Shown: one piece after another, positions 1 to 64,000 of the stretch
Layout of the letters: each line of letters opens with the position of its first letter
How positions within the stretch are numbered: the stretch's first letter is position 1
Assembly: GCA_023410715.1 (NCBI GenBank)
Contig: JAEYPN010000030.1
Span: 48,806-112,805 of the forward strand
Direction of reading: 5' to 3'
DNA: 64,000 bases
DNA from: Bacillota bacterium
GTDB lineage: Bacteria; Bacillota_I; Bacilli_A; Izemoplasmatales; UBA1188
Program-made: the position numbers and the translations under genes
Notes under the pieces: model-generated
Seen by the model: the letters and a program-made list of their open reading frames with translations, nothing else
What the model was told of the DNA's origin: nothing
Database searches by the model: none

Positions 1-65
1 TGTTTTAATATTTAAGAAAAAAATGAAGGCTTAATTAAAATAATATATAAAAAAGGGGTGACAAA

Positions 66-1010
66 ATGTTTTTAAATAGTAAATTAATTCTTTGGACCTT
101 TTTAGGTATTATTTTAGTTGTTCTTATTTTAATATTAGTAATAACAAATATTTTCTATGTTTCAACAATTTTAAAAAATGGAGTTAACAAACAAGTTCCT
201 CTAGATGCAGAATCATGGAAAAATCTTAAAAATAAAATAGATGAAAGAAAAGAATACTTTTTAAGTAAAAATCCAATTAATTTAGAACTTAATTTTGATG
301 GAACTATTAGAAGAGCGTATTTAAGAGAAAATAAAGAAAGCAATAAGTTAATTATTATAAGTCATGGTTACAGATCTCAAGGTTTAATAGATTATTCGCT
401 AATCGCACATTACTATTTAGACTTAGGATTTAACATTCTAGTAGTTGACCATGCCGCTCATGGGAGATCTGATGGAAAGATTATTGGCTTTGGAATTAAA
501 GACTATAAGCCCCTACTTGAATGGATAAAATTAATGGATGAAAGATATAATCATCAAATGAAAATATATCTACATGGTATTTCAATGGGGGCTAATACAG
601 TCCTACTTTGTGCAAATGGGGATTTACCTTTAAGTGTTAAAGGAATTATCGCCGATTGTGGATATACATCTGCATGGGAAGAATTTAAACATGTTACAAA
701 GGGCCAACTTCATTTACCTATTTTTCCATTTCTTTATACCTTAAGGATTGAGGCTTTACTTAGAGCAAAATATGATATTAAAAAAGGTAACACGATTGAT
801 ACTTTAAAAGAAGCTAAAGTTCCTGTTTTATTTATTCATGGTGATAATGATGACTTTGTCCCAATAAAAATGACATATGAAAACTATGAAGCTTGCATAT
901 CTAAGAAAGAATTATTAATTATAAAAGGGGCATCACATGCGATGAGTCATGAGGTTGATCCTGATTTATATGAGAAAAAGGTCTTAGAATTTATCAGGGA
1001 AAATGAATAA
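66..1010 (+). CDS. Membrane-anchored alpha/beta-fold serine hydrolase
   Basis: 314-aa ORF with an AAGGGGTG RBS. It has an N-terminal TM helix and a GxSxG nucleophile elbow (HGISMGAN). Later FIHGDNDDFVP and GASHAM motifs fit the acid/His positions of alpha/beta hydrolases. Confidence 0.7.
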   Translation: MFLNSKLILWTFLGIILVVLILILVITNIFYVSTILKNGVNKQVPLDAESWKNLKNKIDERKEYFLSKNPINLELNFDGTIRRAYLRENKESNKLIIISHGYRSQGLIDYSLIAHYYLDLGFNILVVDHAAHGRSDGKIIGFGIKDYKPLLEWIKLMDERYNHQMKIYLHGISMGANTVLLCANGDLPLSVKGIIADCGYTSAWEEFKHVTKGQLHLPIFPFLYTLRIEALLRAKYDIKKGNTIDTLKEAKVPVLFIHGDNDDFVPIKMTYENYEACISKKELLIIKGASHAMSHEVDPDLYEKKVLEFIRENE

Positions 1011-1320
1011 AAAGTAAAAATGAAAAATCTTGGGTTTATTCCAAGATATTACAAAATTAATATATTGTAATCTTAACATTTACATAGTTAAGTAATAGAC
1101 TTTAAACTATATCTTTTAATTAATATGACTTAGTTATCGGTAAATATTTAAATCTGTTTTAAAAGCTTTTTATTTCTTGTTTATAAAAAAGTTTTTTTAG
1201 GAAAAAATGCTAATTTTTTAGATATTTAACCTTATTGATAACAATTCTTAATTAAGTTATCTTTTTACCCTTAAAAACGCTTAAAAACTGCAAAAAAACA
1301 TAAAATTTTGCAAAAAACCA

Positions 1321-1349
1321 TTGAATCTTTTGCATTTTTAGTGTAAAAT
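1321..1349 (+). promoter_or_regulatory. Putative sigma-A-type promoter
   Basis: TTGAAT (1321-1326), 17 nt spacer, TAAAAT (1344-1349), about 30 nt upstream of the 1379 ORF. Identified by eye only. Confidence 0.35.
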
Positions 1350-1378
1350 GGTTTTAGTAATTTTATTGAGGTGAATTA

Positions 1379-1723
1379 ATGAAAAAAGGAATTATTTTAG
1401 TTTTAACAGTACTTTTAATGATAACAGTAGGTTTGAGTATTTATTCAATATATAACGTTTTCTATTTTAATTACAATGTTGCGTTAAATTTTGGAAGTCA
1501 TTGGTTTCCTGCATGGCTTTTAATTGCTATAGCCCTTTATTTTATTGCCATTTCAATTTTGATTGCTATTTCTTTAGGTAAAGTAATTAAAGATAAAGAA
1601 CCATTTGTATTAATTATTGTTACATGTGGTGTAGTAATCTTAGTTCCAGTAATGTTAATCTTATTATCATTAATACCTAATAGTATTAACTGGTTATCTT
1701 TTTTAAATAAAATAATGAAATAA
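1379..1723 (+). CDS. Small hydrophobic membrane protein, unknown function
   Basis: 114-aa ORF behind a GAGGTGA RBS with several hydrophobic helices. No family recognised. Confidence 0.5.
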   Translation: MKKGIILVLTVLLMITVGLSIYSIYNVFYFNYNVALNFGSHWFPAWLLIAIALYFIAISILIAISLGKVIKDKEPFVLIIVTCGVVILVPVMLILLSLIPNSINWLSFLNKIMK

Positions 1724-1746
1724 AGCTTGCTGATGCAAGCTTTTTT
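1723..1746 (+). terminator. Rho-independent terminator
   Basis: AAGCTTGC-tgat-GCAAGCTT hairpin followed by a T-run, directly after the stop codon at 1721-1723. Confidence 0.75.
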
Positions 1747-1760
1747 AAAAGGTGATATTA

Positions 1761-2069
1761 ATGGATAAAAGAACAAAAATATTTAAGATGTTTTTTCTTT
1801 TTTTAATCCTTTTTGTTGTTGGTGAAATTTTAAATTTTTTAGGCATCCTAATTGGAAATACCTTATCTAATAATTTATTTAATTTAATATTTTTTTATGT
1901 TATAAGAATAATTGGTTATATTCTCATGCTATGCGGAATATTTGCAATTATTTTTTTACTTGTAATTTTAATTATTGATATAATGAATAGAAAGGCTAAT
2001 TTAAAGAATATTCTAATTAAAGTTTTAATTATTTTAATTATAACGTGTTTATTAATTTTTACATTATAG
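1761..2069 (+). CDS. Small hydrophobic membrane protein, unknown function
   Basis: The ORF track starts at GTG 1752. I prefer ATG 1761 because it follows an AAAGGTGA RBS. The protein is very hydrophobic, with about 3 TM helices. Confidence 0.45.
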   Translation: MDKRTKIFKMFFLFLILFVVGEILNFLGILIGNTLSNNLFNLIFFYVIRIIGYILMLCGIFAIIFLLVILIIDIMNRKANLKNILIKVLIILIITCLLIFTL

Positions 2070-2076
2070 GTGAATT

Positions 2077-3918
2077 ATGAGAAAAACTTTTTTATTGTTA
2101 TTTGTTTTAATGTTATTTGGCTGTAATAATGTTAATAAAAATACGGTAAGTACTACTAATAATACGACTTTACCAACTTTTAGTACAAACATTACTTCTA
2201 CAAATAAATTAGATGATTATACAAGAAGACAAATTAATATTATATTAAAAAGTAGAATTCCTGATTTAGTTGAAAATGATTTAACATTATTAAATTTTAT
2301 TGAGGAATATAATGCAAGTGTATCTTGGTCATCTAGTAATGAACAAGTGATTAGTAAAATAGGAAAGGTAAAAAGATCATTTGTAGAAGAAGAAGTAACC
2401 ATTAAAGCTAAAGTTTTAATTGGCGATAAAGGATATGAAGTTTATTATAATGTGATTGTCAAACCATATGATATTGCGCCACAAAAAGTTGTCACAGATA
2501 ATATTAATCTAGTAAATAAAATTGATGAAATAGATGCAGCTATTAGCTGGGAATCAAGCGATGAAAATGTTATTAGCAAAAGTGGCGTCATTAGTCGTGG
2601 TTTTATTGATAGAGAAATAATATTAACTGCTACAATTAAAATTAATGATGAATTAATAAAGATTGCATATAATGTTACTGTCAAATCATATGATTTAACA
2701 CCAGATTCAATAATATATGGTGATTTAGAGTGTATGAAAGTTCTAGAACAAAATAAAGATATCATTAACTGGGAATCAAGTGATGAGAAATATATTAGTA
2801 AAAACGGGATAGTATTTAGGGATTATGATACACATGAAGTAACCTTGACTTTAACAATAACTGAGAAAGGTGTCACAAAAATTGAAAAATTTGTGGTGAA
2901 AGTTATGCCAAAGGAAAAAGAAATTAAAAAAGAGAATTTAATTGTTGGCTATTTATATGGTTCAATGAATATAACTGAAAAAATGATTGGGATGCTTGAT
3001 CAAATAAATTATTCGTTTGCGATGGTCGAAAACGGAAAAATAAAGATTAGTGAAGCAGATAAAATTGTAATCAAAAAGCTTGTGGAGTATAAAAAGACCA
3101 ATGATATTAAAATATGTCTAGCAATTGGTGGATGGGGCGCAGATGGTTTTTCTGATGCGGTATTAACAAGTGAATCAAGAACGATTTTTGTGGATTCAAT
3201 TATAAAAGCTGTAAAAGAACTTAATTTAAGTGGAATTGACATTGACTGGGAATATCCGGGTTCAAGTGCAGCAGGAATAAAATCTCGACCAGCTGATAAA
3301 ACTAACTTTACTTTATTTATTACGGAATTATATCAAAAACTAAAAGCGATAGATGAAAACTATATTTTGTCAATCGCCGTTGGTTCAACTTATCAAAATT
3401 CTTTAGAAACAAAGAAACTGAATAGTGTTATTGATTTCTTAAATATTATGACTTATGATGGCACTTGGGGTGTAACCTCACATCACACAAGTTTATACCC
3501 TTCAGCATTTCAAACACTTGGGGCTTCATCATGTGTTGATAATTGGCATAAAGCTGGTATTGATTTAAATAAAATCTTTATTGGTTCAGCATTCTATGGT
3601 CGTAAATATTCACCAAATACTACAAACAGTAATGGTATGGGATTAATTATTGATTCATATGCAGATAATTATGCCTCATATCAAACTATTAAAGATGTAT
3701 ATTTAAAAGAAGGATCAGGATACATTCGCTACTTTGATGAGATTGCTAAAGCACCATGGCTTTATAATGGTAAAACATTTGTAACTTATGACGATCCTGA
3801 ATCATTAAAATATAAATGTGAATATGTTAAAGAAAATGTTAGAGGTCTTATGTTTTGGAACTTAGCAGAAGATCCTTCACTTGAATTACTTACAACAATT
3901 TATGAAAATATGAAATAA
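2077..3918 (+). CDS. Lipoprotein GH18 chitinase / endo-beta-N-acetylglucosaminidase-like enzyme with three N-terminal Ig-like repeats
   Basis: Lipoprotein signal MRKTFLLLFVLMLFG-C (lipobox LFGC). The GH18 catalytic DxxDxDxE motif is present in LSGIDIDWEYPG, with downstream MTYD and MFWNLAED motifs. There are three N-terminal ~75-aa repeats. Confidence 0.85.
   Translation: MRKTFLLLFVLMLFGCNNVNKNTVSTTNNTTLPTFSTNITSTNKLDDYTRRQINIILKSRIPDLVENDLTLLNFIEEYNASVSWSSSNEQVISKIGKVKRSFVEEEVTIKAKVLIGDKGYEVYYNVIVKPYDIAPQKVVTDNINLVNKIDEIDAAISWESSDENVISKSGVISRGFIDREIILTATIKINDELIKIAYNVTVKSYDLTPDSIIYGDLECMKVLEQNKDIINWESSDEKYISKNGIVFRDYDTHEVTLTLTITEKGVTKIEKFVVKVMPKEKEIKKENLIVGYLYGSMNITEKMIGMLDQINYSFAMVENGKIKISEADKIVIKKLVEYKKTNDIKICLAIGGWGADGFSDAVLTSESRTIFVDSIIKAVKELNLSGIDIDWEYPGSSAAGIKSRPADKTNFTLFITELYQKLKAIDENYILSIAVGSTYQNSLETKKLNSVIDFLNIMTYDGTWGVTSHHTSLYPSAFQTLGASSCVDNWHKAGIDLNKIFIGSAFYGRKYSPNTTNSNGMGLIIDSYADNYASYQTIKDVYLKEGSGYIRYFDEIAKAPWLYNGKTFVTYDDPESLKYKCEYVKENVRGLMFWNLAEDPSLELLTTIYENMK
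2230..2900 (+). repeat. Three tandem ~75-aa coding repeats (Ig-like module candidate) in the GH18 lipoprotein
   Basis: The motif W(S/E)SS(N/D)E-x-(V/Y)ISK-x-G-x-(V/I)-x-R recurs three times: SWSSSNEQVISKIGKVKR, SWESSDENVISKSGVISR and NWESSDEKYISKNGIVFR. The period is about 220-230 nt. Boundaries are approximate. Confidence 0.6.
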
Positions 3919-3950
3919 AAAGACATTAAATTTTAATTAATGTCTTTTTT
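3917..3950. terminator. Bidirectional rho-independent terminator shared by the convergent GH18 and pepT genes
   Basis: AAAAGACATTAA ... TTAATGTCTTTT inverted repeat with A/T runs on both sides. It overlaps the last codons of pepT. Confidence 0.7.
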
Positions 3951-5147
3951 AACTAGTTCAACAATATTTTTAAGAATCTCTACTGTTTTATTCATTTGAT
4001 TAATAGATTGAAATTCATAAACCCCATGGAAGTTCGCACCACCAACACCAATATTAGGAGTAAGAACTCCTTCATATGTTAAGCGTGCACCATCTGTTCC
4101 CCCACGAATTGGTAGAGCAACTGGATTTAATCCCGCTTTCCTAATAGCTTCAAATGCAATATCAATAATTTCTGGACGTTTTAAAATATGTTCTTTCATA
4201 TTATAGTAACTGTCCTTAATTTCTAAACTTATAATTTCATAACCATATTTTTCATTTAAATAAAGGGCAATACGTTTAAAGTCTTCTTTTTGTTTATTAA
4301 ATAACTTTTTATCATGATTACGAATAATGTATTCAAGTTCAGCATATTCGCATTTACCAACAATTTCTGTTAAATGATTAAATCCTTCATATCCTTCAGT
4401 GAACGCAGGATTTAAAAATTCAGGAAGAAGTGAATGAAATTCCATCCCAACAAGTGATGCATTAATCATTTTACCTTTAGCACTACCTGGATGAATGCTT
4501 TTACCAGTAATTTTTACTTTCGCACTAGCAGCGTTAAAGTTTTCATATTCAAATTCATTAGAAAATCCACCATCAACAGTATAAGCAAAATCAACTTTAA
4601 AATTATCATAATTAAAGTGATCAACACCAGCACCAATTTCTTCATCTGGGGTAAAGCAAACATAAACATCACCATGTTTGACATCATTAGTTGTTAGATA
4701 TTCAAGTAGCGACATGATTTCTGCTATACCAGCTTTATTATCTGAACCTAGTAAAGTATTACCATCAGTTACAATTAAATCATCACCAATGACATAATTT
4801 AAAGCATCAAAGCTTTCAGGATTCATTTTTCTTTTGTCGTTTAAAATAATTTCTTCACCTTGATAATTTTTAATAATACGTGGGTTAACATTCTTTCCAC
4901 TTGCATCATGTGATGTATCCATATGAGCTAAAAATCCTATCTTATAAGCATTAGCTACATTTCCTTTTACCTTAGTATAAACATAACCATATTCATCTAA
5001 AGTTGCTTCTAAACCAAGTGTTTCTAATTCTTCAACTAGGTATTTAGCAAGTATTAATTCTTTAGGGTTTGATGGAGTAGTTTGACTATTTGGGTCACTT
5101 GTCGTTTCAAACTTAATATAATTTAAAAATCTTTCATATGCCTTCAT
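3933..5147 (-). CDS. pepT: Peptidase T (tripeptide aminopeptidase, M20B)
   Basis: The N-terminus MKAYERFLNYIKFETTSDPNS, the FLAHMDTS motif and the GSDNKAG, TPDEEIG and GGTDGA motifs are typical of PepT. The start was moved from 5168 to the ATG at 5147, which sits behind a GAGG RBS. Confidence 0.9.
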   Translation of the reverse strand: MKAYERFLNYIKFETTSDPNSQTTPSNPKELILAKYLVEELETLGLEATLDEYGYVYTKVKGNVANAYKIGFLAHMDTSHDASGKNVNPRIIKNYQGEEIILNDKRKMNPESFDALNYVIGDDLIVTDGNTLLGSDNKAGIAEIMSLLEYLTTNDVKHGDVYVCFTPDEEIGAGVDHFNYDNFKVDFAYTVDGGFSNEFEYENFNAASAKVKITGKSIHPGSAKGKMINASLVGMEFHSLLPEFLNPAFTEGYEGFNHLTEIVGKCEYAELEYIIRNHDKKLFNKQKEDFKRIALYLNEKYGYEIISLEIKDSYYNMKEHILKRPEIIDIAFEAIRKAGLNPVALPIRGGTDGARLTYEGVLTPNIGVGGANFHGVYEFQSINQMNKTVEILKNIVELVKKDIN

Positions 5148-5289
5148 TTTTATACGCCTCACAATCAATTAAAATTATATGCTAGTTAAAAAAAATATGC
5201 AACATAATTGCTTAAAAACATATAATTAGATATATTATTATTGTATAACATTTTTGTGGTTTTATATGTTAAAATTATCTAAAAAACTC

Positions 5290-5317
5290 TTTACATAAAA
5301 TATAATTATGATATAAT
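5290..5317 (+). promoter_or_regulatory. Sigma-A-type promoter of riboswitch operon 1
   Basis: TTTACA (5290-5295), 16 nt spacer, extended -10 TGaTATAAT (TATAAT 5312-5317). This places the TSS at about the 5' end of the aptamer. Confidence 0.6.
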
Positions 5318-5319
5318 AC

Positions 5320-5402
5320 TAATGTAATAAAAAGGCAAACTTACCGAAAGATAAGGACGCAAAGCTATAGGGCCTTTAAATAGGTAGCCAGTTACTATTA
5401 TC
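5320..5402 (+). promoter_or_regulatory. c-di-GMP-I (GEMM-I) riboswitch aptamer, copy 1
   Basis: The core GGCAAAC-(CTTACC GAAA GATAAG)-GACGCAAAGC-TATAGGGCC...AGGTAGCC matches the GEMM-I consensus seen in Vc2 (GGCAAACC...GAAA...GGACGCAAAGCC...GGCC...GGUAGGUAGC). P2 is capped by a GNRA (GAAA) loop. Flanking complementary segments at 5320-5327 and 5392-5400 can form P1. Confidence 0.85.
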
Positions 5403-5423
5403 TTTAGATAATAGTTTTTTTTA
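5394..5423 (+). terminator. Riboswitch expression-platform terminator, copy 1
   Basis: ACTATTATC-ttta-GATAATAGT hairpin followed by a T-run. Its 5' arm overlaps the 3' strand of the putative P1. Confidence 0.8.
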
Positions 5424-5500
5424 TTTCTGCGTTAAATTAATAACATAAAAATGAGAAAAACCCCCAATCTAAGTATCAAAACTAATTAGGAGGTGACTTT

Positions 5501-6955
5501 ATGAAAAATAAAAAACAGAAAACATTAAGATTAATCTTAATTTCTTTTGCTTTCATTTCATTAGTCACTTCTTTTTATTTTTTATCTTATACATATGCCT
5601 GGTTATCAGGTAGCGGTGAAGAAAGTAATAATTTTGTTTTTGATAAATTAAATGTGGAAGTTAAAGCAAATTCATTGCATGTAAGCATAATAAAGTTAAA
5701 TGATTTAGTTTATGTTGATTTTGATGATTATTATAAATTTGATGGCGAAAAACGCGTTGAGACTGAAACTTATTTAAATATTAATGAAATTGCGACTTCA
5801 GTAACCATTAATATTAAAAATATTAGTAACGTTACATCAAGAACTTATATTTCGCAGATTAAAACAGTTAGTGGAACAACCATAAGAAATGAAGGCGTAA
5901 ATGAATTAATTTATGTTTTTGCAAGTAAACAATACATCCGTTCATTTTATCAAGATGGTAGAGTCGATAATTCAATTTACGATTATACTGAAAATATCTG
6001 GTATATAGATCAACCTTTAAGAAACGGTATTTTAGGTGAAGAAGATAAAGTAAATGGTGAATGGGTTTTAGATCCTAATCAACCAGTTTATGACATCTTA
6101 ACTGATGAGTGGTATATTGATCAAGCAAAACCAGATGGCATTTTAGGTGAAGAAGATAAGATGGATGGTAGCTGGGTTTTAAGTGATATTCAAGGAGATA
6201 ATGTTATAAATTCAATCTTTGATGAAGAGACTGGATATTGGTACATTGACCAAGCCGTAAGAAATGGACGTTTAGGTGAAGAAGATAAAGTAAATGGTGA
6301 GTGGGTTTTAGATACAAATACTTTTCATATATATAATGAAGAAACTAATAAATGGTATTTGGACTTAGATACACCAGATGGCATTTTGGATGACATTGAT
6401 AAAATAGATGGAGTTTTTGTAAGAAATTATGACATTCATGTTGTATATGATGCTGCTCGTGATACATTTTATGATGATCAACCAGTTAGAAATGGTGTCT
6501 TAGATGATTATGATAAGGTGAATGGTGCATGGGTAAAAGCTTTAGAACAGGATGGCACTACTCCTTATTCAATAAACTTTAATGGTATCTGGTATATAGA
6601 TCAACCTTTATATAACTATACATTGGGAATTGAAGATAGAGTTCAGGTTAATGGTAATTACCGTAGTATTCTTGAAACAATTTTAGCAAGTAATTATAAA
6701 GGGGAAACTTTAAAAGAAAAAATTGCTGCATATAATACTCAGTATTTAAAAGAAATTTATGAACAGCAATTATTAAGTAAAAATCAAGAAATTTCGATTG
6801 AAGTCGCTATATGGGGAGATTATAATAATTTATCACCTATGCAAAAAGAATATTATTTGAGTTCTGATATAAGTTATAATTTATTGCTAGAAATTAAAGC
6901 GATTCAAAAAGAAAATATAAATCCTAATTATGAAACGGATGGTGACTTGAGATGA
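5501..6955 (+). CDS. Secreted repeat protein with a SipW/TasA-type signal peptide and six ~40-aa WY(I/L)DQ...LG(D/E)EDKVNG-W repeats
   Basis: AGGAGGTGA RBS. The N-terminus is basic then hydrophobic, ending in YTYAWLSGSGEESNNFVFDKLNVEV, which follows the TasA-like pattern. Six tandem repeats span aa 151-386. The stop overlaps the next start (ATGA). Confidence 0.6.
   Translation: MKNKKQKTLRLILISFAFISLVTSFYFLSYTYAWLSGSGEESNNFVFDKLNVEVKANSLHVSIIKLNDLVYVDFDDYYKFDGEKRVETETYLNINEIATSVTINIKNISNVTSRTYISQIKTVSGTTIRNEGVNELIYVFASKQYIRSFYQDGRVDNSIYDYTENIWYIDQPLRNGILGEEDKVNGEWVLDPNQPVYDILTDEWYIDQAKPDGILGEEDKMDGSWVLSDIQGDNVINSIFDEETGYWYIDQAVRNGRLGEEDKVNGEWVLDTNTFHIYNEETNKWYLDLDTPDGILDDIDKIDGVFVRNYDIHVVYDAARDTFYDDQPVRNGVLDDYDKVNGAWVKALEQDGTTPYSINFNGIWYIDQPLYNYTLGIEDRVQVNGNYRSILETILASNYKGETLKEKIAAYNTQYLKEIYEQQLLSKNQEISIEVAIWGDYNNLSPMQKEYYLSSDISYNLLLEIKAIQKENINPNYETDGDLR
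5951..6658 (+). repeat. Six tandem copies of an unassigned ~40-aa coding repeat
   Basis: The repeat consensus is roughly QDG-x-x-x-x-SIYD-x-x-T-x-x-WY(I/L)DQP-x-x-NG(I/V)LG(D/E)EDKVNG-x-WVL. Units are 37-43 aa. Confidence 0.85.
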
Positions 6956-7665
6956 CAAAAAAAATCTTAGTCGCGATTATATCGTTAGCATCCGTAGTGT
7001 TAATTGCTGGTTTTACTTTTGCTTGGTTTATAGTTGAAGCTAACAAAAAGGTTGAAATTAAACCAGGATCATTCACGATTGGCGTTAATATTTATCTAGA
7101 ATATGAAGAAAATGAACAAAACAAAACATTAACTTTAGAAAATATTAAAAGTAATTCAAGCTTAAAAGAATTATACTTTGATGAAAAAAGGGATGCCATC
7201 ATTCTTGATGGTAGTGATGAAACAAAAATAAATTATGTTGGCAACTTACGCGTTAAACTAAAAATAAAAAATGAAATTACTGCTCGTTATCGTGTAAAAA
7301 TTATAGATGAATGGCATGTTAGACGCGAATATAAACTTGATGGAAAAGTTAATGATACCGCTGTTGACCATGAGTTCTCTGAATATAGATTTACCCCATT
7401 TCACATTTTCGAAAGATCAGGAGAAAATTATACGTTTTCTTCAACTGATGGATATATTTATTCTAATAAAATTTTAAATAAGGGTGTTAATGTTAATGAA
7501 ATAGACTTTATTAGCGGCGCAGAAAAGTATCCTACTAAAAATAATTATTTATTTCGTGAAACATGTTATGTTTATTTAAAAGTTAAATTAGAAGTAGTTC
7601 AGTTAAACCGTTACACACAAATATGGAATATCGGAAGTATTCCTGTAAATGATTTAATTTTATAA
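6952..7665 (+). CDS. TasA/camelysin-like small secreted protein (SipW-type signal peptide)
   Basis: 237 aa. The N-terminus MTKKILVAIISLASVVLIAGFTFAWFIVEANKKVEIKPGSFTIGV resembles the B. subtilis TasA leader (...GGGTWAAFND...FASGTLDL). It is translationally coupled to the upstream gene. Confidence 0.55.
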   Translation: MTKKILVAIISLASVVLIAGFTFAWFIVEANKKVEIKPGSFTIGVNIYLEYEENEQNKTLTLENIKSNSSLKELYFDEKRDAIILDGSDETKINYVGNLRVKLKIKNEITARYRVKIIDEWHVRREYKLDGKVNDTAVDHEFSEYRFTPFHIFERSGENYTFSSTDGYIYSNKILNKGVNVNEIDFISGAEKYPTKNNYLFRETCYVYLKVKLEVVQLNRYTQIWNIGSIPVNDLIL

Positions 7666-7682
7666 CTAGGAGGTGAATTTCC

Positions 7683-10600
7683 ATGACCAGAAAAATAAAA
7701 AACGTTATTAAAAAAACGATGGTTTTAGTTTTATCTATTTTAACATCGTTTTTTATTACTTTACAAATTTCTGAAACAAGCAATGTTAAAAAAGTATATG
7801 GTGATGGATATTCAGGTGATTTATATAATCCAAGCTATGGTTCATCATTCATGAACATTGATCCAAGTGTCGCTAACCCATCTAACTATGTAAGTTTTAG
7901 CGAATTTATGGAAGTTACTTATGGGGAAACACAATTTGTTAATGGTAAGATTGTAATAACCAGTCCTGGTATTTTTACAGATGAAATCATCACAAATGAG
8001 GAACAAGTGGTACTTGATCAGTATTCACAAAAAAAAATTGTGATTGGTTCAGCAGATGAGTTATATTATTTTTCATATTTATGCCATATGCAATATAAGA
8101 ATAATAATAGTAATGGTAATATAAATATTCCACGTAATTATTATATGAGCTTATATTATGTGCTTGGCGATGATATTGATTACGTTGATGCCTCACGTTA
8201 TATGCGTTTATTTATCCCTGTTGGAGACTCTGTATCAAAGTTTACGGGAACATTTGATGGCCAAGGATTTACCATTACTAATTTATTTTTAAAACCAATA
8301 GAGTCATCAGATGTTTACGAAGAGTCATATGGAGGACTTGAATATTATTCATTTTTCTCTGAAACAAGTAGTAACGCAATAATAAAGGATTTTGGTTTAA
8401 TCAATCCAACAATTATTCAAACAATAGCTTTTAATCAGATGTTCTATACATCATATGTAGTCGGAAGAAATTATGGTTTAGTTGATCATGTTTATGTTAT
8501 TGATGATAGAGGCAACTCTTCAGGCATTTCTGCTGAAGGTGGCTTTTTCATTTCTGGGTTAGTTTCAAAAAATTATGGAACATTTACTAATGCATACTAT
8601 TCAAGCAGATTAATATCATCTACTTCAGTTACAGAAAAAACTGGTTCAAATCCGATTATTATTGATAACTTTGGTTCAATGTCTCATGTATATTTTGATA
8701 GAAGCATCTTGAATGAAGAATTTACTGTTTGTTCATCAAATAATGCATGTGATGTAACAAATGGGTATATTATTGATGCGACAGTAAGCAATTTTGATCC
8801 TTCAACAATTGTATATAATAATACGTTAATTGGTTTGTCAACTAGTCAGTTCCAAAATGAAACATATTTTAAATCAGATAACTGGTTTAATAATACATCA
8901 TATGGTACTAGTGCTCAAATGAGGTTACATGATACTTATCCAATACTAAAAGGATTTTATTATAATTCAACATATGATGCCTATGAAATAACAGATGCGA
9001 CAGACTTAGTATATATGATTAGTATCTTTTCTAAAGCTTCATATTATCGTAATCAAAAATACATTTTAGTCAATAATCTCGATATGGATCAAATTGGACC
9101 TAAAGCTTATAAGGGCGGCGAAACAGCATTTAGTGGTGTTTTAACATCATTACCGATTAAAATAAATGAAACACAATATATCACTAATCGTGGTCAAAAT
9201 TATAATTATCCATACTATGCGATTTTTAATTTAAAGATCAATGTTGGTTCTGCATTTGGTAATATTTATTCATACGGATTATTTGCATATTTATCAGGTA
9301 AAATTGAAAACATTGCGATTGTTAATGCTGAGATAAGTCCTTTAGATGCAAGCGCAAATGATTTTAACTATTCAATTGGTATCGTTGCAGGAAAATTACT
9401 TAATGGACGTATAAGTAATGTACATGTTTCGGGAAATATTACTTTAAAAACTAAAGCATCAACAAATGCTATTGGCAAGATTTCTGTTGGAGGTCTTGTT
9501 GGTCAAGGTTCAGGGATGATCATTAATTCATCAGCTAGCGGTATTATAAATGGAGAAGTCCATGAAGCTAATAACTACATGAACTCATCATCGATTGGTG
9601 GTTTAATTGGTTTATCTGATAATATTATAGTGACAGGATCACGTAGCGTTATTAATATTTCTGGTATATCATTTACAAGCGCGAATGCTATAACGCAAAA
9701 CATTACAACTTATGTTGGTGGACTTATTGGTACTGGTACAACAAGTGATTTTAACACTTCACATAATGATGGTTCAATTACTATTAATGAAAATGGTTTT
9801 TATAATGGTAATTTATATGTTGGTGGTATTATTGGTAAATTAACTCAAGCAAATGCCATAATTAGTGAAATTACTAATCGAGGTAAGATTACTGTAAACT
9901 TTACTAATTTTGGGACAAAAACATACCTGATGACCACAAGAATCAGTGGAGTAATGAGTGTTCAATCAGCATTACGTAATCCGGAGTTTTACGGGGTTGG
10001 TAATACTGGTAACATTGAAATAAAAAACAAAAATATATCATCAAGTGAATTTACAAACACTAACGCAAGCATTGATGTAAAGGTGGCTGGTGTTATTAAT
10101 GCAAATTCAACTCATATTATTTCTAAGGGGCTACATAACAGTGGCAACATTACTGGTGATCTTGCAATTATTAGTGGAGTTACTGGAGTAATAAGTGCAG
10201 AAAATAGCACATCAACAGTTTATACTGACTTATCTAAATCATACAATTCAGGTAATTTGACCTTAACAACATCTAATGTAATTACTCATCATGATATATT
10301 TGTTTCGGGAATTGCCTTTGGAAAATATATGGTTTTAGATAATTTACGAAATACAGGAAATATTAGTATCAAGATAAGCCATAGTTCAACACTTAGCTTA
10401 AATGCATCAGGAAGTTATAAGACATTTAAAGTGGTTGGTAATTTTGAAGAAGTTTCATTAAACAGAAATATTGCCAATTGTTATAATGAAGGTAAGATTA
10501 ATCTTATAACTGAAAATATAACTGATAATTCTTTTAAGTTTAACACTTATGTCAGTGGAATTTGTTATAAAAATGACAATAGAGCTATTTATTCTGATGC

Positions 10601-13600
10601 ATCAGAAGAATCAATAACTGCAAATATTAGTAAAAGCGGTTCACTGGATAATGTTTTAAACACTGGCGAAATATATGTGAATACTTATATTTATGGAATG
10701 TGTGTTGCCTCAGGAATTACATCTATGAATGCATCATTAATTACTAACGCCTTTAATATTGCCAATATATATGTAAGAAATGAAGGGTTTGCGCCAAGTG
10801 GTGATTGGGGTGGTAGTTTATTTGAAACAGCCGCATGTGGTATTTCATATTTACTACTTAATCGTTATGCTCAAATCAAAGATTCAGCTAACGCTGGTTC
10901 GATTACGGCAATTGAGGAAGTTAATACAGCTACTAATATTTTAGCCTCAGGAATTGCTGGAAGAAATGACGTATCAGAAACTGGTGCGACAATAAGTAAT
11001 ACATCTAATAATCACTTCGCAAAAGTTATGTTTGCGATTAACTATGGTCAAATTTTAGCTTGGAATAATGCTGAAGCATCACCAACTGCGCCAGAACAAT
11101 TAACGCAAGGGTGGTTTGGACTTTGGAGTGGTGGTTCTAACTATGAAGCTAAGACTAAAGCTACAGGAATTTTAGCATCAGGGGTTATGAGTACTGTAAA
11201 TGTAATAAATTATGGTAATATTTATTCACCAACACTTGCGAGTGGAATATTTGGGTATATAAATGTTAACTTATTTACGGTTTCTGCTAACCAAACATAT
11301 GTTGCAAATACCATTAACTATGGTAATATTAGAAGGATTATTGCAAAACCTTCAACAACAACAAGTACAGGTAGCTTTACTGCCGGTAATACAACTTATT
11401 ATTTTACGCCTTCTTCAAGTAATTTAAATAATTATTTCTTAGGAGGAGCAATTGGAAATATTCGTACAAAAGAAAATATTTCTGGCTTATCTGCTTTTTT
11501 AGAAATATTTTCAACAGAATCTTTTAATATTAATTTTAGTTATCTAATAAATTTTGATCAGTTGATTGATATGGTTGGTTTCAATATTAAGAGTGCTTCA
11601 TTTAGTGCGGTTAATGCTTTAATTACAACTAATAGTAATGATACATCAGCTGAACCATTTGAATCTTTAAAACCTTATGCATTTTCAGATGCACCTGCAA
11701 CACAAACAACGAACATGGGAATTTTTTCAAGTGACTTCCCATTAAAAAATCCACCAGATACACCTGAGTTTAAAGGAATTGAAACCAATGAACTTATTCC
11801 TGAATATATTTCATTTATTCCTTATAATAAGGTTAATGGTAAAATTAGAGATATTGTTTTTGGAACTAATGTTTCAGAACAAAATCAAAATATTTATGGA
11901 ATTTATGCTTTAGCTTCAACCCAAGGTGTAGTTAACGGACAGTACATTCCTGAAAATTTTAATTGGTCAGGAATTGATCCAGAAATAGGTGGTGAAGCTG
12001 ACTCAAGCTGGCGAGGAGAAGAAGGTAATAATTTAACTATAATTTTTTCAGGTAAGATGAATCAATTATCTCAATCTGTTTCAACAGCAATCTTTGATTT
12101 AGAATTAGTATCGACAACTGATAGTACGATTAAACTTAAAAAGCCAGTTATTGACCTTAAAAATAGTACACTTACCTATTATGTATCAAAAAACTCAAAG
12201 GAATATTTAACGGGATGGACTTCAGGAGAACTAGAACAAGTTATTTTGGGTAAGCAAAAAACTAAAACTGAATATGTATTAGCTTCAGCAAATAACTATA
12301 ACTTTGGTGGTGTAAGCAATATTACTAATATTCGTATCTTACATGGAACCGATATAATAAAAGAAGACACAACATATTATAAAAATCCAGTAACTGTGGC
12401 AGAAACAAAAATAAAGAATGAAAGTAACACTTTAGGCCGGTTAATTTTGAAAAATTCAGGTACCAATAATTATGTTCCCGTTGGTGATTATTTACTAAGT
12501 GGATCATCATACGTTGATATTTATGATAAATATTATGCTGGTACTTTAGACGTAGAGTTTATTTCTCATACTCCTTATACCATAAGTGGTTTCCTTCAAA
12601 CACATTATTTTTACCAATCAAAAGGAAGTATTATTCAAAAAGGCTTAGATCAATCGATTGCTAAAAACTTTGACATTCTTCAACCAACAAGTGTTACGAC
12701 ATGGTTTAGTTCGTCAACTTATCAATTAGCGTTTACAAGTGGTACAGTTGTTAATAAAACAAATGGTCCTTATTCTGCAAAAGATAGTAATTTTTATGTT
12801 TATGCCGGAGCAAGAACTGATTATGCAAAAACATATGTGCTAGTACAATATACATATTTGGATTTATCAGATCCAGAATCTGAGGTAATCTTTGTTCCTA
12901 ATGAAAAATCTGCATATAAAACTAACTATAATGATGGCTATAAGCTTGCATATGGGGCAAATTTAGTCCAAATGGATTATAATAAAGAAACATATTCAGA
13001 TTGGAAAGACAACCTAGCTTATGTACCTCGTTATTCAGGAGAATTTAAGAGCTTAACAAATGGTGAAAATTTAGGGAAAATTACTGTTATGGCACAGGAT
13101 GGTGAAACAACTTCAACATATACGATTCAAATTGAATATGTTGAAGCCCAAAGTATAAAGGATTTAGATGCTGTTTATGTTAATAATGTCGCATTATCAC
13201 CTGATTGGGTATTAGCTGGTAATCAGACTGGTACTACTCCAAATTCTATATATGATCCGGTTACTAAAAAATGGTACATAGATCAAAAGAATGGTTATAA
13301 TGGTATATTAGGCAATGAAGATAAAGTAAATAATGAATGGGTAGAAATACCAGATCAAAAAATAACTAATCATTGGATATTTGATAGTACAACGAATAAG
13401 TATTATGTTGATCAACCTATTTATAATGGAACGCTTGGAAATGAGGATAAAGTTGATGGATCTTTTGTTTTAGCAGTTCCACAAAGTAGTACAACAGAAC
13501 ATGCAATCTATGATTTACAAACGGGTAACTATTATCTTGATCAACCAGTTTATAATAATATTTTAGGTGTAGAAGATATGGTAACGAATAGATGGACTAA

Positions 13601-16600
13601 TGCATCTAAACAAGATGGTAGTACTTTAAACTCCATTTATGATTCAAAAACAAAAACCTGGTATTTGGATCAACCTGTTTCATATAATAATATCTTAGGT
13701 GATGAGGACAAAATAAATGGTAGTTGGGTTTTAGCAGATAAACAAGACGGTACAACTTTATACTCAATTTATGATTCAACTACAACCAAATGGTATTTAG
13801 ATCAACCGGTTTCATATAATGGTATTCTTGATGAAGAAGATAAGAGCTATCAATATGTTTTAGCTGATGTAAAAAATTATATTTATAGCAGTTCAAATGG
13901 TAAATGGTATTTAGATCAACCTGTTTCATATGATGGAGTTCTTGATGAAAAAGATCGTGTATTCCAATGGGTTATAGCTGATGCTCAGGATGGTTCAACT
14001 CCACACTCAATTTATGATTCAGCAACTGAAATCTATTATCTTGATCAGCCAACTACAAATGGTAAATTAGGTGATGAAGATCAAGTAAATGGTAGTTGGG
14101 TCTTAGCTGACTATCAAGATGGAACTTCATTAAATACAATTTATGATAATAAGACTAAAAAATACTATGTTGATCAAATTGTTTCATATAATGGGGTTTT
14201 AGGTGATGAAGATAAAAAAGTTGTAGTAACAAGTTCTACATCAAGTGAAATCTATTATGAGATTCCAAGTTCAATCGGAAAAGTTAATTATAAACCAGGA
14301 ACAAATCACTTAGGATCGATTAGACTGTCATTTAAGGTATATAATTTTAGAGATAAAACAGATTTAAGTGATATAATAACCTTATATCGTTATGATTCAA
14401 GAACTGGACAAAAAGTATTAGTTCCTCTAATGAATGGAGATATTATTAATTACACATTAATTGGTGGAGTCGTAACAAATGATAATAAAAATTTTGATAA
14501 TTTAAATAAATCATGGAGTTATGGAACACTTGATTTTGAATTATCATTATCACAGGATTTACAAGGCGGACTTTATTATGTCTATGTGTCACTTGGGACA
14601 GATGAATCTACTGATTACTATATCGCGTTTACGAAGATGAAGTCACCTGAACCAATTGTCACTGAGCTTGAATATGATGGAAATTCAATAATTCCTGAAT
14701 ATGAAAATCTTGATGATGAAACAAATTCTAACCGTTTTATCACATCATATACTAGTTACATTGAATTTGGCAAACATTATTTAGAAGGTGTAACTGATAA
14801 ATCAATGTATTTTGATGATTTAAGAACAATTGTTGATGTGTATTACAATGAAATAACCGGTAATAATTTACCTGATTATTTAACAAAACTAAGAATATCG
14901 CAATATTCAACAATTGAAAGCATTACATTTTCACTTGATTCATCATCAACTGCTTCACATCATAGATATATAATCACTTATACAATCTTGGCTGAAGATG
15001 GACTTACTAGAGGAACATTTATTCATTATATTGAAGAAATGAATGTTGATGTAAAAATTAAAGAAACATTTATTAATGGTAATACTGTTGATGCTCAAAA
15101 TAAAGTCTCATTTGCAAGAGAAGAAGCCCCTTTAATACATGTTGAATATGGTTTAACAGATATTTATAATTGGCAATACTTTTCATGCACAAGTAGTAAT
15201 CAAACCTTAGAAGATTCAATGTATTATATCAATGTTGACGAGTCATTTGGTTTTGAGATTATATTTGTTGAAGAACTAGACCCAGGTGATTACACGTTTA
15301 CCTTAAAATATAGTGCTTTAAATGTGTTAATATATGAAGGAAATCCAAGTATTACTAGTGATGATATTTATGTATCATATAATATTGTCTTTGAAATTTT
15401 AGAGGTAACAAAAAAGAAAAATGAAAATAGTTATCTTGAAGCTGTTAAGTTTGTAACAGATGTTATTTTTACCGGGTTAAATACAATTATTGATAATAAT
15501 CTTATTACCCCTGCAACTTATCAAAATTATTTAGTTAATGAGCAAGCGCGAAAAATTGTTTCATTACCAAGCGGAATATATTATAATGAATACAAAGCAA
15601 ATAATAATCGCTTCTGGGTAATTGGGCAGGTTCAAAAGACTAATCTTGATAGTTATATGCCAACCTTTACATTACCAATTGGCGCATTAGTTTACCGCGT
15701 AGAAATTGGATATCTTGAATCAGCAAATCAAGATGGTACAACCGCGCATTCAATTTATGATAGTGTAACTGAAAAATATTATTTAGATCAACCATTACCT
15801 AATTTAGTTTTAGGTGATGAGGACAAAGTTAATGGCGCTTGGATAATTGCATCTTCTCAGGATGGCACAACACCTAATTCCATTTATGACTTTGATACAA
15901 ATAAATGGTATATTGATCAAGCTGTTTATGATGGAAAACTTGGTAAAGAAGATAGGATTAAAGAATATCTAAAGGGTAATGGAACTATTGACTCAGAAGA
16001 TTTAAGATTTGATTTTAATCCACTTGACGAAGATAACTTTAATTATGTGACATATCGTGTGTTTGCAGAAGCATATATAGAAGGTGATGAAACATATGGT
16101 AATATGTACACCGATTATATCGTTTCTGTACAAGATGTTTCATTTAATGTTAAATTTGATATTGTTGTTGAAAAAGATGATTCATTTAATGTTAATCTTA
16201 ATAGCGAGCAACTTGTCGTTCATATTTCATTTGTTAACTATGAATCTGGTTATGTAATTGATAAGAATGGCAACTCTGTTTATGTACCATATAAGGATGA
16301 TACCCACATTAGAACAGCAATGTCAATGTTTTCATATTTAACAAGTAAAGACAATAAACAAGTTTTTATCAATAATCAGTTTTCAACAACTCAAGCTGGT
16401 TATTATAGAATAGATATTGAATTACCAGATAATTTAACATATGAATTGAGTTTTGCTTCATCAACAATTGTTGTTGATGAGGATAATAAAGGATTTATGG
16501 TTCAAGCATCCGTGATTCCAAAAAAATACCTGCTTAAAATAATCATCAAAGCAAATGGAAATCAAAGCGTTGATTGGGGACAACATCAGGAGACAATGGA

Positions 16601-16616
16601 TAAATATCCATTATAA
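7683..16616 (+). CDS. Giant (2977 aa) secreted adhesin-like protein with a GLUG-motif beta-helix region and ten copies of the ~40-aa repeat
   Basis: AGGAGGTGA RBS and an N-terminal signal/TM segment. FTGTFDGQGFTITNL is followed by about 15 periodic G-G-(L/I)-(I/V)-G type turns (VGGLVGQGSG, IGGLIGLSD, VGGLIGTGT, VGGIIGKLT ...), which is typical of GLUG-domain adhesins. Repeat blocks lie at aa 1847-2179 and 2683-2760. No LPxTG or other obvious C-terminal anchor is visible. Confidence 0.8.
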   Translation: MTRKIKNVIKKTMVLVLSILTSFFITLQISETSNVKKVYGDGYSGDLYNPSYGSSFMNIDPSVANPSNYVSFSEFMEVTYGETQFVNGKIVITSPGIFTDEIITNEEQVVLDQYSQKKIVIGSADELYYFSYLCHMQYKNNNSNGNINIPRNYYMSLYYVLGDDIDYVDASRYMRLFIPVGDSVSKFTGTFDGQGFTITNLFLKPIESSDVYEESYGGLEYYSFFSETSSNAIIKDFGLINPTIIQTIAFNQMFYTSYVVGRNYGLVDHVYVIDDRGNSSGISAEGGFFISGLVSKNYGTFTNAYYSSRLISSTSVTEKTGSNPIIIDNFGSMSHVYFDRSILNEEFTVCSSNNACDVTNGYIIDATVSNFDPSTIVYNNTLIGLSTSQFQNETYFKSDNWFNNTSYGTSAQMRLHDTYPILKGFYYNSTYDAYEITDATDLVYMISIFSKASYYRNQKYILVNNLDMDQIGPKAYKGGETAFSGVLTSLPIKINETQYITNRGQNYNYPYYAIFNLKINVGSAFGNIYSYGLFAYLSGKIENIAIVNAEISPLDASANDFNYSIGIVAGKLLNGRISNVHVSGNITLKTKASTNAIGKISVGGLVGQGSGMIINSSASGIINGEVHEANNYMNSSSIGGLIGLSDNIIVTGSRSVINISGISFTSANAITQNITTYVGGLIGTGTTSDFNTSHNDGSITINENGFYNGNLYVGGIIGKLTQANAIISEITNRGKITVNFTNFGTKTYLMTTRISGVMSVQSALRNPEFYGVGNTGNIEIKNKNISSSEFTNTNASIDVKVAGVINANSTHIISKGLHNSGNITGDLAIISGVTGVISAENSTSTVYTDLSKSYNSGNLTLTTSNVITHHDIFVSGIAFGKYMVLDNLRNTGNISIKISHSSTLSLNASGSYKTFKVVGNFEEVSLNRNIANCYNEGKINLITENITDNSFKFNTYVSGICYKNDNRAIYSDASEESITANISKSGSLDNVLNTGEIYVNTYIYGMCVASGITSMNASLITNAFNIANIYVRNEGFAPSGDWGGSLFETAACGISYLLLNRYAQIKDSANAGSITAIEEVNTATNILASGIAGRNDVSETGATISNTSNNHFAKVMFAINYGQILAWNNAEASPTAPEQLTQGWFGLWSGGSNYEAKTKATGILASGVMSTVNVINYGNIYSPTLASGIFGYINVNLFTVSANQTYVANTINYGNIRRIIAKPSTTTSTGSFTAGNTTYYFTPSSSNLNNYFLGGAIGNIRTKENISGLSAFLEIFSTESFNINFSYLINFDQLIDMVGFNIKSASFSAVNALITTNSNDTSAEPFESLKPYAFSDAPATQTTNMGIFSSDFPLKNPPDTPEFKGIETNELIPEYISFIPYNKVNGKIRDIVFGTNVSEQNQNIYGIYALASTQGVVNGQYIPENFNWSGIDPEIGGEADSSWRGEEGNNLTIIFSGKMNQLSQSVSTAIFDLELVSTTDSTIKLKKPVIDLKNSTLTYYVSKNSKEYLTGWTSGELEQVILGKQKTKTEYVLASANNYNFGGVSNITNIRILHGTDIIKEDTTYYKNPVTVAETKIKNESNTLGRLILKNSGTNNYVPVGDYLLSGSSYVDIYDKYYAGTLDVEFISHTPYTISGFLQTHYFYQSKGSIIQKGLDQSIAKNFDILQPTSVTTWFSSSTYQLAFTSGTVVNKTNGPYSAKDSNFYVYAGARTDYAKTYVLVQYTYLDLSDPESEVIFVPNEKSAYKTNYNDGYKLAYGANLVQMDYNKETYSDWKDNLAYVPRYSGEFKSLTNGENLGKITVMAQDGETTSTYTIQIEYVEAQSIKDLDAVYVNNVALSPDWVLAGNQTGTTPNSIYDPVTKKWYIDQKNGYNGILGNEDKVNNEWVEIPDQKITNHWIFDSTTNKYYVDQPIYNGTLGNEDKVDGSFVLAVPQSSTTEHAIYDLQTGNYYLDQPVYNNILGVEDMVTNRWTNASKQDGSTLNSIYDSKTKTWYLDQPVSYNNILGDEDKINGSWVLADKQDGTTLYSIYDSTTTKWYLDQPVSYNGILDEEDKSYQYVLADVKNYIYSSSNGKWYLDQPVSYDGVLDEKDRVFQWVIADAQDGSTPHSIYDSATEIYYLDQPTTNGKLGDEDQVNGSWVLADYQDGTSLNTIYDNKTKKYYVDQIVSYNGVLGDEDKKVVVTSSTSSEIYYEIPSSIGKVNYKPGTNHLGSIRLSFKVYNFRDKTDLSDIITLYRYDSRTGQKVLVPLMNGDIINYTLIGGVVTNDNKNFDNLNKSWSYGTLDFELSLSQDLQGGLYYVYVSLGTDESTDYYIAFTKMKSPEPIVTELEYDGNSIIPEYENLDDETNSNRFITSYTSYIEFGKHYLEGVTDKSMYFDDLRTIVDVYYNEITGNNLPDYLTKLRISQYSTIESITFSLDSSSTASHHRYIITYTILAEDGLTRGTFIHYIEEMNVDVKIKETFINGNTVDAQNKVSFAREEAPLIHVEYGLTDIYNWQYFSCTSSNQTLEDSMYYINVDESFGFEIIFVEELDPGDYTFTLKYSALNVLIYEGNPSITSDDIYVSYNIVFEILEVTKKKNENSYLEAVKFVTDVIFTGLNTIIDNNLITPATYQNYLVNEQARKIVSLPSGIYYNEYKANNNRFWVIGQVQKTNLDSYMPTFTLPIGALVYRVEIGYLESANQDGTTAHSIYDSVTEKYYLDQPLPNLVLGDEDKVNGAWIIASSQDGTTPNSIYDFDTNKWYIDQAVYDGKLGKEDRIKEYLKGNGTIDSEDLRFDFNPLDEDNFNYVTYRVFAEAYIEGDETYGNMYTDYIVSVQDVSFNVKFDIVVEKDDSFNVNLNSEQLVVHISFVNYESGYVIDKNGNSVYVPYKDDTHIRTAMSMFSYLTSKDNKQVFINNQFSTTQAGYYRIDIELPDNLTYELSFASSTIVVDEDNKGFMVQASVIPKKYLLKIIIKANGNQSVDWGQHQETMDKYPL
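13221..14219 (+). repeat. Eight tandem copies of the ~40-aa WY(L/I/V)DQ...LG(D/N)EDK repeat inside the giant adhesin
   Basis: An example unit is QDGTTLYSIYDSTTTKWYLDQPVSYNGILDEEDK. The family is the same as at 5951-6658. Confidence 0.85.
15729..15962 (+). repeat. Two further copies of the ~40-aa repeat near the C-terminal part of the giant adhesin
   Basis: QDGTTAHSIYDSVTEKYYLDQPLPNLVLGDEDKVNGAWIIASS followed by QDGTTPNSIYDFDTNKWYIDQAVYDGKLGKEDRI. Confidence 0.8.
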
Positions 16617-16643
16617 AGGAATCAAGTTACAAGGAGAAAGATT

Positions 16644-17285
16644 ATGAAGGGTTTAAAAAAACTTTTTAAAAGTAAGAAAGGTATCTTTGCTATATCACTA
16701 ATGTTACTTGCAGTAGTGTTAGTGAGTGCTGGCGGATTATGGGCTTGGTTTACGCAAGAAGGTACTCAGAGTACTTTTACGTTTACTGCTGGTCAAGTTA
16801 AATATGAACTAGGCAATATTCCAACAACTGATGGAAACTTTAAACTTCCTGGTGATCCAGTTATGGTTTATGCTTTTAGTCTAACAAACAAATCAAATAT
16901 TGATACGAATGTTAGAATAGAAGCAACATATAAGATTACACCAGCTATCGGATCTACAGCTCCTGAATTAACAGGTATAATCGGAATAGGGAACGTCCTG
17001 ATTACTAGAATAACTGATGGTTGGTTTATAAAGGATGGATATTATTACCTAGGAACATCTGGTTCTGAAACTACTTTAACTGCTGTATCTGATATAGTAA
17101 ATGGCACGATTGTTGTTGAAAACTTTGTCACAACAATGGTTATTAATGGTGATGTAATTGGTAATGACTATATGGGTTCTACCCTCACGATTACATTTAA
17201 GTTTCAAGCCAAACAAGCAAATAATTTAACCTGGGAAGATTGTGCAACAAAAAATATTGATTTTACAACAGGTTTAGCAAAGTAA
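16644..17285 (+). CDS. TasA/camelysin-like fibre-subunit candidate (SipW-type signal peptide)
   Basis: 213 aa with a GGAGA RBS. The N-terminus ...LLAVVLVSAGGLWAWFTQEGTQSTFTFTAGQVKYEL is close to the TasA/CalY leader pattern. The body is Thr/Gly/Val-rich and looks beta-rich. A SipW-type peptidase gene starts 4 nt downstream. Confidence 0.65.
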   Translation: MKGLKKLFKSKKGIFAISLMLLAVVLVSAGGLWAWFTQEGTQSTFTFTAGQVKYELGNIPTTDGNFKLPGDPVMVYAFSLTNKSNIDTNVRIEATYKITPAIGSTAPELTGIIGIGNVLITRITDGWFIKDGYYYLGTSGSETTLTAVSDIVNGTIVVENFVTTMVINGDVIGNDYMGSTLTITFKFQAKQANNLTWEDCATKNIDFTTGLAK

Positions 17286-17289
17286 GAAT

Positions 17290-17787
17290 ATGATAAAAAA
17301 AATAGGTAAGATTATAACTAACGTTTTGATTATTGCAATTCTCTTTTTTTCGTTATTTACAATTATAATGGGATTAATTGGCTTTAAATGGGATGTTGTA
17401 TTATCTGGCTCTATGGAACCAGATATTCATGTTGGAAGCCTAAATTACCGGAAATATGTGTCATTTGAATCACTTAATATTGATGATGACGTTGTCTATA
17501 AATCTAAATCTAGTGGTGATTTAATCACCCATAGAATCATTGATATTGATTACGAAAAAAAGATAGTAGTTACTCAGGGTATTAATGGTAAGGATAGCGG
17601 GGCAGCAAAAGAAGAAGTTGATTATACAAGAATTGTCGGCAAGTCATATTTTTCGATTCCTTTAATTGGATACGTTGCATTTTATTTTAAAAAATATTTT
17701 GTGGCTATAATTCTATTTGTAATTGCAGCCTTATTAATATATCAAGCTATTAAATTATTTAAAACACCAACAAAAGAAGAAAACTAA
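17290..17787 (+). CDS. SipW-type (ER/archaeal-type, S26B) signal peptidase I, paralogue 1
   Basis: 165 aa with an N-terminal TM. It has the canonical VLSGSMEP catalytic Ser box, an ITHRI His box and a C-terminal TM. The usual KGDNN box reads TQGINGKD, so the Asp is absent. Confidence 0.75.
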   Translation: MIKKIGKIITNVLIIAILFFSLFTIIMGLIGFKWDVVLSGSMEPDIHVGSLNYRKYVSFESLNIDDDVVYKSKSSGDLITHRIIDIDYEKKIVVTQGINGKDSGAAKEEVDYTRIVGKSYFSIPLIGYVAFYFKKYFVAIILFVIAALLIYQAIKLFKTPTKEEN

Positions 17788-17788
17788 A

Positions 17789-20167
17789 ATGAAAGGAGTC
17801 TATGTTTTTATGAGAACAAAAAATAATAAACCACTTTTTGCATTATTTTTAGCTTTTGCATTTGGGCTCCTTTTAATTATTGGTTTCTTTTTAATTTTAG
17901 TTATGAATACTAATGATAAAAAATTAGGAGAAATGCTAAGAATTAATACTGATCAAAAATATACAATATTTTTTGATGATATTAATTTTAAAAGAGAAAA
18001 ATACATTGAAAATTATTTAACACTAAGTGATGGAATATTATCTAGAACAGAAGAACTATCAAATAAAAAATATTTAATAATTTCTGGTAAGCTAGCTTAT
18101 TTATATGATGATGGGATTGATGTTTATTATTACTTTGATAATCAAGTATTTGAAGTATTTGATGACGAAGAATTAAATAATATTTACTTGATTAATGATC
18201 AAGGGGAAATCTTATGTTCATATAAGGAAGTTAACTTTAGTTATTATTTTATCGAACTAAGAAAATATATAAGTGAATCTCGTACTAAGGAAATATTTAA
18301 CGCTATTTTAAAAACTAGACATGGTAGTGATGAAATCAGCGTAAATGGTAAAAAGGGCTTCATTATCTATAAATATGTTGATGAATTTCAAGCTAATATG
18401 ATTTTTGAATATCACAATATTAGAAGTGCAAAGTATGATGTACAAATTGTAACTTATACACTTGTATTTATTGTAATTATTTCTATCGTTTTACTTTGTA
18501 TTTACTTTATTTTGTATAAGATGATTATTAAGAAAACTAATGATCTTGATATTGCAAGACGAAATTCACAAAATCCTTATACATATATCATTAAGACTAA
18601 TAAAAGTGGCGTTTTTACTTTTCAAAACCGGAACTTTAGAACTGACTTTCATGGTAAATATAAAAAGTTATCAGACTTTGAATTAGATATTAATACAGAT
18701 ATTGATAGTATCGTTAAAAATCAAATACCATTTACAGTTAAATTAATAGATAACAGAAGTAGAGAACATTACCTACATTTTATTGTAGTTGATAATGTAA
18801 AAGAACTTGTTTTTATTGGTGAGAATTTATCGAAGATGCATAATAAAACTGGTATAGAGTCTTATCATAAAGTTGATGAATTAACTCAAGTTCCAAACAA
18901 AGAAGCATTTATTTCAGATATTGATGAACATATTATTGATAATAAAAAGGTTGAAAAAGCCGGTGTATTATTATTAAATATCAAGAAATTTAATAACATC
19001 AATAATTTATTTGGTCGTTATTTTGGCGACAAGATAATGATGGAATTTGTTAAGATGCTTGTTGAAATAATTGATGATAAAGGAAAAATATATCGTATAG
19101 AGGGCGATAATTACGCGATATTAATTAATCCTTTAGAAAATATTGATGAATGTAAGAAAATGGCCAGTTTAATAATTAAACGTTTTGAAAAACCAATAAA
19201 TTTCTTAAATAATGAAGTAGTTTTAGGTTGTAAAATTGGTGGTTATCTTATTATCAAAGAAAAGTACACCCCAGCCATTACAGCTTTAGAAATTATTGAT
19301 AAAGTATCCTTAGCGTTAAAAGAAGCTAAAAATGATAAGAACAATGATTTTATAATGTATGATAGTAACATTGAAACGATAAATCAAAAAGAGATTCAAA
19401 TGTTAGATGATATGGGCAAAGCCTTAAAAAAAGATGAGTTTGTGATGTTCTATCAAGCACAATATAATACAAAAATAAAAAAAATAGTAGGTTTTGAAGC
19501 TTTAATTAGATGGAATAACCCACTTTACAGAAACGTATCACCACAAAAATACATAAAATTAGCAGAGAAAACTGGAATGATAGTACCTCTAGGTATGCAT
19601 ATTGTTAAAGAGGTTTTAAGGTATGCTAAAAAAATAGTCAATGATATTGTCCATGTATCATTGAACGTTTCGCCAATTCAACTAATTCAGTCAGGATTTG
19701 TTAATGATTTTTTAGCGGAATATAATAAATATAGTTTTAAACCTGGCCAAATTGCTATTGAAATTACTGAATCATTTTTGATGGAAACATTACAAGAAGT
19801 GATTCAAAAATTAAGAATTATAAAAGAAAATGGTATAAAAATTTATATGGATGACTTTGGAACAGGTTATTCATCACTTCTATACCTAAAAGATTTACCA
19901 ATTGATGTAGTTAAACTTGATCAGCAATTTATTTCATTAATTGAAGTCGATGAGTCTTCAAAGCTTATTGTCAAAAAGATAATTGAAGTTGCAAAAGGAT
20001 TAAATTTGGATGTAGTAGCTGAAGGGGTTGAGTCTGAATCCCAAAGCAAGATTTTACTTGAAAATGGCTGTGATATTATCCAGGGATATTTAATCTCTCG
20101 GCCAATACCAGAGCTTGATGCTACAGCTTTGCTTAACAACATCAATAAACAAAAAGGAGTTGATTAA
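17789..20167 (+). CDS. Membrane sensor protein with degenerate GGDEF and intact EAL domains (predicted c-di-GMP phosphodiesterase)
   Basis: 792 aa with two TM segments bracketing a ~190-aa extracytoplasmic region. The GGDEF site reads R-I-E-G-D-N-Y. The EAL domain has all canonical boxes: GFEALIRW, LNVSP, IEITES, MDDFGTGYSS, VKLD, AEGVES and IQGY. The start could instead be ATG 17810. Confidence 0.85.
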   Translation: MKGVYVFMRTKNNKPLFALFLAFAFGLLLIIGFFLILVMNTNDKKLGEMLRINTDQKYTIFFDDINFKREKYIENYLTLSDGILSRTEELSNKKYLIISGKLAYLYDDGIDVYYYFDNQVFEVFDDEELNNIYLINDQGEILCSYKEVNFSYYFIELRKYISESRTKEIFNAILKTRHGSDEISVNGKKGFIIYKYVDEFQANMIFEYHNIRSAKYDVQIVTYTLVFIVIISIVLLCIYFILYKMIIKKTNDLDIARRNSQNPYTYIIKTNKSGVFTFQNRNFRTDFHGKYKKLSDFELDINTDIDSIVKNQIPFTVKLIDNRSREHYLHFIVVDNVKELVFIGENLSKMHNKTGIESYHKVDELTQVPNKEAFISDIDEHIIDNKKVEKAGVLLLNIKKFNNINNLFGRYFGDKIMMEFVKMLVEIIDDKGKIYRIEGDNYAILINPLENIDECKKMASLIIKRFEKPINFLNNEVVLGCKIGGYLIIKEKYTPAITALEIIDKVSLALKEAKNDKNNDFIMYDSNIETINQKEIQMLDDMGKALKKDEFVMFYQAQYNTKIKKIVGFEALIRWNNPLYRNVSPQKYIKLAEKTGMIVPLGMHIVKEVLRYAKKIVNDIVHVSLNVSPIQLIQSGFVNDFLAEYNKYSFKPGQIAIEITESFLMETLQEVIQKLRIIKENGIKIYMDDFGTGYSSLLYLKDLPIDVVKLDQQFISLIEVDESSKLIVKKIIEVAKGLNLDVVAEGVESESQSKILLENGCDIIQGYLISRPIPELDATALLNNINKQKGVD

Positions 20168-20172
20168 ACAAC

Positions 20173-21627
20173 ATGTTAATTTTAGAATCTATTATGCTTG
20201 ATATTTTAGTTACCATTTTCATGTTACTTATAATATGTGTTTTAATACTCTTCCTTTACAGAAGTATAAAAAAAGAAAACTTCAGATACTATAATGAAAA
20301 TATTAGAGAGATTGATGGGATTAAGTCAAAGAGAGATTTTGTGAGTGATGTTTCTGATACGATTGCCAGATTTGGTAATATTGCTAGATTCTCTTTAATG
20401 AAGGTATCAACAGAAGGACTTGAAAATATTAATGAAAAATATGGTATAAAGGATGGAGACAGAACTATTCAGGAAATATGTACTAGAATGCTTAAAATTG
20501 TTCCTGAAAAATCAGTTATAGGTCGAACAGATAATACAGAATTTACAATCTGGATAAAAAATATTTTAAGTTTAGACCAAATTACTGTGTTAGCTGAAGA
20601 TATAATTGAATCAATTGAGAGACCAATTGCCGTTCAAAATGGCGAAGTAAACGTTGAATGTAAGATTGGAATTGTAAAATTTCCCGATCATGGGTTTAAT
20701 TATAAAACATTAATCACTAACCTAAATACTGCCTGTTATGTGGCAATTAAAGACACTGGAGCAAAGTTTGCAATCTTTAGTGAAAAAATTAAAGATGAAG
20801 AAGCTGAAAATGCTAAGTATTTCTTAGAATTAAAAGATGCTATTAAAAGGGAACAATTTACTTTATACTATCAGCCAATTGTTTCCTTAACTAAAAAGAA
20901 AATTGTAGCGGTAGAGTCCTTGCTTAGATGGAATCATCCAACATTAGGTGTTTTAGGACCCCATGAATTTATTGATGTTTTAGAAAAATCAGGCGATATA
21001 AACTGGGTTGGCTTTTGGGGGATTCAGGAATTAATAAAAAAACAACAGGAATTTAAAAAAACAATACCAAACTTTGATGTGGTATTTACTTTTAATCTTT
21101 CGCCAAAACAGCTACAATCACCTACGATTGTCGATGAGTTTAGAAAAATACTTAGAAAGTTTAATCAAAATCCGGAAACAATCTGTTTAGAAATAGTTGA
21201 ATTTGCGATGTTCCAAAAATATGGAATTATTTTAGAAAATGTTGAAAAATTAAAAGAGCTTGGCTTTAAGATTGCTATTGATGACCTAGGATTAGAATAT
21301 GCTACGTTATCAAAGCTTGATAAGATGCCAATTGATTATATCAAACTTGATAAATCATTTATTTCTCAAGCTAAAGAGAATTTTATGAATGTCAAGATTA
21401 CTGAAATGTTGATTGATATTACTAAAGATAAACAAATTAAGATTGTTGCTGAAGCAATTGAAAACGAAGAAATGATTAGCTACGTTCGTAATTTAGGCAT
21501 TAATTTAGTTCAGGGATATTGCTTCTCAAGCCCAGTAAATTCCCAAGATATTAAACAGCTAATTCTTAAAAATAATTATAAAGAGATAATAGATAGCACG
21601 GAAAAAATTAAAGCGTCGACAGAATAA
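20173..21627 (+). CDS. Membrane protein with degenerate GGDEF and divergent EAL domains (phosphodiesterase or c-di-GMP sensor)
   Basis: 484 aa with an N-terminal TM. The GGDEF site reads R-T-D-N-T-E-F. The EAL boxes are partly altered: VESLLRW, FNLSP, LEIVEF, IDDLGLEYAT (for DDFGTGYSS), IKLD, AEAIEN and VQGY. Confidence 0.75.
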   Translation: MLILESIMLDILVTIFMLLIICVLILFLYRSIKKENFRYYNENIREIDGIKSKRDFVSDVSDTIARFGNIARFSLMKVSTEGLENINEKYGIKDGDRTIQEICTRMLKIVPEKSVIGRTDNTEFTIWIKNILSLDQITVLAEDIIESIERPIAVQNGEVNVECKIGIVKFPDHGFNYKTLITNLNTACYVAIKDTGAKFAIFSEKIKDEEAENAKYFLELKDAIKREQFTLYYQPIVSLTKKKIVAVESLLRWNHPTLGVLGPHEFIDVLEKSGDINWVGFWGIQELIKKQQEFKKTIPNFDVVFTFNLSPKQLQSPTIVDEFRKILRKFNQNPETICLEIVEFAMFQKYGIILENVEKLKELGFKIAIDDLGLEYATLSKLDKMPIDYIKLDKSFISQAKENFMNVKITEMLIDITKDKQIKIVAEAIENEEMISYVRNLGINLVQGYCFSSPVNSQDIKQLILKNNYKEIIDSTEKIKASTE

Positions 21628-21666
21628 TTTTTTTTCTAACAAAATGGAAAAAATTATAAATATTAC

Positions 21667-21695
21667 TTGACAATTTTCTATATATATAATAGAAT
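21667..21695 (+). promoter_or_regulatory. Sigma-A-type promoter of riboswitch operon 2
   Basis: TTGACA (21667-21672), 17 nt spacer, TAGAAT (21690-21695). A TATAAT at 21685-21690 would leave only a 12-nt spacer. Confidence 0.55.
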
Positions 21696-21701
21696 GTTTT
21701 T

Positions 21702-21781
21702 GTAATATAAATGGCAAACTTGTTGAAAAACAAGGACGCAAAGCTATAGGGCCTATACATAGGCAGCCAGTTGCTATTATC
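21702..21781 (+). promoter_or_regulatory. c-di-GMP-I (GEMM-I) riboswitch aptamer, copy 2
   Basis: GGCAAAC-(CTTGTT GAAA AACAAG)-GACGCAAAGCTATAGGGCC...AGGCAGCCAGTTGCTATTATC. It shares long identical stretches with copy 1, such as GGACGCAAAGCTATAGGGCCT. Confidence 0.85.
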
Positions 21782-21803
21782 TCTTTCGGATAATAGTTTT
21801 TTA
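21774..21803 (+). terminator. Riboswitch expression-platform terminator, copy 2
   Basis: CTATTATC-tctttcg-GATAATAG hairpin followed by TTTTTT. The stem sequence matches copy 1. Confidence 0.8.
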
Positions 21804-21847
21804 TTTTAAAAAGCTATTATTAACTGAATGAAAGGGGGGTAATGGCC

Positions 21848-22525
21848 ATGAGATTATCTGAAATTAAAGCAGCTAAAAGAATTTTAACAATAAAAAAATT
21901 TACAAGAATTGGCTTAAGTATAACTGCAGCTATATCAGTAATCTTTTCATTTATTGCTCTTTACGCTAAAAATGCTGGTAATTATGCTATAAAACTAGAA
22001 GATTCTCGTTCTAGATCAATGTCATTATCCGAAACTTATGATTTTGCAAAACCGGTTACAAGTCTTACAGCCAAAGGTATTAACAGTATGCTTGATATTG
22101 ATGGTAATTATCTTAACATGGAAACCATATCAAGGGTTGATGGTTCAAATAACCTTGGCAATTTCTATATTGCTTATACATTTTATTTAAAGAATGTAGG
22201 AGAAGAAACTTACGATTATGAGATGAAATTCTTTATTGAAGATGTAACCAAAGGAGTCGATAGTGCTTTAAGACTTCGTATTTATAAAGATGGAGTTGAT
22301 ACCATTTATGCTAAACTAGCAAAAGATGGTAATCCAGAACCTGGTACTATCGCATTTAAGTCCGATGTAGTCGCTGCTGATGAAGTTTATAAAAACTTTA
22401 AACCAGGCGAAATACATAAATATACGATTGTCATATATTTACATGGTCCAGATCCAGAATGTGTTAATGACATTATGTCTGGTATCATTAAAGCCAGTAT
22501 GCAATTTAGTGTTATAGGTCTATAA
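21848..22525 (+). CDS. Membrane-anchored or secreted beta-rich protein, first gene of riboswitch operon 2
   Basis: The ORF track starts at 21842. I prefer ATG 21848, which lies 8 nt after the GGGGGG RBS. A basic N-terminus and one hydrophobic segment (...ISVIFSFIALYAKNAGNYAIKLED) precede a beta-rich body. No family recognised. Confidence 0.5.
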   Translation: MRLSEIKAAKRILTIKKFTRIGLSITAAISVIFSFIALYAKNAGNYAIKLEDSRSRSMSLSETYDFAKPVTSLTAKGINSMLDIDGNYLNMETISRVDGSNNLGNFYIAYTFYLKNVGEETYDYEMKFFIEDVTKGVDSALRLRIYKDGVDTIYAKLAKDGNPEPGTIAFKSDVVAADEVYKNFKPGEIHKYTIVIYLHGPDPECVNDIMSGIIKASMQFSVIGL

Positions 22526-22556
22526 GAAAATTATAAATAAATTAAGGAGAAGAGAA

Positions 22557-23885
22557 ATGAAAGGATTTAACAAGAAATTATTAGTTGCATCATTTACATT
22601 ATTATTTGCAGTTGTTGCAACAGTTGCATCAACATTTGCATGGTTCACAATGAATACAACATCAAGTGTATCTCAATTTGACTTGCAAGTGACAGCCGGC
22701 GAAGGTATGATGATATCTTTAAACGGTCAAGAAGGTACTTATAAGAGTACAATTACAAGAGAAGAAATTCTAGCTTTCTTATTAAAAGGAACTGATAACT
22801 CTGGATGGTTAGTTGATACTAACAGTAAAAGAACAAGACTATTAGACCCAATTACATCAGTTAATGGAACGACTTTCTTAAACTTAAAAGGATTAGTAAC
22901 TGGTACTAATAATGTTTTTGATAACTTAACATTCTACTTTAGAAGCCAAAATAAACTTGATGTTAGACTTCAAACAGCATCTGTTACAGGTCCAAACGCT
23001 GTACTAGATCTTGAAGTTAAAAAAACTGACAAAGTTGGTATTTGGGCAGATAATAATACTTTTAAATCTGATATTTTTGATTATTCAGAAAAAGAAGATC
23101 CTGAACTAGAAAACTTAAGATTAACTACTACTTTAGCTAACGCTATTAGATATTCATTTGAACAAAAATCAGGTTCAGATGCAAACACTACTAAAGTTAA
23201 TGTATTTGATCTTAACTCACAAAAAGGTTTTGGTGGAAGAGACGTTTTAGTTTATAAGTCAGGAACAGATAAACAAGATGTTTATGATTATTTAGTTGAA
23301 AACAACTTAGCTTATGCATACTTAAATAAAGTTTCTCCAGAAGATTTATATGAAAATGGTACAACTATTAACTTTGGTGCAATTAAAAATACTGATCAAA
23401 TTTTCTTACCTACTGAAGATGTAACATACAATTTATATAATGAAGTTAAGTATGGAGAAATCTATCAAGAACAATTAGATAGAATAACTAATGCTCAAAA
23501 TGCGATTAACTTACTAAACAAAGAAGGAGAACTTACTCCAGCTGAACAAGGAACATTAGCTGCAATTATTGATTATTTTAAAAATGATGGTATTACAAGC
23601 GATAGTACAGTTTCTGCTTATGAAGCTATTATAAATACTGCCAATATAGCAATTAATGGCCTTTCTGATAATGATAAGAAAGTATTAACAACACATTATT
23701 CTTATCCAACACTTCTTACTTTAAGTGATACAGCAGATGGTAATGGATGGTATACAGGTTCAATTCAATTAAGAGTTTGGTGCGAAGGTTGGGACGCTGA
23801 CTGCTTTGACGTATTATTTGAAGAAAAAGTATATATTAATTTTACATTCGTAGGTACTAAAATAGAAAGTGCACCTGCAATCTAA
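22557..23885 (+). CDS. Large TasA-like secreted protein (442 aa) with a SipW-type signal peptide, candidate major subunit
   Basis: Strong AAGGAG RBS. The N-terminus MKGFNKKLLVASFTLLFAVVATVASTFAWFTMNTTSSVSQFDLQVTAG fits the TasA-like pattern. A strong terminator follows the gene. Confidence 0.6.
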   Translation: MKGFNKKLLVASFTLLFAVVATVASTFAWFTMNTTSSVSQFDLQVTAGEGMMISLNGQEGTYKSTITREEILAFLLKGTDNSGWLVDTNSKRTRLLDPITSVNGTTFLNLKGLVTGTNNVFDNLTFYFRSQNKLDVRLQTASVTGPNAVLDLEVKKTDKVGIWADNNTFKSDIFDYSEKEDPELENLRLTTTLANAIRYSFEQKSGSDANTTKVNVFDLNSQKGFGGRDVLVYKSGTDKQDVYDYLVENNLAYAYLNKVSPEDLYENGTTINFGAIKNTDQIFLPTEDVTYNLYNEVKYGEIYQEQLDRITNAQNAINLLNKEGELTPAEQGTLAAIIDYFKNDGITSDSTVSAYEAIINTANIAINGLSDNDKKVLTTHYSYPTLLTLSDTADGNGWYTGSIQLRVWCEGWDADCFDVLFEEKVYINFTFVGTKIESAPAI

Positions 23886-23922
23886 CATTTTAATATAATT
23901 TTTAATAACTAAATATTTATAT

Positions 23923-23953
23923 AAGACCACAAAGTTTTTTGTGGTCTTATTTT
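23923..23953 (+). terminator. Rho-independent terminator inside the locus, after the 442-aa subunit gene
   Basis: AAGACCACAAA-gtttt-TTTGTGGTCTT perfect hairpin followed by a T-rich tail. Confidence 0.8.
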
Positions 23954-23960
23954 AGAAATA

Positions 23961-23969
23961 TGGTATAAT
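23961..23969 (+). promoter_or_regulatory. Extended -10 promoter element (TGgTATAAT)
   Basis: TG at 23961-62 and TATAAT at 23964-69, about 35-45 nt upstream of the next ORF. No good -35 element is seen. Confidence 0.45.
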
Positions 23970-24003
23970 TTATACATATATATCAAAATTTAGCAAAGGT
24001 TGT

Positions 24004-24729
24004 GTGAATAAAATGGAGAATGTTACTAATAAACCAAAAGGCAAGAAAATATTTAGCATAATTTTTAATGTAATCTTTTATATTATTATTGTGTTAATAA
24101 TTGTTTTTGCATTTCTAAGTGTCGTTCAGAAAAAAAATAACGGAATATCCTTTGTTTTTGGTTATTCACCAGTTCGGGTTTTAACAAAATCCATGGTTGG
24201 AGAAAATGAAGATTCATTTAATAAAAATGATGTAATAATTGTAAAGAAGTTTACTGATTCTGATGAAATTATAGTTGGTAAGACAATTATTACTTTTTAT
24301 GCTAATATAAATGGGATTACTGCTCCGAATTCACATAGAGTCATAGATATGCTTGTCATTGATGGGAAAATATGCTATCAGACAAAAGGTGATAATAATC
24401 CAGAACCTGACCGTCTTCTTGTGAACGAAGAAGATATAATTGGTATCTATGTAAATAAGATTGAAAAAGTTGGTTATCCAATCGAAAAGTTACAAACAAA
24501 AACAGGATTTTTACTTTCAGTTGTCTTACCTTCTGTTTTGTTTTTAATTTATCAAATGTTTGTTTTTGGTAAAATTGTTATAGATTCTAAGGTAGAAAAA
24601 GAAAAAGCTATACTTGAAGAACAAAAAATTCAAAATGAAATTAAAGAGAAAGAAGCTTTAGAATTAAAGAAGAGATTAGAGGAATTAGAAAAAAAATTAG
24701 CTGCAAGTGACTATGCAAAAGATAAGTAA
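24004..24729 (+). CDS. SipW-type signal peptidase I, paralogue 2, with a C-terminal TM and charged coiled-coil tail
   Basis: The Ser box reads VLTKSMVG. The His box is NSHRVID and the QTKGDNNPEPD box is intact. A C-terminal TM is followed by a Glu/Lys-rich tail. The start is ambiguous between GTG 24004 and ATG 24013. Confidence 0.7.
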   Translation: MNKMENVTNKPKGKKIFSIIFNVIFYIIIVLIIVFAFLSVVQKKNNGISFVFGYSPVRVLTKSMVGENEDSFNKNDVIIVKKFTDSDEIIVGKTIITFYANINGITAPNSHRVIDMLVIDGKICYQTKGDNNPEPDRLLVNEEDIIGIYVNKIEKVGYPIEKLQTKTGFLLSVVLPSVLFLIYQMFVFGKIVIDSKVEKEKAILEEQKIQNEIKEKEALELKKRLEELEKKLAASDYAKDK

Positions 24730-24740
24730 GAGGTGGGTTT

Positions 24741-26285
24741 ATGAGTGCTTTTTCAAAATACTACATTGATTTTTTACTCGAATTTATCAGAGATGTAAAA
24801 AACTTTTTTGTTGATTTGTTTTTAGTCTTCTGGCAAATAATCTTAAATATTGTTGATTACTTTGATATGATGATTGATCAATCAAGTGATTTTGGCATTG
24901 TTGGTTGGTTATTTGCTGTAATTATTACACTCATTAATTTAGCTTTAGCTGTATTTATAGGAATCAGATTATGGCAATTTTTACGTCGATATTTTATCTT
25001 TAGAAAAAGGCAATTAGAAAAAGAAGAGTTGCTTGAAGAAGTGGCAATGCTTAATGAGCAAGTTGCTAATTTAGTTGATGAAAAGAATAATATTATGAAT
25101 TTAAAACTTTCTGCTTTAAGTGCTAAAGGTTTTGATATTAGTAAAATTAACCAAGGTTCTGGAACTGCTGAAAATAATGCAAGCGAAAAATCTGCTAATT
25201 CTCGGTTTATAAAGTTAACTATAGTCGATGAAATTTATCGTAATAAGAATACCAAAATTACAATGGGTCAAGATGACGCTATTGGTTTAACTGAACTTGT
25301 TGAACGATTTGTTAACTTCTCTGCAAGTCAACTTAAACTTTACTATACGAAAAAAACAATCTCAGTATTTTTTGCAGGCTTAGCTACATCGAAGATTATG
25401 ATCCTTGAAGGTATATCTGGTACAGGTAAAACCTCGCTACCTTATGCCATGGGTAAATTTTTTAAAACGCAAACACAAATTATTTCAGTTCAGCCATCGT
25501 GGCGTGACCGTGCTGAAATTTTAGGATATCTAAATGAGTTTACTAAGAGATTTGTTGAAACTGACTTCTTAAAATGTGTTTATGAAGTTACTTATCGTGA
25601 AGATATTAACTTTATAATTTTAGATGAGATGAACTTAGCACGTATTGAGTATTATTTCGCTGACTTTTTATCAATGATGGAAATGCCAGATATTTCTGAA
25701 TGGAAAATAGACTTAGTTCCAAGTTCACTTGCATCAGACCCTGTTAATTTAATTGAAGGAAAGTTACTCGTTCCTCAAAATGTCTGGTTTATTGGAACAG
25801 CAAATAAGGATGACTCAACATTCACAATTACCGATAAGGTTTATGACCGTGCGACAACACTAGAATTTAGATCTAAGGGTGAATATTTTGATGCGCCATA
25901 TACGGAAAATCTTAATATGAGTTATGATTACTTAAATGAACTATTCCAACAAGCGTTAGATAAGATTCATGTTTCACCACTTGTGACAGATAATTTAAAT
26001 AAACTTGATCAATTTATTCAACAAAAATTTAAACTGGCATTTGGTAATCGTATTTTAAAACAAATTAATACCTTTATTCCAGTTTACGTTGCTTGCGGTG
26101 GAAATGAAGTAGATGGGTTAGACTATTTATTTGCTCATAAAATACTTAGAAAGTTTGAAAGCTTAAACATTGGTTTTATGACTGATGAGGTTAATCAATT
26201 AATTTTATTAATTCAAAAATTATTTGGAAAAAATAAATTTACTGAATCAATTCAGTATTTACAATCATTAATGAAAATGATGTAA
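24741..26285 (+). CDS. Membrane-anchored McrB-like AAA+ (AAA_5 family) NTPase
   Basis: AGAGGTGG RBS. The N-terminal ~80 aa are hydrophobic (TM around GWLFAVIITLINLALAVFIGI) and are followed by a coiled-coil segment. Walker A is EGISGTGKTS and Walker B is FIILDEMNLARIEYYFADFLSMME. WFIGTANKDDSTF corresponds to the McrB GTMNTADRS box. Confidence 0.7.
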   Translation: MSAFSKYYIDFLLEFIRDVKNFFVDLFLVFWQIILNIVDYFDMMIDQSSDFGIVGWLFAVIITLINLALAVFIGIRLWQFLRRYFIFRKRQLEKEELLEEVAMLNEQVANLVDEKNNIMNLKLSALSAKGFDISKINQGSGTAENNASEKSANSRFIKLTIVDEIYRNKNTKITMGQDDAIGLTELVERFVNFSASQLKLYYTKKTISVFFAGLATSKIMILEGISGTGKTSLPYAMGKFFKTQTQIISVQPSWRDRAEILGYLNEFTKRFVETDFLKCVYEVTYREDINFIILDEMNLARIEYYFADFLSMMEMPDISEWKIDLVPSSLASDPVNLIEGKLLVPQNVWFIGTANKDDSTFTITDKVYDRATTLEFRSKGEYFDAPYTENLNMSYDYLNELFQQALDKIHVSPLVTDNLNKLDQFIQQKFKLAFGNRILKQINTFIPVYVACGGNEVDGLDYLFAHKILRKFESLNIGFMTDEVNQLILLIQKLFGKNKFTESIQYLQSLMKMM

Positions 26286-26301
26286 GATTGCAGGTGAAAA
26301 A

Positions 26302-28032
26302 ATGGGGAAAAGTAGTTTAGAAAAAATATATACAAGTATTGATGCTAGCTTAAATAAAAATCTTAATAGTGATGCCCCATTTTCTTTGGCATTTTCTACA
26401 GCTCTTGAAACCGGTAAAAATGAAATTAATCAGAAACAAACTGAAGAAACAAAAGTTTTTGATACTAGCTGGATTGATGCGATTGATGAAGCCTTACCAC
26501 ATATTGAAAAAATCATTTTAAATCCTCGTAAATTTATCAAAGAAATTGATGAAATAGTACCTGTTGAGCTTGCAAAAAAGACAAACAAAGATTCTGTCCG
26601 TCATTTAGCTCAACACACGCAGTTTATTAGATCAATTGAAGATGAAAATGTTACGCCTAATAAGATTTTAACAACTTATAAAGATGAAAATTTAGCAATT
26701 TATGAAAATCGTTTTATTAAGACACTAATTGATAAACTTAATATATTTGTTGAAAGAAGATATGAAGCGTTAATTCAAAACCAGGAATCATTTATTAAGA
26801 ATGATTTAAAATTAAAATCGGATTTTAATTACTTATCATCTTTTATTAATGTTGAATTAATTGTTAATCTCAAAGAAGATTTAAAGGATTCAGAATTAGG
26901 TAAAAAAAATAAAGCAATTATTGAGCGTGCTTTCAAAGTAAAAGATTATGTGAGAAAGCTTAAAGGCTCACGCTTTATGCAAGAGCTTGAAGGTGCAAAA
27001 AAAGTTACACCACCAATTATGAAAACAAATATCATAATGAAACAGCCAGATTATAGAGCAGCTTATAAACTTTGGACCCAAATTGAATCATATTCAGTTT
27101 TAGGATACGATATTGATATTAAAGAAAAAGATTTACCGATTGATGATGAATATTTAGATGATATCTATCATTTAATTGAGTTATCAGCGTTAACCTTGAT
27201 TTATAATCAACAAACAAGAACAACAGATTATGACGAGATACCAGCAAATAATAAAAAATTGAAAAGGCCAAAAAATGGTCAATGGTATAGTGATCAGATT
27301 GATTTTGTTAATGGCGAAATAAAACTTGAAGATAACGAAATTAATGAATATTATTATCAAAAATCAAAAAATAATGTTAGAACTAAATTATCAACATTAG
27401 TAAGAAGTGGCTATTCATATGAGGATGCTTTTCGTAATGTAATTAAACAAATGATGAACATTAATAATGTAATTATCAATAATGGGCTTTTAAATGCCGA
27501 TTTTAATCATGTTTTAGATGAAGAAGAAGATAATCTAGATGATAATAAATTTATGGATATTGACGTTGATATTAATAAGGAAACATTAGAGAAAAAATTA
27601 GAAATACTAGAACGTCAAACCAAATTACTTCTTATTGCTGAAGAGTTAAAAAGAAATGATTTAGAAACATTAGATAGACAACTGGAGAACTTAAATAAAC
27701 AAAAATTTGCAATTAACTGTGAATTGAGTAATCGAGAATTAAATGATCAAATTGCTAATGAAATTTTATTAGAAGAAAGTTTCCAAAATGAAAGAATTAG
27801 AAGAATTAAACCTCGCGAGCGGGATATCACGAAACATTTAGAGTTGTTAAAGAAAGTTCAGGATGCTGGCTTGGCCCGTCAAAAACGACTTGAAGCGGAA
27901 AAATTACATGAAAAAGAGCGCTTTGAAAAATTAAAACTTTTAGAACAGCAAAAAAAAGCAGAGCAGAAAGAAAAAAACAAGGAAAAGAAAGCTCATCTTA
28001 AAGAAAAAAATAAGAATAAAGGGAAAAAGTAA
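26302..28032 (+). CDS. DUF2357-like (McrC N-terminal-like) protein with a long C-terminal coiled-coil, Lys-rich tail
   Basis: 576 aa immediately 3' of the McrB-like gene. Segments ...VRHLAQHTQFI...NLAIYENRFIKTLIDKL... and QPDYRAAYKLW resemble, from memory, DUF2357-type partners of McrB-like ATPases. I see no PD-(D/E)xK nuclease motif. The C-terminal ~170 aa are a heptad-like, Glu/Lys-rich region. Confidence 0.4.
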   Translation: MGKSSLEKIYTSIDASLNKNLNSDAPFSLAFSTALETGKNEINQKQTEETKVFDTSWIDAIDEALPHIEKIILNPRKFIKEIDEIVPVELAKKTNKDSVRHLAQHTQFIRSIEDENVTPNKILTTYKDENLAIYENRFIKTLIDKLNIFVERRYEALIQNQESFIKNDLKLKSDFNYLSSFINVELIVNLKEDLKDSELGKKNKAIIERAFKVKDYVRKLKGSRFMQELEGAKKVTPPIMKTNIIMKQPDYRAAYKLWTQIESYSVLGYDIDIKEKDLPIDDEYLDDIYHLIELSALTLIYNQQTRTTDYDEIPANNKKLKRPKNGQWYSDQIDFVNGEIKLEDNEINEYYYQKSKNNVRTKLSTLVRSGYSYEDAFRNVIKQMMNINNVIINNGLLNADFNHVLDEEEDNLDDNKFMDIDVDINKETLEKKLEILERQTKLLLIAEELKRNDLETLDRQLENLNKQKFAINCELSNRELNDQIANEILLEESFQNERIRRIKPRERDITKHLELLKKVQDAGLARQKRLEAEKLHEKERFEKLKLLEQQKKAEQKEKNKEKKAHLKEKNKNKGKK

Positions 28033-28052
28033 TAAAAACAGGAGGTGGTAAC

Positions 28053-28703
28053 GTGAAAAATCTAGGTATTTATCGAAGACTTATATTAGGCGTTATCACT
28101 ATATTTTTTGCTATTTTAGCGATTATTGGCGGAACATATGCTTGGTACACAGAAAGTGTAAGAGCGAATGTTGAGGACTTAGTTTTACAGGTAAGTGGAA
28201 GAGAAGCCATAGTTAAAATATATTTAGGTCAAGATAGTAATCGTGATGGAATACTTGATTTAGGCGTAGATAATTTGCCAATTTATACAGAAATAGTAAA
28301 TGCAATATATTTTAATTATGATGAGAATGGTGGAAATTTAGAGCCTGGGAATGTCTTTACCTTTAGAATTGTTGTTAAAAATGCTGATGATTTAATGAAT
28401 ATTAGAATAACTGATATTATTGAATTTAATTCTAATTATAATAATTCCAACGAAATAAAAAAAGCAATGCTTCTTAATTATATTAATAATTATCAAGAAG
28501 ATTTATTTGACGTAAGTAATTTATCACTTGAAGATTTTATGAATATAAATAATGGATTTTTTGTTAAAGATTTAGATACTAATCCAATGATGGAATATAT
28601 ATTTGATTTTACTTTGACTTTTGATGGAGATGTAAGCGGAAATGAAGGTCAAGCAGGATACTTATCGATAAAAAAAATTCGGATAAATTTTAGTAAGGAT
28701 TAA
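28053..28703 (+). CDS. TasA/camelysin-like secreted protein (SipW-type signal peptide)
   Basis: GTG start behind an AGGAGGTGG RBS. The N-terminus ...FAILAIIGGTYAWYTESVRANVEDLVLQVSG fits the pattern. A SipW-type peptidase gene starts 2 nt downstream. Confidence 0.6.
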   Translation: MKNLGIYRRLILGVITIFFAILAIIGGTYAWYTESVRANVEDLVLQVSGREAIVKIYLGQDSNRDGILDLGVDNLPIYTEIVNAIYFNYDENGGNLEPGNVFTFRIVVKNADDLMNIRITDIIEFNSNYNNSNEIKKAMLLNYINNYQEDLFDVSNLSLEDFMNINNGFFVKDLDTNPMMEYIFDFTLTFDGDVSGNEGQAGYLSIKKIRINFSKD

Positions 28704-28705
28704 AT

Positions 28706-29266
28706 ATGAAAAAGACAATCTATATCATCACAACAGCACTTACATATTTGTTTATAGTTTTGGCTGGATTAGTTATTATATCTTTTTCAGTAAGTATAAT
28801 TAAAAAAGAACGTCCAAATTTATTTGGTGTTTACTTATTTCACGTTGAAACGCCTTCAATGCAAGGAACTATTGATAAAGGCGATGTTATTATTGTAATT
28901 AGAAAGAAAAAATACCATAAAGATGAAATTATTACTTTTGAATCTATTAATTACTTTCCTGAATTAAAAGGTTATCCTATAACTCATAGAATAGTAGATG
29001 AGGTTGGAAAAGATAAATTATATCAGACCAAAGGTGATAATAATGAGGCTAATGATGATTTTAGAGTTAAAAAAGAGGATATCATTGGTAAATATGTATA
29101 TAAAACATATTTAATTACTGCTTTATATAAACTGTTTGCTTATAAAGATGTCTCATATATTTATGGACCAATTATTATATGTTTTATAATTATTGGTATT
29201 ATATCTATCAAGGAAATAATTAAGTATCAAGTAAAAAAGAAATTAGATGAAACAAAGGCCAAATAA
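28706..29266 (+). CDS. SipW-type signal peptidase I, paralogue 3
   Basis: The Ser box reads VETPSMQG. The His box is PITHRIVD and the QTKGDNNEAND box is intact. N- and C-terminal TM segments are present. Confidence 0.7.
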   Translation: MKKTIYIITTALTYLFIVLAGLVIISFSVSIIKKERPNLFGVYLFHVETPSMQGTIDKGDVIIVIRKKKYHKDEIITFESINYFPELKGYPITHRIVDEVGKDKLYQTKGDNNEANDDFRVKKEDIIGKYVYKTYLITALYKLFAYKDVSYIYGPIIICFIIIGIISIKEIIKYQVKKKLDETKAK

Positions 29267-29276
29267 GGCCTTTTTA
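29254..29276 (+). terminator. Rho-independent terminator ending riboswitch operon 2
   Basis: AAAGGCC-aaataa-GGCCTTT hairpin followed by T's. It overlaps the stop codon. Confidence 0.7.
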
Positions 29277-29395
29277 TATTTATTACACATATAAATAATT
29301 AAAAATATAATAAACTTAATCATTATTATAAAAAAAATGGTAAAATAAAATAGAACAATATTAATGATTATAAGTCGTATTTTATGGAGGAAGAC

Positions 29396-30571
29396 ATGAA
29401 CGATTTAAATGAAAAAGCACTTATTGCCCACAAAATGTGGCAAGGTAAAATAGAAATGAAATCAAGGGTTGACTTAAGTATAAAAGATGAATTAGCAATA
29501 GCATATACCCCAGGGGTAGCCAGTCCTTGTTTAGAAATAGAAAAAGATATAAATAACAGTTATATTTATACCAGAAGATGGAATACCATCGCTGTCATTA
29601 CTGATGGGACATCTGTTTTAGGACTTGGTGATATTGGCCCTGAAGCTGGTATGCCGGTTATGGAAGGAAAAGCACTATTATTTAAGACATTTGGTGATGT
29701 TGACGCTATTCCATTATGTTTGAAAACTAAAGATGTTGATGAAATTGTTAGAACTGTTTATTTGTTATCTGGATCTTTTGGTGGGATAAATCTAGAAGAT
29801 ATTTCCGCTCCACGTTGTTTTGAAATTGAAGAAAAACTTAAAAAAATTTGTGATATTCCCGTTTTTCATGATGATCAACATGGAACAGCAATCGTTGTTG
29901 GTGCAGCATTAATTAATGCTTTAAAAGTGGTTAAGAAAGATATGAAAGATATTAAATGCGTTATTAATGGAGCAGGAGCTGCTGGTGTTTCTATTGGTAA
30001 ATTCTTAATGACTCTTGGCGTTAAAAACATTATTTTCTGTGATAAAGAAGGAGTTATTTATGATGGCAAACCTAATTTGAACTATGTTCATCAAGAATTA
30101 GCGAAAATATCAAATAAAGATAAAATAACAGGTAATCTTAAAGAAGCTTTAGTAAAGGCTGATGTGTTTATTGGTGTTTCAGCACCTAACGTTGTTACTA
30201 AAGAAATGGTTACATCTATGGCTAAAGATGCCATTTGTTTTCCTCTGGCAAATCCTGTTCCCGAAATATCCTATGATGATGCAAAAGAAGCTGGGGCAAA
30301 GATTATTGGCACGGGAAGTTCAAAATTTCCTAACCAAATTAATAATGTTTTAGTTTTTCCTGGACTATTTAGAGGAGTATTAGATGCAAGAGCGAGCGAT
30401 ATTAATGATGAAATAATGATATCTGCAGCTTATGCCATTGCATCAATGATCAATGATGAAGATTTAAACGAGCATAATATTATCCCTCCTGCTACTTCAA
30501 AAGAGATTCATAAAAGAGTAGCTGAGGCAGTAAAAATAATGGCTATAAAAACAAAGGTTAGTAGAATATAA
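29396..30571 (+). CDS. NAD(P)-dependent malic enzyme (short form)
   Basis: [53 protein letters not shown] and NGAGAAG motifs are present. The start was moved to ATG 29396, behind a GGAGG RBS. Confidence 0.9.
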
Positions 30572-30575
30572 AAAT

Positions 30576-30599
30576 CAAGTCTTTTATAGGCTTGTTTTT
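30576..30599 (+). terminator. Rho-independent terminator
   Basis: CAAGTC-ttttata-GGCTTG hairpin (one G-U pair) followed by TTTTT. Confidence 0.55.
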
Positions 30600-30689
30600 A
30601 AATTGTGACAAATTAATTAGTTAAATTTATTACAATATTAATTATGATTAGGTATTTGTAAAATATTGTAGGAAAAAAGACCCCCTTAA

Positions 30690-30718
30690 TAGACAAAAAT
30701 ACTCGGGTATGCTATAAT
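30690..30718 (+). promoter_or_regulatory. Sigma-A-type promoter with extended -10
   Basis: TAGACA (30690-95), 17 nt spacer, TGcTATAAT (TATAAT 30713-18). Confidence 0.5.
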
Positions 30719-30796
30719 TATATTGAGTTAAATTTTACCAAATTGTTAAAGATAATTTTGGATTATTTTAATAAACAACTTAAAGAAAGTAGTGGT

Positions 30797-32071
30797 ATGA
30801 TGAATATACTTGAATTTTTAAAAAATAATATTAGCCCTTATCATTTAGTTGCAAGGGTTAAAGAAGAATTAATAAAAAATGATTTTATAGAACTTAATGT
30901 TTATGAAAAATGGACTTTAGAAAAAGGAAGAAAATATTTTTATATTAAAAATGATGCATCGCTTGTGGCTTTTAAATTACCTAATGATCAAGCTAATTTA
31001 AAATATATTATTTCAGCAAGTCATGTGGATCATCCAACATTTAAAGTTAAACCACAAAATAAAATTGAACATAATAATAACTTTTATGTTAATACATCAC
31101 CTTATGGTGGTTTAATATTATCAACATTTTTTGATCGCCCATTATCAATTGCTGGTCGCGTATTTGTAAATGAAAATGGCGTAATTAAAAATAAACTTGT
31201 CAATTTTGATCGTGATTTAATGATCATTCCTTCTTTACCAATTCATTTTGGTAAAGTTACTGAACCAAACCCACAAACAGATATGTTACCAATAATGTCA
31301 CTTGAAAGTGAAAATTCATCTGTTGACGATTTATTAAAGAAGGAAGCAAAGATTGAGAACTATGTAAGTTATGATTTATTCTTATATAATTGTGATGAAT
31401 ATAAAATCTTTGGAGCTAATAATGAATTTTTAGGTGGAGTAGGACTTGATGACGCCTTAGGTGTTTTTACATCTTTAGTTGGCTTTATAAGAGCTAATGA
31501 TAGCAATAATATTAATGTTTTATATCTAACAAACAATGAGGAAGTAGGTTCAATGAGCAATACTGGGGCTGACTCAAATGTTTTAGATGTCGCAATTAAA
31601 AGAATCAATAAGCTTTATAACTTAACTGATGAAGAACAAGAAATTGCTTTAGCTAAATCACTACTTATTTCTGTAGATAATGCCCATGCATTTAATAATA
31701 ACTTTGCTTCTAAATATGATAATACAAACCGCGTATACTTAAATAAAGGTGTTGTAATTAAACATAGCGCTAATATGTTATATACAACTGATGCCATATC
31801 AAATGCAATGTTTAAATCATGTTTAGATAAAAAACAAATTCCTTACCAGGAATTTGTAAATAGAAGTGATATTAGAGGTGGTTCGACTTTAGGTGCCATT
31901 CTATTAAGCCATGTAAGTATTAATAGTATCGATATTGGTTTGCCACAACTTGCTATGCATTCAGCTTATGAAACAAGCGGATTAAAAGATATTGATTACA
32001 TGATTGATGCGATAAAAGCAATGTATGAAGCAGATTTTATTTTTAAAGAAGGACAAATAATCATTAGATAG
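30797..32071 (+). CDS. M18 family aminopeptidase
   Basis: MMNILEFLKNNISPYH, SASHVDHPTFKVKP, GLDDALG, NNEEVGS and HSAYE motifs are typical of M18 aminopeptidases. The ORF-track start (TTG 30743) is probably too far upstream, and the start remains uncertain. Confidence 0.85.
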   Translation: MMNILEFLKNNISPYHLVARVKEELIKNDFIELNVYEKWTLEKGRKYFYIKNDASLVAFKLPNDQANLKYIISASHVDHPTFKVKPQNKIEHNNNFYVNTSPYGGLILSTFFDRPLSIAGRVFVNENGVIKNKLVNFDRDLMIIPSLPIHFGKVTEPNPQTDMLPIMSLESENSSVDDLLKKEAKIENYVSYDLFLYNCDEYKIFGANNEFLGGVGLDDALGVFTSLVGFIRANDSNNINVLYLTNNEEVGSMSNTGADSNVLDVAIKRINKLYNLTDEEQEIALAKSLLISVDNAHAFNNNFASKYDNTNRVYLNKGVVIKHSANMLYTTDAISNAMFKSCLDKKQIPYQEFVNRSDIRGGSTLGAILLSHVSINSIDIGLPQLAMHSAYETSGLKDIDYMIDAIKAMYEADFIFKEGQIIIR

Positions 32072-32081
32072 AAGGTGACTG

Positions 32082-32654
32082 ATGCGTATTTTAATTTTAG
32101 GATTTACCAAGTTTAATGGCATGTTATATAATAGTTCAGAAGAAGCAGTTAAAATGGCGGATGTAAAAAATGATGTTTATAAAGCATATCTACCTGTTTC
32201 TTATGATAAGGCAACTGATGTATTGTTAGATAGTGTAGATAAGATTAATCCTGATATGGTCATTTTGTTTGGCCAAGCAGGTAATTCAAGTAAAATTAAA
32301 GTTGAAACAAGGGCAATAAATTTAATGGATTCAATGAGTCCTGATGTATTTGGTGTAATTAAAACGAACGAAAAAATTATTCTTTCTGGCAGCGATTTTA
32401 TTTCAACACTTGTGAATGTTGAAAATCTTGTTGAATATTTGAAATCAGCAGATATTGATGCTGAAGTATCGTTTGATTGTGGGACATATTTATGTAATAA
32501 AACGTATTATGAAGCAATGTATTATCTAAATATACCATGTGTGTTCATTCATCTTCCTCTTTTTACTGGGCAAGATTTTGATCCAAGATATGTATATGAG
32601 AATATTGAAAAATTAGTTAAAACAGTTGAATTATCAACAAATTTTTTTAGGTAG
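32082..32654 (+). CDS. pcp: Pyroglutamyl-peptidase I (C15)
   Basis: MRILILGF N-terminus, LFGQAG, the Cys box CGTYLCN and the His box VFIHLP. Confidence 0.8.
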   Translation: MRILILGFTKFNGMLYNSSEEAVKMADVKNDVYKAYLPVSYDKATDVLLDSVDKINPDMVILFGQAGNSSKIKVETRAINLMDSMSPDVFGVIKTNEKIILSGSDFISTLVNVENLVEYLKSADIDAEVSFDCGTYLCNKTYYEAMYYLNIPCVFIHLPLFTGQDFDPRYVYENIEKLVKTVELSTNFFR

Positions 32655-32663
32655 GTATAAAGT

Positions 32664-33047
32664 ATGAAATGGTTAGAAGAAGTATTAGTATTTGTAATTA
32701 AATTATTTATATATCCGATTGTTTTTGTCTTACTGATTCCGTTTTTTGTGATAGTTGGCATTATCTCGACTATCTATTTAATAACAATTACGATTAAGCA
32801 AACAAGAAAATATCAGAACTTTTATCTTATTAAAGTCAAGGATTTCTGGAAATATTATCAATCTAAAACAAATGATTTTTTTATAAAGCTTAGAACTTAT
32901 GTTGAAAATTCGGCTTTAACTCGCAATATGGACGTCTTTATGATGTTACTATATTATACATTTTATGTAATTGAAATGATAATTTCTTTCTTGATGTTAC
33001 TAATTGTCACGATATTCAATTTATTATTTGGATATTTATATTTATAG
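32664..33047 (+). CDS. Small membrane protein, unknown function
   Basis: 127-aa ORF with hydrophobic helices at both ends. No family recognised. Confidence 0.4.
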   Translation: MKWLEEVLVFVIKLFIYPIVFVLLIPFFVIVGIISTIYLITITIKQTRKYQNFYLIKVKDFWKYYQSKTNDFFIKLRTYVENSALTRNMDVFMMLLYYTFYVIEMIISFLMLLIVTIFNLLFGYLYL

Positions 33048-33056
33048 GTGTTTATT

Positions 33057-34220
33057 ATGTATGCAACAATATTTTTAAAGAAAAACGAAGAAACTCGTCT
33101 CAAGGAAGGCCATCCTTGGGTTTTTTCAAGTGAAGTAGATAAAATCAAAGGATATTTTGTATCTGGGGATTTAGTCGAAGTTAGGGCGTTTAATAATGAA
33201 TTTATAGGTATTGGTTATGTCAATACTGCCTCAAAGATTTGGATTAGATTACTAACTAGAAATGAAGAAATTATTGATGAAGATTTCTTCTTAGGAAAAA
33301 TTAGAGAAGCTAATGATTTAAAGAAGATGCTTGGTTTTGAAAATAACTACCGAGTTGTCTTTGCTGAAGCAGACTTCTTACCAGGCTTAATCATCGATAA
33401 ATATGGTGATTATTTAGTTGCTCAGTTTTTAACCCTTGGAATGGATAAAAGAAAAGACTTAATTATTAGTGCTTTAGTTAAAATATTTAATCCACTTGGC
33501 ATCTATGAAAGAAGCGATGTTGATGTAAGACTTAAAGAAGGCCTAGAAAAAATTAAGGAAGTAAGATATGGAAATGTTCCTGAAAGTATTGAAATTATTG
33601 AAAATGGTATTAAACTTAATATTGATATAATTAATGGACAAAAGACTGGTTATTTTTTAGATCAAAAAAAGAATCGCTTGTTTTTACAAAACATCTCTTA
33701 TGGTAAAGATGTTCTAGATTGTTTTTCAAATGTTGGTGGTTTTGGACTAAATGCCTTAAAGGGTGGAGCTAAAAATGTGACATTTGTTGATATTTCTAAA
33801 AGAGCGTGCGAGGAAATTGAACGGAATGCAAAATTAAATAATTTTATAAACTATCGTGTTTTATGTGAAGATGTATTTAATTATTTAAAAACAGTAAAAG
33901 AAGAGTTTGATATTGTGGTCCTTGATCCCCCTGCATTCACAAAAACTAAAGAAAAGAAAGAAAATGCTTATAAGGGCTATAAAGAAATTAATTCTTTAGG
34001 AATAAAGCTAGTTAAAAATCATGGAATTCTAATTAGCTGTTCATGTTCAGAACATATGGACCGCATAACTTTCTTATCGTTATTTAAAGAAATAAATTAT
34101 GAAAACAACTATCATTTAAAATTAATTGGGGAATTTTATCAATCATTTGATCATCCACGTCTTATTGGCGCTGATGAAAACCTGTATTTAAAATGTTTAG
34201 TATTTGAGGTAGTAAAATGA
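33057..34220 (+). CDS. Class I SAM-dependent rRNA (m5C) methyltransferase, RlmI/YwbD-like
   Basis: The N-terminus KKNEETRLKEGHPWVF is PUA-like. It also has GYFLDQKKNR, LDCFSNVGGFG (SAM motif I) and VVLDPPAF. The start was moved to ATG 33057. Confidence 0.75.
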   Translation: MYATIFLKKNEETRLKEGHPWVFSSEVDKIKGYFVSGDLVEVRAFNNEFIGIGYVNTASKIWIRLLTRNEEIIDEDFFLGKIREANDLKKMLGFENNYRVVFAEADFLPGLIIDKYGDYLVAQFLTLGMDKRKDLIISALVKIFNPLGIYERSDVDVRLKEGLEKIKEVRYGNVPESIEIIENGIKLNIDIINGQKTGYFLDQKKNRLFLQNISYGKDVLDCFSNVGGFGLNALKGGAKNVTFVDISKRACEEIERNAKLNNFINYRVLCEDVFNYLKTVKEEFDIVVLDPPAFTKTKEKKENAYKGYKEINSLGIKLVKNHGILISCSCSEHMDRITFLSLFKEINYENNYHLKLIGEFYQSFDHPRLIGADENLYLKCLVFEVVK

Positions 34221-34795
34221 AAATAAAAAATGCAGAATATATTTTAACAGCAGTCAATGAAAAACAATACCCAACAGATCATTTAAAAGAGATTATTTTA
34301 GCAGGACGTTCTAATGTTGGTAAATCTTCGTTTATTAATTCTATAGCTAACAATAATAAACTGGCCAGAGTTTCATCAACCCCTGGGAAAACTGCGACCT
34401 TAAATTTTTATTTGATCAATAAAGAATTTTATTTTGTTGATGCACCAGGTTATGGCTATGCTAAAAGGTCAAAAGAAGAAATTGAAAAGTTTGGATTAAT
34501 GTTTGAAAAATATTTAACCGAGAGAAAAAATTTAGTATTAGCTATATTACTTGTTGATTTTCGTCATGAACCAACTATGGATGATGTAATTATGTATCAG
34601 GGCTTTAAACAACTTAATCTTCCTGTATTAATTATTTTAACAAAAGCAGATAAAGTAAAAAATTCAGAAAAAAACATTAATAAAAAATTAATTAAAGATA
34701 AGCTAAATATTTCTGGTGATGATATGATCGAATATTCTATCACGACTAAAATTAATCACGATACTATTTTAAACACAATTGAAAAGTATTTGTAA
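34217..34795 (+). CDS. engB: Ribosome-biogenesis GTPase EngB/YsxC
   Basis: GRSNVGKSSFIN (G1), TPGKT (G2), DAPGYG (G3) and TKADK (G4). A 4-nt overlap links it to the upstream gene. Confidence 0.9.
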   Translation: MKIKNAEYILTAVNEKQYPTDHLKEIILAGRSNVGKSSFINSIANNNKLARVSSTPGKTATLNFYLINKEFYFVDAPGYGYAKRSKEEIEKFGLMFEKYLTERKNLVLAILLVDFRHEPTMDDVIMYQGFKQLNLPVLIILTKADKVKNSEKNINKKLIKDKLNISGDDMIEYSITTKINHDTILNTIEKYL

Positions 34796-34842
34796 ATATG
34801 CATAATTTTGATAAGTTATGCATATTTTTTATTGGTGATATA

Positions 34843-35475
34843 ATGAAATATGAAATTCCAATTTTTAAAACAATTACAATTGAGGGCTTAGATGATATTG
34901 TTGATCTAGATTATCAGCTAAAGGATACAAGCTTTAGTGATGATGAAATTAATGGTGTTTTAGAAGTCAGAGGTATTTATAAAAATAAAGATGGTATTGA
35001 AACACCATTTAATGAAGATTTAAACTTTACGGTTTTGTCGCCTAATGATAATGAAAAGTCATTAGACATAACCCATTTTGATTATGAAGTTGTAAAGAAT
35101 CATGGTTTAGAAATTTTATTTACAATTGAAGTTGAAGTCGATGACGAAAAGAAAGCCATCATCAAAAATGATATGGTTAATAAGCTAGAAGAAGAAATAA
35201 GATCAGAAACTAAAAATGTAGTACGTGATGAAGAAATTATTGAAGCAAAAACAAAACTAAAAAATATCGTTGATAGTAGTGAACATGGTGAAGAAGAAGA
35301 TTATTTATTGCCACTAGAGGATAAATATGTTAATTATTGCTATCATTTTATTAATAATGAAAATGAAATTGAGAGTTTAGCCAGAGAATACAATGTAAAT
35401 GTGACTGATATATATAAAGTTAATAAATATAATATAAAAGATCGTGTTTTGATTATTTATGATAGCGAAGATTAA
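34843..35475 (+). CDS. SpoVID-like protein (acidic, with a C-terminal LysM-like segment), tentative
   Basis: ATG 34843 lies behind a GGTGA RBS and is preferred over 34798. The middle of the protein is acidic. The C-terminal ...IESLAREYNVNVTDIYKVNKYNIKDRVLIIY resembles LysM. Its position next to engB and a ysxE-like gene matches the B. subtilis spoVID-ysxE arrangement. Confidence 0.35.
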   Translation: MKYEIPIFKTITIEGLDDIVDLDYQLKDTSFSDDEINGVLEVRGIYKNKDGIETPFNEDLNFTVLSPNDNEKSLDITHFDYEVVKNHGLEILFTIEVEVDDEKKAIIKNDMVNKLEEEIRSETKNVVRDEEIIEAKTKLKNIVDSSEHGEEEDYLLPLEDKYVNYCYHFINNENEIESLAREYNVNVTDIYKVNKYNIKDRVLIIYDSED

Positions 35476-36388
35476 AGAGCTTTTACGATTAAACTATAAT
35501 TTATATGCCCAAAATGTCATCCAGATTTCACCGTGTGTTTTTCTAATTGATAAGCGATATATTTTAAAGAAAACAAATAAAAAAACTGAATATATCTATA
35601 CATATTTATATTCAACTAATTTAGAGAATGTTATTTTACCACTTAAAACGTTAAGTGGTAATTTTACCTTTAATTACAATAATGAATTGTATTATCTAAT
35701 GCCTTTTGTTGAAAATATTCCTTATCCAAACTCAAGAAAAATTCTTGAATTAAAAAACGAGTTAAGTAAACTTCATAAAAGCACATCTCACTCTGCTAAA
35801 CTTAAAATAAATAAGATATATAAAAAGCTTTATTTGATTTATAAAACCTTAAATGTTAAATTTTCTTTAATTGAAACATTTATTAGGGAAATAGAAATAA
35901 AAGATAATTATGATGATTTAGATTTAATTTTCTTAAATAATTATAATTTTTACTTACGTTTAAAACAGATCATGTATGAATCACAAAAGGTTATCCATAA
36001 ATACCTAGATGAAGAATTTCCAGTTAACTATAGCTTAATTCATATGTATCCGGAAGTAACCCATTTTTTAAGTAATAATAAAAAGTTTCTAATATCTTTT
36101 GAAAAAGCAAAAATTGGTTTACCAATTATTGATATTTATCGTTTTTATATCTTAAATGAAGATAATGAAATTAATGTTGTAAGAATTGTTAAAGAATGGC
36201 TCGATGAATATAATCATCCGTTTTATACGAATTATTTCTTTTTTATGACCGCGTATACTTATTTATTGTTAATTGATGACACAAGTGATAAAAAATGTAG
36301 CATTGAAAAATACCTATATGTTATTGAAAAAATAAAAAAAGTTCTCTTTTTAACAGAGAAAAAAGAGACAAGTGACAACGAATATTAA
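35459..36388 (+). CDS. YsxE/CotS-like protein (tentative)
   Basis: 309-aa ORF overlapping the upstream gene by 17 nt. The assignment rests on synteny and weak kinase-like-fold hints only. Confidence 0.3.
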   Translation: MIAKIKELLRLNYNLYAQNVIQISPCVFLIDKRYILKKTNKKTEYIYTYLYSTNLENVILPLKTLSGNFTFNYNNELYYLMPFVENIPYPNSRKILELKNELSKLHKSTSHSAKLKINKIYKKLYLIYKTLNVKFSLIETFIREIEIKDNYDDLDLIFLNNYNFYLRLKQIMYESQKVIHKYLDEEFPVNYSLIHMYPEVTHFLSNNKKFLISFEKAKIGLPIIDIYRFYILNEDNEINVVRIVKEWLDEYNHPFYTNYFFFMTAYTYLLLIDDTSDKKCSIEKYLYVIEKIKKVLFLTEKKETSDNEY

Positions 36389-36517
36389 TATATCAATAAA
36401 TATTAACCAAAAGTTAAAACCAAATGGGAAAATACAAGTAATAATTATTTGATAAACGATAATGCCTAGCATTATCACGCGACTTAAATAACCAATGTTA
36501 TAACGAATTCTATTCAT
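36350..36517 (-). CDS. Candidate 55-aa hydrophobic small protein (not in ORF track)
   Basis: My hand translation gives MNRIRYNIGYLSRVIMLGIIVYQIIITCIFPFGFNFWLIFIDILIFVVTCLFFLC. The ATG at 36517 is preceded by AGGGGGTAC. It overlaps the 3' end of the convergent 35459-36388 gene by 39 nt. Confidence 0.3.
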   Translation of the reverse strand: MNRIRYNIGYLSRVIMLGIIVYQIIITCIFPFGFNFWLIFIDILIFVVTCLFFLC

Positions 36518-36693
36518 AGTACCCCCTAATATATAATATGCTTTGTGGGTGAATTTGTGAAAAAAAACTTTTAAATAAATAGAAAATAAGATATAATTAT
36601 ATGTAGTACACTAAATAATTCATTTTTTATATTTAGTAGATATTAAAGACAATACACAAAGCGAGGTGAAATCGGGTTTTTATCCGGTTAGAA

Positions 36694-37320
36694 ATGAGTG
36701 AAACTTTAAAAGAGTTAAATAAACAAGAAATCACAGATTTATCTGTTCTTGAAGATTATGAATTAAATACATTAACCCCAGAAGAACATTTATATGGCTT
36801 ATTAATTATAAACAAGTATTTGCAAAAGAAAGAAGATTATTATGGTTCATATCTTTTATCACTTGCAGCATTTGATTTAATTCAGTTTGATTATCAAGGA
36901 AGACTTAACTTTCAAGATAAAGATAATCATGTCTTATACTATGGATTTGTTAATGTGATTAAAAAGTTTGATACTAAAAACTTACTTACAAAAATTAGAA
37001 TGTTTGGCGTTGGTTTAGCCCTTGTTAGTATGATTTACACTAAGAACTTTATTGATGATATTAAATATCCAATTTGGATCGCATCAGTTGCTTTATTTGT
37101 CGTCTTAATTCCTTATTTATCAAAATTAATTATAGGTAAAATATATAAGAAAAAATATCATTTTTCTGATGATTATGTTTTTGATGTAATTCCTAAAAAA
37201 TGGTTAGATTTTAAGGTTGAACCAGTAGAACAAAATGAAAATTCAATCGAACAAAAGGAAAATAATAATATTGAAGAAGTTGAAATAGTGAAAGAAAATG
37301 ACAGCCAACGAGATAATTAA
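36694..37320 (+). CDS. Hypothetical membrane protein
   Basis: 208-aa ORF with two central hydrophobic helices and an acidic C-terminus. No family recognised. Confidence 0.45.
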   Translation: MSETLKELNKQEITDLSVLEDYELNTLTPEEHLYGLLIINKYLQKKEDYYGSYLLSLAAFDLIQFDYQGRLNFQDKDNHVLYYGFVNVIKKFDTKNLLTKIRMFGVGLALVSMIYTKNFIDDIKYPIWIASVALFVVLIPYLSKLIIGKIYKKKYHFSDDYVFDVIPKKWLDFKVEPVEQNENSIEQKENNNIEEVEIVKENDSQRDN

Positions 37321-37720
37321 TATATTAAAAGAAAATGATGTATATGAAGGTGAATATCCAGTAATACTGACAATTCTTCCAATCCAAGGTCATGCTTATA
37401 AGCAGTATACTGCATGTATTATGACTATATCAATTGAAGAAGAAATATTGCATTTATTCCCAATGGTCGGATCTTTCAAGGAAAAATACCAAAAAGGCGA
37501 AGAAAGACATATAAGTATTAAAGATATTGAACTTTTTCAATTTCATCGTTATGATTTATTTTTTAGTAAGGCAATTAGCTTGCATATTAAAGAAGGGGAC
37601 TGGTTTGATTTCGATTATCGCTTTAAAGAAAAAGATTTTAAAGAGCAAAAAAGTAACCTATTATTTATTAAAGATAAAGTTAGGGAAATTCGTTCAAATA
37701 GTATTGTAAGTAGACAATAA
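37298..37720 (+). CDS. Hypothetical protein
   Basis: 140-aa ORF overlapping the upstream gene by 23 nt. No family recognised. Confidence 0.4.
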   Translation: MTANEIINILKENDVYEGEYPVILTILPIQGHAYKQYTACIMTISIEEEILHLFPMVGSFKEKYQKGEERHISIKDIELFQFHRYDLFFSKAISLHIKEGDWFDFDYRFKEKDFKEQKSNLLFIKDKVREIRSNSIVSRQ

Positions 37721-37732
37721 ATGTGTTAAAAT
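37704..37732 (+). promoter_or_regulatory. Putative promoter of the T-box leader
   Basis: TTGTAA (37704-09), 17 nt spacer, TAAAAT (37727-32). Confidence 0.4.
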
Positions 37733-37739
37733 ACTCATA

Positions 37740-37955
37740 GATGTAATGAAGTAGAGTAGTAAATATAAACGAGTTTATAGAGAACAAGTGGTTGGTGGAA
37801 ACTTGTATGAATTTATATTGAAGTAGCTATGGAGCAGTTTTTATGAAACTAAGTAGTAAAAACCGGTCACGACCGTTAAAAGTGTTGAGTGCTAGTTTAT
37901 CTAGAACAAAGGTGGTACCACGGAATATTTCGTCCTTTTTAGGGCGATTTTTTTT
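37740..37955 (+). promoter_or_regulatory. T-box riboswitch leader, valine-specific (specifier GUA)
   Basis: Stem I shows AGTA (S-turn), an AGAGA bay and a GGTGGAA distal loop. The specifier-loop context is GAA-GTA-G, with the GTA codon at 37823-37825. The conserved T-box sequence AAAGGTGGTACCACGG lies at about 37908-37923. A terminator (TCGTCCT...AGGGCGA plus a T-run) lies at about 37930-37956. Confidence 0.85.
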
Positions 37956-37966
37956 TGGAGGAAAAG

Positions 37967-38440
37967 ATGGATAGTTACGTAAAAAAAATTAGAAGTTTAG
38001 TTGGAAATACAGAAAAAATAATTTTACATGCTTGTGCAGTAATTATTACAAACGAGAATAACGAAATATTGCTTCAACAAAGAGCTGATACACTTAAATG
38101 GGGACTTCCAGGCGGCTTAAAAGAATTAAATGAAACGCTTCTAGAATGTGCGAAAAGAGAAGTCAAAGAAGAAACTAACTTAGATGTGAAAATTTTAAAA
38201 CTACAAGGAATTTATACAAATCCTGATATGAGCTGGTTTGGATATGACCACGCTGAAGTCATTTGTACAATGTTTATTGGCAAAGCAAGTGGCGAGATTA
38301 AATGTGATAATGAAGAAGGCGTTGCCTTAAAATATTTTAAAAAAGAAGATTTACCAGTTATTCATTCAGTGGATAACTTTGAAGCAATAACTGATTACTT
38401 TAATAACCGACACAATGTTGTCGATGGGAGGATATTATGA
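37967..38440 (+). CDS. NUDIX hydrolase
   Basis: The Nudix box is GGLKELNETLLECAKREVKEETNL (GX5EX7REUXEEXGU). ATG 37967 behind a GGAGG RBS is preferred over TTG 37955. The stop overlaps the valS start (ATGA). Confidence 0.8.
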   Translation: MDSYVKKIRSLVGNTEKIILHACAVIITNENNEILLQQRADTLKWGLPGGLKELNETLLECAKREVKEETNLDVKILKLQGIYTNPDMSWFGYDHAEVICTMFIGKASGEIKCDNEEGVALKYFKKEDLPVIHSVDNFEAITDYFNNRHNVVDGRIL

Positions 38441-41004
38441 TAAAACCAAAATATGATCATAAAGAAGTAGAAGAAGGACGTTACCAAGAATGGTTGAAAG
38501 GTGGATTTTTTGATTCGGGCGACTTATCGAAGAAGCCTTTTACAATTGTTATACCACCACCAAATGTTACAGGTAAGCTCCATCTTGGACATGCTTGGGA
38601 TACAGCAATTCAAGATATGATTATAAGACGTAAAAGGATGCAAGGATATGATGCTTTATGGGTACCTGGAATGGATCATGCAGGTATTGCTACTCAAGCC
38701 AAAGTTGACCAAAAATTAAGAGCGCAAGGCATATCACGCTATGATTTAGGTAGAGAAGAATACCTAAAAGTTGCATGGAGCTGGAAAAAAGAATATGCAG
38801 AATTTATTCATGCGCAATGGGCAAAGCTTGGTCTTTCTTTAGACTATAATAAAGAAAGATTTACTCTTGATGAAGGATTAAATAAAGCGGTTAACTATGT
38901 TTTCGTAACTTTATATAATAAAGGTTTAATTTATCGTGGTGAAAGAATCATTAACTGGGATTGTGAAGCAAAAACTGCTTTATCAAATGTTGAAATTGAA
39001 CATGAGGATACAAATGGCGCTTTTTATTATTTTAAATACATGCTTAAAGATAGTGATGATTATTTAGTAATTGCAACGACAAGACCTGAAACGATGTTTG
39101 GAGATACTGCTATAATGGTTCATCCAAGCGATGAAAGATTTAAAGATTATGTTGGTAAGGAAGTTTATATTCCTACGACTAATCGTTTAATTCCTGTTAT
39201 TACTGATTACTATGTAGATAAGAATTTTGGAACTGGTTGCGTTAAAGTAACACCAGCTCATGACCCCAATGACTTTGAAGTAGGACGTCGTCATAAACTT
39301 GATATGCCACTTTGTATGAATGAAGATGGCACAATGAATGAGTTAGCTCATAAATATCAAGGTATGGACCGCTTTGAGTGCCGAAAAGAGCTAGTTAAAG
39401 ACATTGATGCTTTAGGATTACTTGTTAAAATTGAACCAATAGTTCACTCTGTTGGTTATTCTGAAAGAACTAAAGTTATGGTTGAACCAAGACTTTCTAA
39501 ACAATGGTTTGTTAAAATGAAACCACTTGTTGAACAAGCGTTAAGTGATGATACTTTATCATGGATACCTCGTCGTTTTGAAAAAACATATAGAAATTGG
39601 ATGGAAAACCTAGATGACTGGTGTATATCACGTCAGTTATGGTGGGGTCATAGAATTCCGGTATATTATAAAGGTGATGAAATAATTGTATCAGAGACAA
39701 AGCCAGAAGGTATTGGTTATATTCAAGATGAAGATGTGCTTGATACTTGGTTCTCATCAGCCTTATGGCCATTCTCAACTTTAGGTTGGCCAGAAAAGAC
39801 GATAGATTTTGAACGTTATTTTCCAAATGATGTTTTAGTTACTGCATATGATATTATTTTCTTCTGGGTTGCTAGAATGATTTTCCAGGGAAAAGAATTT
39901 ACCGGAAAAATGCCATTTAAAGAAGTTTTAATTCATGGATTAATTCGTGATAAAGATGGTAGAAAAATGAGTAAGTCACTTGGCAATGGTGTTGATCCAA
40001 TGGATGAAATTGAAAAATATGGTGCTGATTCTCTTCGCTATTTCTTAACTACAAACTCATCTCCTGGGCAAGATTTACGTTATGACCCTGAAAAGGTCGA
40101 AGCTAGTTGGAACTTCATTAATAAGCTATGGAATATCTCTCGCTTTGTTTTAATGATGGTTGAAGACTTAGAATCATCTGATTTAGTGTTAAATGAAGAA
40201 GAATTAGATATTCCTTCAAAATGGATTTTAACAAATTTAAATAACGTTATTAAATCTGTTGATGCTAACTTCGATAAATACGAATTTGGTGAAGTAGCGA
40301 GAGCTTTATATAATTTTACTTGGAATGATTTTGCACCATGGTATCTAGAAATGGCTAAATTAAAACCAAATGATCATAATACAAAAGTTGTTTTAGTTTC
40401 AGTTTTAAAAGATGTTTTAAAGATGTTACATCCATTTATTCCATTTGTAACTGAAGAATTATATCTTAAACTTCCAGTTTTAGAAAAGTCAATTATGGTT
40501 GCTTCATGGCCAACAGCCTCATATAAAGAATATGATGTTCTAAAAGAAATGAATTTATTAATGGATATTGTAACTAAGACACGAAATATTCGTAACGAGT
40601 ATAACGTACCATTATCGAAAAAAATTGATTTTATCGTTAAAGCAGGAGAAGAAAACAAAAATATTATTAATGAACTAAGACCTTATTTAGACAAATTTAT
40701 TAATATTAATGAGTTTAACTTTACAACTATTGCTGAAATCAAAGATACAGTAAACTTTGTAAGTGATGAAGTAACAGTTTCCATTCCTCTTGGATCTTTA
40801 GTGGATTCTCAAGCAGAAAAGCTTAGATTAGAAAATGAACTAGTAAGACTTGAAAAAGAAATTGCTCGTTCTAATGGCATGTTAAATAATCAAAACTTTA
40901 TAAGTAAAGCTAATCCAGCTAAAGTAGAAGAAGAAAGGGAAAAATTAACTAAATATCAAAAGAGCTTAGAAGAAGTTAAAAATGCTCTTTCAAGGTTAAA
41001 TTAA
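38437..41004 (+). CDS. valS: Valyl-tRNA synthetase
   Basis: 855 aa with PPPNVTGKLHLGHAW (HIGH), KMSKS, editing-domain motifs and the C-terminal coiled coil typical of ValRS. Confidence 0.97.
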   Translation: MIKPKYDHKEVEEGRYQEWLKGGFFDSGDLSKKPFTIVIPPPNVTGKLHLGHAWDTAIQDMIIRRKRMQGYDALWVPGMDHAGIATQAKVDQKLRAQGISRYDLGREEYLKVAWSWKKEYAEFIHAQWAKLGLSLDYNKERFTLDEGLNKAVNYVFVTLYNKGLIYRGERIINWDCEAKTALSNVEIEHEDTNGAFYYFKYMLKDSDDYLVIATTRPETMFGDTAIMVHPSDERFKDYVGKEVYIPTTNRLIPVITDYYVDKNFGTGCVKVTPAHDPNDFEVGRRHKLDMPLCMNEDGTMNELAHKYQGMDRFECRKELVKDIDALGLLVKIEPIVHSVGYSERTKVMVEPRLSKQWFVKMKPLVEQALSDDTLSWIPRRFEKTYRNWMENLDDWCISRQLWWGHRIPVYYKGDEIIVSETKPEGIGYIQDEDVLDTWFSSALWPFSTLGWPEKTIDFERYFPNDVLVTAYDIIFFWVARMIFQGKEFTGKMPFKEVLIHGLIRDKDGRKMSKSLGNGVDPMDEIEKYGADSLRYFLTTNSSPGQDLRYDPEKVEASWNFINKLWNISRFVLMMVEDLESSDLVLNEEELDIPSKWILTNLNNVIKSVDANFDKYEFGEVARALYNFTWNDFAPWYLEMAKLKPNDHNTKVVLVSVLKDVLKMLHPFIPFVTEELYLKLPVLEKSIMVASWPTASYKEYDVLKEMNLLMDIVTKTRNIRNEYNVPLSKKIDFIVKAGEENKNIINELRPYLDKFININEFNFTTIAEIKDTVNFVSDEVTVSIPLGSLVDSQAEKLRLENELVRLEKEIARSNGMLNNQNFISKANPAKVEEEREKLTKYQKSLEEVKNALSRLN

Positions 41005-42257
41005 TGTTTAAAAATATAAAAGAAGCGATTGAATGGATTGAAACACGTCGTAGATTTTCAAAAAAAGTTGATTTACACAAAATAACTTTAGCTTTAAAAT
41101 TGTTAGATAACCCTGAAAAAGCTTATCCAACAATTCATATCGCAGGAACAAACGGAAAAGGATCTTGTTGTAACTATTTAAAAAATGCGTTAAAGCAAGC
41201 TGGCTATAAGGTTGGACTTTATACATCACCTTATGTTGTAAAATTCAATGAAAGAATCATGATTAATGACGAGTATATTAGTGATGATGACATCTTATTA
41301 TACACTAATTATTTGCTAGATTTAAATGATCGACTTGAACAAGAATTTAATGAACAAATGACTTTCTTTGAACTTGAAACAACTATGGCTTTCTTATATT
41401 TTAAAGATCAAATGGTTGATGTGGCAGTAATTGAAGTAGGACTTGGTGGCATTCTTGATGCGACTAATGTAATTACCCCTTTAGCATGTGGAATAACTAA
41501 TATTGGTTATGATCATATGAATATTTTAGGTAATACTTTAGAAGAAATTGCTATTAATAAATTAGGCATTTTGAAACCTAATGTCCCAATGTTTACCACT
41601 GCCGATAAATCACTATATTCTCTATTTAAAGAATATTCAAGTAAAACACTATCTCCATTATATTTTTTAGAAAACGATGCTAAAAATATAATAGTTAATG
41701 ATAAAACTAGATTTGATTATTTAGATATGCACTTTGATTTATCACTAATTGGTTATCATCAAGTCGATAATGCGATACTTGCCATCAATATCTTAAAATA
41801 TTTAAAAAATAAAAAAGAATTTGATATAAGTGATAGTAATATTATTACGGGTTTAAATGAAACAAAGTGGCCAGGAAGATTTGAAGTATTCAACAATGTC
41901 ATTATTGATGGTGCTCACAATGAGCCAGGAATATTATCATTAAAAAAGACTTTAAGTATTTATAATGATAAAAAAATTATTGCCATGCTTTGTATGATGC
42001 ATGATAAGGATTATAAGACAGTAATAAAAATTGTTGATAGTATGGTTGATGAAATATATTTTACAAAAATTGACTATAAAAGAAGTAGTGAATCTTATGA
42101 ATTATATTTAAACTCTAATCATCCTAATAAGCATTATGTTGATGATTATATTACAACTTTTAATAACATTGTCTCAAATCTCAAGGATAACGAAATTTTA
42201 CTTGTAACTGGATCGCTTTATTTTGTCAGTGAAATAAGAAAATTATTAGTGAAATAG
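41004..42257 (+). CDS. folC: Folylpolyglutamate synthase / dihydrofolate synthase
   Basis: HIAGTNGKGS P-loop, EVGLGG and IIDGAHN motifs. It sits immediately after valS, as in Bacillus. Confidence 0.9.
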   Translation: MFKNIKEAIEWIETRRRFSKKVDLHKITLALKLLDNPEKAYPTIHIAGTNGKGSCCNYLKNALKQAGYKVGLYTSPYVVKFNERIMINDEYISDDDILLYTNYLLDLNDRLEQEFNEQMTFFELETTMAFLYFKDQMVDVAVIEVGLGGILDATNVITPLACGITNIGYDHMNILGNTLEEIAINKLGILKPNVPMFTTADKSLYSLFKEYSSKTLSPLYFLENDAKNIIVNDKTRFDYLDMHFDLSLIGYHQVDNAILAINILKYLKNKKEFDISDSNIITGLNETKWPGRFEVFNNVIIDGAHNEPGILSLKKTLSIYNDKKIIAMLCMMHDKDYKTVIKIVDSMVDEIYFTKIDYKRSSESYELYLNSNHPNKHYVDDYITTFNNIVSNLKDNEILLVTGSLYFVSEIRKLLVK

Positions 42258-42282
42258 TGTCAAAATTGACACTATTTTTTTT
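42254..42282 (+). terminator. Rho-independent terminator
   Basis: ATAGTGTCAA-aa-TTGACACTAT palindrome followed by TTTTTTTT. Confidence 0.8.
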
Positions 42283-42308
42283 GAGGTGATAATATTAAAA
42301 ATGAAGGA

Positions 42309-42944
42309 ATGCCACGTGAAAGGTTATTAAAATATGGCGCAAAGAATTTACTTGATGAAGAATTACTTGCCATTTTAATTTCAACAGGAACAAAAAAAGA
42401 AAATGTTTTATCTTTATCAACAAGAATCATTAAAAATTTAGAAAATATAAAGACATTAGAAGATATGACATTTAATGAATTAACTAAATATGAAGGAATT
42501 GGAATAGCTAAAGCCATTACAATAATTGCAGCAATTGAACTTGGAAAAAGAATAATTTATAAGATTGACCAACCACTTTATTTTAATAAAAGTGAAACAG
42601 TCTATGAATTTATGCGTTATGATTTAGAAGATGAAAAGCAGGAGCAATTTTATGTTCTTTTTTTAGATAGCAAATTAAAATTAATACAAAAAAAATGTTT
42701 GTTTATTGGAACTTTAAATAAATCCCTAGTTTCTCCAAGAGAAGTTTTTAAGTATGCTTATAAGCTTGATGCATATGCCTTAATTTTAGTTCATAATCAT
42801 CCATCAGGGGATTCAACACCATCAAAAGATGACATTGAAATTACAAAAAACTTTATGACAATTTCTGATATATTTGGTCTAAAAATAATTGACCATATAA
42901 TAATTGGTAAAAACAGATATGATAGTGTCATTAATTGCATATAA
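42309..42944 (+). CDS. radC: RadC-like JAMM-domain protein
   Basis: PRERLLKYGAKNLLDEELLAILISTG (HhH region) and the JAMM motif LVHNHPSGDSTPSKDD. Confidence 0.85.
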   Translation: MPRERLLKYGAKNLLDEELLAILISTGTKKENVLSLSTRIIKNLENIKTLEDMTFNELTKYEGIGIAKAITIIAAIELGKRIIYKIDQPLYFNKSETVYEFMRYDLEDEKQEQFYVLFLDSKLKLIQKKCLFIGTLNKSLVSPREVFKYAYKLDAYALILVHNHPSGDSTPSKDDIEITKNFMTISDIFGLKIIDHIIIGKNRYDSVINCI

Positions 42945-42948
42945 TTAG

Positions 42949-43434
42949 TTGGTGAAAGATTTGAAGAGAATATTAATTTCTATAATTATATTATTAGTGG
43001 TTGTTTGTTTTAATAATATTGAGATCATGAATAAACCTTTAAAAGCGTACTTTTTAGAAACAATAAATATAACGAAAATAACAAATTTATTTAGAAACAA
43101 AAAAATTGAAAAGGTTAATTTAAATATGGATAAAGTACTAAGTAAAGAATTAGTACCTTTTAAAGATGGAGCTTTAGTTAAAATAAATGAGGATTTTGTA
43201 AATCCGCTTATGCCAGGTAGTGTTATATATGTCGGATATTTAGAATATTACGGAAACAGCGTGATAATTAAAGGTATTGATGGAAAAGAATATCATTATG
43301 GATTTTTAGAAAAAATTTATGTTAAATTATATGATGAAGTCACAGTTGAGACTGTGCTTGCCGATTTAAGTCTTGATCATGACATGTTATATTATTTATA
43401 CTTTTTAGAAATCAAGGGTTATGACATTATTTAA
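42949..43434 (+). CDS. SpoIVFA-like protein with a degenerate M23/LytM domain
   Basis: N-terminal TM followed by a C-terminal PGSVIYVGYLEYYGNSVIIKGIDGKEYHYGFLEKIYVKLYDEV. This has the LytM fold pattern, but the catalytic His positions are replaced. It lies directly upstream of an M50 protease gene, as in spoIVFA-spoIVFB. Confidence 0.5.
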   Translation: MVKDLKRILISIIILLVVVCFNNIEIMNKPLKAYFLETINITKITNLFRNKKIEKVNLNMDKVLSKELVPFKDGALVKINEDFVNPLMPGSVIYVGYLEYYGNSVIIKGIDGKEYHYGFLEKIYVKLYDEVTVETVLADLSLDHDMLYYLYFLEIKGYDII

Positions 43435-44170
43435 AAAAATAGAAATTCATTTTAGTAGTTATTTATGGTTGATTTTTTTGCTTTTTACTGGGCAAATATC
43501 TTTTTTCATTAATATGTTTATAATATTAGTTGCCCATGAACTAGGGCATATAATTATTATTAGATTATTAAATAGAAAAATATATAAAATTGTAATATTT
43601 CCACTTGGTGGAGTCATTGATTTTGAAATTGATAAAAATGCCGATTTAAAAGAAGAATTCCTAATTTTTTTAGGAGGATTATTAGTTAATATTTTAATTT
43701 GTTTTTTACCGCTGAGTGAAGAAATTAAAATATTTAATTTTTCTATGTTAATATTTAATGCATTGCCAATAATTCCACTTGATGGCGGAAGAATTTTAGA
43801 AAATTTAATTTCAAGATTTTTTTCTTTTATAAATACTTTAAAAATTATGAGTATATTTTCTATTACTGTAAGCATTTCTATTTATTTATACTTTTTGTTT
43901 ATCACAAGAAACTTTACTTATTTTGCTCTCCTATGTTACCTACTACTAGAAATTGTCAATTATTACTCCAAAATAAATAAACGTTTTAATTATTTTATCT
44001 TAAATAAATATCTTTATAATAACGATAGATTAAAAAGAAGAAAGGTAAAAAACAGTAACATTCCCAAGAATTTTTATAAAGGCTATAATAACTATCAAAA
44101 TGATAAGAATGAAAAATATTTGTTAGATACTTATTTTAAGAAAGAAACAAATAATAATTTTGATAAATAG
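43421..44170 (+). CDS. M50 site-2 metalloprotease, SpoIVFB-like (no CBS domain)
   Basis: Polytopic membrane protein with HELGH (LVAHELGHII) and NALPIIPLDGGRIL motifs. It sits before rplU, as in B. subtilis. Confidence 0.7.
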   Translation: MTLFKKIEIHFSSYLWLIFLLFTGQISFFINMFIILVAHELGHIIIIRLLNRKIYKIVIFPLGGVIDFEIDKNADLKEEFLIFLGGLLVNILICFLPLSEEIKIFNFSMLIFNALPIIPLDGGRILENLISRFFSFINTLKIMSIFSITVSISIYLYFLFITRNFTYFALLCYLLLEIVNYYSKINKRFNYFILNKYLYNNDRLKRRKVKNSNIPKNFYKGYNNYQNDKNEKYLLDTYFKKETNNNFDK

Positions 44171-44214
44171 TTTTGTAAATAAACTCAAACTTTATTTACA
44201 AAACTATTTTGTTT
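44168..44214 (+). terminator. Rho-independent terminator
   Basis: A 16-bp stem TAGTTTTGTAAATAAA ... TTTATTTACAAAACTA followed by TTTTGTTT. Confidence 0.8.
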
Positions 44215-44381
44215 AAATTTAAATTATCAATTAAATTTTTTATAAAAAAACCAATAAAATCTAGAAGCAAATAAATAATAATGATAGATAAAAAAGTAAA
44301 AGTTTCAAAATAAAAACAATTGTTGCGTTTACTTATTCCTTTAACAAATAAATATTAGTAGTAATAATAATAAAAAATAAA

Positions 44382-44410
44382 TTGACTTAAGTGTAAAATT
44401 AATGTATAAT
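44382..44410 (+). promoter_or_regulatory. Sigma-A promoter of the rplU-rpmA operon
   Basis: TTGACT (44382-87), 17 nt spacer, TGtTATAAT (TATAAT 44405-10). Confidence 0.65.
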
Positions 44411-44416
44411 TGTTAC

Positions 44417-44500
44417 GTATGTCGCATACCGCACAAAAAAGGTTATAAATCACATGGTGTGTACCTTTGTTTGGCGAGTCTATTAAATATATTTAGGAGG
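44417..44500 (+). promoter_or_regulatory. Probable L21 ribosomal-protein leader RNA
   Basis: An ~80-nt structured 5' UTR between the promoter and the rplU RBS. GTATGTCGCATACCGCAC forms a hairpin, and GGTGTGTACC/GGTTATAAATCACATGG segments follow. Position and length fit the Firmicute L21 leader, but I did not test it against a covariance model. Confidence 0.45.
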
Positions 44501-44509
44501 TGCAATTTA

Positions 44510-44818
44510 ATGTACGCAGTTATTGAAACAGGTGGAAAACAAGTTCGTTGTGAAGTTGGACAAAGTATTTATGTTGAAAAGATTGAAGTAGCAGCAGGCG
44601 AAAACTATACTTTTGATAAAATACTTATGGTCGGTGGAGAAAAGACTATTGTTGGTGAACCCTATATTGCAGGAGCTAGTGTTGTAGCAACTGTAGAAAA
44701 ACAAGGACGCGGTAAAAAAATTATTGTTTTCAAAATGAAACAAAAAAAGAAATACCGTCGTAAAAAAGGTCACAGACAATCTTACACAAAATTATTAATT
44801 CAAGAAATTAATGCTTAA
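44510..44818 (+). CDS. rplU: 50S ribosomal protein L21
   Basis: [18 protein letters not shown]... behind an AGGAGGTG RBS. The ORF-track start at 44402 is a spurious 5' extension through the leader. Confidence 0.95.
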
Positions 44819-44846
44819 TTAAAACTAAAAAATGGAGGTGTTTTCT

Positions 44847-45134
44847 ATGATATTAAACATGCAGGTTTTGGAACTATGTGCTTCTAAAAAAGGTGTTGGT
44901 TCTACTAAGAATGGTAGAGACTCAGCTGGTAGAAGATTAGGTGCTAAATTATCTGATGGACAATTCTGTACAGCTGGTAGTATTATATATCGTCAAAGAG
45001 GAACTAAAGTACATCCAGGTTTAAACGTTGGAATTGGCTCTGATGACACATTGTTCGCAACAATTGATGGTGTTGTTAAATTTGAAAGACTAGGAAAAGA
45101 TCGCAAAAAAGCGTCAGTATACCCAGTAGAATAA
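44847..45134 (+). CDS. rpmA: 50S ribosomal protein L27, with an N-terminal extension
   Basis: [34 protein letters not shown]...YRQRGTK... ATG 44847 lies 6 nt after a GGAGGTG RBS. Confidence 0.95.
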
Positions 45135-45138
45135 TTGG

Positions 45139-45167
45139 AAATAGTAACTTTGTTACTATTTTTTTTA
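45139..45167 (+). terminator. Rho-independent terminator after rpmA
   Basis: AATAGTAAC-ttt-GTTACTATT hairpin followed by TTTTTT. Confidence 0.8.
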
Positions 45168-45203
45168 TTATTAATATGCTATAATTATTTAGGGTGTAAA
45201 GTC

Positions 45204-46415
45204 ATGAAAAATTACGAAAATATTAATACCAAAAAAACCGCTACCTTTTGCAATATTCTTGTATTTATAATTTTTTTTGGTGCGGGTTTTTTATCATATG
45301 CAGCAAATGCTGATCTTCATCCAGCGGTGGTCTTTTTTAAAATGTTTTTTTATATATTATTAGCACTATTTGTATCAATTATTATTCATGAATCAGGCCA
45401 TTTAGTGACAGGGCTTATAACCGGATATAAATTTGTTTCCTTTAGAATTTTAAATATTTTGATTTACCGCAAGAAAAATAAAGTAAAGATTAAGTTAGGA
45501 AAAGGTGTTGCTTTAGGACAATGCTTATTATCTATAAAAGATCCTCAAAATAGTGAAAAAATGTCAGTAGATTTTTATTTGGCAGGGGGATCACTTTTCA
45601 ATTTTTTAACATTTATCATTACTTTACCAATAGTCTTATATGAATGGCTTAATTATGGTAATATATTATTATTTTTAGCAATTTTATGTTTAATAAGCCT
45701 TTACTTAACTTTTGTCAATTACCTACCACTTAACGTTAATGGACTATATAATGATGGATTAAATATTAAGATAGCAGATAATGAAGAAGCAAGATTAACA
45801 CTAATCAATTCACTATATTTAAATGAATTATTAGTTGAAGGACTTGATATTAATGAGATTAGTGATGAGTTAATCGATAATTATGGAATACATCCATCAA
45901 AATCCTATGTAAACTATTTTCCTTTTTCAAGTATAAAAACTTTAAAGCTTTATTATAACTCTGAAAAAGAAGAGGCAAAAAAATTAATTAGGTCTTATTT
46001 ATATTTTAGATCTGTATTACCAAAGGTTTATCAAAATATTATTACGATACTTTATTTGTTATTAATGCTTTTTACTGAACCAGATAAAGAAGAATTATTA
46101 AAATATCTTGATGACAAAAATCGACTTTTGCTACTTAATAATCATAATCCTTATAGTTATTTATTAAAGGCAATATATTTAAGAAACATTGAAAATGATC
46201 AACCAACTGCCTTAAAAACATATAATAAAGGTTTAAAATTGGTTAATAGTATAAATGAAAAAGCTGAAAGACAGGTTATTTTAAAGATGTATGAAGAAGG
46301 TATTAATTTAATTCAAACATCTGATAATATCTTTAAGAAGGTGGAAAAAAATGAGAATAATGACGACATACAACAAGAAGATGTTAATGAAGTTCAACCA
46401 AAATATTTTGTTTAA
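45204..46415 (+). CDS. Polytopic membrane zinc metalloprotease-like protein (HExxH) with a helical-repeat C-terminal half
   Basis: The start was moved to ATG 45204, after the rpmA terminator and behind a GGGTG RBS. It has IIHESGHLVTG (HExxH) in a TM helix, a NYLPLNVNGLYNDG segment reminiscent of the M50 second motif, and a soluble alpha-helical C-terminus. Confidence 0.55.
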   Translation: MKNYENINTKKTATFCNILVFIIFFGAGFLSYAANADLHPAVVFFKMFFYILLALFVSIIIHESGHLVTGLITGYKFVSFRILNILIYRKKNKVKIKLGKGVALGQCLLSIKDPQNSEKMSVDFYLAGGSLFNFLTFIITLPIVLYEWLNYGNILLFLAILCLISLYLTFVNYLPLNVNGLYNDGLNIKIADNEEARLTLINSLYLNELLVEGLDINEISDELIDNYGIHPSKSYVNYFPFSSIKTLKLYYNSEKEEAKKLIRSYLYFRSVLPKVYQNIITILYLLLMLFTEPDKEELLKYLDDKNRLLLLNNHNPYSYLLKAIYLRNIENDQPTALKTYNKGLKLVNSINEKAERQVILKMYEEGINLIQTSDNIFKKVEKNENNDDIQQEDVNEVQPKYFV

Positions 46416-46827
46416 ATATATGTTTAAGGTTTATCTCTTTATAAGCCTTTTAGTATTTTTAATATCAGTATATTTATGGCTAACATATAACTATATTTAT
46501 GGAATCGCATCTTTGGGTGCGGGTATAATATTGTTAAGTATCTTAATCATTTTTAACACATTAAAATCTAAAAAAGCAATTAAGGAAAATCCATACTTTT
46601 ATGAAGAGGTAATCTTTAACTATGATTTTTTGGATAATGATATTGTTGTAAATGTAAAAGATCAAACTATTACATTTAAATATTCAGATATTATTGAATT
46701 AGAAATATTTAAAAATTATATTATGATGGTTACTTATAATAACCATAACTTTATTATTGATAAATCAGCTTTTACAAGGGATGAAATTATGAAAATTAAA
46801 GAAAAGATGGGCAAAAAGGATGCTTAG
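46351..46827 (+). CDS. YcxB-like small membrane protein (tentative)
   Basis: ATG 46351 follows a strong GAAGGTGG RBS. Two TM helices precede a small beta-rich domain. It overlaps the upstream ORF by 65 nt. Confidence 0.45.
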   Translation: MRIMTTYNKKMLMKFNQNILFKYMFKVYLFISLLVFLISVYLWLTYNYIYGIASLGAGIILLSILIIFNTLKSKKAIKENPYFYEEVIFNYDFLDNDIVVNVKDQTITFKYSDIIELEIFKNYIMMVTYNNHNFIIDKSAFTRDEIMKIKEKMGKKDA

Positions 46828-48688
46828 AAAATATTTGCCAAAATATCGGTATGGGATAAAACTTATAGCTAATGGGGAGTATGAGGAAGCATATAATTAT
46901 TTTTCCCAGACGGCAGATACGGACCCATACGCTAGATTTTATCTTTTACAAATTGATTATAGTTTTTTAAAAAGAATTCCCATGGATGAAGTAGAAACAG
47001 AGCTTGAAAAACTTCTTTATTTAGGAAAAGAATATGAAAAAGCATCTTATCCAGTTTTATCGCATATTGCTTTTATTAAACAAAATATTGATAAATCAGC
47101 GAATTATGCAAGAAAAGCATTAGCATTAGGCATTGATAATGAGTTTATACATTTTGTTATTGCTAGTTCAATTTTATCGGATAATACTGCTACAAAAAAA
47201 GATATTTTAGAAGCTTTTGAACATTTAAACTTTATTGATGATGAGAATGATTTAATTAAGGAAAGCTTAATTTATACTAAAGTAAGCTTGCTTATTAAAA
47301 ATGGCGATTTAGAAGAAGCTAGTAATTTAATTTACAAAAATGCTTTCTGCGCTAACAATTATAGTTTATATAATTTACTTACTTTAAAACTTTTAGTAGC
47401 AAATGATGCTTCGACTAAAGAAATAATTGAAGCATATAAAAAAGTTATTAGCAATGATGATGATTTTATTGAAGGTAATCTAGAAATACTTAATTATTAT
47501 GAAAAGAAAAATATGCTTAATGACGCGTTAGAAATAATTGATTTATTACTTACTAAAACATCTGATCCATCTTTTATCTATCGAAAAGGTATAATATTAG
47601 CTAAAACTGGTAAATTTATAGATGCGATTAGCTTATTTAAGGAACATCTTAATGAGTTTGTTTTTAAAGCAGAAATTTTATATTCAATTGGTATTTGGAC
47701 AGCAAATGAAGATAAAATTGAAGCTAAACTTGAAGGTATAAAATACTTAGAAGAAAGTATAAAAGAATTTCCTGATCCATATGTGATTAATAGTTTATTC
47801 AATCTATATTATAGCTGCCACTTTTATGACGAGATTAGAAAATTAGCACTTTATGTTAAGAAAATGCATATAAAAGGCACAGGATCTGTTTATTATATGG
47901 CCAGGTATTTTTACTTTAATCGAAATATGAAAAAGACATTAAATTTATATAAAAAAAGTTACAAAGAAGATATAATTGATGAATTTGAATATTTAGAATT
48001 TCTTGTAAATACTACTAAGAATGGTTATAAATATTTTGATAAATATAGAGAGTACCTAATCGCAAAAAAAGATGATGAATTTGTACGTTCTTTAACAAGT
48101 CAAATGCTTTATTATGGCGAGTATGGTTCTAACATTGATGAAGTAGAAGCTAAAAGAATTATTAATGACGTTATTAAATATGACCATATCGATGATGATG
48201 TTAAAGCAAGGTATTTACTAAGTGAAAATTATCAAGAAGGAAAAAAATATATTATTGATGCATATAACAGACAAGAATCGACATTTACTCCGTGCGATAA
48301 TTTAACTGCTTTTTATGCTCATATCTTAATTCAAGAAGGAAAAAAAGAAGAAGCTTTAATATTGCTTGAAGAAAACATTAGAAAGTTTCAAGGTGATGCA
48401 TCAGAAAATGTATTTAATTTATATACATTTTTAAACCTAGACAATAAAGATAAATATCAGGAATTAATTCATTTACAAAAAAGAATGAATACCGACGTAT
48501 ATTATTCGCTAACTCGCTTATATATGTTAATGTTGATATATGAAAAGATGAATAAAAAATTATTAATTAGTAAAATCAAAAAACAAATTGATGTAGCACT
48601 AAAGTATGTTTCAAAAAGAGAAAGAGCTTGGTTTTTAGATTTGATACAAAATAAGAAACCATTCTACCCTTTTTTGACAAATAATTAA
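46820..48688 (+). CDS. TPR-like helical repeat protein
   Basis: 622 aa and all-helical, with recurring ~34-aa A/Y/L-rich units (e.g. ...EEAYNYFSQTADTDPYARFYLLQI...). An 8-nt overlap links it to the upstream gene. Confidence 0.5.
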   Translation: MLRKYLPKYRYGIKLIANGEYEEAYNYFSQTADTDPYARFYLLQIDYSFLKRIPMDEVETELEKLLYLGKEYEKASYPVLSHIAFIKQNIDKSANYARKALALGIDNEFIHFVIASSILSDNTATKKDILEAFEHLNFIDDENDLIKESLIYTKVSLLIKNGDLEEASNLIYKNAFCANNYSLYNLLTLKLLVANDASTKEIIEAYKKVISNDDDFIEGNLEILNYYEKKNMLNDALEIIDLLLTKTSDPSFIYRKGIILAKTGKFIDAISLFKEHLNEFVFKAEILYSIGIWTANEDKIEAKLEGIKYLEESIKEFPDPYVINSLFNLYYSCHFYDEIRKLALYVKKMHIKGTGSVYYMARYFYFNRNMKKTLNLYKKSYKEDIIDEFEYLEFLVNTTKNGYKYFDKYREYLIAKKDDEFVRSLTSQMLYYGEYGSNIDEVEAKRIINDVIKYDHIDDDVKARYLLSENYQEGKKYIIDAYNRQESTFTPCDNLTAFYAHILIQEGKKEEALILLEENIRKFQGDASENVFNLYTFLNLDNKDKYQELIHLQKRMNTDVYYSLTRLYMLMLIYEKMNKKLLISKIKKQIDVALKYVSKRERAWFLDLIQNKKPFYPFLTNN

Positions 48689-48776
48689 AGATTTTGACTA
48701 ATAAATTTATGCATATTATTGTGGTGCAAAATAATTTAAGGTATAATAAAATGAAGATTTATATTTTGGAGGTTTA

Positions 48777-51700
48777 ATGATGGGATCTAGTATTACTGAA
48801 TTAGTTAATCAAATACCTTTTGATTCACTCAATTTAATTTTTTTTGGAATATTTGGCGTTATAATTCTTGGAAAAATATTGAGTGGTCTTTTTAATGGAT
48901 TTACAAAAACTACCTATAGATTTATACGTTATACTGTCTTTTTAGTTGGTTTTTTCTTAACTGTAGATTTAGTTGCAAATTTTCTATATGATTTTAATTT
49001 ATCAAATTATAGTGAAATGATTAGCAATTTTTTAGCAATACCTAATACTGGAATTACAAATATTGAATCGATAGTTAAGTTATATGTAAAAACAAATTTT
49101 GCTCAATATAGTGATTTAGTTATAAATAATGCCGCTTTAATATCTCTAATTGCGGGAATTGCTAAATTTGTAATTAAAATTTTATACTTTATTCTGTATT
49201 TTACAGTGATAAGATTACTATATATAATAATTACTGGAATAATTAGAGCAATATTTGTGCCAAAAAATAATCGAAAAGATGTTGGAATGAGAAGCAAGAG
49301 TAAGCAAGGATTACTCGGAATGGTCGTAGGTTTTGTTTTCGGTGTTGTTGTATGCTTTAATGCTACAATAATCATGACATCACTTATGGGAATCTTAAAA
49401 ACAAGTTCCGAAGTAGTTGATGCAACAAATGCGATTAGTGAAAGATATTTAGAAGCAAATGATCCAAGTGGAAATCTCATCGATCCTGAGAATGTAAAAG
49501 AAATAAGGGTCGGTATTAATGCAATCAAGAAAATTTCTGAAATTTATGAAGAAAATAAAATAATAAAATTTTTGAATGGTATAACAATTTCAGTTAAAGA
49601 AGGTAAAGGAGATAGCGCTAAGCAAGTTACTTATCAAGCAAATGAATACTTGTTTGATAAAGTAATGTCAATTGATGCTTCTGGAACAAAAATTGCCTTT
49701 AGAAAAGAGTTAAATAATGTTTTAAATGCTTTATATGATGTTACTGATTCTAAGTTTATGGAGACTGGAGAAATAAAGGATTTAGAAGATTATACTGTTA
49801 CTAATGTTTTTTATCGATTATCGGACTCGAATTTAATTAATGTCTTATTTCCTGTGGCTATCGAAACTGCTGCTAAATATTTTGAAGTTGATGTTGATTT
49901 AAAAGAATTATATGGTGTAGACTGGAGTAAAGACTTCATGAGGCTTGGCGATATTGCTGGTGTATTTATAAGTGAAGGATTATTTGTTACATTTACAGAT
50001 AATAATGGTTCAATGATTGATATGCTTGCGGATGTGACAATTTCAAATACAGCATCAAATAAAATTGTTAATTCTATTTCAAAAATGGAATTATTAAATC
50101 GTTCATTTGAAATTGCTGTTGCCGGTGCCTTAACAACTGATGAAATAAAAGATGCTTTAGCTAAATATGATGTAGAAATTAGTGCTAGTGATTTTTCTAA
50201 TGTCAAGTTTGGCGAAGAATTAAGTAAAGTTGTTAAAATAGGTTTAATAACCTTAAATAATTTTGATAAAGCCATCGAAGGCGAAGAATTTAGCTTTAAA
50301 CTAGAGAATAGTTTTTATAAAGTTGATGTATATAAAGATATCGATACAATTGTTGATGAACTAACAAGTATGGATTTATTAACAATTGTTTTAGAAAAAG
50401 CCGCTGAATATGGCCAAAAATTATTAAATAACAAAGTTCCAGAACTTGAAGTATCAATTGCTGATATTGTCTGGGCAACTGAAGTTAATAATTTTGGAAA
50501 CATTTTAAAAAGTGTAGCAAGTGTGGAATTCGATTATACACAAGCTAAAGATAAAAATTATTTACTAAATATAGTTAGTGTTAAAAATAGTCAGTTACAA
50601 GATGTAATTTCATCTCTTTTTGAGTTGCAATTGATTGATAAAATGATTAAATCAGCTGTTCCATATATTAATAAAACATATGTGCCAGATGAATATAAAT
50701 TTATTCTTGATGATGCAAATGTAACAAAAGCTGGACTTGAAGGTGACGTAATTGGTTTAATTATTGTAGCTAAGGATATTTCAGATAATGGTGTAATTGA
50801 CCTTATTGAGAATAAAGAATACTTAAATTTACCTAGTGCAACCTTACGTACAGTTATATCTACTATCATGGATTTCTCTTTTATTTCAGGACGAGAAAAA
50901 GTTTTAATTGAAAATTTACTTGCTTTAGTAAAACTTGATGAGTTAGAAGACATTTCAATACCTGATAATATAAATTATAAAAATGAAATGTTGTTAATTG
51001 TTGATATCTATGATGAAGTTAAAAAAGCAAATATTGATTTAGATAATCCAACTAACATTCAAAATATAGAACCTAAAGCTTTAGAAAATATTTTTAAAAC
51101 CTTAGGATTATCAGAAATATTATCCTCACAGGGTGATCAACTTATTAAACTAGCTAATAAATTAATAAGTTCAGATGAAGAAGCAATATCGTTAAAATTT
51201 CCAGAAAACGTTGATTGGAAAAATGAATTTACTGTTATTGGTACAATTTTAAAGGATTTAATTACAGAAGCAAAGAAAATTGAAAATATTGATGGTTCTA
51301 AGAAATATATTGTTTTTAACGACTTTCTCAAAGAACCAACTGAACTTATTGATATAGTTGTTAAAATAGATACAGATAATTTATGTTTATCGCAAGTATT
51401 CTCACATACTATCGTAAGCTTATTATCTGGAAAAATGATTGAGTTTGAAGGTTTAGAAAAAATTAAAGTTCCTTATAGTGAAACTGATTCACGTTGGTTT
51501 TCAACTAAAAAAATAGTAGATGGAGAAGAAATTGTTACCCATCTTGAATTAAGCAAATTATTAAAAGCATTAAAAGAATTACTAGGTATTGTTGATCTTG
51601 AAAAACTTGATGAAATTGATACATCAATTCTAAATGAAATTTCTGATGAAATTGCAGATACATTATTCTCATCGCTTACAATTCAAGCTACATTATCATC

Positions 51701-54700
51701 AATAATAGAAGAATTAGACTTTGAAATTAATGGCTTTGGAATTACAATTCCAGATCACGTTGTAGATTATGCCGCAGAAGATACTTTAATATCTACAATT
51801 AGATTAATTAAAAAATCAGAATTTAAGAATTTAGTGGGTGCTGCAAAAGCAATTGATTTAGAAGCTTTAGCAAATGATCAAAATGAACCACTTGAAGTAT
51901 TAAAAGATACAACTGATCAAAATATTGAAAAATTATTTGATTCAGAAATCATTAGAGCAACGATATCTAATGCTCTAGCAACCTTCAGCACTGATGGTTT
52001 TGAAATAGTCGTCGTTACTGAAGTTGAGGATGAATATGGTTTAATTATAAAAAAAGAGTTTGTCGATTTGTTTAAAATCATCAAACTTGATGTGGTTAAT
52101 GAACTAATGAATCCTCCTGTTGATGAAATCACCGGTGAAGAAAAAGCAATTATCGATATCTTAAAAGATATGGAAGAATCAGAAATGTATCAAATATTTG
52201 ATTCTATGTTAATTAGAGCTTCAGCAACAAAGATGATTTTTGATTTGGATCTTGGTGATGATTTTAATCTTTTAGCACCATATTCAGTTAATATGGACGA
52301 TACAGCGTTAGAAATCAGGCATGTTAGAAACAGTGAGGATATAGTTTTAGAAAAGAGATATATTACTAAAGATGAATATGTTAGATTAATTACAGCGGTT
52401 AAGGTTCTTGATCTTGATTTACTAAAAGCAGATCAAATGGACTTTATTCAAAGTTTAAATACAGATGCTTATCCTGATGATGATGAAAATAACAAGACAA
52501 AAGCCAATGTTATATTAAATTCAAAAATTTTAAATGCATCATTAGGAAATACCATTTTAACATTAGATATTGATAATTTTACATTAATTATTCCAAAGAA
52601 TCTCATTATTAATGTAAAAAATCAAGATGATGCTTTAGTAGAAACTATATCTACAGCTGAACTTGATGCAATAATTACAGGCATAAATCAAATTAATATT
52701 GATAATATTTCTGATAATGACAAGATGCTTGACGAAGTAGCATCATTATCAAAAGCCTCAACAACTGATCCAACTAAAACTAAAATTAATTTAATTCTTG
52801 AAAGTCAAATTTTAGCTGCAACTATTGGTGGAAAAATTATTGAATTAAATGTTGATGGTATTGATATTATTGTTCCATTTGCGGCTATAACTAAAATTAT
52901 TGATCAAAACGATAATGAAAAAGATACTTTATTAACTGAAGAAATAACCGCAATTATTATAGGCGTTAATCAGATTGATTTAGATGCTTTATCTAATACA
53001 GACGATGGTAATGGTGGTAACCCAATGCTTGATGAAGTAAAATCTTTATCAGGACCATCAGAAACAAATCCAGGAGAGACTAAGCTTGAAGTTTTATTAA
53101 AGAGTAAAATTTTAGCTGCTACAATTGGACGAAAAATTTATTTAATCGATAGTGACTTAGACCAAGCAACGATTATAGTTCCAAAAGAAGTCGTAGTTAA
53201 TATTGAGACTAATAAACTTATTAGTGGTACAAGTGAGCATTTGTTTGTTGATATAGTAAATAATGACGAGGTAACAAATTTAATTGGAGCTTTAACTTAT
53301 ATTGATCTAAACGGCGAACTAGGAATGAGCACTGTAAAAAGTTTAAATGATGAAACAAGTGCGAACTCAGGCATTAAAAAATCAGAAAAAGTATACCAGT
53401 CAAAGATTTTAAAAGCTACTATTTCAAAAGTAGTTCTAGATATGCGAACTGATGCATCAAATCCAATTATTATTCCCGATGAAGCAATAGATAGTCAAGA
53501 AGAACATTTATTACACAATAATGATAATACAGTAATTCAAACAATTACTAATGATGAGTTTAATAGCGTTGTTTCAGGAATAGTCTATCTAGATGAAAAT
53601 AAATTAAATGGTACTGCAATTTTAAAAGATTTAAATGAAACAGTTGAAATCTATAAAAATGTCATTGATTCAAGAAAGAGATTTGCCCGTATATTAGTTA
53701 CAGTTAAAAAGAGCTCAATTGTATATAATTCACTAATTTTACAAGCTACAATCTCTAATAAAATCATAGGAATGACTAATGATGGTACAATTAAGATCAG
53801 TGAAAACTATGATTATGATATTTTACATATTAATGGTGAGCCAACAAACATGATTACTCGTGAAGAATTTGTAAACTTAGTAAATGCCTTTGCATGGCTT
53901 GATATTAATGATTTAGATAATATTAATGGCGTTACTATAATTGAAAAATTACAAGAAGATTCTATTGCTCCGCGAAAAATAGCGGATGAAGTTCATGATT
54001 CAATAGTTATTTCTTCAACTATCACTGATAAAGCTAAATCAATTGCTACTGGTTCGCTTGTAATAATTATTCCTGATTCAGCTAAAGATGAAAACGGAAA
54101 TATTAGTGCGCAAGAGTTATTAAAACTATCGGAAAGTATTTCTTGCTTACCAAAAGATGATGAAGATAACTTGATTTTTAATGGAATAGAAACGATAAAG
54201 AAATTAAATGAGCATACTGACCCAAGCAATCCAAGTAGTCCAATGAAATATGATAAAATCTATGAATCAGACATCTTAAAAGCTACTGTTTCTAATGAAA
54301 TTATCAAGCTTGAGTTGGATGGTACAATTGTTATTCCAGATAATGCCTATTTAAATGAAAATTATACTACTATGACTATTAGTCCTGAAGAGTTTTCAAA
54401 TCTGTGTGAAGGCTTAAATCATATTGATGTAGATTCATTCTCTGATGTTTCATTTGATGGTATTAAGATGCTAAAAGACTTAGATGCGCCATCTATCGTC
54501 GATGACCCTAGTTCAACAAAGAAGAGTGCAATTGTAATAAATTCCTTAATTCTTCAATGTACAATTTCAAGAGAAATTGTGAAACTTGATAATGATGAAG
54601 ATACAATTGTTATTCCAAGTGATGCTTATACACAAATGAAGTTTAACTTAATTTCAAAAGATGTTGTAACAGAAGATGAATTTATAAATCTAGTATCAGC

Positions 54701-56807
54701 AATTAATTATCTTGAAGTTAATGATTTTAAAGAAGCTTCATTTGATAGTGTTAAGATGTTAGAAGATTTAAATAAAAATATTATTGAAGGTGATAAATTA
54801 TCACCAAAAAGAAGTGAAATCATTATTAATTCTTTAATCCTACAATGTACAATTTCAAGAGAAATTGTGAAACTTGATAATGATGATACGATTATTATTC
54901 CTGATGATGCATATGAATCAAAAACAATTGATGGTTCAGAAACTAATATTGTATCCAAGAAAGAATTTAATGATTTAGTTGCTGGTATGGCTCATATAAA
55001 TGTAAATACGCTTAATGGTTCAGAAACAGTAAAAGCTTTAAATGATCCAATAGAGGAAGGTTCTACAACTACAAAAGCCAGTGCAGTATATAATTCTCTT
55101 ATCTTAAAATGTACGATATCACGAGAAGTAGTAAATATTTCATCACTTATAATTCCAGATAATGCTATTGAATATTTAAATGTAGATTCTAATCCAACTA
55201 AGGTTATAACAGAAGATGAGTTTACAAAAATTGTTCGTGGTCTTAAATACTTAGATGTAGACACTTTAAATGGTTCGGAAACAGTTAAAGCCTTAAATGA
55301 ACCAATTAAAGAAGGTTCAACAGTAACTAAAGCTAGCGTTGTATATGAATCAGATATCTTAAAATGTACAATTTCAAAAGAAATAATGGGTATTTCATCA
55401 CTTGCAATTCCAAATGAAGCAACGATTAGTATGAATGTTGATAGTGTAGCTACTAAAGTTATTACTAATGAAGAATTTACTTTAATTGTCAATGGACTTA
55501 ACTACATTGACGTTGATGGCTTAAATGGTATGAATACAATTAAGAGTTTAAATGATACTTCAAAAGGTTCTAGAACTAAACTTGATGAAATTTATGATTC
55601 TTTAATCTTAAGTGCAACTATTTCTCAAGAAATAAGAGGTTTATCAGAAGGAACGAATCCGACAATTGTTATTCCTAATAATGCTTATGTCGATGGTGTA
55701 TATGTCGATGGAATTATTCTAAAATCTGAAATCGCTAATCTAGTTGATGGAGTTAAACAATTATCGACAAAAGAAACAGGAGAACTTAATTTAGAAGGTT
55801 CATCAACGATAAAAACTTTAAATGCTAGTGCTGGAATCGCATATGGTGATAGAACAAAAGCTCAAGTAGTTTATTCATCACTAATTTTGAAAGCCTCAAT
55901 TTCGAAAGAAATATTTAATATTAGTTCGTTAATAATCACAACTGATGCATATACCCCATATTTAGTAAAAGACGGAAGCTTCAATATAATTGATGAAGTA
56001 GAATTTAATAATCTAGTTGTCGGTATGTGTCAGCTTGATATTGATCACTTAGATGGTCAAACAACGATTAATGATTTGAATTTACCTTCAGTTGATGATC
56101 CATTAAAAACTAAAGGTCAACTTGTTTACGAATCACTTATTTTAAAAGCTACAATTTCTGATACAATTATGGGTATTAGTAATTTAATTACTCCAGATGA
56201 TGTAAAAGTTGAAAAAACTAATAATCTTGGATCAACAGTTTATGTTTTAACAGATACTGAATTTAATGCCTTAATTAGAGGCATTAACACGATTGACTTT
56301 GAAGATGCAGGATTTGGCGCCAACTCAATTCTTTTATTAGAAGAAAATGAAATTGATAATTTAGTTTCTTCAAGAATCTTACAGGCTACAATTTCTTCAA
56401 AAATGAAACCAGTTATTGCTAGTAATGGAAACTTAGTATATATGTCAGAATGTGAAGATCAATATGGAGATATTTCTCCAGAAGAAATTAAGAGATTTAC
56501 TTTAGGTATTCAAGCACTTGGTTCTTCTGACATAGGTACGGTTGAATTAAATATTACTACAATTGTTGAATTTGATTCAGTAAAACAAGAAAAGGTTATA
56601 TCATCACTAATCTTTAGGGCTACAATTACTAAGATTTTAGTAACAAATATTAATGCTTATAATATCACTGCCCCATTGATTGGTAAAGAGAAAATTACAA
56701 TACTTGAAAGTGATTATGAGTATAAAAAGATTGATGGAAATAGTGAAGACTGCTTCTCAATTGATGGTACTAATCGCGTTATTAGTGAATGTAAAGAAAA
56801 AATGTAA
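48777..56807 (+). CDS. Giant (2676 aa) membrane-anchored repeat protein, unknown function
   Basis: GGAGG RBS. The N-terminal ~210 aa contain about 4-5 TM helices, with a possibly CvpA-like topology. About 19 repeats of ~85-100 aa follow, with the core S-x-IL-x-(A/C)TIS-x-x-(I/V)...(I/V)IP-x-x-A...(E/D)EF-x-x-L(V)-x-G...(L/I)D(V)...LNG...(I/V)K-x-LN. No LPxTG motif is present. Confidence 0.85.
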   Translation: MMGSSITELVNQIPFDSLNLIFFGIFGVIILGKILSGLFNGFTKTTYRFIRYTVFLVGFFLTVDLVANFLYDFNLSNYSEMISNFLAIPNTGITNIESIVKLYVKTNFAQYSDLVINNAALISLIAGIAKFVIKILYFILYFTVIRLLYIIITGIIRAIFVPKNNRKDVGMRSKSKQGLLGMVVGFVFGVVVCFNATIIMTSLMGILKTSSEVVDATNAISERYLEANDPSGNLIDPENVKEIRVGINAIKKISEIYEENKIIKFLNGITISVKEGKGDSAKQVTYQANEYLFDKVMSIDASGTKIAFRKELNNVLNALYDVTDSKFMETGEIKDLEDYTVTNVFYRLSDSNLINVLFPVAIETAAKYFEVDVDLKELYGVDWSKDFMRLGDIAGVFISEGLFVTFTDNNGSMIDMLADVTISNTASNKIVNSISKMELLNRSFEIAVAGALTTDEIKDALAKYDVEISASDFSNVKFGEELSKVVKIGLITLNNFDKAIEGEEFSFKLENSFYKVDVYKDIDTIVDELTSMDLLTIVLEKAAEYGQKLLNNKVPELEVSIADIVWATEVNNFGNILKSVASVEFDYTQAKDKNYLLNIVSVKNSQLQDVISSLFELQLIDKMIKSAVPYINKTYVPDEYKFILDDANVTKAGLEGDVIGLIIVAKDISDNGVIDLIENKEYLNLPSATLRTVISTIMDFSFISGREKVLIENLLALVKLDELEDISIPDNINYKNEMLLIVDIYDEVKKANIDLDNPTNIQNIEPKALENIFKTLGLSEILSSQGDQLIKLANKLISSDEEAISLKFPENVDWKNEFTVIGTILKDLITEAKKIENIDGSKKYIVFNDFLKEPTELIDIVVKIDTDNLCLSQVFSHTIVSLLSGKMIEFEGLEKIKVPYSETDSRWFSTKKIVDGEEIVTHLELSKLLKALKELLGIVDLEKLDEIDTSILNEISDEIADTLFSSLTIQATLSSIIEELDFEINGFGITIPDHVVDYAAEDTLISTIRLIKKSEFKNLVGAAKAIDLEALANDQNEPLEVLKDTTDQNIEKLFDSEIIRATISNALATFSTDGFEIVVVTEVEDEYGLIIKKEFVDLFKIIKLDVVNELMNPPVDEITGEEKAIIDILKDMEESEMYQIFDSMLIRASATKMIFDLDLGDDFNLLAPYSVNMDDTALEIRHVRNSEDIVLEKRYITKDEYVRLITAVKVLDLDLLKADQMDFIQSLNTDAYPDDDENNKTKANVILNSKILNASLGNTILTLDIDNFTLIIPKNLIINVKNQDDALVETISTAELDAIITGINQINIDNISDNDKMLDEVASLSKASTTDPTKTKINLILESQILAATIGGKIIELNVDGIDIIVPFAAITKIIDQNDNEKDTLLTEEITAIIIGVNQIDLDALSNTDDGNGGNPMLDEVKSLSGPSETNPGETKLEVLLKSKILAATIGRKIYLIDSDLDQATIIVPKEVVVNIETNKLISGTSEHLFVDIVNNDEVTNLIGALTYIDLNGELGMSTVKSLNDETSANSGIKKSEKVYQSKILKATISKVVLDMRTDASNPIIIPDEAIDSQEEHLLHNNDNTVIQTITNDEFNSVVSGIVYLDENKLNGTAILKDLNETVEIYKNVIDSRKRFARILVTVKKSSIVYNSLILQATISNKIIGMTNDGTIKISENYDYDILHINGEPTNMITREEFVNLVNAFAWLDINDLDNINGVTIIEKLQEDSIAPRKIADEVHDSIVISSTITDKAKSIATGSLVIIIPDSAKDENGNISAQELLKLSESISCLPKDDEDNLIFNGIETIKKLNEHTDPSNPSSPMKYDKIYESDILKATVSNEIIKLELDGTIVIPDNAYLNENYTTMTISPEEFSNLCEGLNHIDVDSFSDVSFDGIKMLKDLDAPSIVDDPSSTKKSAIVINSLILQCTISREIVKLDNDEDTIVIPSDAYTQMKFNLISKDVVTEDEFINLVSAINYLEVNDFKEASFDSVKMLEDLNKNIIEGDKLSPKRSEIIINSLILQCTISREIVKLDNDDTIIIPDDAYESKTIDGSETNIVSKKEFNDLVAGMAHINVNTLNGSETVKALNDPIEEGSTTTKASAVYNSLILKCTISREVVNISSLIIPDNAIEYLNVDSNPTKVITEDEFTKIVRGLKYLDVDTLNGSETVKALNEPIKEGSTVTKASVVYESDILKCTISKEIMGISSLAIPNEATISMNVDSVATKVITNEEFTLIVNGLNYIDVDGLNGMNTIKSLNDTSKGSRTKLDEIYDSLILSATISQEIRGLSEGTNPTIVIPNNAYVDGVYVDGIILKSEIANLVDGVKQLSTKETGELNLEGSSTIKTLNASAGIAYGDRTKAQVVYSSLILKASISKEIFNISSLIITTDAYTPYLVKDGSFNIIDEVEFNNLVVGMCQLDIDHLDGQTTINDLNLPSVDDPLKTKGQLVYESLILKATISDTIMGISNLITPDDVKVEKTNNLGSTVYVLTDTEFNALIRGINTIDFEDAGFGANSILLLEENEIDNLVSSRILQATISSKMKPVIASNGNLVYMSECEDQYGDISPEEIKRFTLGIQALGSSDIGTVELNITTIVEFDSVKQEKVISSLIFRATITKILVTNINAYNITAPLIGKEKITILESDYEYKKIDGNSEDCFSIDGTNRVISECKEKM
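51380..56700 (+). repeat. About 19-20 tandem ~85-100-aa coding repeats (unassigned family)
   Basis: The core motif recurs, for example in VYNSLILKCTISREVV, VYESDILKCTISKEIM, VYSSLILKASISKEIF and VYESLILKATISDTIM. Two neighbouring units share a 44-nt exact match (54555-54598 and 54843-54886). Boundaries are approximate. Confidence 0.8.
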
Positions 56808-56838
56808 AAGATGGTTGAATTTTAACCATCTTTTTTAC
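56807..56838 (+). terminator. Rho-independent terminator
   Basis: AAAGATGGTT-gaatttt-AACCATCTTT hairpin followed by TTT, directly after the stop codon. Confidence 0.8.
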
Positions 56839-57025
56839 TTAGAAATCATTAAATTTAAACTTATAAAAGTTCATTATAATAATATGCTTGTCCTACTTAA
56901 TAAATATTATTTTAGATTTCAAAAATAAATGTGATAAATATATTAATAAAATATATATTTATGTGAAAATAATGTGATGTAAAAAATTTGATTTTTTTAA
57001 TTTAACAAAAAATTAAACAATAGTG

Positions 57026-57034
57026 TGATATAAT
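57026..57034 (+). promoter_or_regulatory. Extended -10 promoter element (TGaTATAAT)
   Basis: TG at 57026-27 and TATAAT at 57029-34, about 28 nt upstream of the ATG at 57062. Confidence 0.45.
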
Positions 57035-57061
57035 ATATATGAATATTAAAAGGAGTATTTT

Positions 57062-58765
57062 ATGAAAAAAAAGTTATCATTATTTATTTTGTTTATTTTA
57101 TGCTTAATATTATCTAGTTGTGATCTTTTTACAAAGGCTTCAACAAAAGTTACAACAACTAGTAATATAACATCAAATATAACATCAAGTAGCAAAACAA
57201 GTAGTAAAACAAGTAGTAAAACAAGTAGTAAAACAACAACTTCGGCAACTACAGTTCCAACGACTAAAAAGCCTACAACGAGTATTTCAACAAAAAATAC
57301 ATTTACAACAATAACTACGACTAGTACAACAACTAGTATAACAACTAAACCAACAGAATTAGTTACAATTAATTTTTATGCATTTAATGATTTACATGGA
57401 TATATTAATTCTAATGAACCAAATTTAAGTAAAATAGCTAATTATCTAGTAAATGCGAAAGAAAATAATAAAAATACTGTTATTCTAGCTAATGGTGATA
57501 TGTTCCAGGGAACTGCTTTATCTAATTATTATTATGGCTTACCAATTGTTGAAACTCTTAATTATTTAGAGGTTGATGCATTTACAATAGGTAATCACGA
57601 GTTTGACTGGGGAATCGATAAAATTGCGAATTATAAAGATGGTAATTTAACTAATGGTGAAGCTAATTTCTCGTTTTTAGCTGCAAATATTGTTGATAAG
57701 GATAATGAAGAATTATTGTCTTTTACTGAACCTTATACAATTATTGAAAGAGAAGGCGTTAAAATTGGTATTATTGGCACAATCGGGGAATATGAAAACT
57801 CAATTGCTGCAAGTCGTGTTGCAGGTTATAAGTTTGTTGATCCAAATGAAACTGCTAGAAAATATGCAAGAATTTTAAGAGAAGAAAATGATTGTAAGAT
57901 CGTTATTTTATTAACCCATTCATATGATGAATATCTATCTGATAATAATACCATTGCAAAGTTTGAAGGTAGCGAAAGAATAGATGCGATTTTTAATGGA
58001 CATCTTCACTGGAATGTTAATGGGGTTATAAATGGTAAAAATCATCAAGTACCTTATGCACAAGTAGATTCAAGCAATAACTTCTTATCATTAATAACAA
58101 TAGTATATGATCCAGTTACTGAAGATGTAATGCCACAATACCCACAGCTAATAAGTAAGTCAAACTTTACTCAAGAAGATGAGTATGCTAAGAATATTAT
58201 CAATGCTTTTAATAGTGACGAGATATACTTAAATTTTATTAATGAAGAATTTTTGGTATCTCGCGAATATTTGTATCGTAATAATATGCCACAGTATCTT
58301 TCTTCAGTAATAAAATATGCTGCACATGTTGACTTTGGTATGGTAAATAGTGGTGGAGTTAGAAAAGCAATAGAATCAAACAAAATGTTAACAATGGCTG
58401 ATCTAGTTTTAATATATCCATTTGACAATGCTATCAAAACATGTTCTTTAAAAGGTTCTGATATTATAGATTTATATTTAAATGCTCAAAAAGGATATGC
58501 GGATGTTGTATTTGATCTAGATGTTACTTATAATAGTGGAAACCTATACATTAAAGGAGAGAAAGTTGATCCAAATAAAATGTATACAGTGGGAGCTGTA
58601 GATTATATTTTTGATAAAGATAATTATCCATTCCTTAAGGGAGAAAACATTTTATACACTAGCATGTTAATGAGAGATTTAATGGTTGAAGATTTAAGAT
58701 TACAAAAATCTAGTGGCATTACTGAATTTTATCCAAGTAATGGACCATTTACATCATGGAATTAA
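57062..58765 (+). CDS. Lipoprotein 5'-nucleotidase / metallophosphoesterase (UshA-like) with a Ser/Thr-rich linker
   Basis: Lipobox LILSS-C. A ~90-aa S/T/K-rich linker includes 4x SSKT. Calcineurin-like motifs are NDLHGY, GDMFQGT and GNHEFDWG, and a C-terminal 5'-nucleotidase-type domain is present. Confidence 0.8.
   Translation: MKKKLSLFILFILCLILSSCDLFTKASTKVTTTSNITSNITSSSKTSSKTSSKTSSKTTTSATTVPTTKKPTTSISTKNTFTTITTTSTTTSITTKPTELVTINFYAFNDLHGYINSNEPNLSKIANYLVNAKENNKNTVILANGDMFQGTALSNYYYGLPIVETLNYLEVDAFTIGNHEFDWGIDKIANYKDGNLTNGEANFSFLAANIVDKDNEELLSFTEPYTIIEREGVKIGIIGTIGEYENSIAASRVAGYKFVDPNETARKYARILREENDCKIVILLTHSYDEYLSDNNTIAKFEGSERIDAIFNGHLHWNVNGVINGKNHQVPYAQVDSSNNFLSLITIVYDPVTEDVMPQYPQLISKSNFTQEDEYAKNIINAFNSDEIYLNFINEEFLVSREYLYRNNMPQYLSSVIKYAAHVDFGMVNSGGVRKAIESNKMLTMADLVLIYPFDNAIKTCSLKGSDIIDLYLNAQKGYADVVFDLDVTYNSGNLYIKGEKVDPNKMYTVGAVDYIFDKDNYPFLKGENILYTSMLMRDLMVEDLRLQKSSGITEFYPSNGPFTSWN
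57188..57235 (+). repeat. Four tandem 12-nt units (AGTAG(C/T)AAAACA) encoding (SSKT)4
   Basis: Read directly: units at 57188-199, 57200-211, 57212-223 and 57224-235. The last three are identical. Confidence 0.9.
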
Positions 58766-58785
58766 TAATCTAGGGGGACATTAAT

Positions 58786-59907
58786 TTGAATATCAATAAT
58801 ATTACTTATTTTCAAAATGGTGAGTTTAAATTAGGTTCAATCAGAATAGAAAATGGGATTTATAAAAAGATTCAGAATGAACCTTTTGATGATGGAATAG
58901 ATGGTAGAAACCTTTATTTAATACCTGGATTTGTTGATATCCATACCCATGGTATAAGTGGTAGTGATTTTTCAAATGTTGATACTTTAGAGATTAAAAA
59001 AATGTTAAAAGATTATTTAAAGGATGGAGTAAGTTTTATACTTCCTACCACAGTTGCGATGGAAGAAGATAAGTTGTTTAAAACTTTAAAGACTTTTAAT
59101 GATTATAAAAATGATAATGGTGAAACAAATATTTTAGGAATTCATTTAGAAGGACCATTTATAAATAAAAAATATAAAGGGGCACTTTTAGAAAAATATA
59201 TTTTAGCACCAGATGTATTAAAATTTAAGAAATATTTAGACATCAATCCAAATATTAAGAAAGTTACTTATGCCATTGAAAATGATGATTTATCTTTGAC
59301 AAAGCTGTTAAAAGAAAAAGGAATTAGTGCTTCAATTGGTCATTCATGTGCTAAAAAAGAAGAGGTTAATAAAGGTATTGAATTTGGTGTAAATTCTATC
59401 TCGCATTTGTTTAATGCGATGACACCAATTACAAGTAGAGAAGATTCACTAGCTTTAACAGGCCTTCTAGATGACCGTTTATATACGGAAATCATAATGG
59501 ATTTTTATCACGTTAAAAAAGAAGTTATTGAACTATTAATTAAAGCAAAACCACATGATAAGATTATTTGTATTACCGATTCAATTGCGGCACGTGGTGT
59601 TCCTGATGGTAAATATAAGCTGGGCGAATATGATATAGATGTAATAGATGGCAAATGCCATTTAGCTGATGGCACAATTGCAGGTTCAACATTAACATTT
59701 AAGCAAATTTTAAAAAACTTATATGAATTAAATATATCATTAATTGATGTTGTAAAATTTACATCATTAAATGCTTTAGCGTCTTTAAATATTGAGGATG
59801 TAGATTTAATAATAGAAGGATTTCCCGTATCAGCATGTATAATTGATCAAAATTATAATCTGTTAACAGTATTAAAAAATGACCAATTGTTGGAAGTTAA
59901 GGATTGA
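58786..59907 (+). CDS. nagA: N-acetylglucosamine-6-phosphate deacetylase
   Basis: GFVDIHTHG, HLEGPFI, ASIGHS, SHLFNAM and ITDS motifs. TTG start behind a GGGGGA RBS. Confidence 0.85.
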   Translation: MNINNITYFQNGEFKLGSIRIENGIYKKIQNEPFDDGIDGRNLYLIPGFVDIHTHGISGSDFSNVDTLEIKKMLKDYLKDGVSFILPTTVAMEEDKLFKTLKTFNDYKNDNGETNILGIHLEGPFINKKYKGALLEKYILAPDVLKFKKYLDINPNIKKVTYAIENDDLSLTKLLKEKGISASIGHSCAKKEEVNKGIEFGVNSISHLFNAMTPITSREDSLALTGLLDDRLYTEIIMDFYHVKKEVIELLIKAKPHDKIICITDSIAARGVPDGKYKLGEYDIDVIDGKCHLADGTIAGSTLTFKQILKNLYELNISLIDVVKFTSLNALASLNIEDVDLIIEGFPVSACIIDQNYNLLTVLKNDQLLEVKD

Positions 59908-59961
59908 AAAAGCAATTCTTATATTATATAATTAGATGAAAAAATTAAGATGAGGTGGAGA

Positions 59962-62900
59962 ATGAACGATTATTACTTTGAAAAAAATGACTTTATAATT
60001 AAAAATTATGATCAAAAGAAAACATTTTCTAGTTTCTTACCCGCGTTAGCTGGAAAACATGGTATTCCTCTATGGGCATTTTATGTTAATCGCGGTCAAG
60101 GGATTGCTAGCTTTGGTATTCGTGATAAAAATGGTTCGATTATGGAATTTTTTCCAGCTAATGCAGCATATATTCATACTGCTCATTTAGGGTTTAGAAC
60201 ATTTATTAAAGATGAAAATAATAAAACATATGAAATATTTTCAACTGAGAATAAAAATAAAAGAGAAATGCACATTAAACAAGCTGAATTCAGCATTGTT
60301 GAATATAATCCTGAATTAAACATTAAGGTGACAATTACTTATTTTGGCTTGCCAAATGAAAAAATTGCTTCACTTGTTAGAATGGTAAAAATTGAAAATC
60401 TAAGTGATGTAGAACGTCATTTAGAGGTTTTAGATGGTATTGCTCAAATTTTACCAGCTGGAACAGGATACGAAGCATATAAGATGGTTTCTCATATTCG
60501 TCGTAGTTTCATGGAAGTTAACGAACTAGAAAATAATTTTGCTTTTTATCAAATGAAAGGTAATGGAGCAGATGAAGCAGAAATGCAAAGCGTTATTGAT
60601 GGAAACTATTATTTTTCTATCTATAATGATCAGTTAGTTAAACCTATATGTGATAGTAATTTAATTTTTGATTATGATACAGCTTTAACTAAACCTGAAT
60701 ATTTTAATAATCATTCATTAAATGAAATCCTAAAAGAACCACAAATAACAGATAATAAAGTTCCTTGTGGATTTACAGCTGTAAAAGTTGTGTTAACTAA
60801 AGAAAAGCCAGTTAATATTGATACTTTAATTGGTTATGCAAGTAAAATTGATATTCTTAAAAAAGAAATGGATAAATTCCTTTCTCACGAATATGTTGAA
60901 GCAAAGCGCAATGAAGCGACTTTAGTTATTGATGAATTATTAAATGATATTGATACATCAACTAATTATCCAATTTTTGATGAATACGTTAAACAAATGT
61001 ATCTTGACAACATCTTACGTGGTGGTTATCCGCTTGTAATAAATTCAGAAAACAAAAATTTTTGTTACCATATTTATTCACGTAAACATGGTGACTTAGA
61101 GCGCGATTATAACTACTTTACAATTAATCCCGAATTTTATTCGCAAGGTAACGGTAACTTCCGTGATGTTTGCCAAAATCGTCGTTGTGATGTATTCTTT
61201 AATAAGGATGTTTATGATAATAACATTCATGTTTTTGCCAGTTTAATTCAAGCAGATGGTTATAATCCACTTCAATTAAGCGGTCTAACATTTGAAATTA
61301 AAGATAAATCTAAAGTAGATGAATTATTAAATCTATTCAAAAACAAAAAAGAAGTAATGGAAAAACTACTTTTAGGTAAATTTACTCCTGGATCAATCAT
61401 TAATACACTTGAAAACGAAGAAATTGAAGTTACTTTTGATTTAACAGGTGAAGAAAGAGATAATAAATTATTTACTGAAATATTTAAATATGCTGAATCA
61501 AATATTGAAGCTAATTATGCTGAAGGATATTGGATTGATCACTGGACTTATATCCTTGATATATTTAAAAACTTCTACCGTATTTATCCTGATAAAGTTT
61601 ATGATTGCTTATTTAAACGTAATGATTATCGTTTCTTTGAATCATGCGCAACTGTTTACCCTCGCGATGAAAAATATGTTTTATCCAAAAATGGTAAAGT
61701 TCGTCAATTTGGAGCTGTAAATAAAAATGATCTTGAAAAAGTAAACAAGCTTGGATTAACTAGAGGAAGCAACTGGCTAAAAACTGCTGATGGAAACATT
61801 TTAGAAACTAACCTTTATGGTAAGTTCTTAGTATTAGCGATCAACAAATTTGCGCTTTTAGACCAGGAACAAATGGGTATTGAAATGGAAGCTGATCGTC
61901 CAGGATGGAATGATGCGATGAATGGTTTACCAGGAATATTTGCTTCAGGTGTTTCAGAGACAATTGAATTAAAGAGATTAATTGAAACATTGCTTGTTTA
62001 TTCTAAAGAAAATGAATTTGTTAAATTACCATATGAATTTGTCAAATTCGCAGACAGAATTGAGTCTATTTTAGGTATTAAAGATCATTTTGAGTTTTGG
62101 GATAAACTTTCAACTGTAAGAGAAAATTACAGAAGTGATATCCGTCTTGGCTCAAAAGCCGCAATGGAAGTTAAAGCTAATAGATATGATGCAATGCTTA
62201 GAGAAATGTTAGAAATTATTAATGATGGTATCAGACGTGCCATTCAATTAGGAAATGGTATTGTACCAACATATTTATCATACGAAGTAACTGATTATGA
62301 AAAGATTTTAGTTGATGGTAAAGAAAAAATTACTCATTATGGCTTGCCAGCTGTTAAAGCTAAAGCCTTCAAGGTAACTTTAATTCCATTATTCTTAGAA
62401 GCACCTGCGAGATATTTTACATCATGCTTTGATCGTGATGAATTAAAAGATATGTATAAGAAGGTTAAATCATCGGAGTTATATGATGAAGCTTTAAAAA
62501 TGTATAAAACTTCAACACCTCTTGATGACTGGTCAACTGATATTGGCCGTATTAGAATCTTTAGTAAAGGCTGGCTCGAAAGAGAATCAAACTTTATGCA
62601 TATGACTTATAAATATATGCTAGGTTTAATTAAAGGTGGATTATACCGTGATTTCTATAATGAGATAATGTCAAATTTCTCGTGCTTTATGGACCCAAGT
62701 GTATATGGAAGAAACCCACTTGAAAATTCATCATTTATTGCGACATCTAACAATCCTGATAAATCATTACATGGTCAAGGATTCTATGCAAGACTTTCAG
62801 GTTCAACATCAGAAGTATTAATTATTTGGGAATTAATGTTTATGGGACATCATCCATTTATCTTAAAAGATGGTAAGTTATCACTTAAACTTAAACCTTT

Positions 62901-63123
62901 ATTATCTCGTCATTTCTTCAAAAATGGCAAAGTATCATTTATGCTTTTAAGTCATACTAAGGTTACTTATATTAACGAGGATGATTTAAACTTATTTGAA
63001 AAAGGAAAAGCTTATAAATATGTTTTAGATGGAAAAGAAATTTTAGGTGAATCACTTCCTGAACAAGAATCCTTAGATGTACGAAATGGTAAAGTAAAAG
63101 AATTAGTTGTATATTTTAAATAA
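59962..63123 (+). CDS. Large (about 1050 aa) putative glycoside phosphorylase/hydrolase-like protein with a probable (alpha/alpha)6-barrel
   Basis: ATG 59962 lies behind a GAGGTGGAG RBS. EADRPGWNDAMNGLPG resembles the catalytic G-D-W-N-D region of GH94-type phosphorylases. The size and the context between nagA and a GH2 gene fit a carbohydrate-active enzyme. The family assignment is not secure. Confidence 0.35.
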   Translation: MNDYYFEKNDFIIKNYDQKKTFSSFLPALAGKHGIPLWAFYVNRGQGIASFGIRDKNGSIMEFFPANAAYIHTAHLGFRTFIKDENNKTYEIFSTENKNKREMHIKQAEFSIVEYNPELNIKVTITYFGLPNEKIASLVRMVKIENLSDVERHLEVLDGIAQILPAGTGYEAYKMVSHIRRSFMEVNELENNFAFYQMKGNGADEAEMQSVIDGNYYFSIYNDQLVKPICDSNLIFDYDTALTKPEYFNNHSLNEILKEPQITDNKVPCGFTAVKVVLTKEKPVNIDTLIGYASKIDILKKEMDKFLSHEYVEAKRNEATLVIDELLNDIDTSTNYPIFDEYVKQMYLDNILRGGYPLVINSENKNFCYHIYSRKHGDLERDYNYFTINPEFYSQGNGNFRDVCQNRRCDVFFNKDVYDNNIHVFASLIQADGYNPLQLSGLTFEIKDKSKVDELLNLFKNKKEVMEKLLLGKFTPGSIINTLENEEIEVTFDLTGEERDNKLFTEIFKYAESNIEANYAEGYWIDHWTYILDIFKNFYRIYPDKVYDCLFKRNDYRFFESCATVYPRDEKYVLSKNGKVRQFGAVNKNDLEKVNKLGLTRGSNWLKTADGNILETNLYGKFLVLAINKFALLDQEQMGIEMEADRPGWNDAMNGLPGIFASGVSETIELKRLIETLLVYSKENEFVKLPYEFVKFADRIESILGIKDHFEFWDKLSTVRENYRSDIRLGSKAAMEVKANRYDAMLREMLEIINDGIRRAIQLGNGIVPTYLSYEVTDYEKILVDGKEKITHYGLPAVKAKAFKVTLIPLFLEAPARYFTSCFDRDELKDMYKKVKSSELYDEALKMYKTSTPLDDWSTDIGRIRIFSKGWLERESNFMHMTYKYMLGLIKGGLYRDFYNEIMSNFSCFMDPSVYGRNPLENSSFIATSNNPDKSLHGQGFYARLSGSTSEVLIIWELMFMGHHPFILKDGKLSLKLKPLLSRHFFKNGKVSFMLLSHTKVTYINEDDLNLFEKGKAYKYVLDGKEILGESLPEQESLDVRNGKVKELVVYFK

Positions 63124-63137
63124 ATTATAGGTGAAAT

Positions 63138-64000
63138 ATGAGCCATCAAATTCTTGATACTAATTTTAAATATAAGGATATTCCTTGGAATGATTATCCT
63201 CGTCCTAATTTAGTACGTAATTCCTACTTAAATTTAAATGGTTTATATGATTATATGGTAACAAGGGAACACATGACTAACAAATTTTTGGGTAAGGTTA
63301 TGGTTCCCTTTCCCATAGAATCAAAATTATCACTAGTTGAAAAAACCTTAAAAAAAGGTGAATATCTATTTTATCACAAAGATGTAACACTGGATCCACA
63401 ATTTATTAAAGATAAATTATTACTTCATTTTGGTGCTGTAGATAATATTTCAGACATTTATATTAATAATATTCATGCTTATCACCATGAAGGTGGTTAC
63501 CTACCTTTTTCTTTTGATATTAAAAAATATTTAAAAGATACTCATTTTTCCCTACTTATAAGGGTTAAAGATGATATGGATTTAAATTTTCCATATGGTA
63601 AACAAAAGATAAAACGCGGAGGTATGTGGTATACAAAGATATCTGGTATTTGGCAGACTGTATGGCTTGAAAGTGTCGATGAAAAATATATAAAGAATAT
63701 CATCATTACGCCTGATATTGATAAAAGTGAAGTAAACTTAAAAATAATAAGCGATGCGACTAGTTTTATAATTAAATATGAGAATAAGGTTATTAAAACA
63801 AGAGAAAAAGAAATTACTTTAAAAATTGATAATCTCCATTTATGGTCACCAGAAGATCCATATCTATATGATTTAGTAATAAGTACTGATAATGATTTAG
63901 TTAGAAGTTACTTTGCTATGCGTAAATTTTCGGTTAAAAATGGAAAAATGGAATTAAATAATAAACCATATTTCTTTAATGGTTTACTTGACCAAGGATA
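63138..64000 (+). CDS. Glycoside hydrolase family 2 protein (5' part, runs off the window)
   Basis: It is absent from the ORF track because it has no stop in the window. My hand translation gives MSHQILDTNFKYKDIPWNDYPRPNLVRNSYLNLNG...LLLHFGAVDNISDIYINNIHAYHHEGGYLPFSFDI...GGMWYTKISGIWQTVWLESV, which is typical of the GH2 N-terminal sugar-binding domain. Confidence 0.7.
   Translation, partial: MSHQILDTNFKYKDIPWNDYPRPNLVRNSYLNLNGLYDYMVTREHMTNKFLGKVMVPFPIESKLSLVEKTLKKGEYLFYHKDVTLDPQFIKDKLLLHFGAVDNISDIYINNIHAYHHEGGYLPFSFDIKKYLKDTHFSLLIRVKDDMDLNFPYGKQKIKRGGMWYTKISGIWQTVWLESVDEKYIKNIIITPDIDKSEVNLKIISDATSFIIKYENKVIKTREKEITLKIDNLHLWSPEDPYLYDLVISTDNDLVRSYFAMRKFSVKNGKMELNNKPYFFNGLLDQG

What the first reader, a model, noticed from the sequence alone, without database searches (positions are those of the whole stretch)
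21702..21803. Second GEMM-I riboswitch is a paralogous copy of the whole regulatory cassette, terminator included
Copies 1 and 2 share identical blocks: GGCAAACTT, GGACGCAAAGCTATAGGGCCT, AGCCAGTT, CTATTATCT and GATAATAGTTTTTT. They differ mainly in the P2 stem, where the changes are compensatory (CTTACC/GATAAG versus CTTGTT/AACAAG), and in loop lengths. Compensatory change in P2 supports a real, selected RNA structure. It also suggests the cassette was duplicated to put two operons under one signal. The P1 pairing of copy 2 (TAATA 21703-07 with TATTA 21775-79, plus weaker pairs) looks weaker than in copy 1, so the two operons may have different c-di-GMP thresholds.
Basis: seen in the sequence. 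Interest (0 to 1): 0.65.

Follow-up and report, generated by a model that had tools for sequence, protein, structure and literature searches.

The report
Two ordinary c-di-GMP ON riboswitches
The flagged stretch is a genuine but ordinary c-di-GMP-sensing riboswitch with its own promoter and terminator, one of two in the window that probably switch on two cell-surface fibre/adhesin operons when c-di-GMP rises; related bacteria have riboswitches at the same two places, so a recent duplication did not create this control.

Summary
Window 21702-21803 (+) is a complete leader: a c-di-GMP class I (GEMM-I) aptamer followed by an intrinsic terminator. A second such leader lies at 5324-5423.

Rfam ranks both best as the rare "GGC" variant, at 62.2 and 59.5 bits against a cut-off of 59. 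But the nucleotide that defines that variant is the canonical A in both copies. The ligand-contact triad is G/A/C, so these are standard c-di-GMP-I aptamers.

- **Shared blocks:** all five exist. Three are family-wide core, found in at least 119 genome stretches, so they say nothing about paralogy. Only P1 (GTAATA/TATTAT) and the terminator arms (CTATTATC/GATAATAG) are specific to the two copies.
- **P2 compensation:** real, with two double changes plus one repaired C•A mismatch. Covariation across 33 related aptamers supports it.
- **"Weaker P1 in copy 2":** wrong. The P1 helices are identical, and copy 1 is the less stable aptamer.
- **Logic:** the P1 3' strand lies inside the terminator's 5' arm, so ligand binding should block termination (ON switch). 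This is inferred, not tested.
- **Evolution:** syntenic Acholeplasmataceae loci carry one to four c-di-GMP-I riboswitches at both positions. Riboswitch control is therefore ancestral, and at most the switching module was copied between leaders.

Verdict: a new member of a known kind, of low interest.

The parts
21667..21695 (+). Sigma-70-like promoter of leader 2 (TTGACA, 17-nt spacer, TAGAAT). The predicted transcription start falls at about G21702, the first base of P1.
   Evidence: 11 of 12 hexamer matches. The start site is inferred from spacing only.
21702..21780 (+). c-di-GMP-I aptamer, copy 2. P1 is 21702-21707 with 21775-21780. P2 is 21719-21734 with a GAAA loop. P3 is 21742-21772. Ligand-contact equivalents are G21713 (Vc2 G20), A21740 (A47) and C21774 (C92).
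   Evidence: The key positions come from PMC11218506 and PMC5888326.
21773..21803 (+). Intrinsic terminator of leader 2. The stem is 21773-21782 with 21788-21797, followed by a T6 run at 21797-21802. Its 5' arm contains the whole P1 3' strand and the C92-equivalent.
   Evidence: (-9.2 kcal/mol, z = -6.5).
21804..21850 (+). Short 5' UTR with ribosome-binding site AAAGGGGGG (21831-21839) and the start codon ATG at 21848 of the first gene of operon 2.
   Evidence: One search shows that the 225-aa product starting at 21848 is the form held in public collections.
21848..29266 (+). Operon 2. It encodes a 225-aa membrane protein and a 442-aa protein with a SipW-type signal peptide. These are followed by a SipW signal peptidase (24004-24729) and a 514-aa P-loop protein. 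Last come a 576-aa protein, a 216-aa TasA/camelysin-like protein and a second SipW (28706-29266).
5290..5317 (+). Promoter of leader 1 (TTTACA, 16-nt spacer, extended TG-n-TATAAT). The predicted start falls at about G5324.
5324..5401 (+). c-di-GMP-I aptamer, copy 1. P1 is 5324-5329 with 5396-5401. P2 is 5340-5355 and has a C5344•A5351 mismatch. Ligand-contact equivalents are G5334, A5361 and C5395.
5394..5423 (+). Intrinsic terminator of leader 1. The stem is 5394-5402 with 5407-5415, followed by a T8 run at 5415-5422.
   Evidence: (-7.8 kcal/mol, z = -4.7).
5501..21627 (+). Operon 1. It encodes 484-aa and 237-aa proteins, a 2977-aa giant surface protein and a camelysin/TasA-like protein (Peptidase_M73). 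These are followed by a SipW signal peptidase and two GGDEF-EAL proteins (17789-20167 and 20173-21627). The EAL motifs look intact and the GGDEF motifs are degenerate.

Best explanation
Window 21702-21803 is the transcribed leader of an operon for secreted or surface proteins, and it works as a transcriptional ON riboswitch for c-di-GMP.

**Proposed mechanism**
- A promoter at 21667-21695 starts transcription at the first base of P1.
- The 79-nt aptamer is a standard class I (GEMM-I) c-di-GMP aptamer with the canonical G/A/C ligand-contact triad.
- The 3' strand of P1 (UAUUAU) and the ligand-pairing C lie inside the 5' arm of a weak AU-rich terminator hairpin, which is followed by a U6 run.
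- Without ligand, P1 (about -1 kcal/mol) cannot compete. The terminator forms and transcription stops before the first gene.
- With c-di-GMP bound, P1 is locked and the terminator's 5' arm is unavailable. The polymerase then reads into the operon.

**The second leader and the feedback loop**
- A second leader at 5324-5423 uses the same switching module. It controls the upstream operon: giant surface protein, TasA/camelysin-like protein, SipW and two EAL phosphodiesterase-type proteins.
- High c-di-GMP would therefore switch on both matrix/adhesin operons.
- Through the EAL proteins it would also feed back negatively on its own signal.

**Evolution**
- Riboswitch control at both positions is ancestral in this Acholeplasmataceae-like lineage.
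- The identical P1/terminator module in the two leaders most likely reflects copying or gene conversion of the leader between the two positions.
- A three-way pairing constraint on the shared strand would then have helped preserve it.

**Shown:** aptamer identity, structure, covariation, overlap of P1 with the terminator, synteny.
**Inferred:** the ligand, the ON direction, the transcription start, the feedback loop, the conversion event.
For: - **Aptamer identity.** Rfam hits have E-values of 2.8e-12 and 1.6e-11, and two further same-clan matches reached their own gathering scores. The contact positions are G21713/A21740/C21774 and G5334/A5361/C5395. These are the canonical residues G20/A47/C92 named in PMC11218506 and PMC5888326.
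- **Structure.** On 33 related aptamers, 88.5% of cells pair, against at most 41% when partners are slid. All six P2 pairs show double changes, and 0 of 500 shuffles reach the covariation score.
- **Terminators.**. The ligand-free minimum-energy fold of both leaders contains the terminator and not P1.
- **Conserved ON design.** In 18 of 21 related units, a hairpin followed by a U-run uses the aptamer's 3' strand as its 5' arm, although the sequences differ.
- **Precedent.** Bc2 is a c-di-GMP-I ON switch upstream of an adhesin gene (PMC11218506).
- **Gene content.**
- **Synteny at both positions.**
- **Module sharing.** Apart from the two window leaders, the same terminator arms were found only in the last aptamer of the operon-1 orthologues L120-L122.
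Against: - No binding or termination assay was possible.
- The terminators are weak, with two G-C pairs each and energies of -7 to -9 kcal/mol. The generic terminator scan missed them.
- The best-scoring Rfam family is formally the GGC variant, not RF01051.
- Some homologous operon-2 loci (L124, L129-L132) have no riboswitch.
- The aptamer identity between the two copies (84%) barely exceeds that to unrelated genomes (83%, 80%). The case for copying therefore rests on about 22 nt of P1 and terminator sequence.
- No terminator was seen after the last gene of operon 1, so read-through from operon 1 into leader 2 cannot be excluded.
Confidence: 0.8

Rival explanations
1. The two aptamers belong to the c-di-GMP-I-GGC variant class (RF03167) and sense a ligand other than c-di-GMP.
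For: RF03167 is the best-scoring Rfam family for both copies, at 62.2 and 59.5 bits against a gathering score of 59.
Against: - The only difference in the conserved core between the two Rfam consensus sequences is GACGCGAA (RF03167) versus GACGCAAA (RF01051). Both window copies have the A (A21740, A5361).
- All 31 related aptamers scanned with the same core are called RF01051.
- The RF03167 scores are only just above its cut-off. That model probably wins because its P3 is short, like the window's P3. This last point is an inference.
- The neighbouring genes include c-di-GMP turnover genes.
Confidence: 0.04
2. A recent duplication of the whole cassette, terminator included, brought a previously unregulated second operon under c-di-GMP control, and different P1 strengths give the two copies different thresholds.
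For: The two leaders are reciprocal best matches and have identical P1 and terminator arms.
Against: - Position 2 carries c-di-GMP-I riboswitches in at least six other genomes with the same gene order: L034, L099, L006, L072, L116 and L126.
- The P1 helices are identical.
- The two leaders differ at about 16% of positions, and their flanks do not align.
- The operon proteins are not close paralogues.
Confidence: 0.1
3. No copying took place between the leaders. Both retain an ancestral P1/terminator module, preserved because the shared strand must pair with two partners, while other lineages diverged.
For: - The same terminator arms occur in operon-1 orthologues whose proteins are only 33-36% identical.
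- The three-way pairing constraint is visible in the sequence itself.
Against: It requires loss of the module at both positions in many lineages: L034, L099, L072, L006, L116, L126, L128 and L101 all have other modules. That is less parsimonious than a single conversion event.
Confidence: 0.25
4. The element is an OFF switch, acts on translation, or is a decayed aptamer with no regulatory role.
For: - Many class I c-di-GMP riboswitches are OFF switches; Bc1 is an example (PMC11218506).
- The terminators are weak.
Against: - There is no sequence between P1 and the terminator that could serve as an anti-terminator.
- The ribosome-binding sites lie 30 to 75 nt beyond the T-run and do not pair with the aptamer.
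- Every core position is intact, and both copies keep the same design.
Confidence: 0.06

Closest known systems
c-di-GMP-I (GEMM-I) riboswitch, Rfam RF01051; the structural prototype is Vibrio cholerae Vc2
   Same: It has the same three-helix architecture and a GAAA tetraloop on P2. The core sequences GGCAAAC, GACGCAAAGC and AGCCAG are conserved. The ligand contacts G20, A47 and C92 are all present.
   Different: P3 is truncated: the distal stem of the RF01051 consensus is missing, as in other Acholeplasmataceae-type aptamers. P1 is only six A-U or G-U pairs. Rfam's clan competition narrowly prefers RF03167.
c-di-GMP-I-GGC variant, Rfam RF03167
   Same: It is the best-scoring model, and it has a similarly short P3 with a large loop.
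   Different: The defining A47-to-G change is absent in both copies, so they are not members.
Bc2, the c-di-GMP-I ON riboswitch upstream of the collagen-adhesion gene cap in Bacillus thuringiensis (PMC11218506)
   Same: It is a class I aptamer that activates transcription of a surface adhesin gene when c-di-GMP is high.
   Different: The host lineage and the sequence of the expression platform differ. The ON direction is inferred here and has not been measured.
Tandem c-di-GMP-I riboswitches: 347 doublets and 12 triplets counted in PMC9481103, plus the B. thuringiensis triple-tandem
   Same: Orthologous positions in related genomes hold 2 to 4 tandem units of the same aptamer type.
   Different: The window has single units at two places about 16 kb apart, each with its own promoter and terminator. 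It is not a tandem array.

Membership tests
c-di-GMP-I riboswitch (RF01051 / GEMM-I) | The covariance-model score reaches the family's gathering score. | tested here: met
   One search reports two lower-scoring overlapping same-clan matches that reached their own gathering scores but were hidden by the clan filter. That these are RF01051 (cut-off 35) is inferred, because the score itself is not shown. Model R1, built mainly from RF01051-classified relatives, scores the copies at 92.1 and 85.5 bits, but both copies were in its seed.
c-di-GMP-I riboswitch (RF01051 / GEMM-I) | The ligand-contact nucleotides are equivalent to Vc2 G20, A47 and C92. | tested here: met
   These are G21713, A21740 and C21774 in copy 2, and G5334, A5361 and C5395 in copy 1. 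The positions are named in PMC11218506 and PMC5888326.
c-di-GMP-I riboswitch (RF01051 / GEMM-I) | P1, P2 and P3 helices supported by covariation, with a GNRA tetraloop on P2. | tested here: met
   88.5% of cells pair, P2 has double changes in 6 of 6 pairs, and 0 of 500 shuffles reach the covariation score. Both copies have a GAAA loop. P1 pairs in only 63.6% of cells, partly because of register shifts in the alignment.
c-di-GMP-I riboswitch (RF01051 / GEMM-I) | Selective binding of c-di-GMP. | not testable with these tools
   This needs in-line probing, ITC or a gel-shift assay.
c-di-GMP-I-GGC variant (RF03167) | The score reaches the gathering score of 59 bits. | tested here: met
   62.2 and 59.5 bits, so only marginally.
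c-di-GMP-I-GGC variant (RF03167) | G at the position equivalent to Vc2 A47 (consensus GACGCGAA). | tested here: not met
   Both copies read GACGCAAA. The consensus sequences are compared. The meaning of the name "GGC" comes from my own recollection of Weinberg et al. 2017, which could not be opened.
c-AMP-GMP riboswitch (GEMM-Ib) | A instead of G at the position equivalent to Vc2 G20. | tested here: not met
   Both copies have G there (G21713 and G5334). The role of this position is described in PMC9481103.
Transcriptional ON riboswitch with an intrinsic terminator | A hairpin followed by a U-run, whose 5' arm cannot form at the same time as the ligand-stabilised P1. | tested here: met
   P1 3' strand 21775-21780 lies inside terminator arm 21773-21782, and 5396-5401 lies inside 5394-5402. 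The U-runs are 6 and 8 nt long.
Transcriptional ON riboswitch with an intrinsic terminator | Ligand-dependent read-through. | not testable with these tools
   This needs single-round in vitro transcription or reporter assays.

The most novel reading that the evidence does not exclude
The two leaders may be the single-unit form of a conserved Acholeplasmataceae regulon. In that regulon, arrays of one to four c-di-GMP-I ON switches gate a TasA/SipW-like fibre system and a giant surface protein in wall-less or near-wall-less bacteria, and EAL phosphodiesterases inside the regulated operon provide negative feedback. Within this regulon, the 22-nt switching module (P1 plus terminator arms) would have been moved between two non-adjacent leaders by gene conversion. 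Expression platforms would then be exchanged as modules, independently of the aptamer and of the genes they control.
Probability: 0.3. Interest if true: 0.4.

Novelty: new member of a known kind. Interest (0 to 1): 0.22.

Why it matters
As a riboswitch it adds little, because class I c-di-GMP riboswitches that turn on adhesin genes are well described. Three points are modestly useful.

1. **Annotation caution.** Rfam's clan competition labels these aptamers as the orphan "GGC" variant although they carry the canonical A. Automated counts of variant riboswitches can therefore be inflated by short-P3 canonical aptamers.
2. **A candidate c-di-GMP regulon.** It points to a conserved, c-di-GMP-gated surface-fibre and giant-protein regulon with built-in phosphodiesterases in Acholeplasmataceae. 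My literature search found no paper that mentions Acholeplasma together with c-di-GMP and riboswitches.
3. **Slow-evolving switch strand.** A switching strand that must pair with two partners (the P1 5' strand and the terminator 3' arm) evolves very slowly. Its conservation can mimic recent duplication.

Tried and rejected
- **Genome scan too generic.** It still showed that these blocks are family-wide and supplied the Acholeplasmataceae relatives.\n- **Exact-protein look-ups failed.** Look-ups for the first gene of operon 2 (227-aa and 225-aa forms) and for P0001 returned no contig. The cluster look-up showed that the proteins are singletons from an unnamed 313-kb NCBI/ENA contig.\n- **Variant-class paper unavailable.** Weinberg et al. 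2017 (PNAS), which defines the GGC variant, and Smith et al. 2009 could not be opened. I inferred the variant's definition by comparing the two Rfam consensus sequences.\n- **Generic terminator scan.** It found nothing because it requires at least three G-C pairs. Folding and shuffles were used instead.\n- **MAFFT identities misleading.** The MAFFT-based identities understated the similarity of copy 1 to copy 2 because of a 1-nt register shift in J1/2. They were replaced by pairwise alignments.\n- **L123.** This metagenome hit is a chance match inside GC-rich sequence and was discarded.\n- **RF01051 score.** The RF01051 score of the window copies could not be displayed because of the tool's clan filter.\n- **Operon duplication.** I considered and rejected duplication of the whole operon as the source of the two leaders, because the proteins share only signal-peptide-level similarity.

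Full report
**What is in the sequence**

Rfam at gathering thresholds reports two matches of the c-di-GMP-I clan in the 64-kb window. One is at 21704-21779 (+; 62.2 bits, E=2.8e-12). The other is at 5325-5400 (+; 59.5 bits, E=1.6e-11). A covariance model built here from 33 related aptamers, run with filters off, finds only these two: 92.1 and 85.5 bits, with the next best at 15.7 bits. Both copies were in that model's seed, so this result only shows that there is no third copy.

The motif CTATTATC-N3-9-GATAATAG occurs exactly twice in the window and never in 100 shuffles. Each copy is preceded by a strong sigma-70-like promoter: TTGACA-17-TAGAAT at 21667-21695 and TTTACA-16-TGnTATAAT at 5290-5317. 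By spacing, transcription would start at the first base of P1. This is an inference.

Each copy is followed by a hairpin and a T-run that fold much better than shuffled sequence: -9.2 kcal/mol (z = -6.5) and -7.8 kcal/mol (z = -4.7).

**Which family**

The best Rfam model is formally RF03167, the "c-di-GMP-I-GGC" variant, and only just above its cut-off of 59 bits. I compared the two consensus sequences printed by cmscan. The only core difference is GACGCGAA in RF03167 versus GACGCAAA in RF01051. This is the position equivalent to A47 of the V. cholerae Vc2 aptamer. G20, A47 and C92 are the residues that contact the ligand (PMC11218506, PMC5888326).

Both window copies carry the canonical A (A21740, A5361). 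They also carry G at the G20 position (G21713, G5334) and C at the C92 position (C21774, C5395). The defining feature of the GGC variant is therefore tested and not met, and the aptamers are standard c-di-GMP-I. All 31 related aptamers with the same core that I scanned are called RF01051, at 50-68 bits. The RF03167 model probably wins here because it has a short P3, like the window copies; that is an inference. The reading of "GGC" as positions 20/47/92 rests on my own memory of Weinberg et al. 2017, which could not be opened.

**Structure and covariation**

- A5343-U5352 becomes G21722-C21731.
- C5345-G5350 becomes U21724-A21729.
- Copy 1 has a C5344•A5351 mismatch where copy 2 has U21723-A21730.

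I took 33 aptamers from the window, from Acholeplasmataceae genomes and from metagenomes, and imposed the P1/P2/P3 structure on the alignment. It pairs in 88.5% of cells, against at most 41% when partners are slid by one to three columns. All six P2 pairs show changes on both sides. None of 500 shuffles reaches the observed covariation score. The structure is real, as expected for a well-known family.

**The P1 claim is wrong**

Both copies have the same six-pair P1, GUAAUA/UAUUAU, with a duplex energy of -0.9 kcal/mol. The differences lie elsewhere, and they make copy 1 the weaker aptamer, not copy 2.
- The P2 hairpin is 0.0 kcal/mol in copy 1 and -4.1 in copy 2.
- Distal P3 is -4.0 in copy 1 and -6.0 in copy 2.
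- The J1/2 linker is one nucleotide shorter in copy 1, so Rfam's alignment puts its P1 out of register.
- The terminator stem is -7.3 in copy 1 and -8.7 in copy 2.

Whether these differences change ligand thresholds cannot be decided by computation.

**How it most likely works**

The P1 3' strand (21775-21780; 5396-5401) and the C92-equivalent lie entirely inside the 5' arm of the terminator (21773-21782; 5394-5402). No other sequence sits between the aptamer and the terminator. In the ligand-free minimum-energy folds, P2, P3 and the terminator form, and P1 does not. Ligand-stabilised P1 and the terminator are therefore mutually exclusive, which predicts that c-di-GMP causes read-through. This would be an ON switch.

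The same design recurs in 18 of 21 related units: a hairpin plus U-run whose 5' arm is the aptamer's 3' strand. It recurs even though the sequences differ. A c-di-GMP-I ON switch upstream of an adhesin gene is already documented in Bc2 (PMC11218506). The ON direction here remains inferred.

**What is regulated**

Leader 1 precedes nine kinds of product in this order:
- 484-aa and 237-aa proteins;
- a 2977-aa giant protein;
- a camelysin/TasA-like protein (Peptidase_M73);
- a SipW-type signal peptidase;
- two GGDEF-EAL proteins.

In the 792-aa protein the EAL motifs are intact (EAL, DDFGTGYSS, EGVE, QGY), while its GGDEF motif is degenerate (EGDNY). The second protein reads ESL/DDLG/EAIE in the EAL domain and DNTEF in place of GGDEF (read directly). 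An ON switch driving phosphodiesterases suggests negative feedback; this too is inferred.

Leader 2 begins 40 nt after the stop codon of the second EAL gene. It precedes a 225-aa membrane protein and proteins with SipW-cognate signal peptides. It also precedes two more SipW peptidases and a conserved P-loop protein paired with a DUF2357-like protein.

**Origin of the two copies**

The proteins of the two operons are not close paralogues. Similarity between the leaders stops at the T-run, and the promoter spacers do not align.

Three of the five "identical blocks" are family-wide core. The pattern GGCAAAC...GGACGCAAAGCTATAGG matched at least 119 stretches from many phyla. With pairwise alignment, copy 1 and copy 2 are reciprocal nearest neighbours at 84%. 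But L111 (83%) and L090 (80%), from unrelated genomes, are nearly as close. What is specific to the pair is P1 plus the terminator arms.

Related loci are decisive for the evolutionary reading. Protein homologues and the nearest aptamers point to Acholeplasmataceae, and the window's G+C content is 28%.

- **Position 2.** In L034, L099 and L116, two GGDEF-EAL genes are followed by three, three and two riboswitches, and then by the homologue of the 225-aa gene. In L072 and L006, the giant-protein gene is followed by four and three riboswitches, and then by the same gene. L126 has one riboswitch in front of an operon with the same gene order.
- **Position 1.** L120, L121 and L122 are orthologues of operon 1, with the 237-aa protein 36% identical, the giant protein 34% identical and the same gene order. 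They carry three tandem aptamers. L101 carries one.

Riboswitch control at both positions therefore predates the window genome. Some operon-2 homologues (L124, L129-L132) lack a riboswitch.

Most relatives use other P1/terminator sequences. Only the last aptamer of L120-L122, at position 1, has the window's terminator arms.

The most economical reading is that the switching module, or the whole roughly 100-nt leader, was copied from the position-1 leader to position 2 in the window's lineage. The shared strand must pair with both the P1 5' strand and the terminator 3' arm, so it evolves slowly. Retention of an ancestral module at both positions is the main alternative, which I put at about 0.25.

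**Verdict**

This is a correctly spotted, real and functional-looking riboswitch cassette of a well-known class. I rate novelty as a new member of a known kind, with low interest.

Noticed in passing
L072:3425-3876; L034:4675-4993; L099:768-1088; L006:699-1020; L116:5698-5856: At the position orthologous to window leader 2, Acholeplasmataceae genomes carry 2 to 4 tandem c-di-GMP-I riboswitches, most with their own terminator. The four-unit array in L072 exceeds the doublets and triplets counted in PMC9481103.
   Followed up: partly
L121:444-760 (also L120 and L122): Orthologues of operon 1 have three tandem aptamers 25-30 nt apart. Only the last is followed by a terminator with a U-run, so three aptamers appear to share one expression platform.
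   Followed up: partly
window 21789-21821: The 3' arm of terminator 2 plus its U-run can pair with a downstream AAAAAGCUAUUAUU. This contains a second copy of GCTATTAT at 21813-21820. The result is a 15-bp hairpin in read-through transcripts. Leader 1 has no such feature, and the role is unknown.
   Followed up: partly
window 5501-6955 and 7683-16616: A repeat of about 37 aa (WY[IL]DQ..NG.LG.EDKVNG.WV) is shared by the 484-aa protein and the 2977-aa giant protein, at 39-54% identity between repeats. No Pfam family matches it.
   Followed up: no
window 17290-17787, 24004-24729, 28706-29266: Three SipW-type signal peptidase I genes lie within 12 kb. Several neighbouring proteins have SipW-cognate (TasA/camelysin-like) signal peptides.
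   Followed up: partly
window 24741-28032: A 514-aa P-loop protein (Walker A motif GISGTGKTS) is the best-conserved protein of operon 2, 48-55% identical in L126, L034 and L101. It is paired with a 576-aa protein whose L126 homologue weakly matches DUF2357. This looks like a McrBC-type pair inside a surface-protein operon.
   Followed up: no
window 17789-21627: Two GGDEF-EAL proteins with degenerate GGDEF motifs and apparently intact EAL motifs lie at the end of the riboswitch-controlled operon 1. This suggests phosphodiesterase-mediated negative feedback on c-di-GMP. No terminator was seen between them and leader 2.
   Followed up: partly
window 37737-37940 and 44416-44491: There is a T-box leader (141.4 bits) and a ribosomal protein L21 leader (41.5 bits), both typical of Bacillota and their relatives.
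   Followed up: no
window 21842-21850: The longest ORF of the first gene of operon 2 starts at ATG 21842. The ribosome-binding-site spacing and the public protein record both support ATG 21848, giving a 225-aa product.
   Followed up: yes

Follow-up and report, generated by a model that had tools for sequence, protein, structure and literature searches.

Firmicutes possess giant surface proteins, such as Ebh and Embp with their FIVAR-GA repeats, that probably take the shape of a long rod. Proteins of the Ebh type are anchored at the C-terminus, consist of all-helical FIVAR/GA modules and have their signal peptide cleaved off. In MarP (Rv3671c), a Colicin_V–trypsin fusion, the protease domain is periplasmic. 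Actinobacterial proteins that join a Colicin_V module at the N-terminus to a trypsin domain are reported in the accessible text of one study (PMC2605481). The accessible text of a preprint on CvpA itself describes that protein as kept across bacterial phyla and its function as largely unknown (bioRxiv 10.1101/2020.09.25.314492).

The gene analyzed here lies in a window of 64,000 nucleotides (the whole stretch of DNA that was analyzed) from a Bacillota bacterium, and combines features of these systems. Compared by description with Ebh and Embp, its product is likewise a very large, acidic, membrane-anchored protein with tens of small tandem domains. It differs from them in having an N-terminal, CvpA-like anchor and an alpha/beta unit of ~90 aa without a Pfam match. 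As in the MarP-type fusions, an N-terminal module of the Colicin_V type bears a large C-terminal part that is predicted to be extracytoplasmic; unlike those fusions, the giant protein gave no match to a Trypsin or Trypsin_2 domain.

The giant gene and its flanking signals

The preliminary description of this DNA had read the gene as encoding a 2676-aa protein, and translation with table 11 bears this out: the frame is intact, and the architecture of the product is kept in relatives. It is the only repeat-bearing ORF among the 4365 ORFs of at least 60 aa in the 1.97-Mb genome. The protein contains only 12 Cys in its 2676 residues, with a few Cys at a conserved helix position. The coordinates of the gene, its parts and its surroundings are collected in Table 1. 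Evidence for the candidate promoter is weak, as promoter-like sites are pattern matches only and their number (93 found) is close to the 94.2 expected in shuffles. The hairpin at the 3′ end is likely an intrinsic terminator. It is palindromic and was listed on the minus strand by the scan, and its plus-strand T-run lies partly within the stem.

Table 1. Positions of the giant gene, the parts of its product and its flanking features in the window.
Feature	Position (nt)	Strand	Basis or remark
Candidate promoter, TTGACT-17-TATTGT	48694-48722	+	consensus scan
Perfect TATAAT of the candidate promoter region (48694..48748)	48743-48748	+	sequence reading
RBS, GGAGG	48769..48773	+	4 nt 5′ of the ATG; sequence reading
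Whole ORF	48777..56807	+	single open frame; 2676 aa, 296 kDa, pI 4.41; table 11
CvpA-like membrane domain, aa 1-210	48777..49406	+	hydropathy, AlphaFold2, hhalign, charge pattern
Juxtamembrane module, aa 211-400	49407..49976	+	BLASTP, phmmer, AlphaFold2
Variable neck, aa 401-864	49977..51368	+	weak repeat-HMM matches, AlphaFold2
20 tandem repeats of ~90 aa	51369..56804	+	HMM domain tables, alignment, AlphaFold2
Starts of repeat units 1-10			aa 865, 959, 1048, 1135, 1241, 1335, 1435, 1534, 1644, 1735
Starts of repeat units 11-20			aa 1823, 1915, 2011, 2099, 2184, 2267, 2360, 2445, 2524, 2602
Hairpin AAAAGATGGTT-loop-AACCATCTTTT, then T residues	56806..56836	+	overlaps the stop codon
5′-nucleotidase, 567 aa (Metallophos + 5_nucleotid_C)	57062..58765	+	Pfam; downstream neighbor

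A CvpA-like membrane domain

The N-terminus had been described as a polytopic membrane domain, and two predictions agree on this. Kyte-Doolittle windows of at least 1.6 are confined to aa 12-208, with none after aa 208, and AlphaFold2 gives four long helices (aa 15-40, 42-72, 119-160 and 178-228; pLDDT mostly 86-95). Judged by sequence and predicted fold, this domain appears to be a divergent four-helix module of the CvpA type (Colicin_V, PF02674). Besides the four-helix membrane domain, it shares with CvpA a basic G-x-x-R/K-G-F motif behind TM1 and a basic loop that precedes the last, Gly-rich helix; the accessible text of the CvpA preprint adds a C-terminus of variable length that is predicted to lie outside (bioRxiv 10.1101/2020.09.25.314492). 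It differs from CvpA in its longer loop 2 and in size, since CvpA has ~160-250 aa and the giant protein, at 2676 aa, is ~2470 residues longer.

PF02674 matched 18 of 26 family N-termini (the window's own and those of 25 relatives) at E<=1, with a best E-value of 2.6e-7. The giant protein does not meet the curated cut-off of 29.3 bits, and neither its whole length nor its first 240 aa gave a match at E<=1. Alignment by hhalign of the family N-terminus with the genome's own CvpA covered 192 co-linear columns (E 1.5e-5) at a probability of only 79.5%, a result that leans toward homology. That ordinary CvpA, of 249 aa, passes the Pfam cut-off and is separately encoded in the same genome, so the giant would be an extra paralog. 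TM1 with a basic G-x-x-R/K-G-F-K-K motif is present in 31 of the 33 repeat-bearing ORFs at 20 loci, and, among 12 ORFs belonging to other families, in 10; the two exceptions are cut at the N-terminus. In the ESM Atlas, the nearest clusters to aa 1-960 were 'hypothetical protein' of Bacillota, with scores of 0.91-0.93 and a recognition value below the trusted level, and one near cluster had PF02674 on 10% of its members. This link explains how the giant protein is anchored and not what it does, as CvpA itself has no established role.

Predicted topology and anchoring

The basic loops of the giant protein (loop 1, aa 38-52, and loop 3, aa 158-180) are predicted to be cytoplasmic from their charge pattern, which recurs across the family. 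In 40 sequences, the net charge is positive for loop 1 in all 40 and for loop 3 in 39; it is negative for the N-tail in 28, for loop 2 in 37 and for the 35 residues that follow TM4 in 35. In four relatives, loop 3 contains an insert of ~40-70 aa rich in Lys and Arg. Under the positive-inside rule and the predictions made for CvpA, positive loops 1 and 3, a negative segment after TM4 and four helices together place the C-terminal part outside. The N-terminus and the C-terminal bulk would thus both lie outside the cell, with loops 1 and 3 in the cytoplasm.

The preliminary description had noted the absence of an LPxTG motif and a lipobox, and had proposed anchoring through the N-terminal membrane domain. 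Motif searches agree: no LPxTG-like motif was found in the giant protein and no match to the lipobox [LVI][ASTVI][GAS]C in its first 260 aa. In addition, no sortase (PF04203) was found in the source genome, which is 93.55% complete. Anchoring must therefore run through the N-terminal membrane domain.

Juxtamembrane module and neck

Everything beyond the membrane domain had been taken for repeats, and this does not hold for aa 211-864. These ~650 residues show no clear repeats, and repeat-HMM matches across them are insignificant (individual E-values 0.011-0.92). The first ~190 aa form a juxtamembrane module that is shared throughout the family and for which AlphaFold2 predicts a mixed fold of helices and a beta-hairpin, with a long helix continuing from TM4 (pLDDT ~80-93). 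Matches of this region by phmmer lie at aa 217-448, and positions N260, F293, D294, R309 and E311 are near-invariant. That the module might be a repeat copy was considered and rejected: when neck and repeat were aligned by hhalign, only the first true repeat matched, and the module is thus not recognizable as a repeat copy.

AlphaFold2 confidence is low beyond aa 405, and the variable neck that follows the module is probably helical. Some three degenerate repeat units may lie within it from ~aa 611 onward. The first repeat of relatives aligns with aa 611 onward in hhalign (probability 97.3%), and repeat-HMM matches within the neck have individual E-values of 0.058-0.92.

The repeat array

The earlier count of about 19 repeats of ~90 aa is closely matched by two HMMs. 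A 7-unit HMM finds 19 units (aa 958-2676), and a family HMM, for which 2410 units, largely of other proteins, were used, finds 20 (aa 865-2676, individual E-values 1.4e-19 to 2e-5); the mean unit length is 90.6 aa. The motifs quoted at that time are conserved columns of the alignment, namely S-x-IL-x-ATIS, IPD, EEF..LV.G and LNG..K.LN. The array is less monotonous than had been stated, with pairwise identities between units of 14-63% and no repeat at the DNA level by Tandem Repeats Finder.

Each unit is predicted to run from a short helix through a long helix (S-x-IL-x-ATIS), a beta-hairpin (after IPD) and a helix (EEF..LV.G) to a final helix (K.LN). The AlphaFold2 model of three units, aa 2011-2266, is a confident alpha/beta model with a pLDDT of 90.9. 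Its pTM of 0.86 is high for three separate beads and is counted in favor of a rod, with the qualification that the input alignment consisted of paralogous repeat triplets and may inflate confidence in the packing between units.

The repeat had been left unassigned, and it falls outside the families searched. The giant protein has no Pfam or NCBIfam match over the cut-off, surface and adhesin repeats such as Ig-like/Big, cadherin, Rib and FIVAR/GA included, and 22 family members scanned against Pfam showed no individually significant stretch in any; whole-protein scores just over the cut-off were obtained for HDOD (P0022) and Itfg2 (P0086), each with 0 significant stretches. The repeat profile gave 8 matches to PDB chains at E<=10, the best at 0.025 (FjoF/Fl3F). 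No convincing match to the three-unit model was found in the PDB with Foldseek, in PDB representatives with VIA-align, or in BFVD. The ~90-residue repeat, with its confidently predicted fold and with neither a catalogued family nor a convincing solved counterpart, is therefore a candidate for a new domain family and well suited to structure determination.

A calcium-binding EF-hand was also considered for the turn motif and rejected, since the family consensus does not retain D-x-D-x-LNG. EF-hand proteins appear at 0.6-0.8 in the PDB profile search, and two relatives have sub-threshold matches to EF-hand_6.

A large family among Izemoplasmatales and related lineages

A search of protein databases with an HMM of the repeat, suggested in the preliminary description, returned 400 cluster representatives at E<=1e-3 from 1.84 billion proteins, 133 of them at E<=1e-30. 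All 400 are unnamed and have the same architecture, and as many as 33 stretches were matched in a single protein. Applied to two unrelated giants, the same HMM recognizes 21 units in one and 19 in the other. This frequency of repeat matches is far beyond chance. By sequence, the giant protein belongs to a large family with a fixed architecture, in which the number of repeats per protein varies from 5 to 34 (median 11; 152 family members). Identity to the nearest relatives is no higher than 23-33%, and a word-based search returned just two distant homologs.

The family is carried by 30 of 41 relatives and by 45 of 300 genomes of the class. Named carriers belong to Candidatus Izemoplasmatales, Haloplasma, Liberiplasma and Acholeplasmatales, and include Haloplasma contractile, Liberiplasma polymorphum and Candidatus Izemoplasma sp. 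B36. In the full-text literature searched, whose coverage is limited, no description of a CvpA-anchored giant repeat family was found. Its size and its wide conservation in carriers make the giant protein likely to be a major surface component of these cells.

A proposed membrane-anchored fibril and its alternatives

What follows on topology, on the route of export, on how long the rod is and what shape it takes, and on function is inferred from these features. The reading that fits best, and that we hold with moderate confidence, is that the gene encodes a membrane-anchored extracellular fibril, in line with the surface fibril or spacer suggested earlier. The acidity and few Cys of the protein, the failure to find a sortase and the neighboring gene for a surface lipoprotein nucleotidase count in favor of this reading. 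TM4, which follows a Lys/Arg-rich loop, would act like an uncleaved signal-anchor, and Sec/YidC would export all ~2470 residues after it; export of such a length behind an internal signal-anchor seems plausible. Outward from the membrane, TM4 would lead through the long helix into the juxtamembrane module (aa 211-400), then the variable neck and finally the 20 repeats. If the 20 alpha/beta domains pack head-to-tail as modeled, they would form a fairly stiff acidic rod, tens of nanometres long at an assumed ~2.5-4 nm per unit. The rod could serve as a surface spacer, a coat or an adhesive fibril on cells that lack sortase and, among the carriers, mostly lack a wall. Since no adhesin-like tip domain was found in the giant protein and no gene partner conserved across the whole family was found, the description 'fibril, spacer or adhesin' stays generic.

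Conservation along the protein is uneven and bears on an alternative in which the CvpA-type domain is the functional core, with the role in envelope stress or ion homeostasis that has been suggested for CvpA of E. coli, and the giant C-terminal part is no structural fibril but an enlarged counterpart of CvpA's variable extracytoplasmic tail, for sensing or binding outside the cell. The best-conserved part of the protein is aa 18-396, which comprises the membrane domain with the juxtamembrane module, at 27-33% identity to many members (BLASTP), and the invariant residues G37, G41, F59, K134, F142 and G181 sit in the membrane domain. The accessible text of Warr et al. also proposes that the variable periplasmic C-terminus of CvpA binds partners or senses stimuli (bioRxiv 10.1101/2020.09.25.314492). 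However, the genome keeps its ordinary CvpA separately, and an array of at least 20 repeats in a family whose copy number varies as widely as it does here suits a length-giving structure better than a sensor. We regard this alternative as unlikely.

The gene directly downstream suggests a different use of a fibril, the capture of nutrients from extracellular nucleic acids, with the rod holding or spacing surface enzymes or binding polymers. The neighboring 5′-nucleotidase of the window has a lipoprotein signal (…LILSSC) and a long Ser/Thr/Lys-rich linker, and a member of the 5′-nucleotidase family follows the giant gene or genes directly in all five f3 loci scanned. Izemoplasmatales are described, in the accessible text of one study, as specialists in breaking down extracellular DNA that secrete nucleases and 5′-nucleotidases (PMC8289736). 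Gene adjacency is weak evidence by itself, however, and this one is absent from the three f1 and three f2 loci scanned and from the surroundings of all 12 giant genes from other families. An acidic rod (pI 4.3) would moreover be a poor DNA binder. A role in nutrient capture is thus quite improbable, and the 5′-nucleotidase appears to be a conserved neighbor in f3 loci and a candidate partner at most. A Trypsin_2 gene, divergent from and adjoining the giant genes, was also seen in all five f3 loci scanned; the single Trypsin_2 gene of the source genome is on another contig than the giant gene.

Two further readings are very improbable. A ruler spanning the periplasm or wall, suggested in the preliminary description, would find a wall in the source genome, which encodes wall synthesis (two PBPs, FtsW/RodA, MurG and six Mur-ligase-family genes) and where a membrane-anchored rod could cross it; we consider it highly improbable because the penicillin-binding protein family PF00905 had no match in four (92-99% complete) of the five carrier genomes searched for it, and also in view of the repeat number, which is ill-suited to a fixed wall thickness, and of the lineages of most named carriers, which the accessible part of one source describes as wall-less (PMC8397711). 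A membrane-tethered intracellular scaffold with cytoplasmic repeats, which the lack of a cleavable signal peptide, the large size, the acidity, a few Cys at a conserved helix position and the wholly predictive nature of the topology evidence would allow, is scarcely credible given the loop charges, the negative segment after TM4, the even number of four helices and a CvpA C-terminus predicted to be periplasmic in the accessible text of the preprint (bioRxiv 10.1101/2020.09.25.314492).

Implications

The surface organization of Izemoplasma-, Haloplasma- and Acholeplasma-like bacteria, which are mostly without wall and sortase, is little known. A bolder form of the extracellular fibril reading, to which we give only a slim chance, is that CvpA-anchored rods are the main surface coat of free-living, wall-less or near-wall-less Mollicute-like bacteria, a dense brush of stiff acidic fibrils replacing a wall or S-layer. 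Lipoprotein nucleases and nucleotidases would act in the periplasm-like zone that such a brush creates; the number of repeats would determine how thick the brush is, and long and short paralogs would give two tiers. If this were true, CvpA would generally be a membrane platform that exports and holds an extracytoplasmic C-terminal domain. A CvpA-type module bearing up to 3600 residues of predicted extracytoplasmic repeats offers a new approach to the role of CvpA.

The giant gene and its repeat array

The giant gene of the window encodes a protein of 296 kDa with a pI of 4.41 and 12 Cys, and its GC content (0.27–0.29) is like that of the remainder of the window. Promoter-like, ribosome-binding and hairpin patterns surround it (see table), and from these pattern matches the gene could be transcribed alone. 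A hydropathy scan confined hydrophobic windows to aa 12–208, and a motif scan of the protein found neither an LPxTG-like motif nor a lipobox. The preliminary description, of a polytopic N-terminus on a repeat-rich 2676-aa frame lacking both signals, is thus upheld.

A seed HMM of seven units identified 19 units in tandem, the first at aa 958 and the last reaching the C-terminus; rebuilding the HMM on 2410 units, most of them taken from other proteins, raised this to 20, starting at aa 865 (individual E-values 1.4e-19 to 2e-5). With a mean unit length of 90.6 aa, this agrees with the roughly 19 repeats of ~90 aa first described, whose motifs coincide with conserved columns of the unit alignment. 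However, the array is not monotonous, as it had been called. Units are 14–63% identical (closest pair, aa 2099–2183 and aa 2184–2266), with mean identities of 34% for neighbouring units versus 25% for units at least 5 apart, and Tandem Repeats Finder detected no DNA-level repeat in the gene. By its sequence, therefore, the array is old, diverged and not prone to slippage.

The repeat is confined to one gene of the 1.97-Mb genome (4365 ORFs scanned with the repeat HMM). A second giant ORF in the window (2977 aa, pI 4.6), with one N-terminal hydrophobic signal-like segment, matches nothing in Pfam except, weakly, a GLUG motif (E 2e-4). Since the repeat HMM matched one genome ORF only, the 2977-aa protein has no relation to the ~90-aa repeat.

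Coordinates of features in the window and at loci of related genomes (L numbers)
Feature	Location	Strand	Remark
Giant gene	window 48777..56807	+	single open frame, 2676 codons (table 11)
TATAAT	window 48743-48748	+	sequence pattern
Ribosome-binding site GGAGG	4 nt 5' of ATG-ATG start	+	sequence pattern
Palindromic hairpin with T-run	across giant gene's stop codon		sequence pattern
5'-nucleotidase gene	window 57062..58765	+	
M23-like and M50 peptidase genes	window 42949..45134	+	ahead of rplU-rpmA
2977-aa ORF	window 7683..16616	+	
1057-aa ORF	window 59950..63123	+	between amidohydrolase and GH2 glycosidase genes
Trypsin_2 gene, f3	L015:3045-3914	-	
Trypsin_2 gene, f3	L016:15492-16400	+	
Trypsin_2 gene, f3	L019:2665-3519	-	
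Trypsin_2 gene, f3	L020:2989-3867	-	
Trypsin_2 gene, f3	L025:17184-18074	+	
Protein with loop-3 insert, f2	L021:6476-7195		
Protein with loop-3 insert, f2	L022:13228-13947		
Protein with loop-3 insert, f2	L027:6827-7546		
Protein with loop-3 insert, f2	L028:7417-8136		

Predicted fold of the repeat

Three units (aa 2011–2266), aligned together with a further 115 in-register triplets (5 of the same protein and 110 of relatives), were modeled with AlphaFold2 at a mean pLDDT of 90.9 and a pTM of 0.86. The predicted unit comprises a short helix, a long helix, a β-hairpin and two helices. The pTM suggests that the units pack in a fixed way and form a rod instead of beads on a string, although the alignment of paralogous triplets may flatter this value.

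Pfam and NCBIfam returned nothing for the giant protein, a Pfam scan of 22 family members gave no individually significant match, and a PDB sequence profile of the repeat found nothing below E 0.025. With the three-unit model as query, Foldseek returned 0 matches at E<=1e-3 among 350,542 PDB chains and a BFVD structure search returned nothing. The repeat, which had indeed been judged unassignable to a known family, provisionally corresponds to no known fold in these searches with a three-unit model.

A CvpA-like anchor

Of 33 repeat-bearing ORFs at 20 loci, 31 open with a hydrophobic helix and, after it, G-x-x-(R/K)-G-(F/L/M)-(K/R)-(K/R); so do 10 of 12 in other families, where the remaining two are N-terminally cut. 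In an alignment of 26 N-termini, G37, G41, F59, T62, K134, F142 and G181 are invariant. Scanned singly, 18 of the 26 matched PF02674 (Colicin_V, the CvpA family) at E<=1, with 2.6e-7 as the best value; no match at that level came from the N-terminus of the window's protein. The same genome encodes an ordinary 249-aa CvpA above the Pfam cut-off, to which hhalign aligned the family over 192 co-linear columns (probability 79.5%, E 1.5e-5), a span that takes in the long helix 2–helix 3 loop. From the matches in relatives and this alignment, we conclude that the anchor is probably a diverged CvpA paralog, one whose sequence in the window falls below the Pfam threshold.

AlphaFold2 modeling of aa 1–620 with 40 aligned family N-termini (mean pLDDT 72.6, mostly 82–95 up to aa 400) predicted four long helices, at residues 15–40, 42–72, 119–160 (a single 42-residue helix) and 178–228. 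Across the 40 sequences, loop 1 is net positive in 40 and loop 3 in 39, with neither ever net negative; net negative charge prevails in the N-tail (28, 4 positive), loop 2 (37, 0 positive) and the 35 residues after TM4 (35, 1 positive). Applying the positive-inside rule to this pattern, we infer that the protein is N-out and C-out, with aa 206–2676 all outside; a cytoplasmic scaffold is accordingly given very little credence. The C-out topology agrees with predictions for E. coli CvpA, described as having four passes and a periplasmic C-terminus of species-variable length (bioRxiv 10.1101/2020.09.25.314492), and with Colicin_V–trypsin fusions noted in Actinobacteria (PMC2605481). TM4, placed behind a basic loop, resembles an uncleaved signal-anchor, and Sec/YidC would export the part after it.

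Four f2 proteins (f1–f3 are families of the window organism's own order) carry Lys/Arg-rich loop-3 inserts of ~40–70 aa, and in P0003, another family member (aa ~165–400), the loop before the last membrane helix holds an Asp/Glu-rich insert of ~250 aa. Such inserts may give the anchor a variable handle on its cytoplasmic side.

Within the family, conservation is highest at aa 18–396 (27–33% identity to many members). TM4 is predicted to continue as a helix to aa 228, followed by a mixed helix/β-hairpin module at aa 237–399 (pLDDT ~80–93), in which N260, F293, D294, R309 and E311 are near-invariant. Residues 401–864 are variable and poorly predicted. The first repeat of relatives aligns at ~aa 611 (hhalign, probability 97.3%) and weak repeat-HMM matches occur at aa 655–803, so about three degenerate units may lie within this region, from ~aa 611.

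Family size and distribution

A word-based search yielded no more than two giants, both distant (2771 aa with 21 units; 2829 aa with 19 units). The 19-unit profile, searched against 1.84 billion cluster representatives, matched 400 proteins at E<=1e-3, of which 273 also passed E<=1e-10 and 133 passed E<=1e-30; the 150 matches listed are 461–3623 aa long and hold as many as 33 matched stretches each. By these homologies the giant protein is not an orphan. Repeat number across 152 family proteins ranges from 5 to 34 (median 11) and correlates with length (r = 0.83).

Six-frame searches located the repeat in 30 of 41 related genomes, 45 of 300 in a class sample and, at E<=1e-8, 20 of 399 in a phylum sample. 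Within the window organism's own order the class sample gave 2/2 (f1), 8/17 (f2) and 15/15 (f3); beyond it, the repeat occurs in f7 (10/12), f26 (2/2), f28 (4/6) and one genome each of three further families. Four small-genome families of the phylum sample had none at E<=1e-8 (f22, 0/89; f14, 0/54; f6, 0/48; f10, 0/42). All named members of ten family clusters are "hypothetical protein", from organisms labeled Candidatus Izemoplasmatales, Tenericutes or Mycoplasmatota. Scanning named genome records with the N-terminus alignment gave 62 loci, in Candidatus Izemoplasmatales/Izimaplasma MAGs, Candidatus Izemoplasma sp. B36, Haloplasma contractile, Haloplasmataceae, Liberiplasma polymorphum, Acholeplasmatales/Acholeplasmataceae and unclassified Bacillota. 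This range of carriers suggests that the window's organism is itself a member of the Izemoplasmatales group.

Genomic neighbours

The window order is valS, folC-like, radC, M23, M50, rplU, rpmA, a 426-aa polytopic membrane protein, YcxB-like, a 622-aa TPR protein, giant, 5'-nucleotidase, amidohydrolase, a 1057-aa ORF and GH2. The 1057-aa ORF lacks a hydrophobic segment and matches no Pfam family at E<=1e-3. The M23-like/M50/rplU-rpmA order resembles the Bacillus arrangement spoIVFA-spoIVFB-rplU-rpmA, but the window has no mreBCD/minCD between radC and the M23-like/M50 genes.

In three f1 relatives the order is radC-rplU-rpmA-(~390 aa)-(157 aa)-giant-obg-ruvA. All 12 f3 loci (L015–L020, L023–L026, L029, L030) hold a tandem of long (2246–3340 aa, 16–30 units) and short (581–1521 aa, 2–9 units; the 581-aa one ended by a contig edge) paralogs, both beginning CvpA-like; only one copy exists in the window's genome. 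At 5/5 f3 loci scanned, a divergent Trypsin_2 gene (~290 aa) lies upstream of the long giant gene, an adjacency that echoes the actinobacterial fusions, and a 5'-nucleotidase gene directly follows the pair. The sole Trypsin_2 gene of the window's genome sits on another contig. Three f2 loci had none of these neighbours, and those of 12 giant genes of other families vary, with no 5'-nucleotidase and no trypsin. Given these differences, no partner gene is conserved family-wide, and the nucleotidase link is restricted to the window and f3.

Wall genes and the likely role of the giant protein

The wall-synthesis genes of the window's genome comprise those for two PBPs, FtsW/RodA and MurG and six of the Mur-ligase family; no sortase was found in this genome. 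Among five other carriers, PF00905 (PBP transpeptidase) gave no match in four that are 92–99% complete (G001, G011, G013 and G039, one of the same family as the window's genome) and is present three times in one, from f7. The group thus seems not to be uniform in wall loss. A cultured Izemoplasma relative is described as having no visible wall (PMC8397711).

We consider it reasonably probable that the giant protein forms an extracellular fibril, spacer or adhesive rod, for which the CvpA-type module would serve both as the membrane anchor and as a platform for export. A much weaker contender is that the protein has a CvpA-type function in the envelope and that its enlarged tail acts in sensing. 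Somewhat less likely still is nutrient capture or enzyme spacing linked to the nucleotidase: this lipoprotein (signal …LILSSC), with a Ser/Thr/Lys-rich linker bearing TSSK repeats, fits a surface setting and the DNA foraging attributed to Izemoplasmatales (PMC8289736), but its gene adjoins the giant gene or gene pair only in the window and f3. Of the ruler, fibril and spacer initially proposed, the latter two are favoured; a wall-spanning ruler, although compatible with the wall synthesis genes of the window's genome, is argued against by a family that works with and without a wall, and is most improbable.

A full-text literature search found no description of the giant family, and the literature searched held none of this ~90-aa repeat or its pairing with a CvpA anchor; giant repeat surface proteins and CvpA fusions are themselves known kinds of object. 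As an extracellular fibril or spacer, 20 units would span 50–80 nm at an assumed spacing of 2.5–4 nm per unit.
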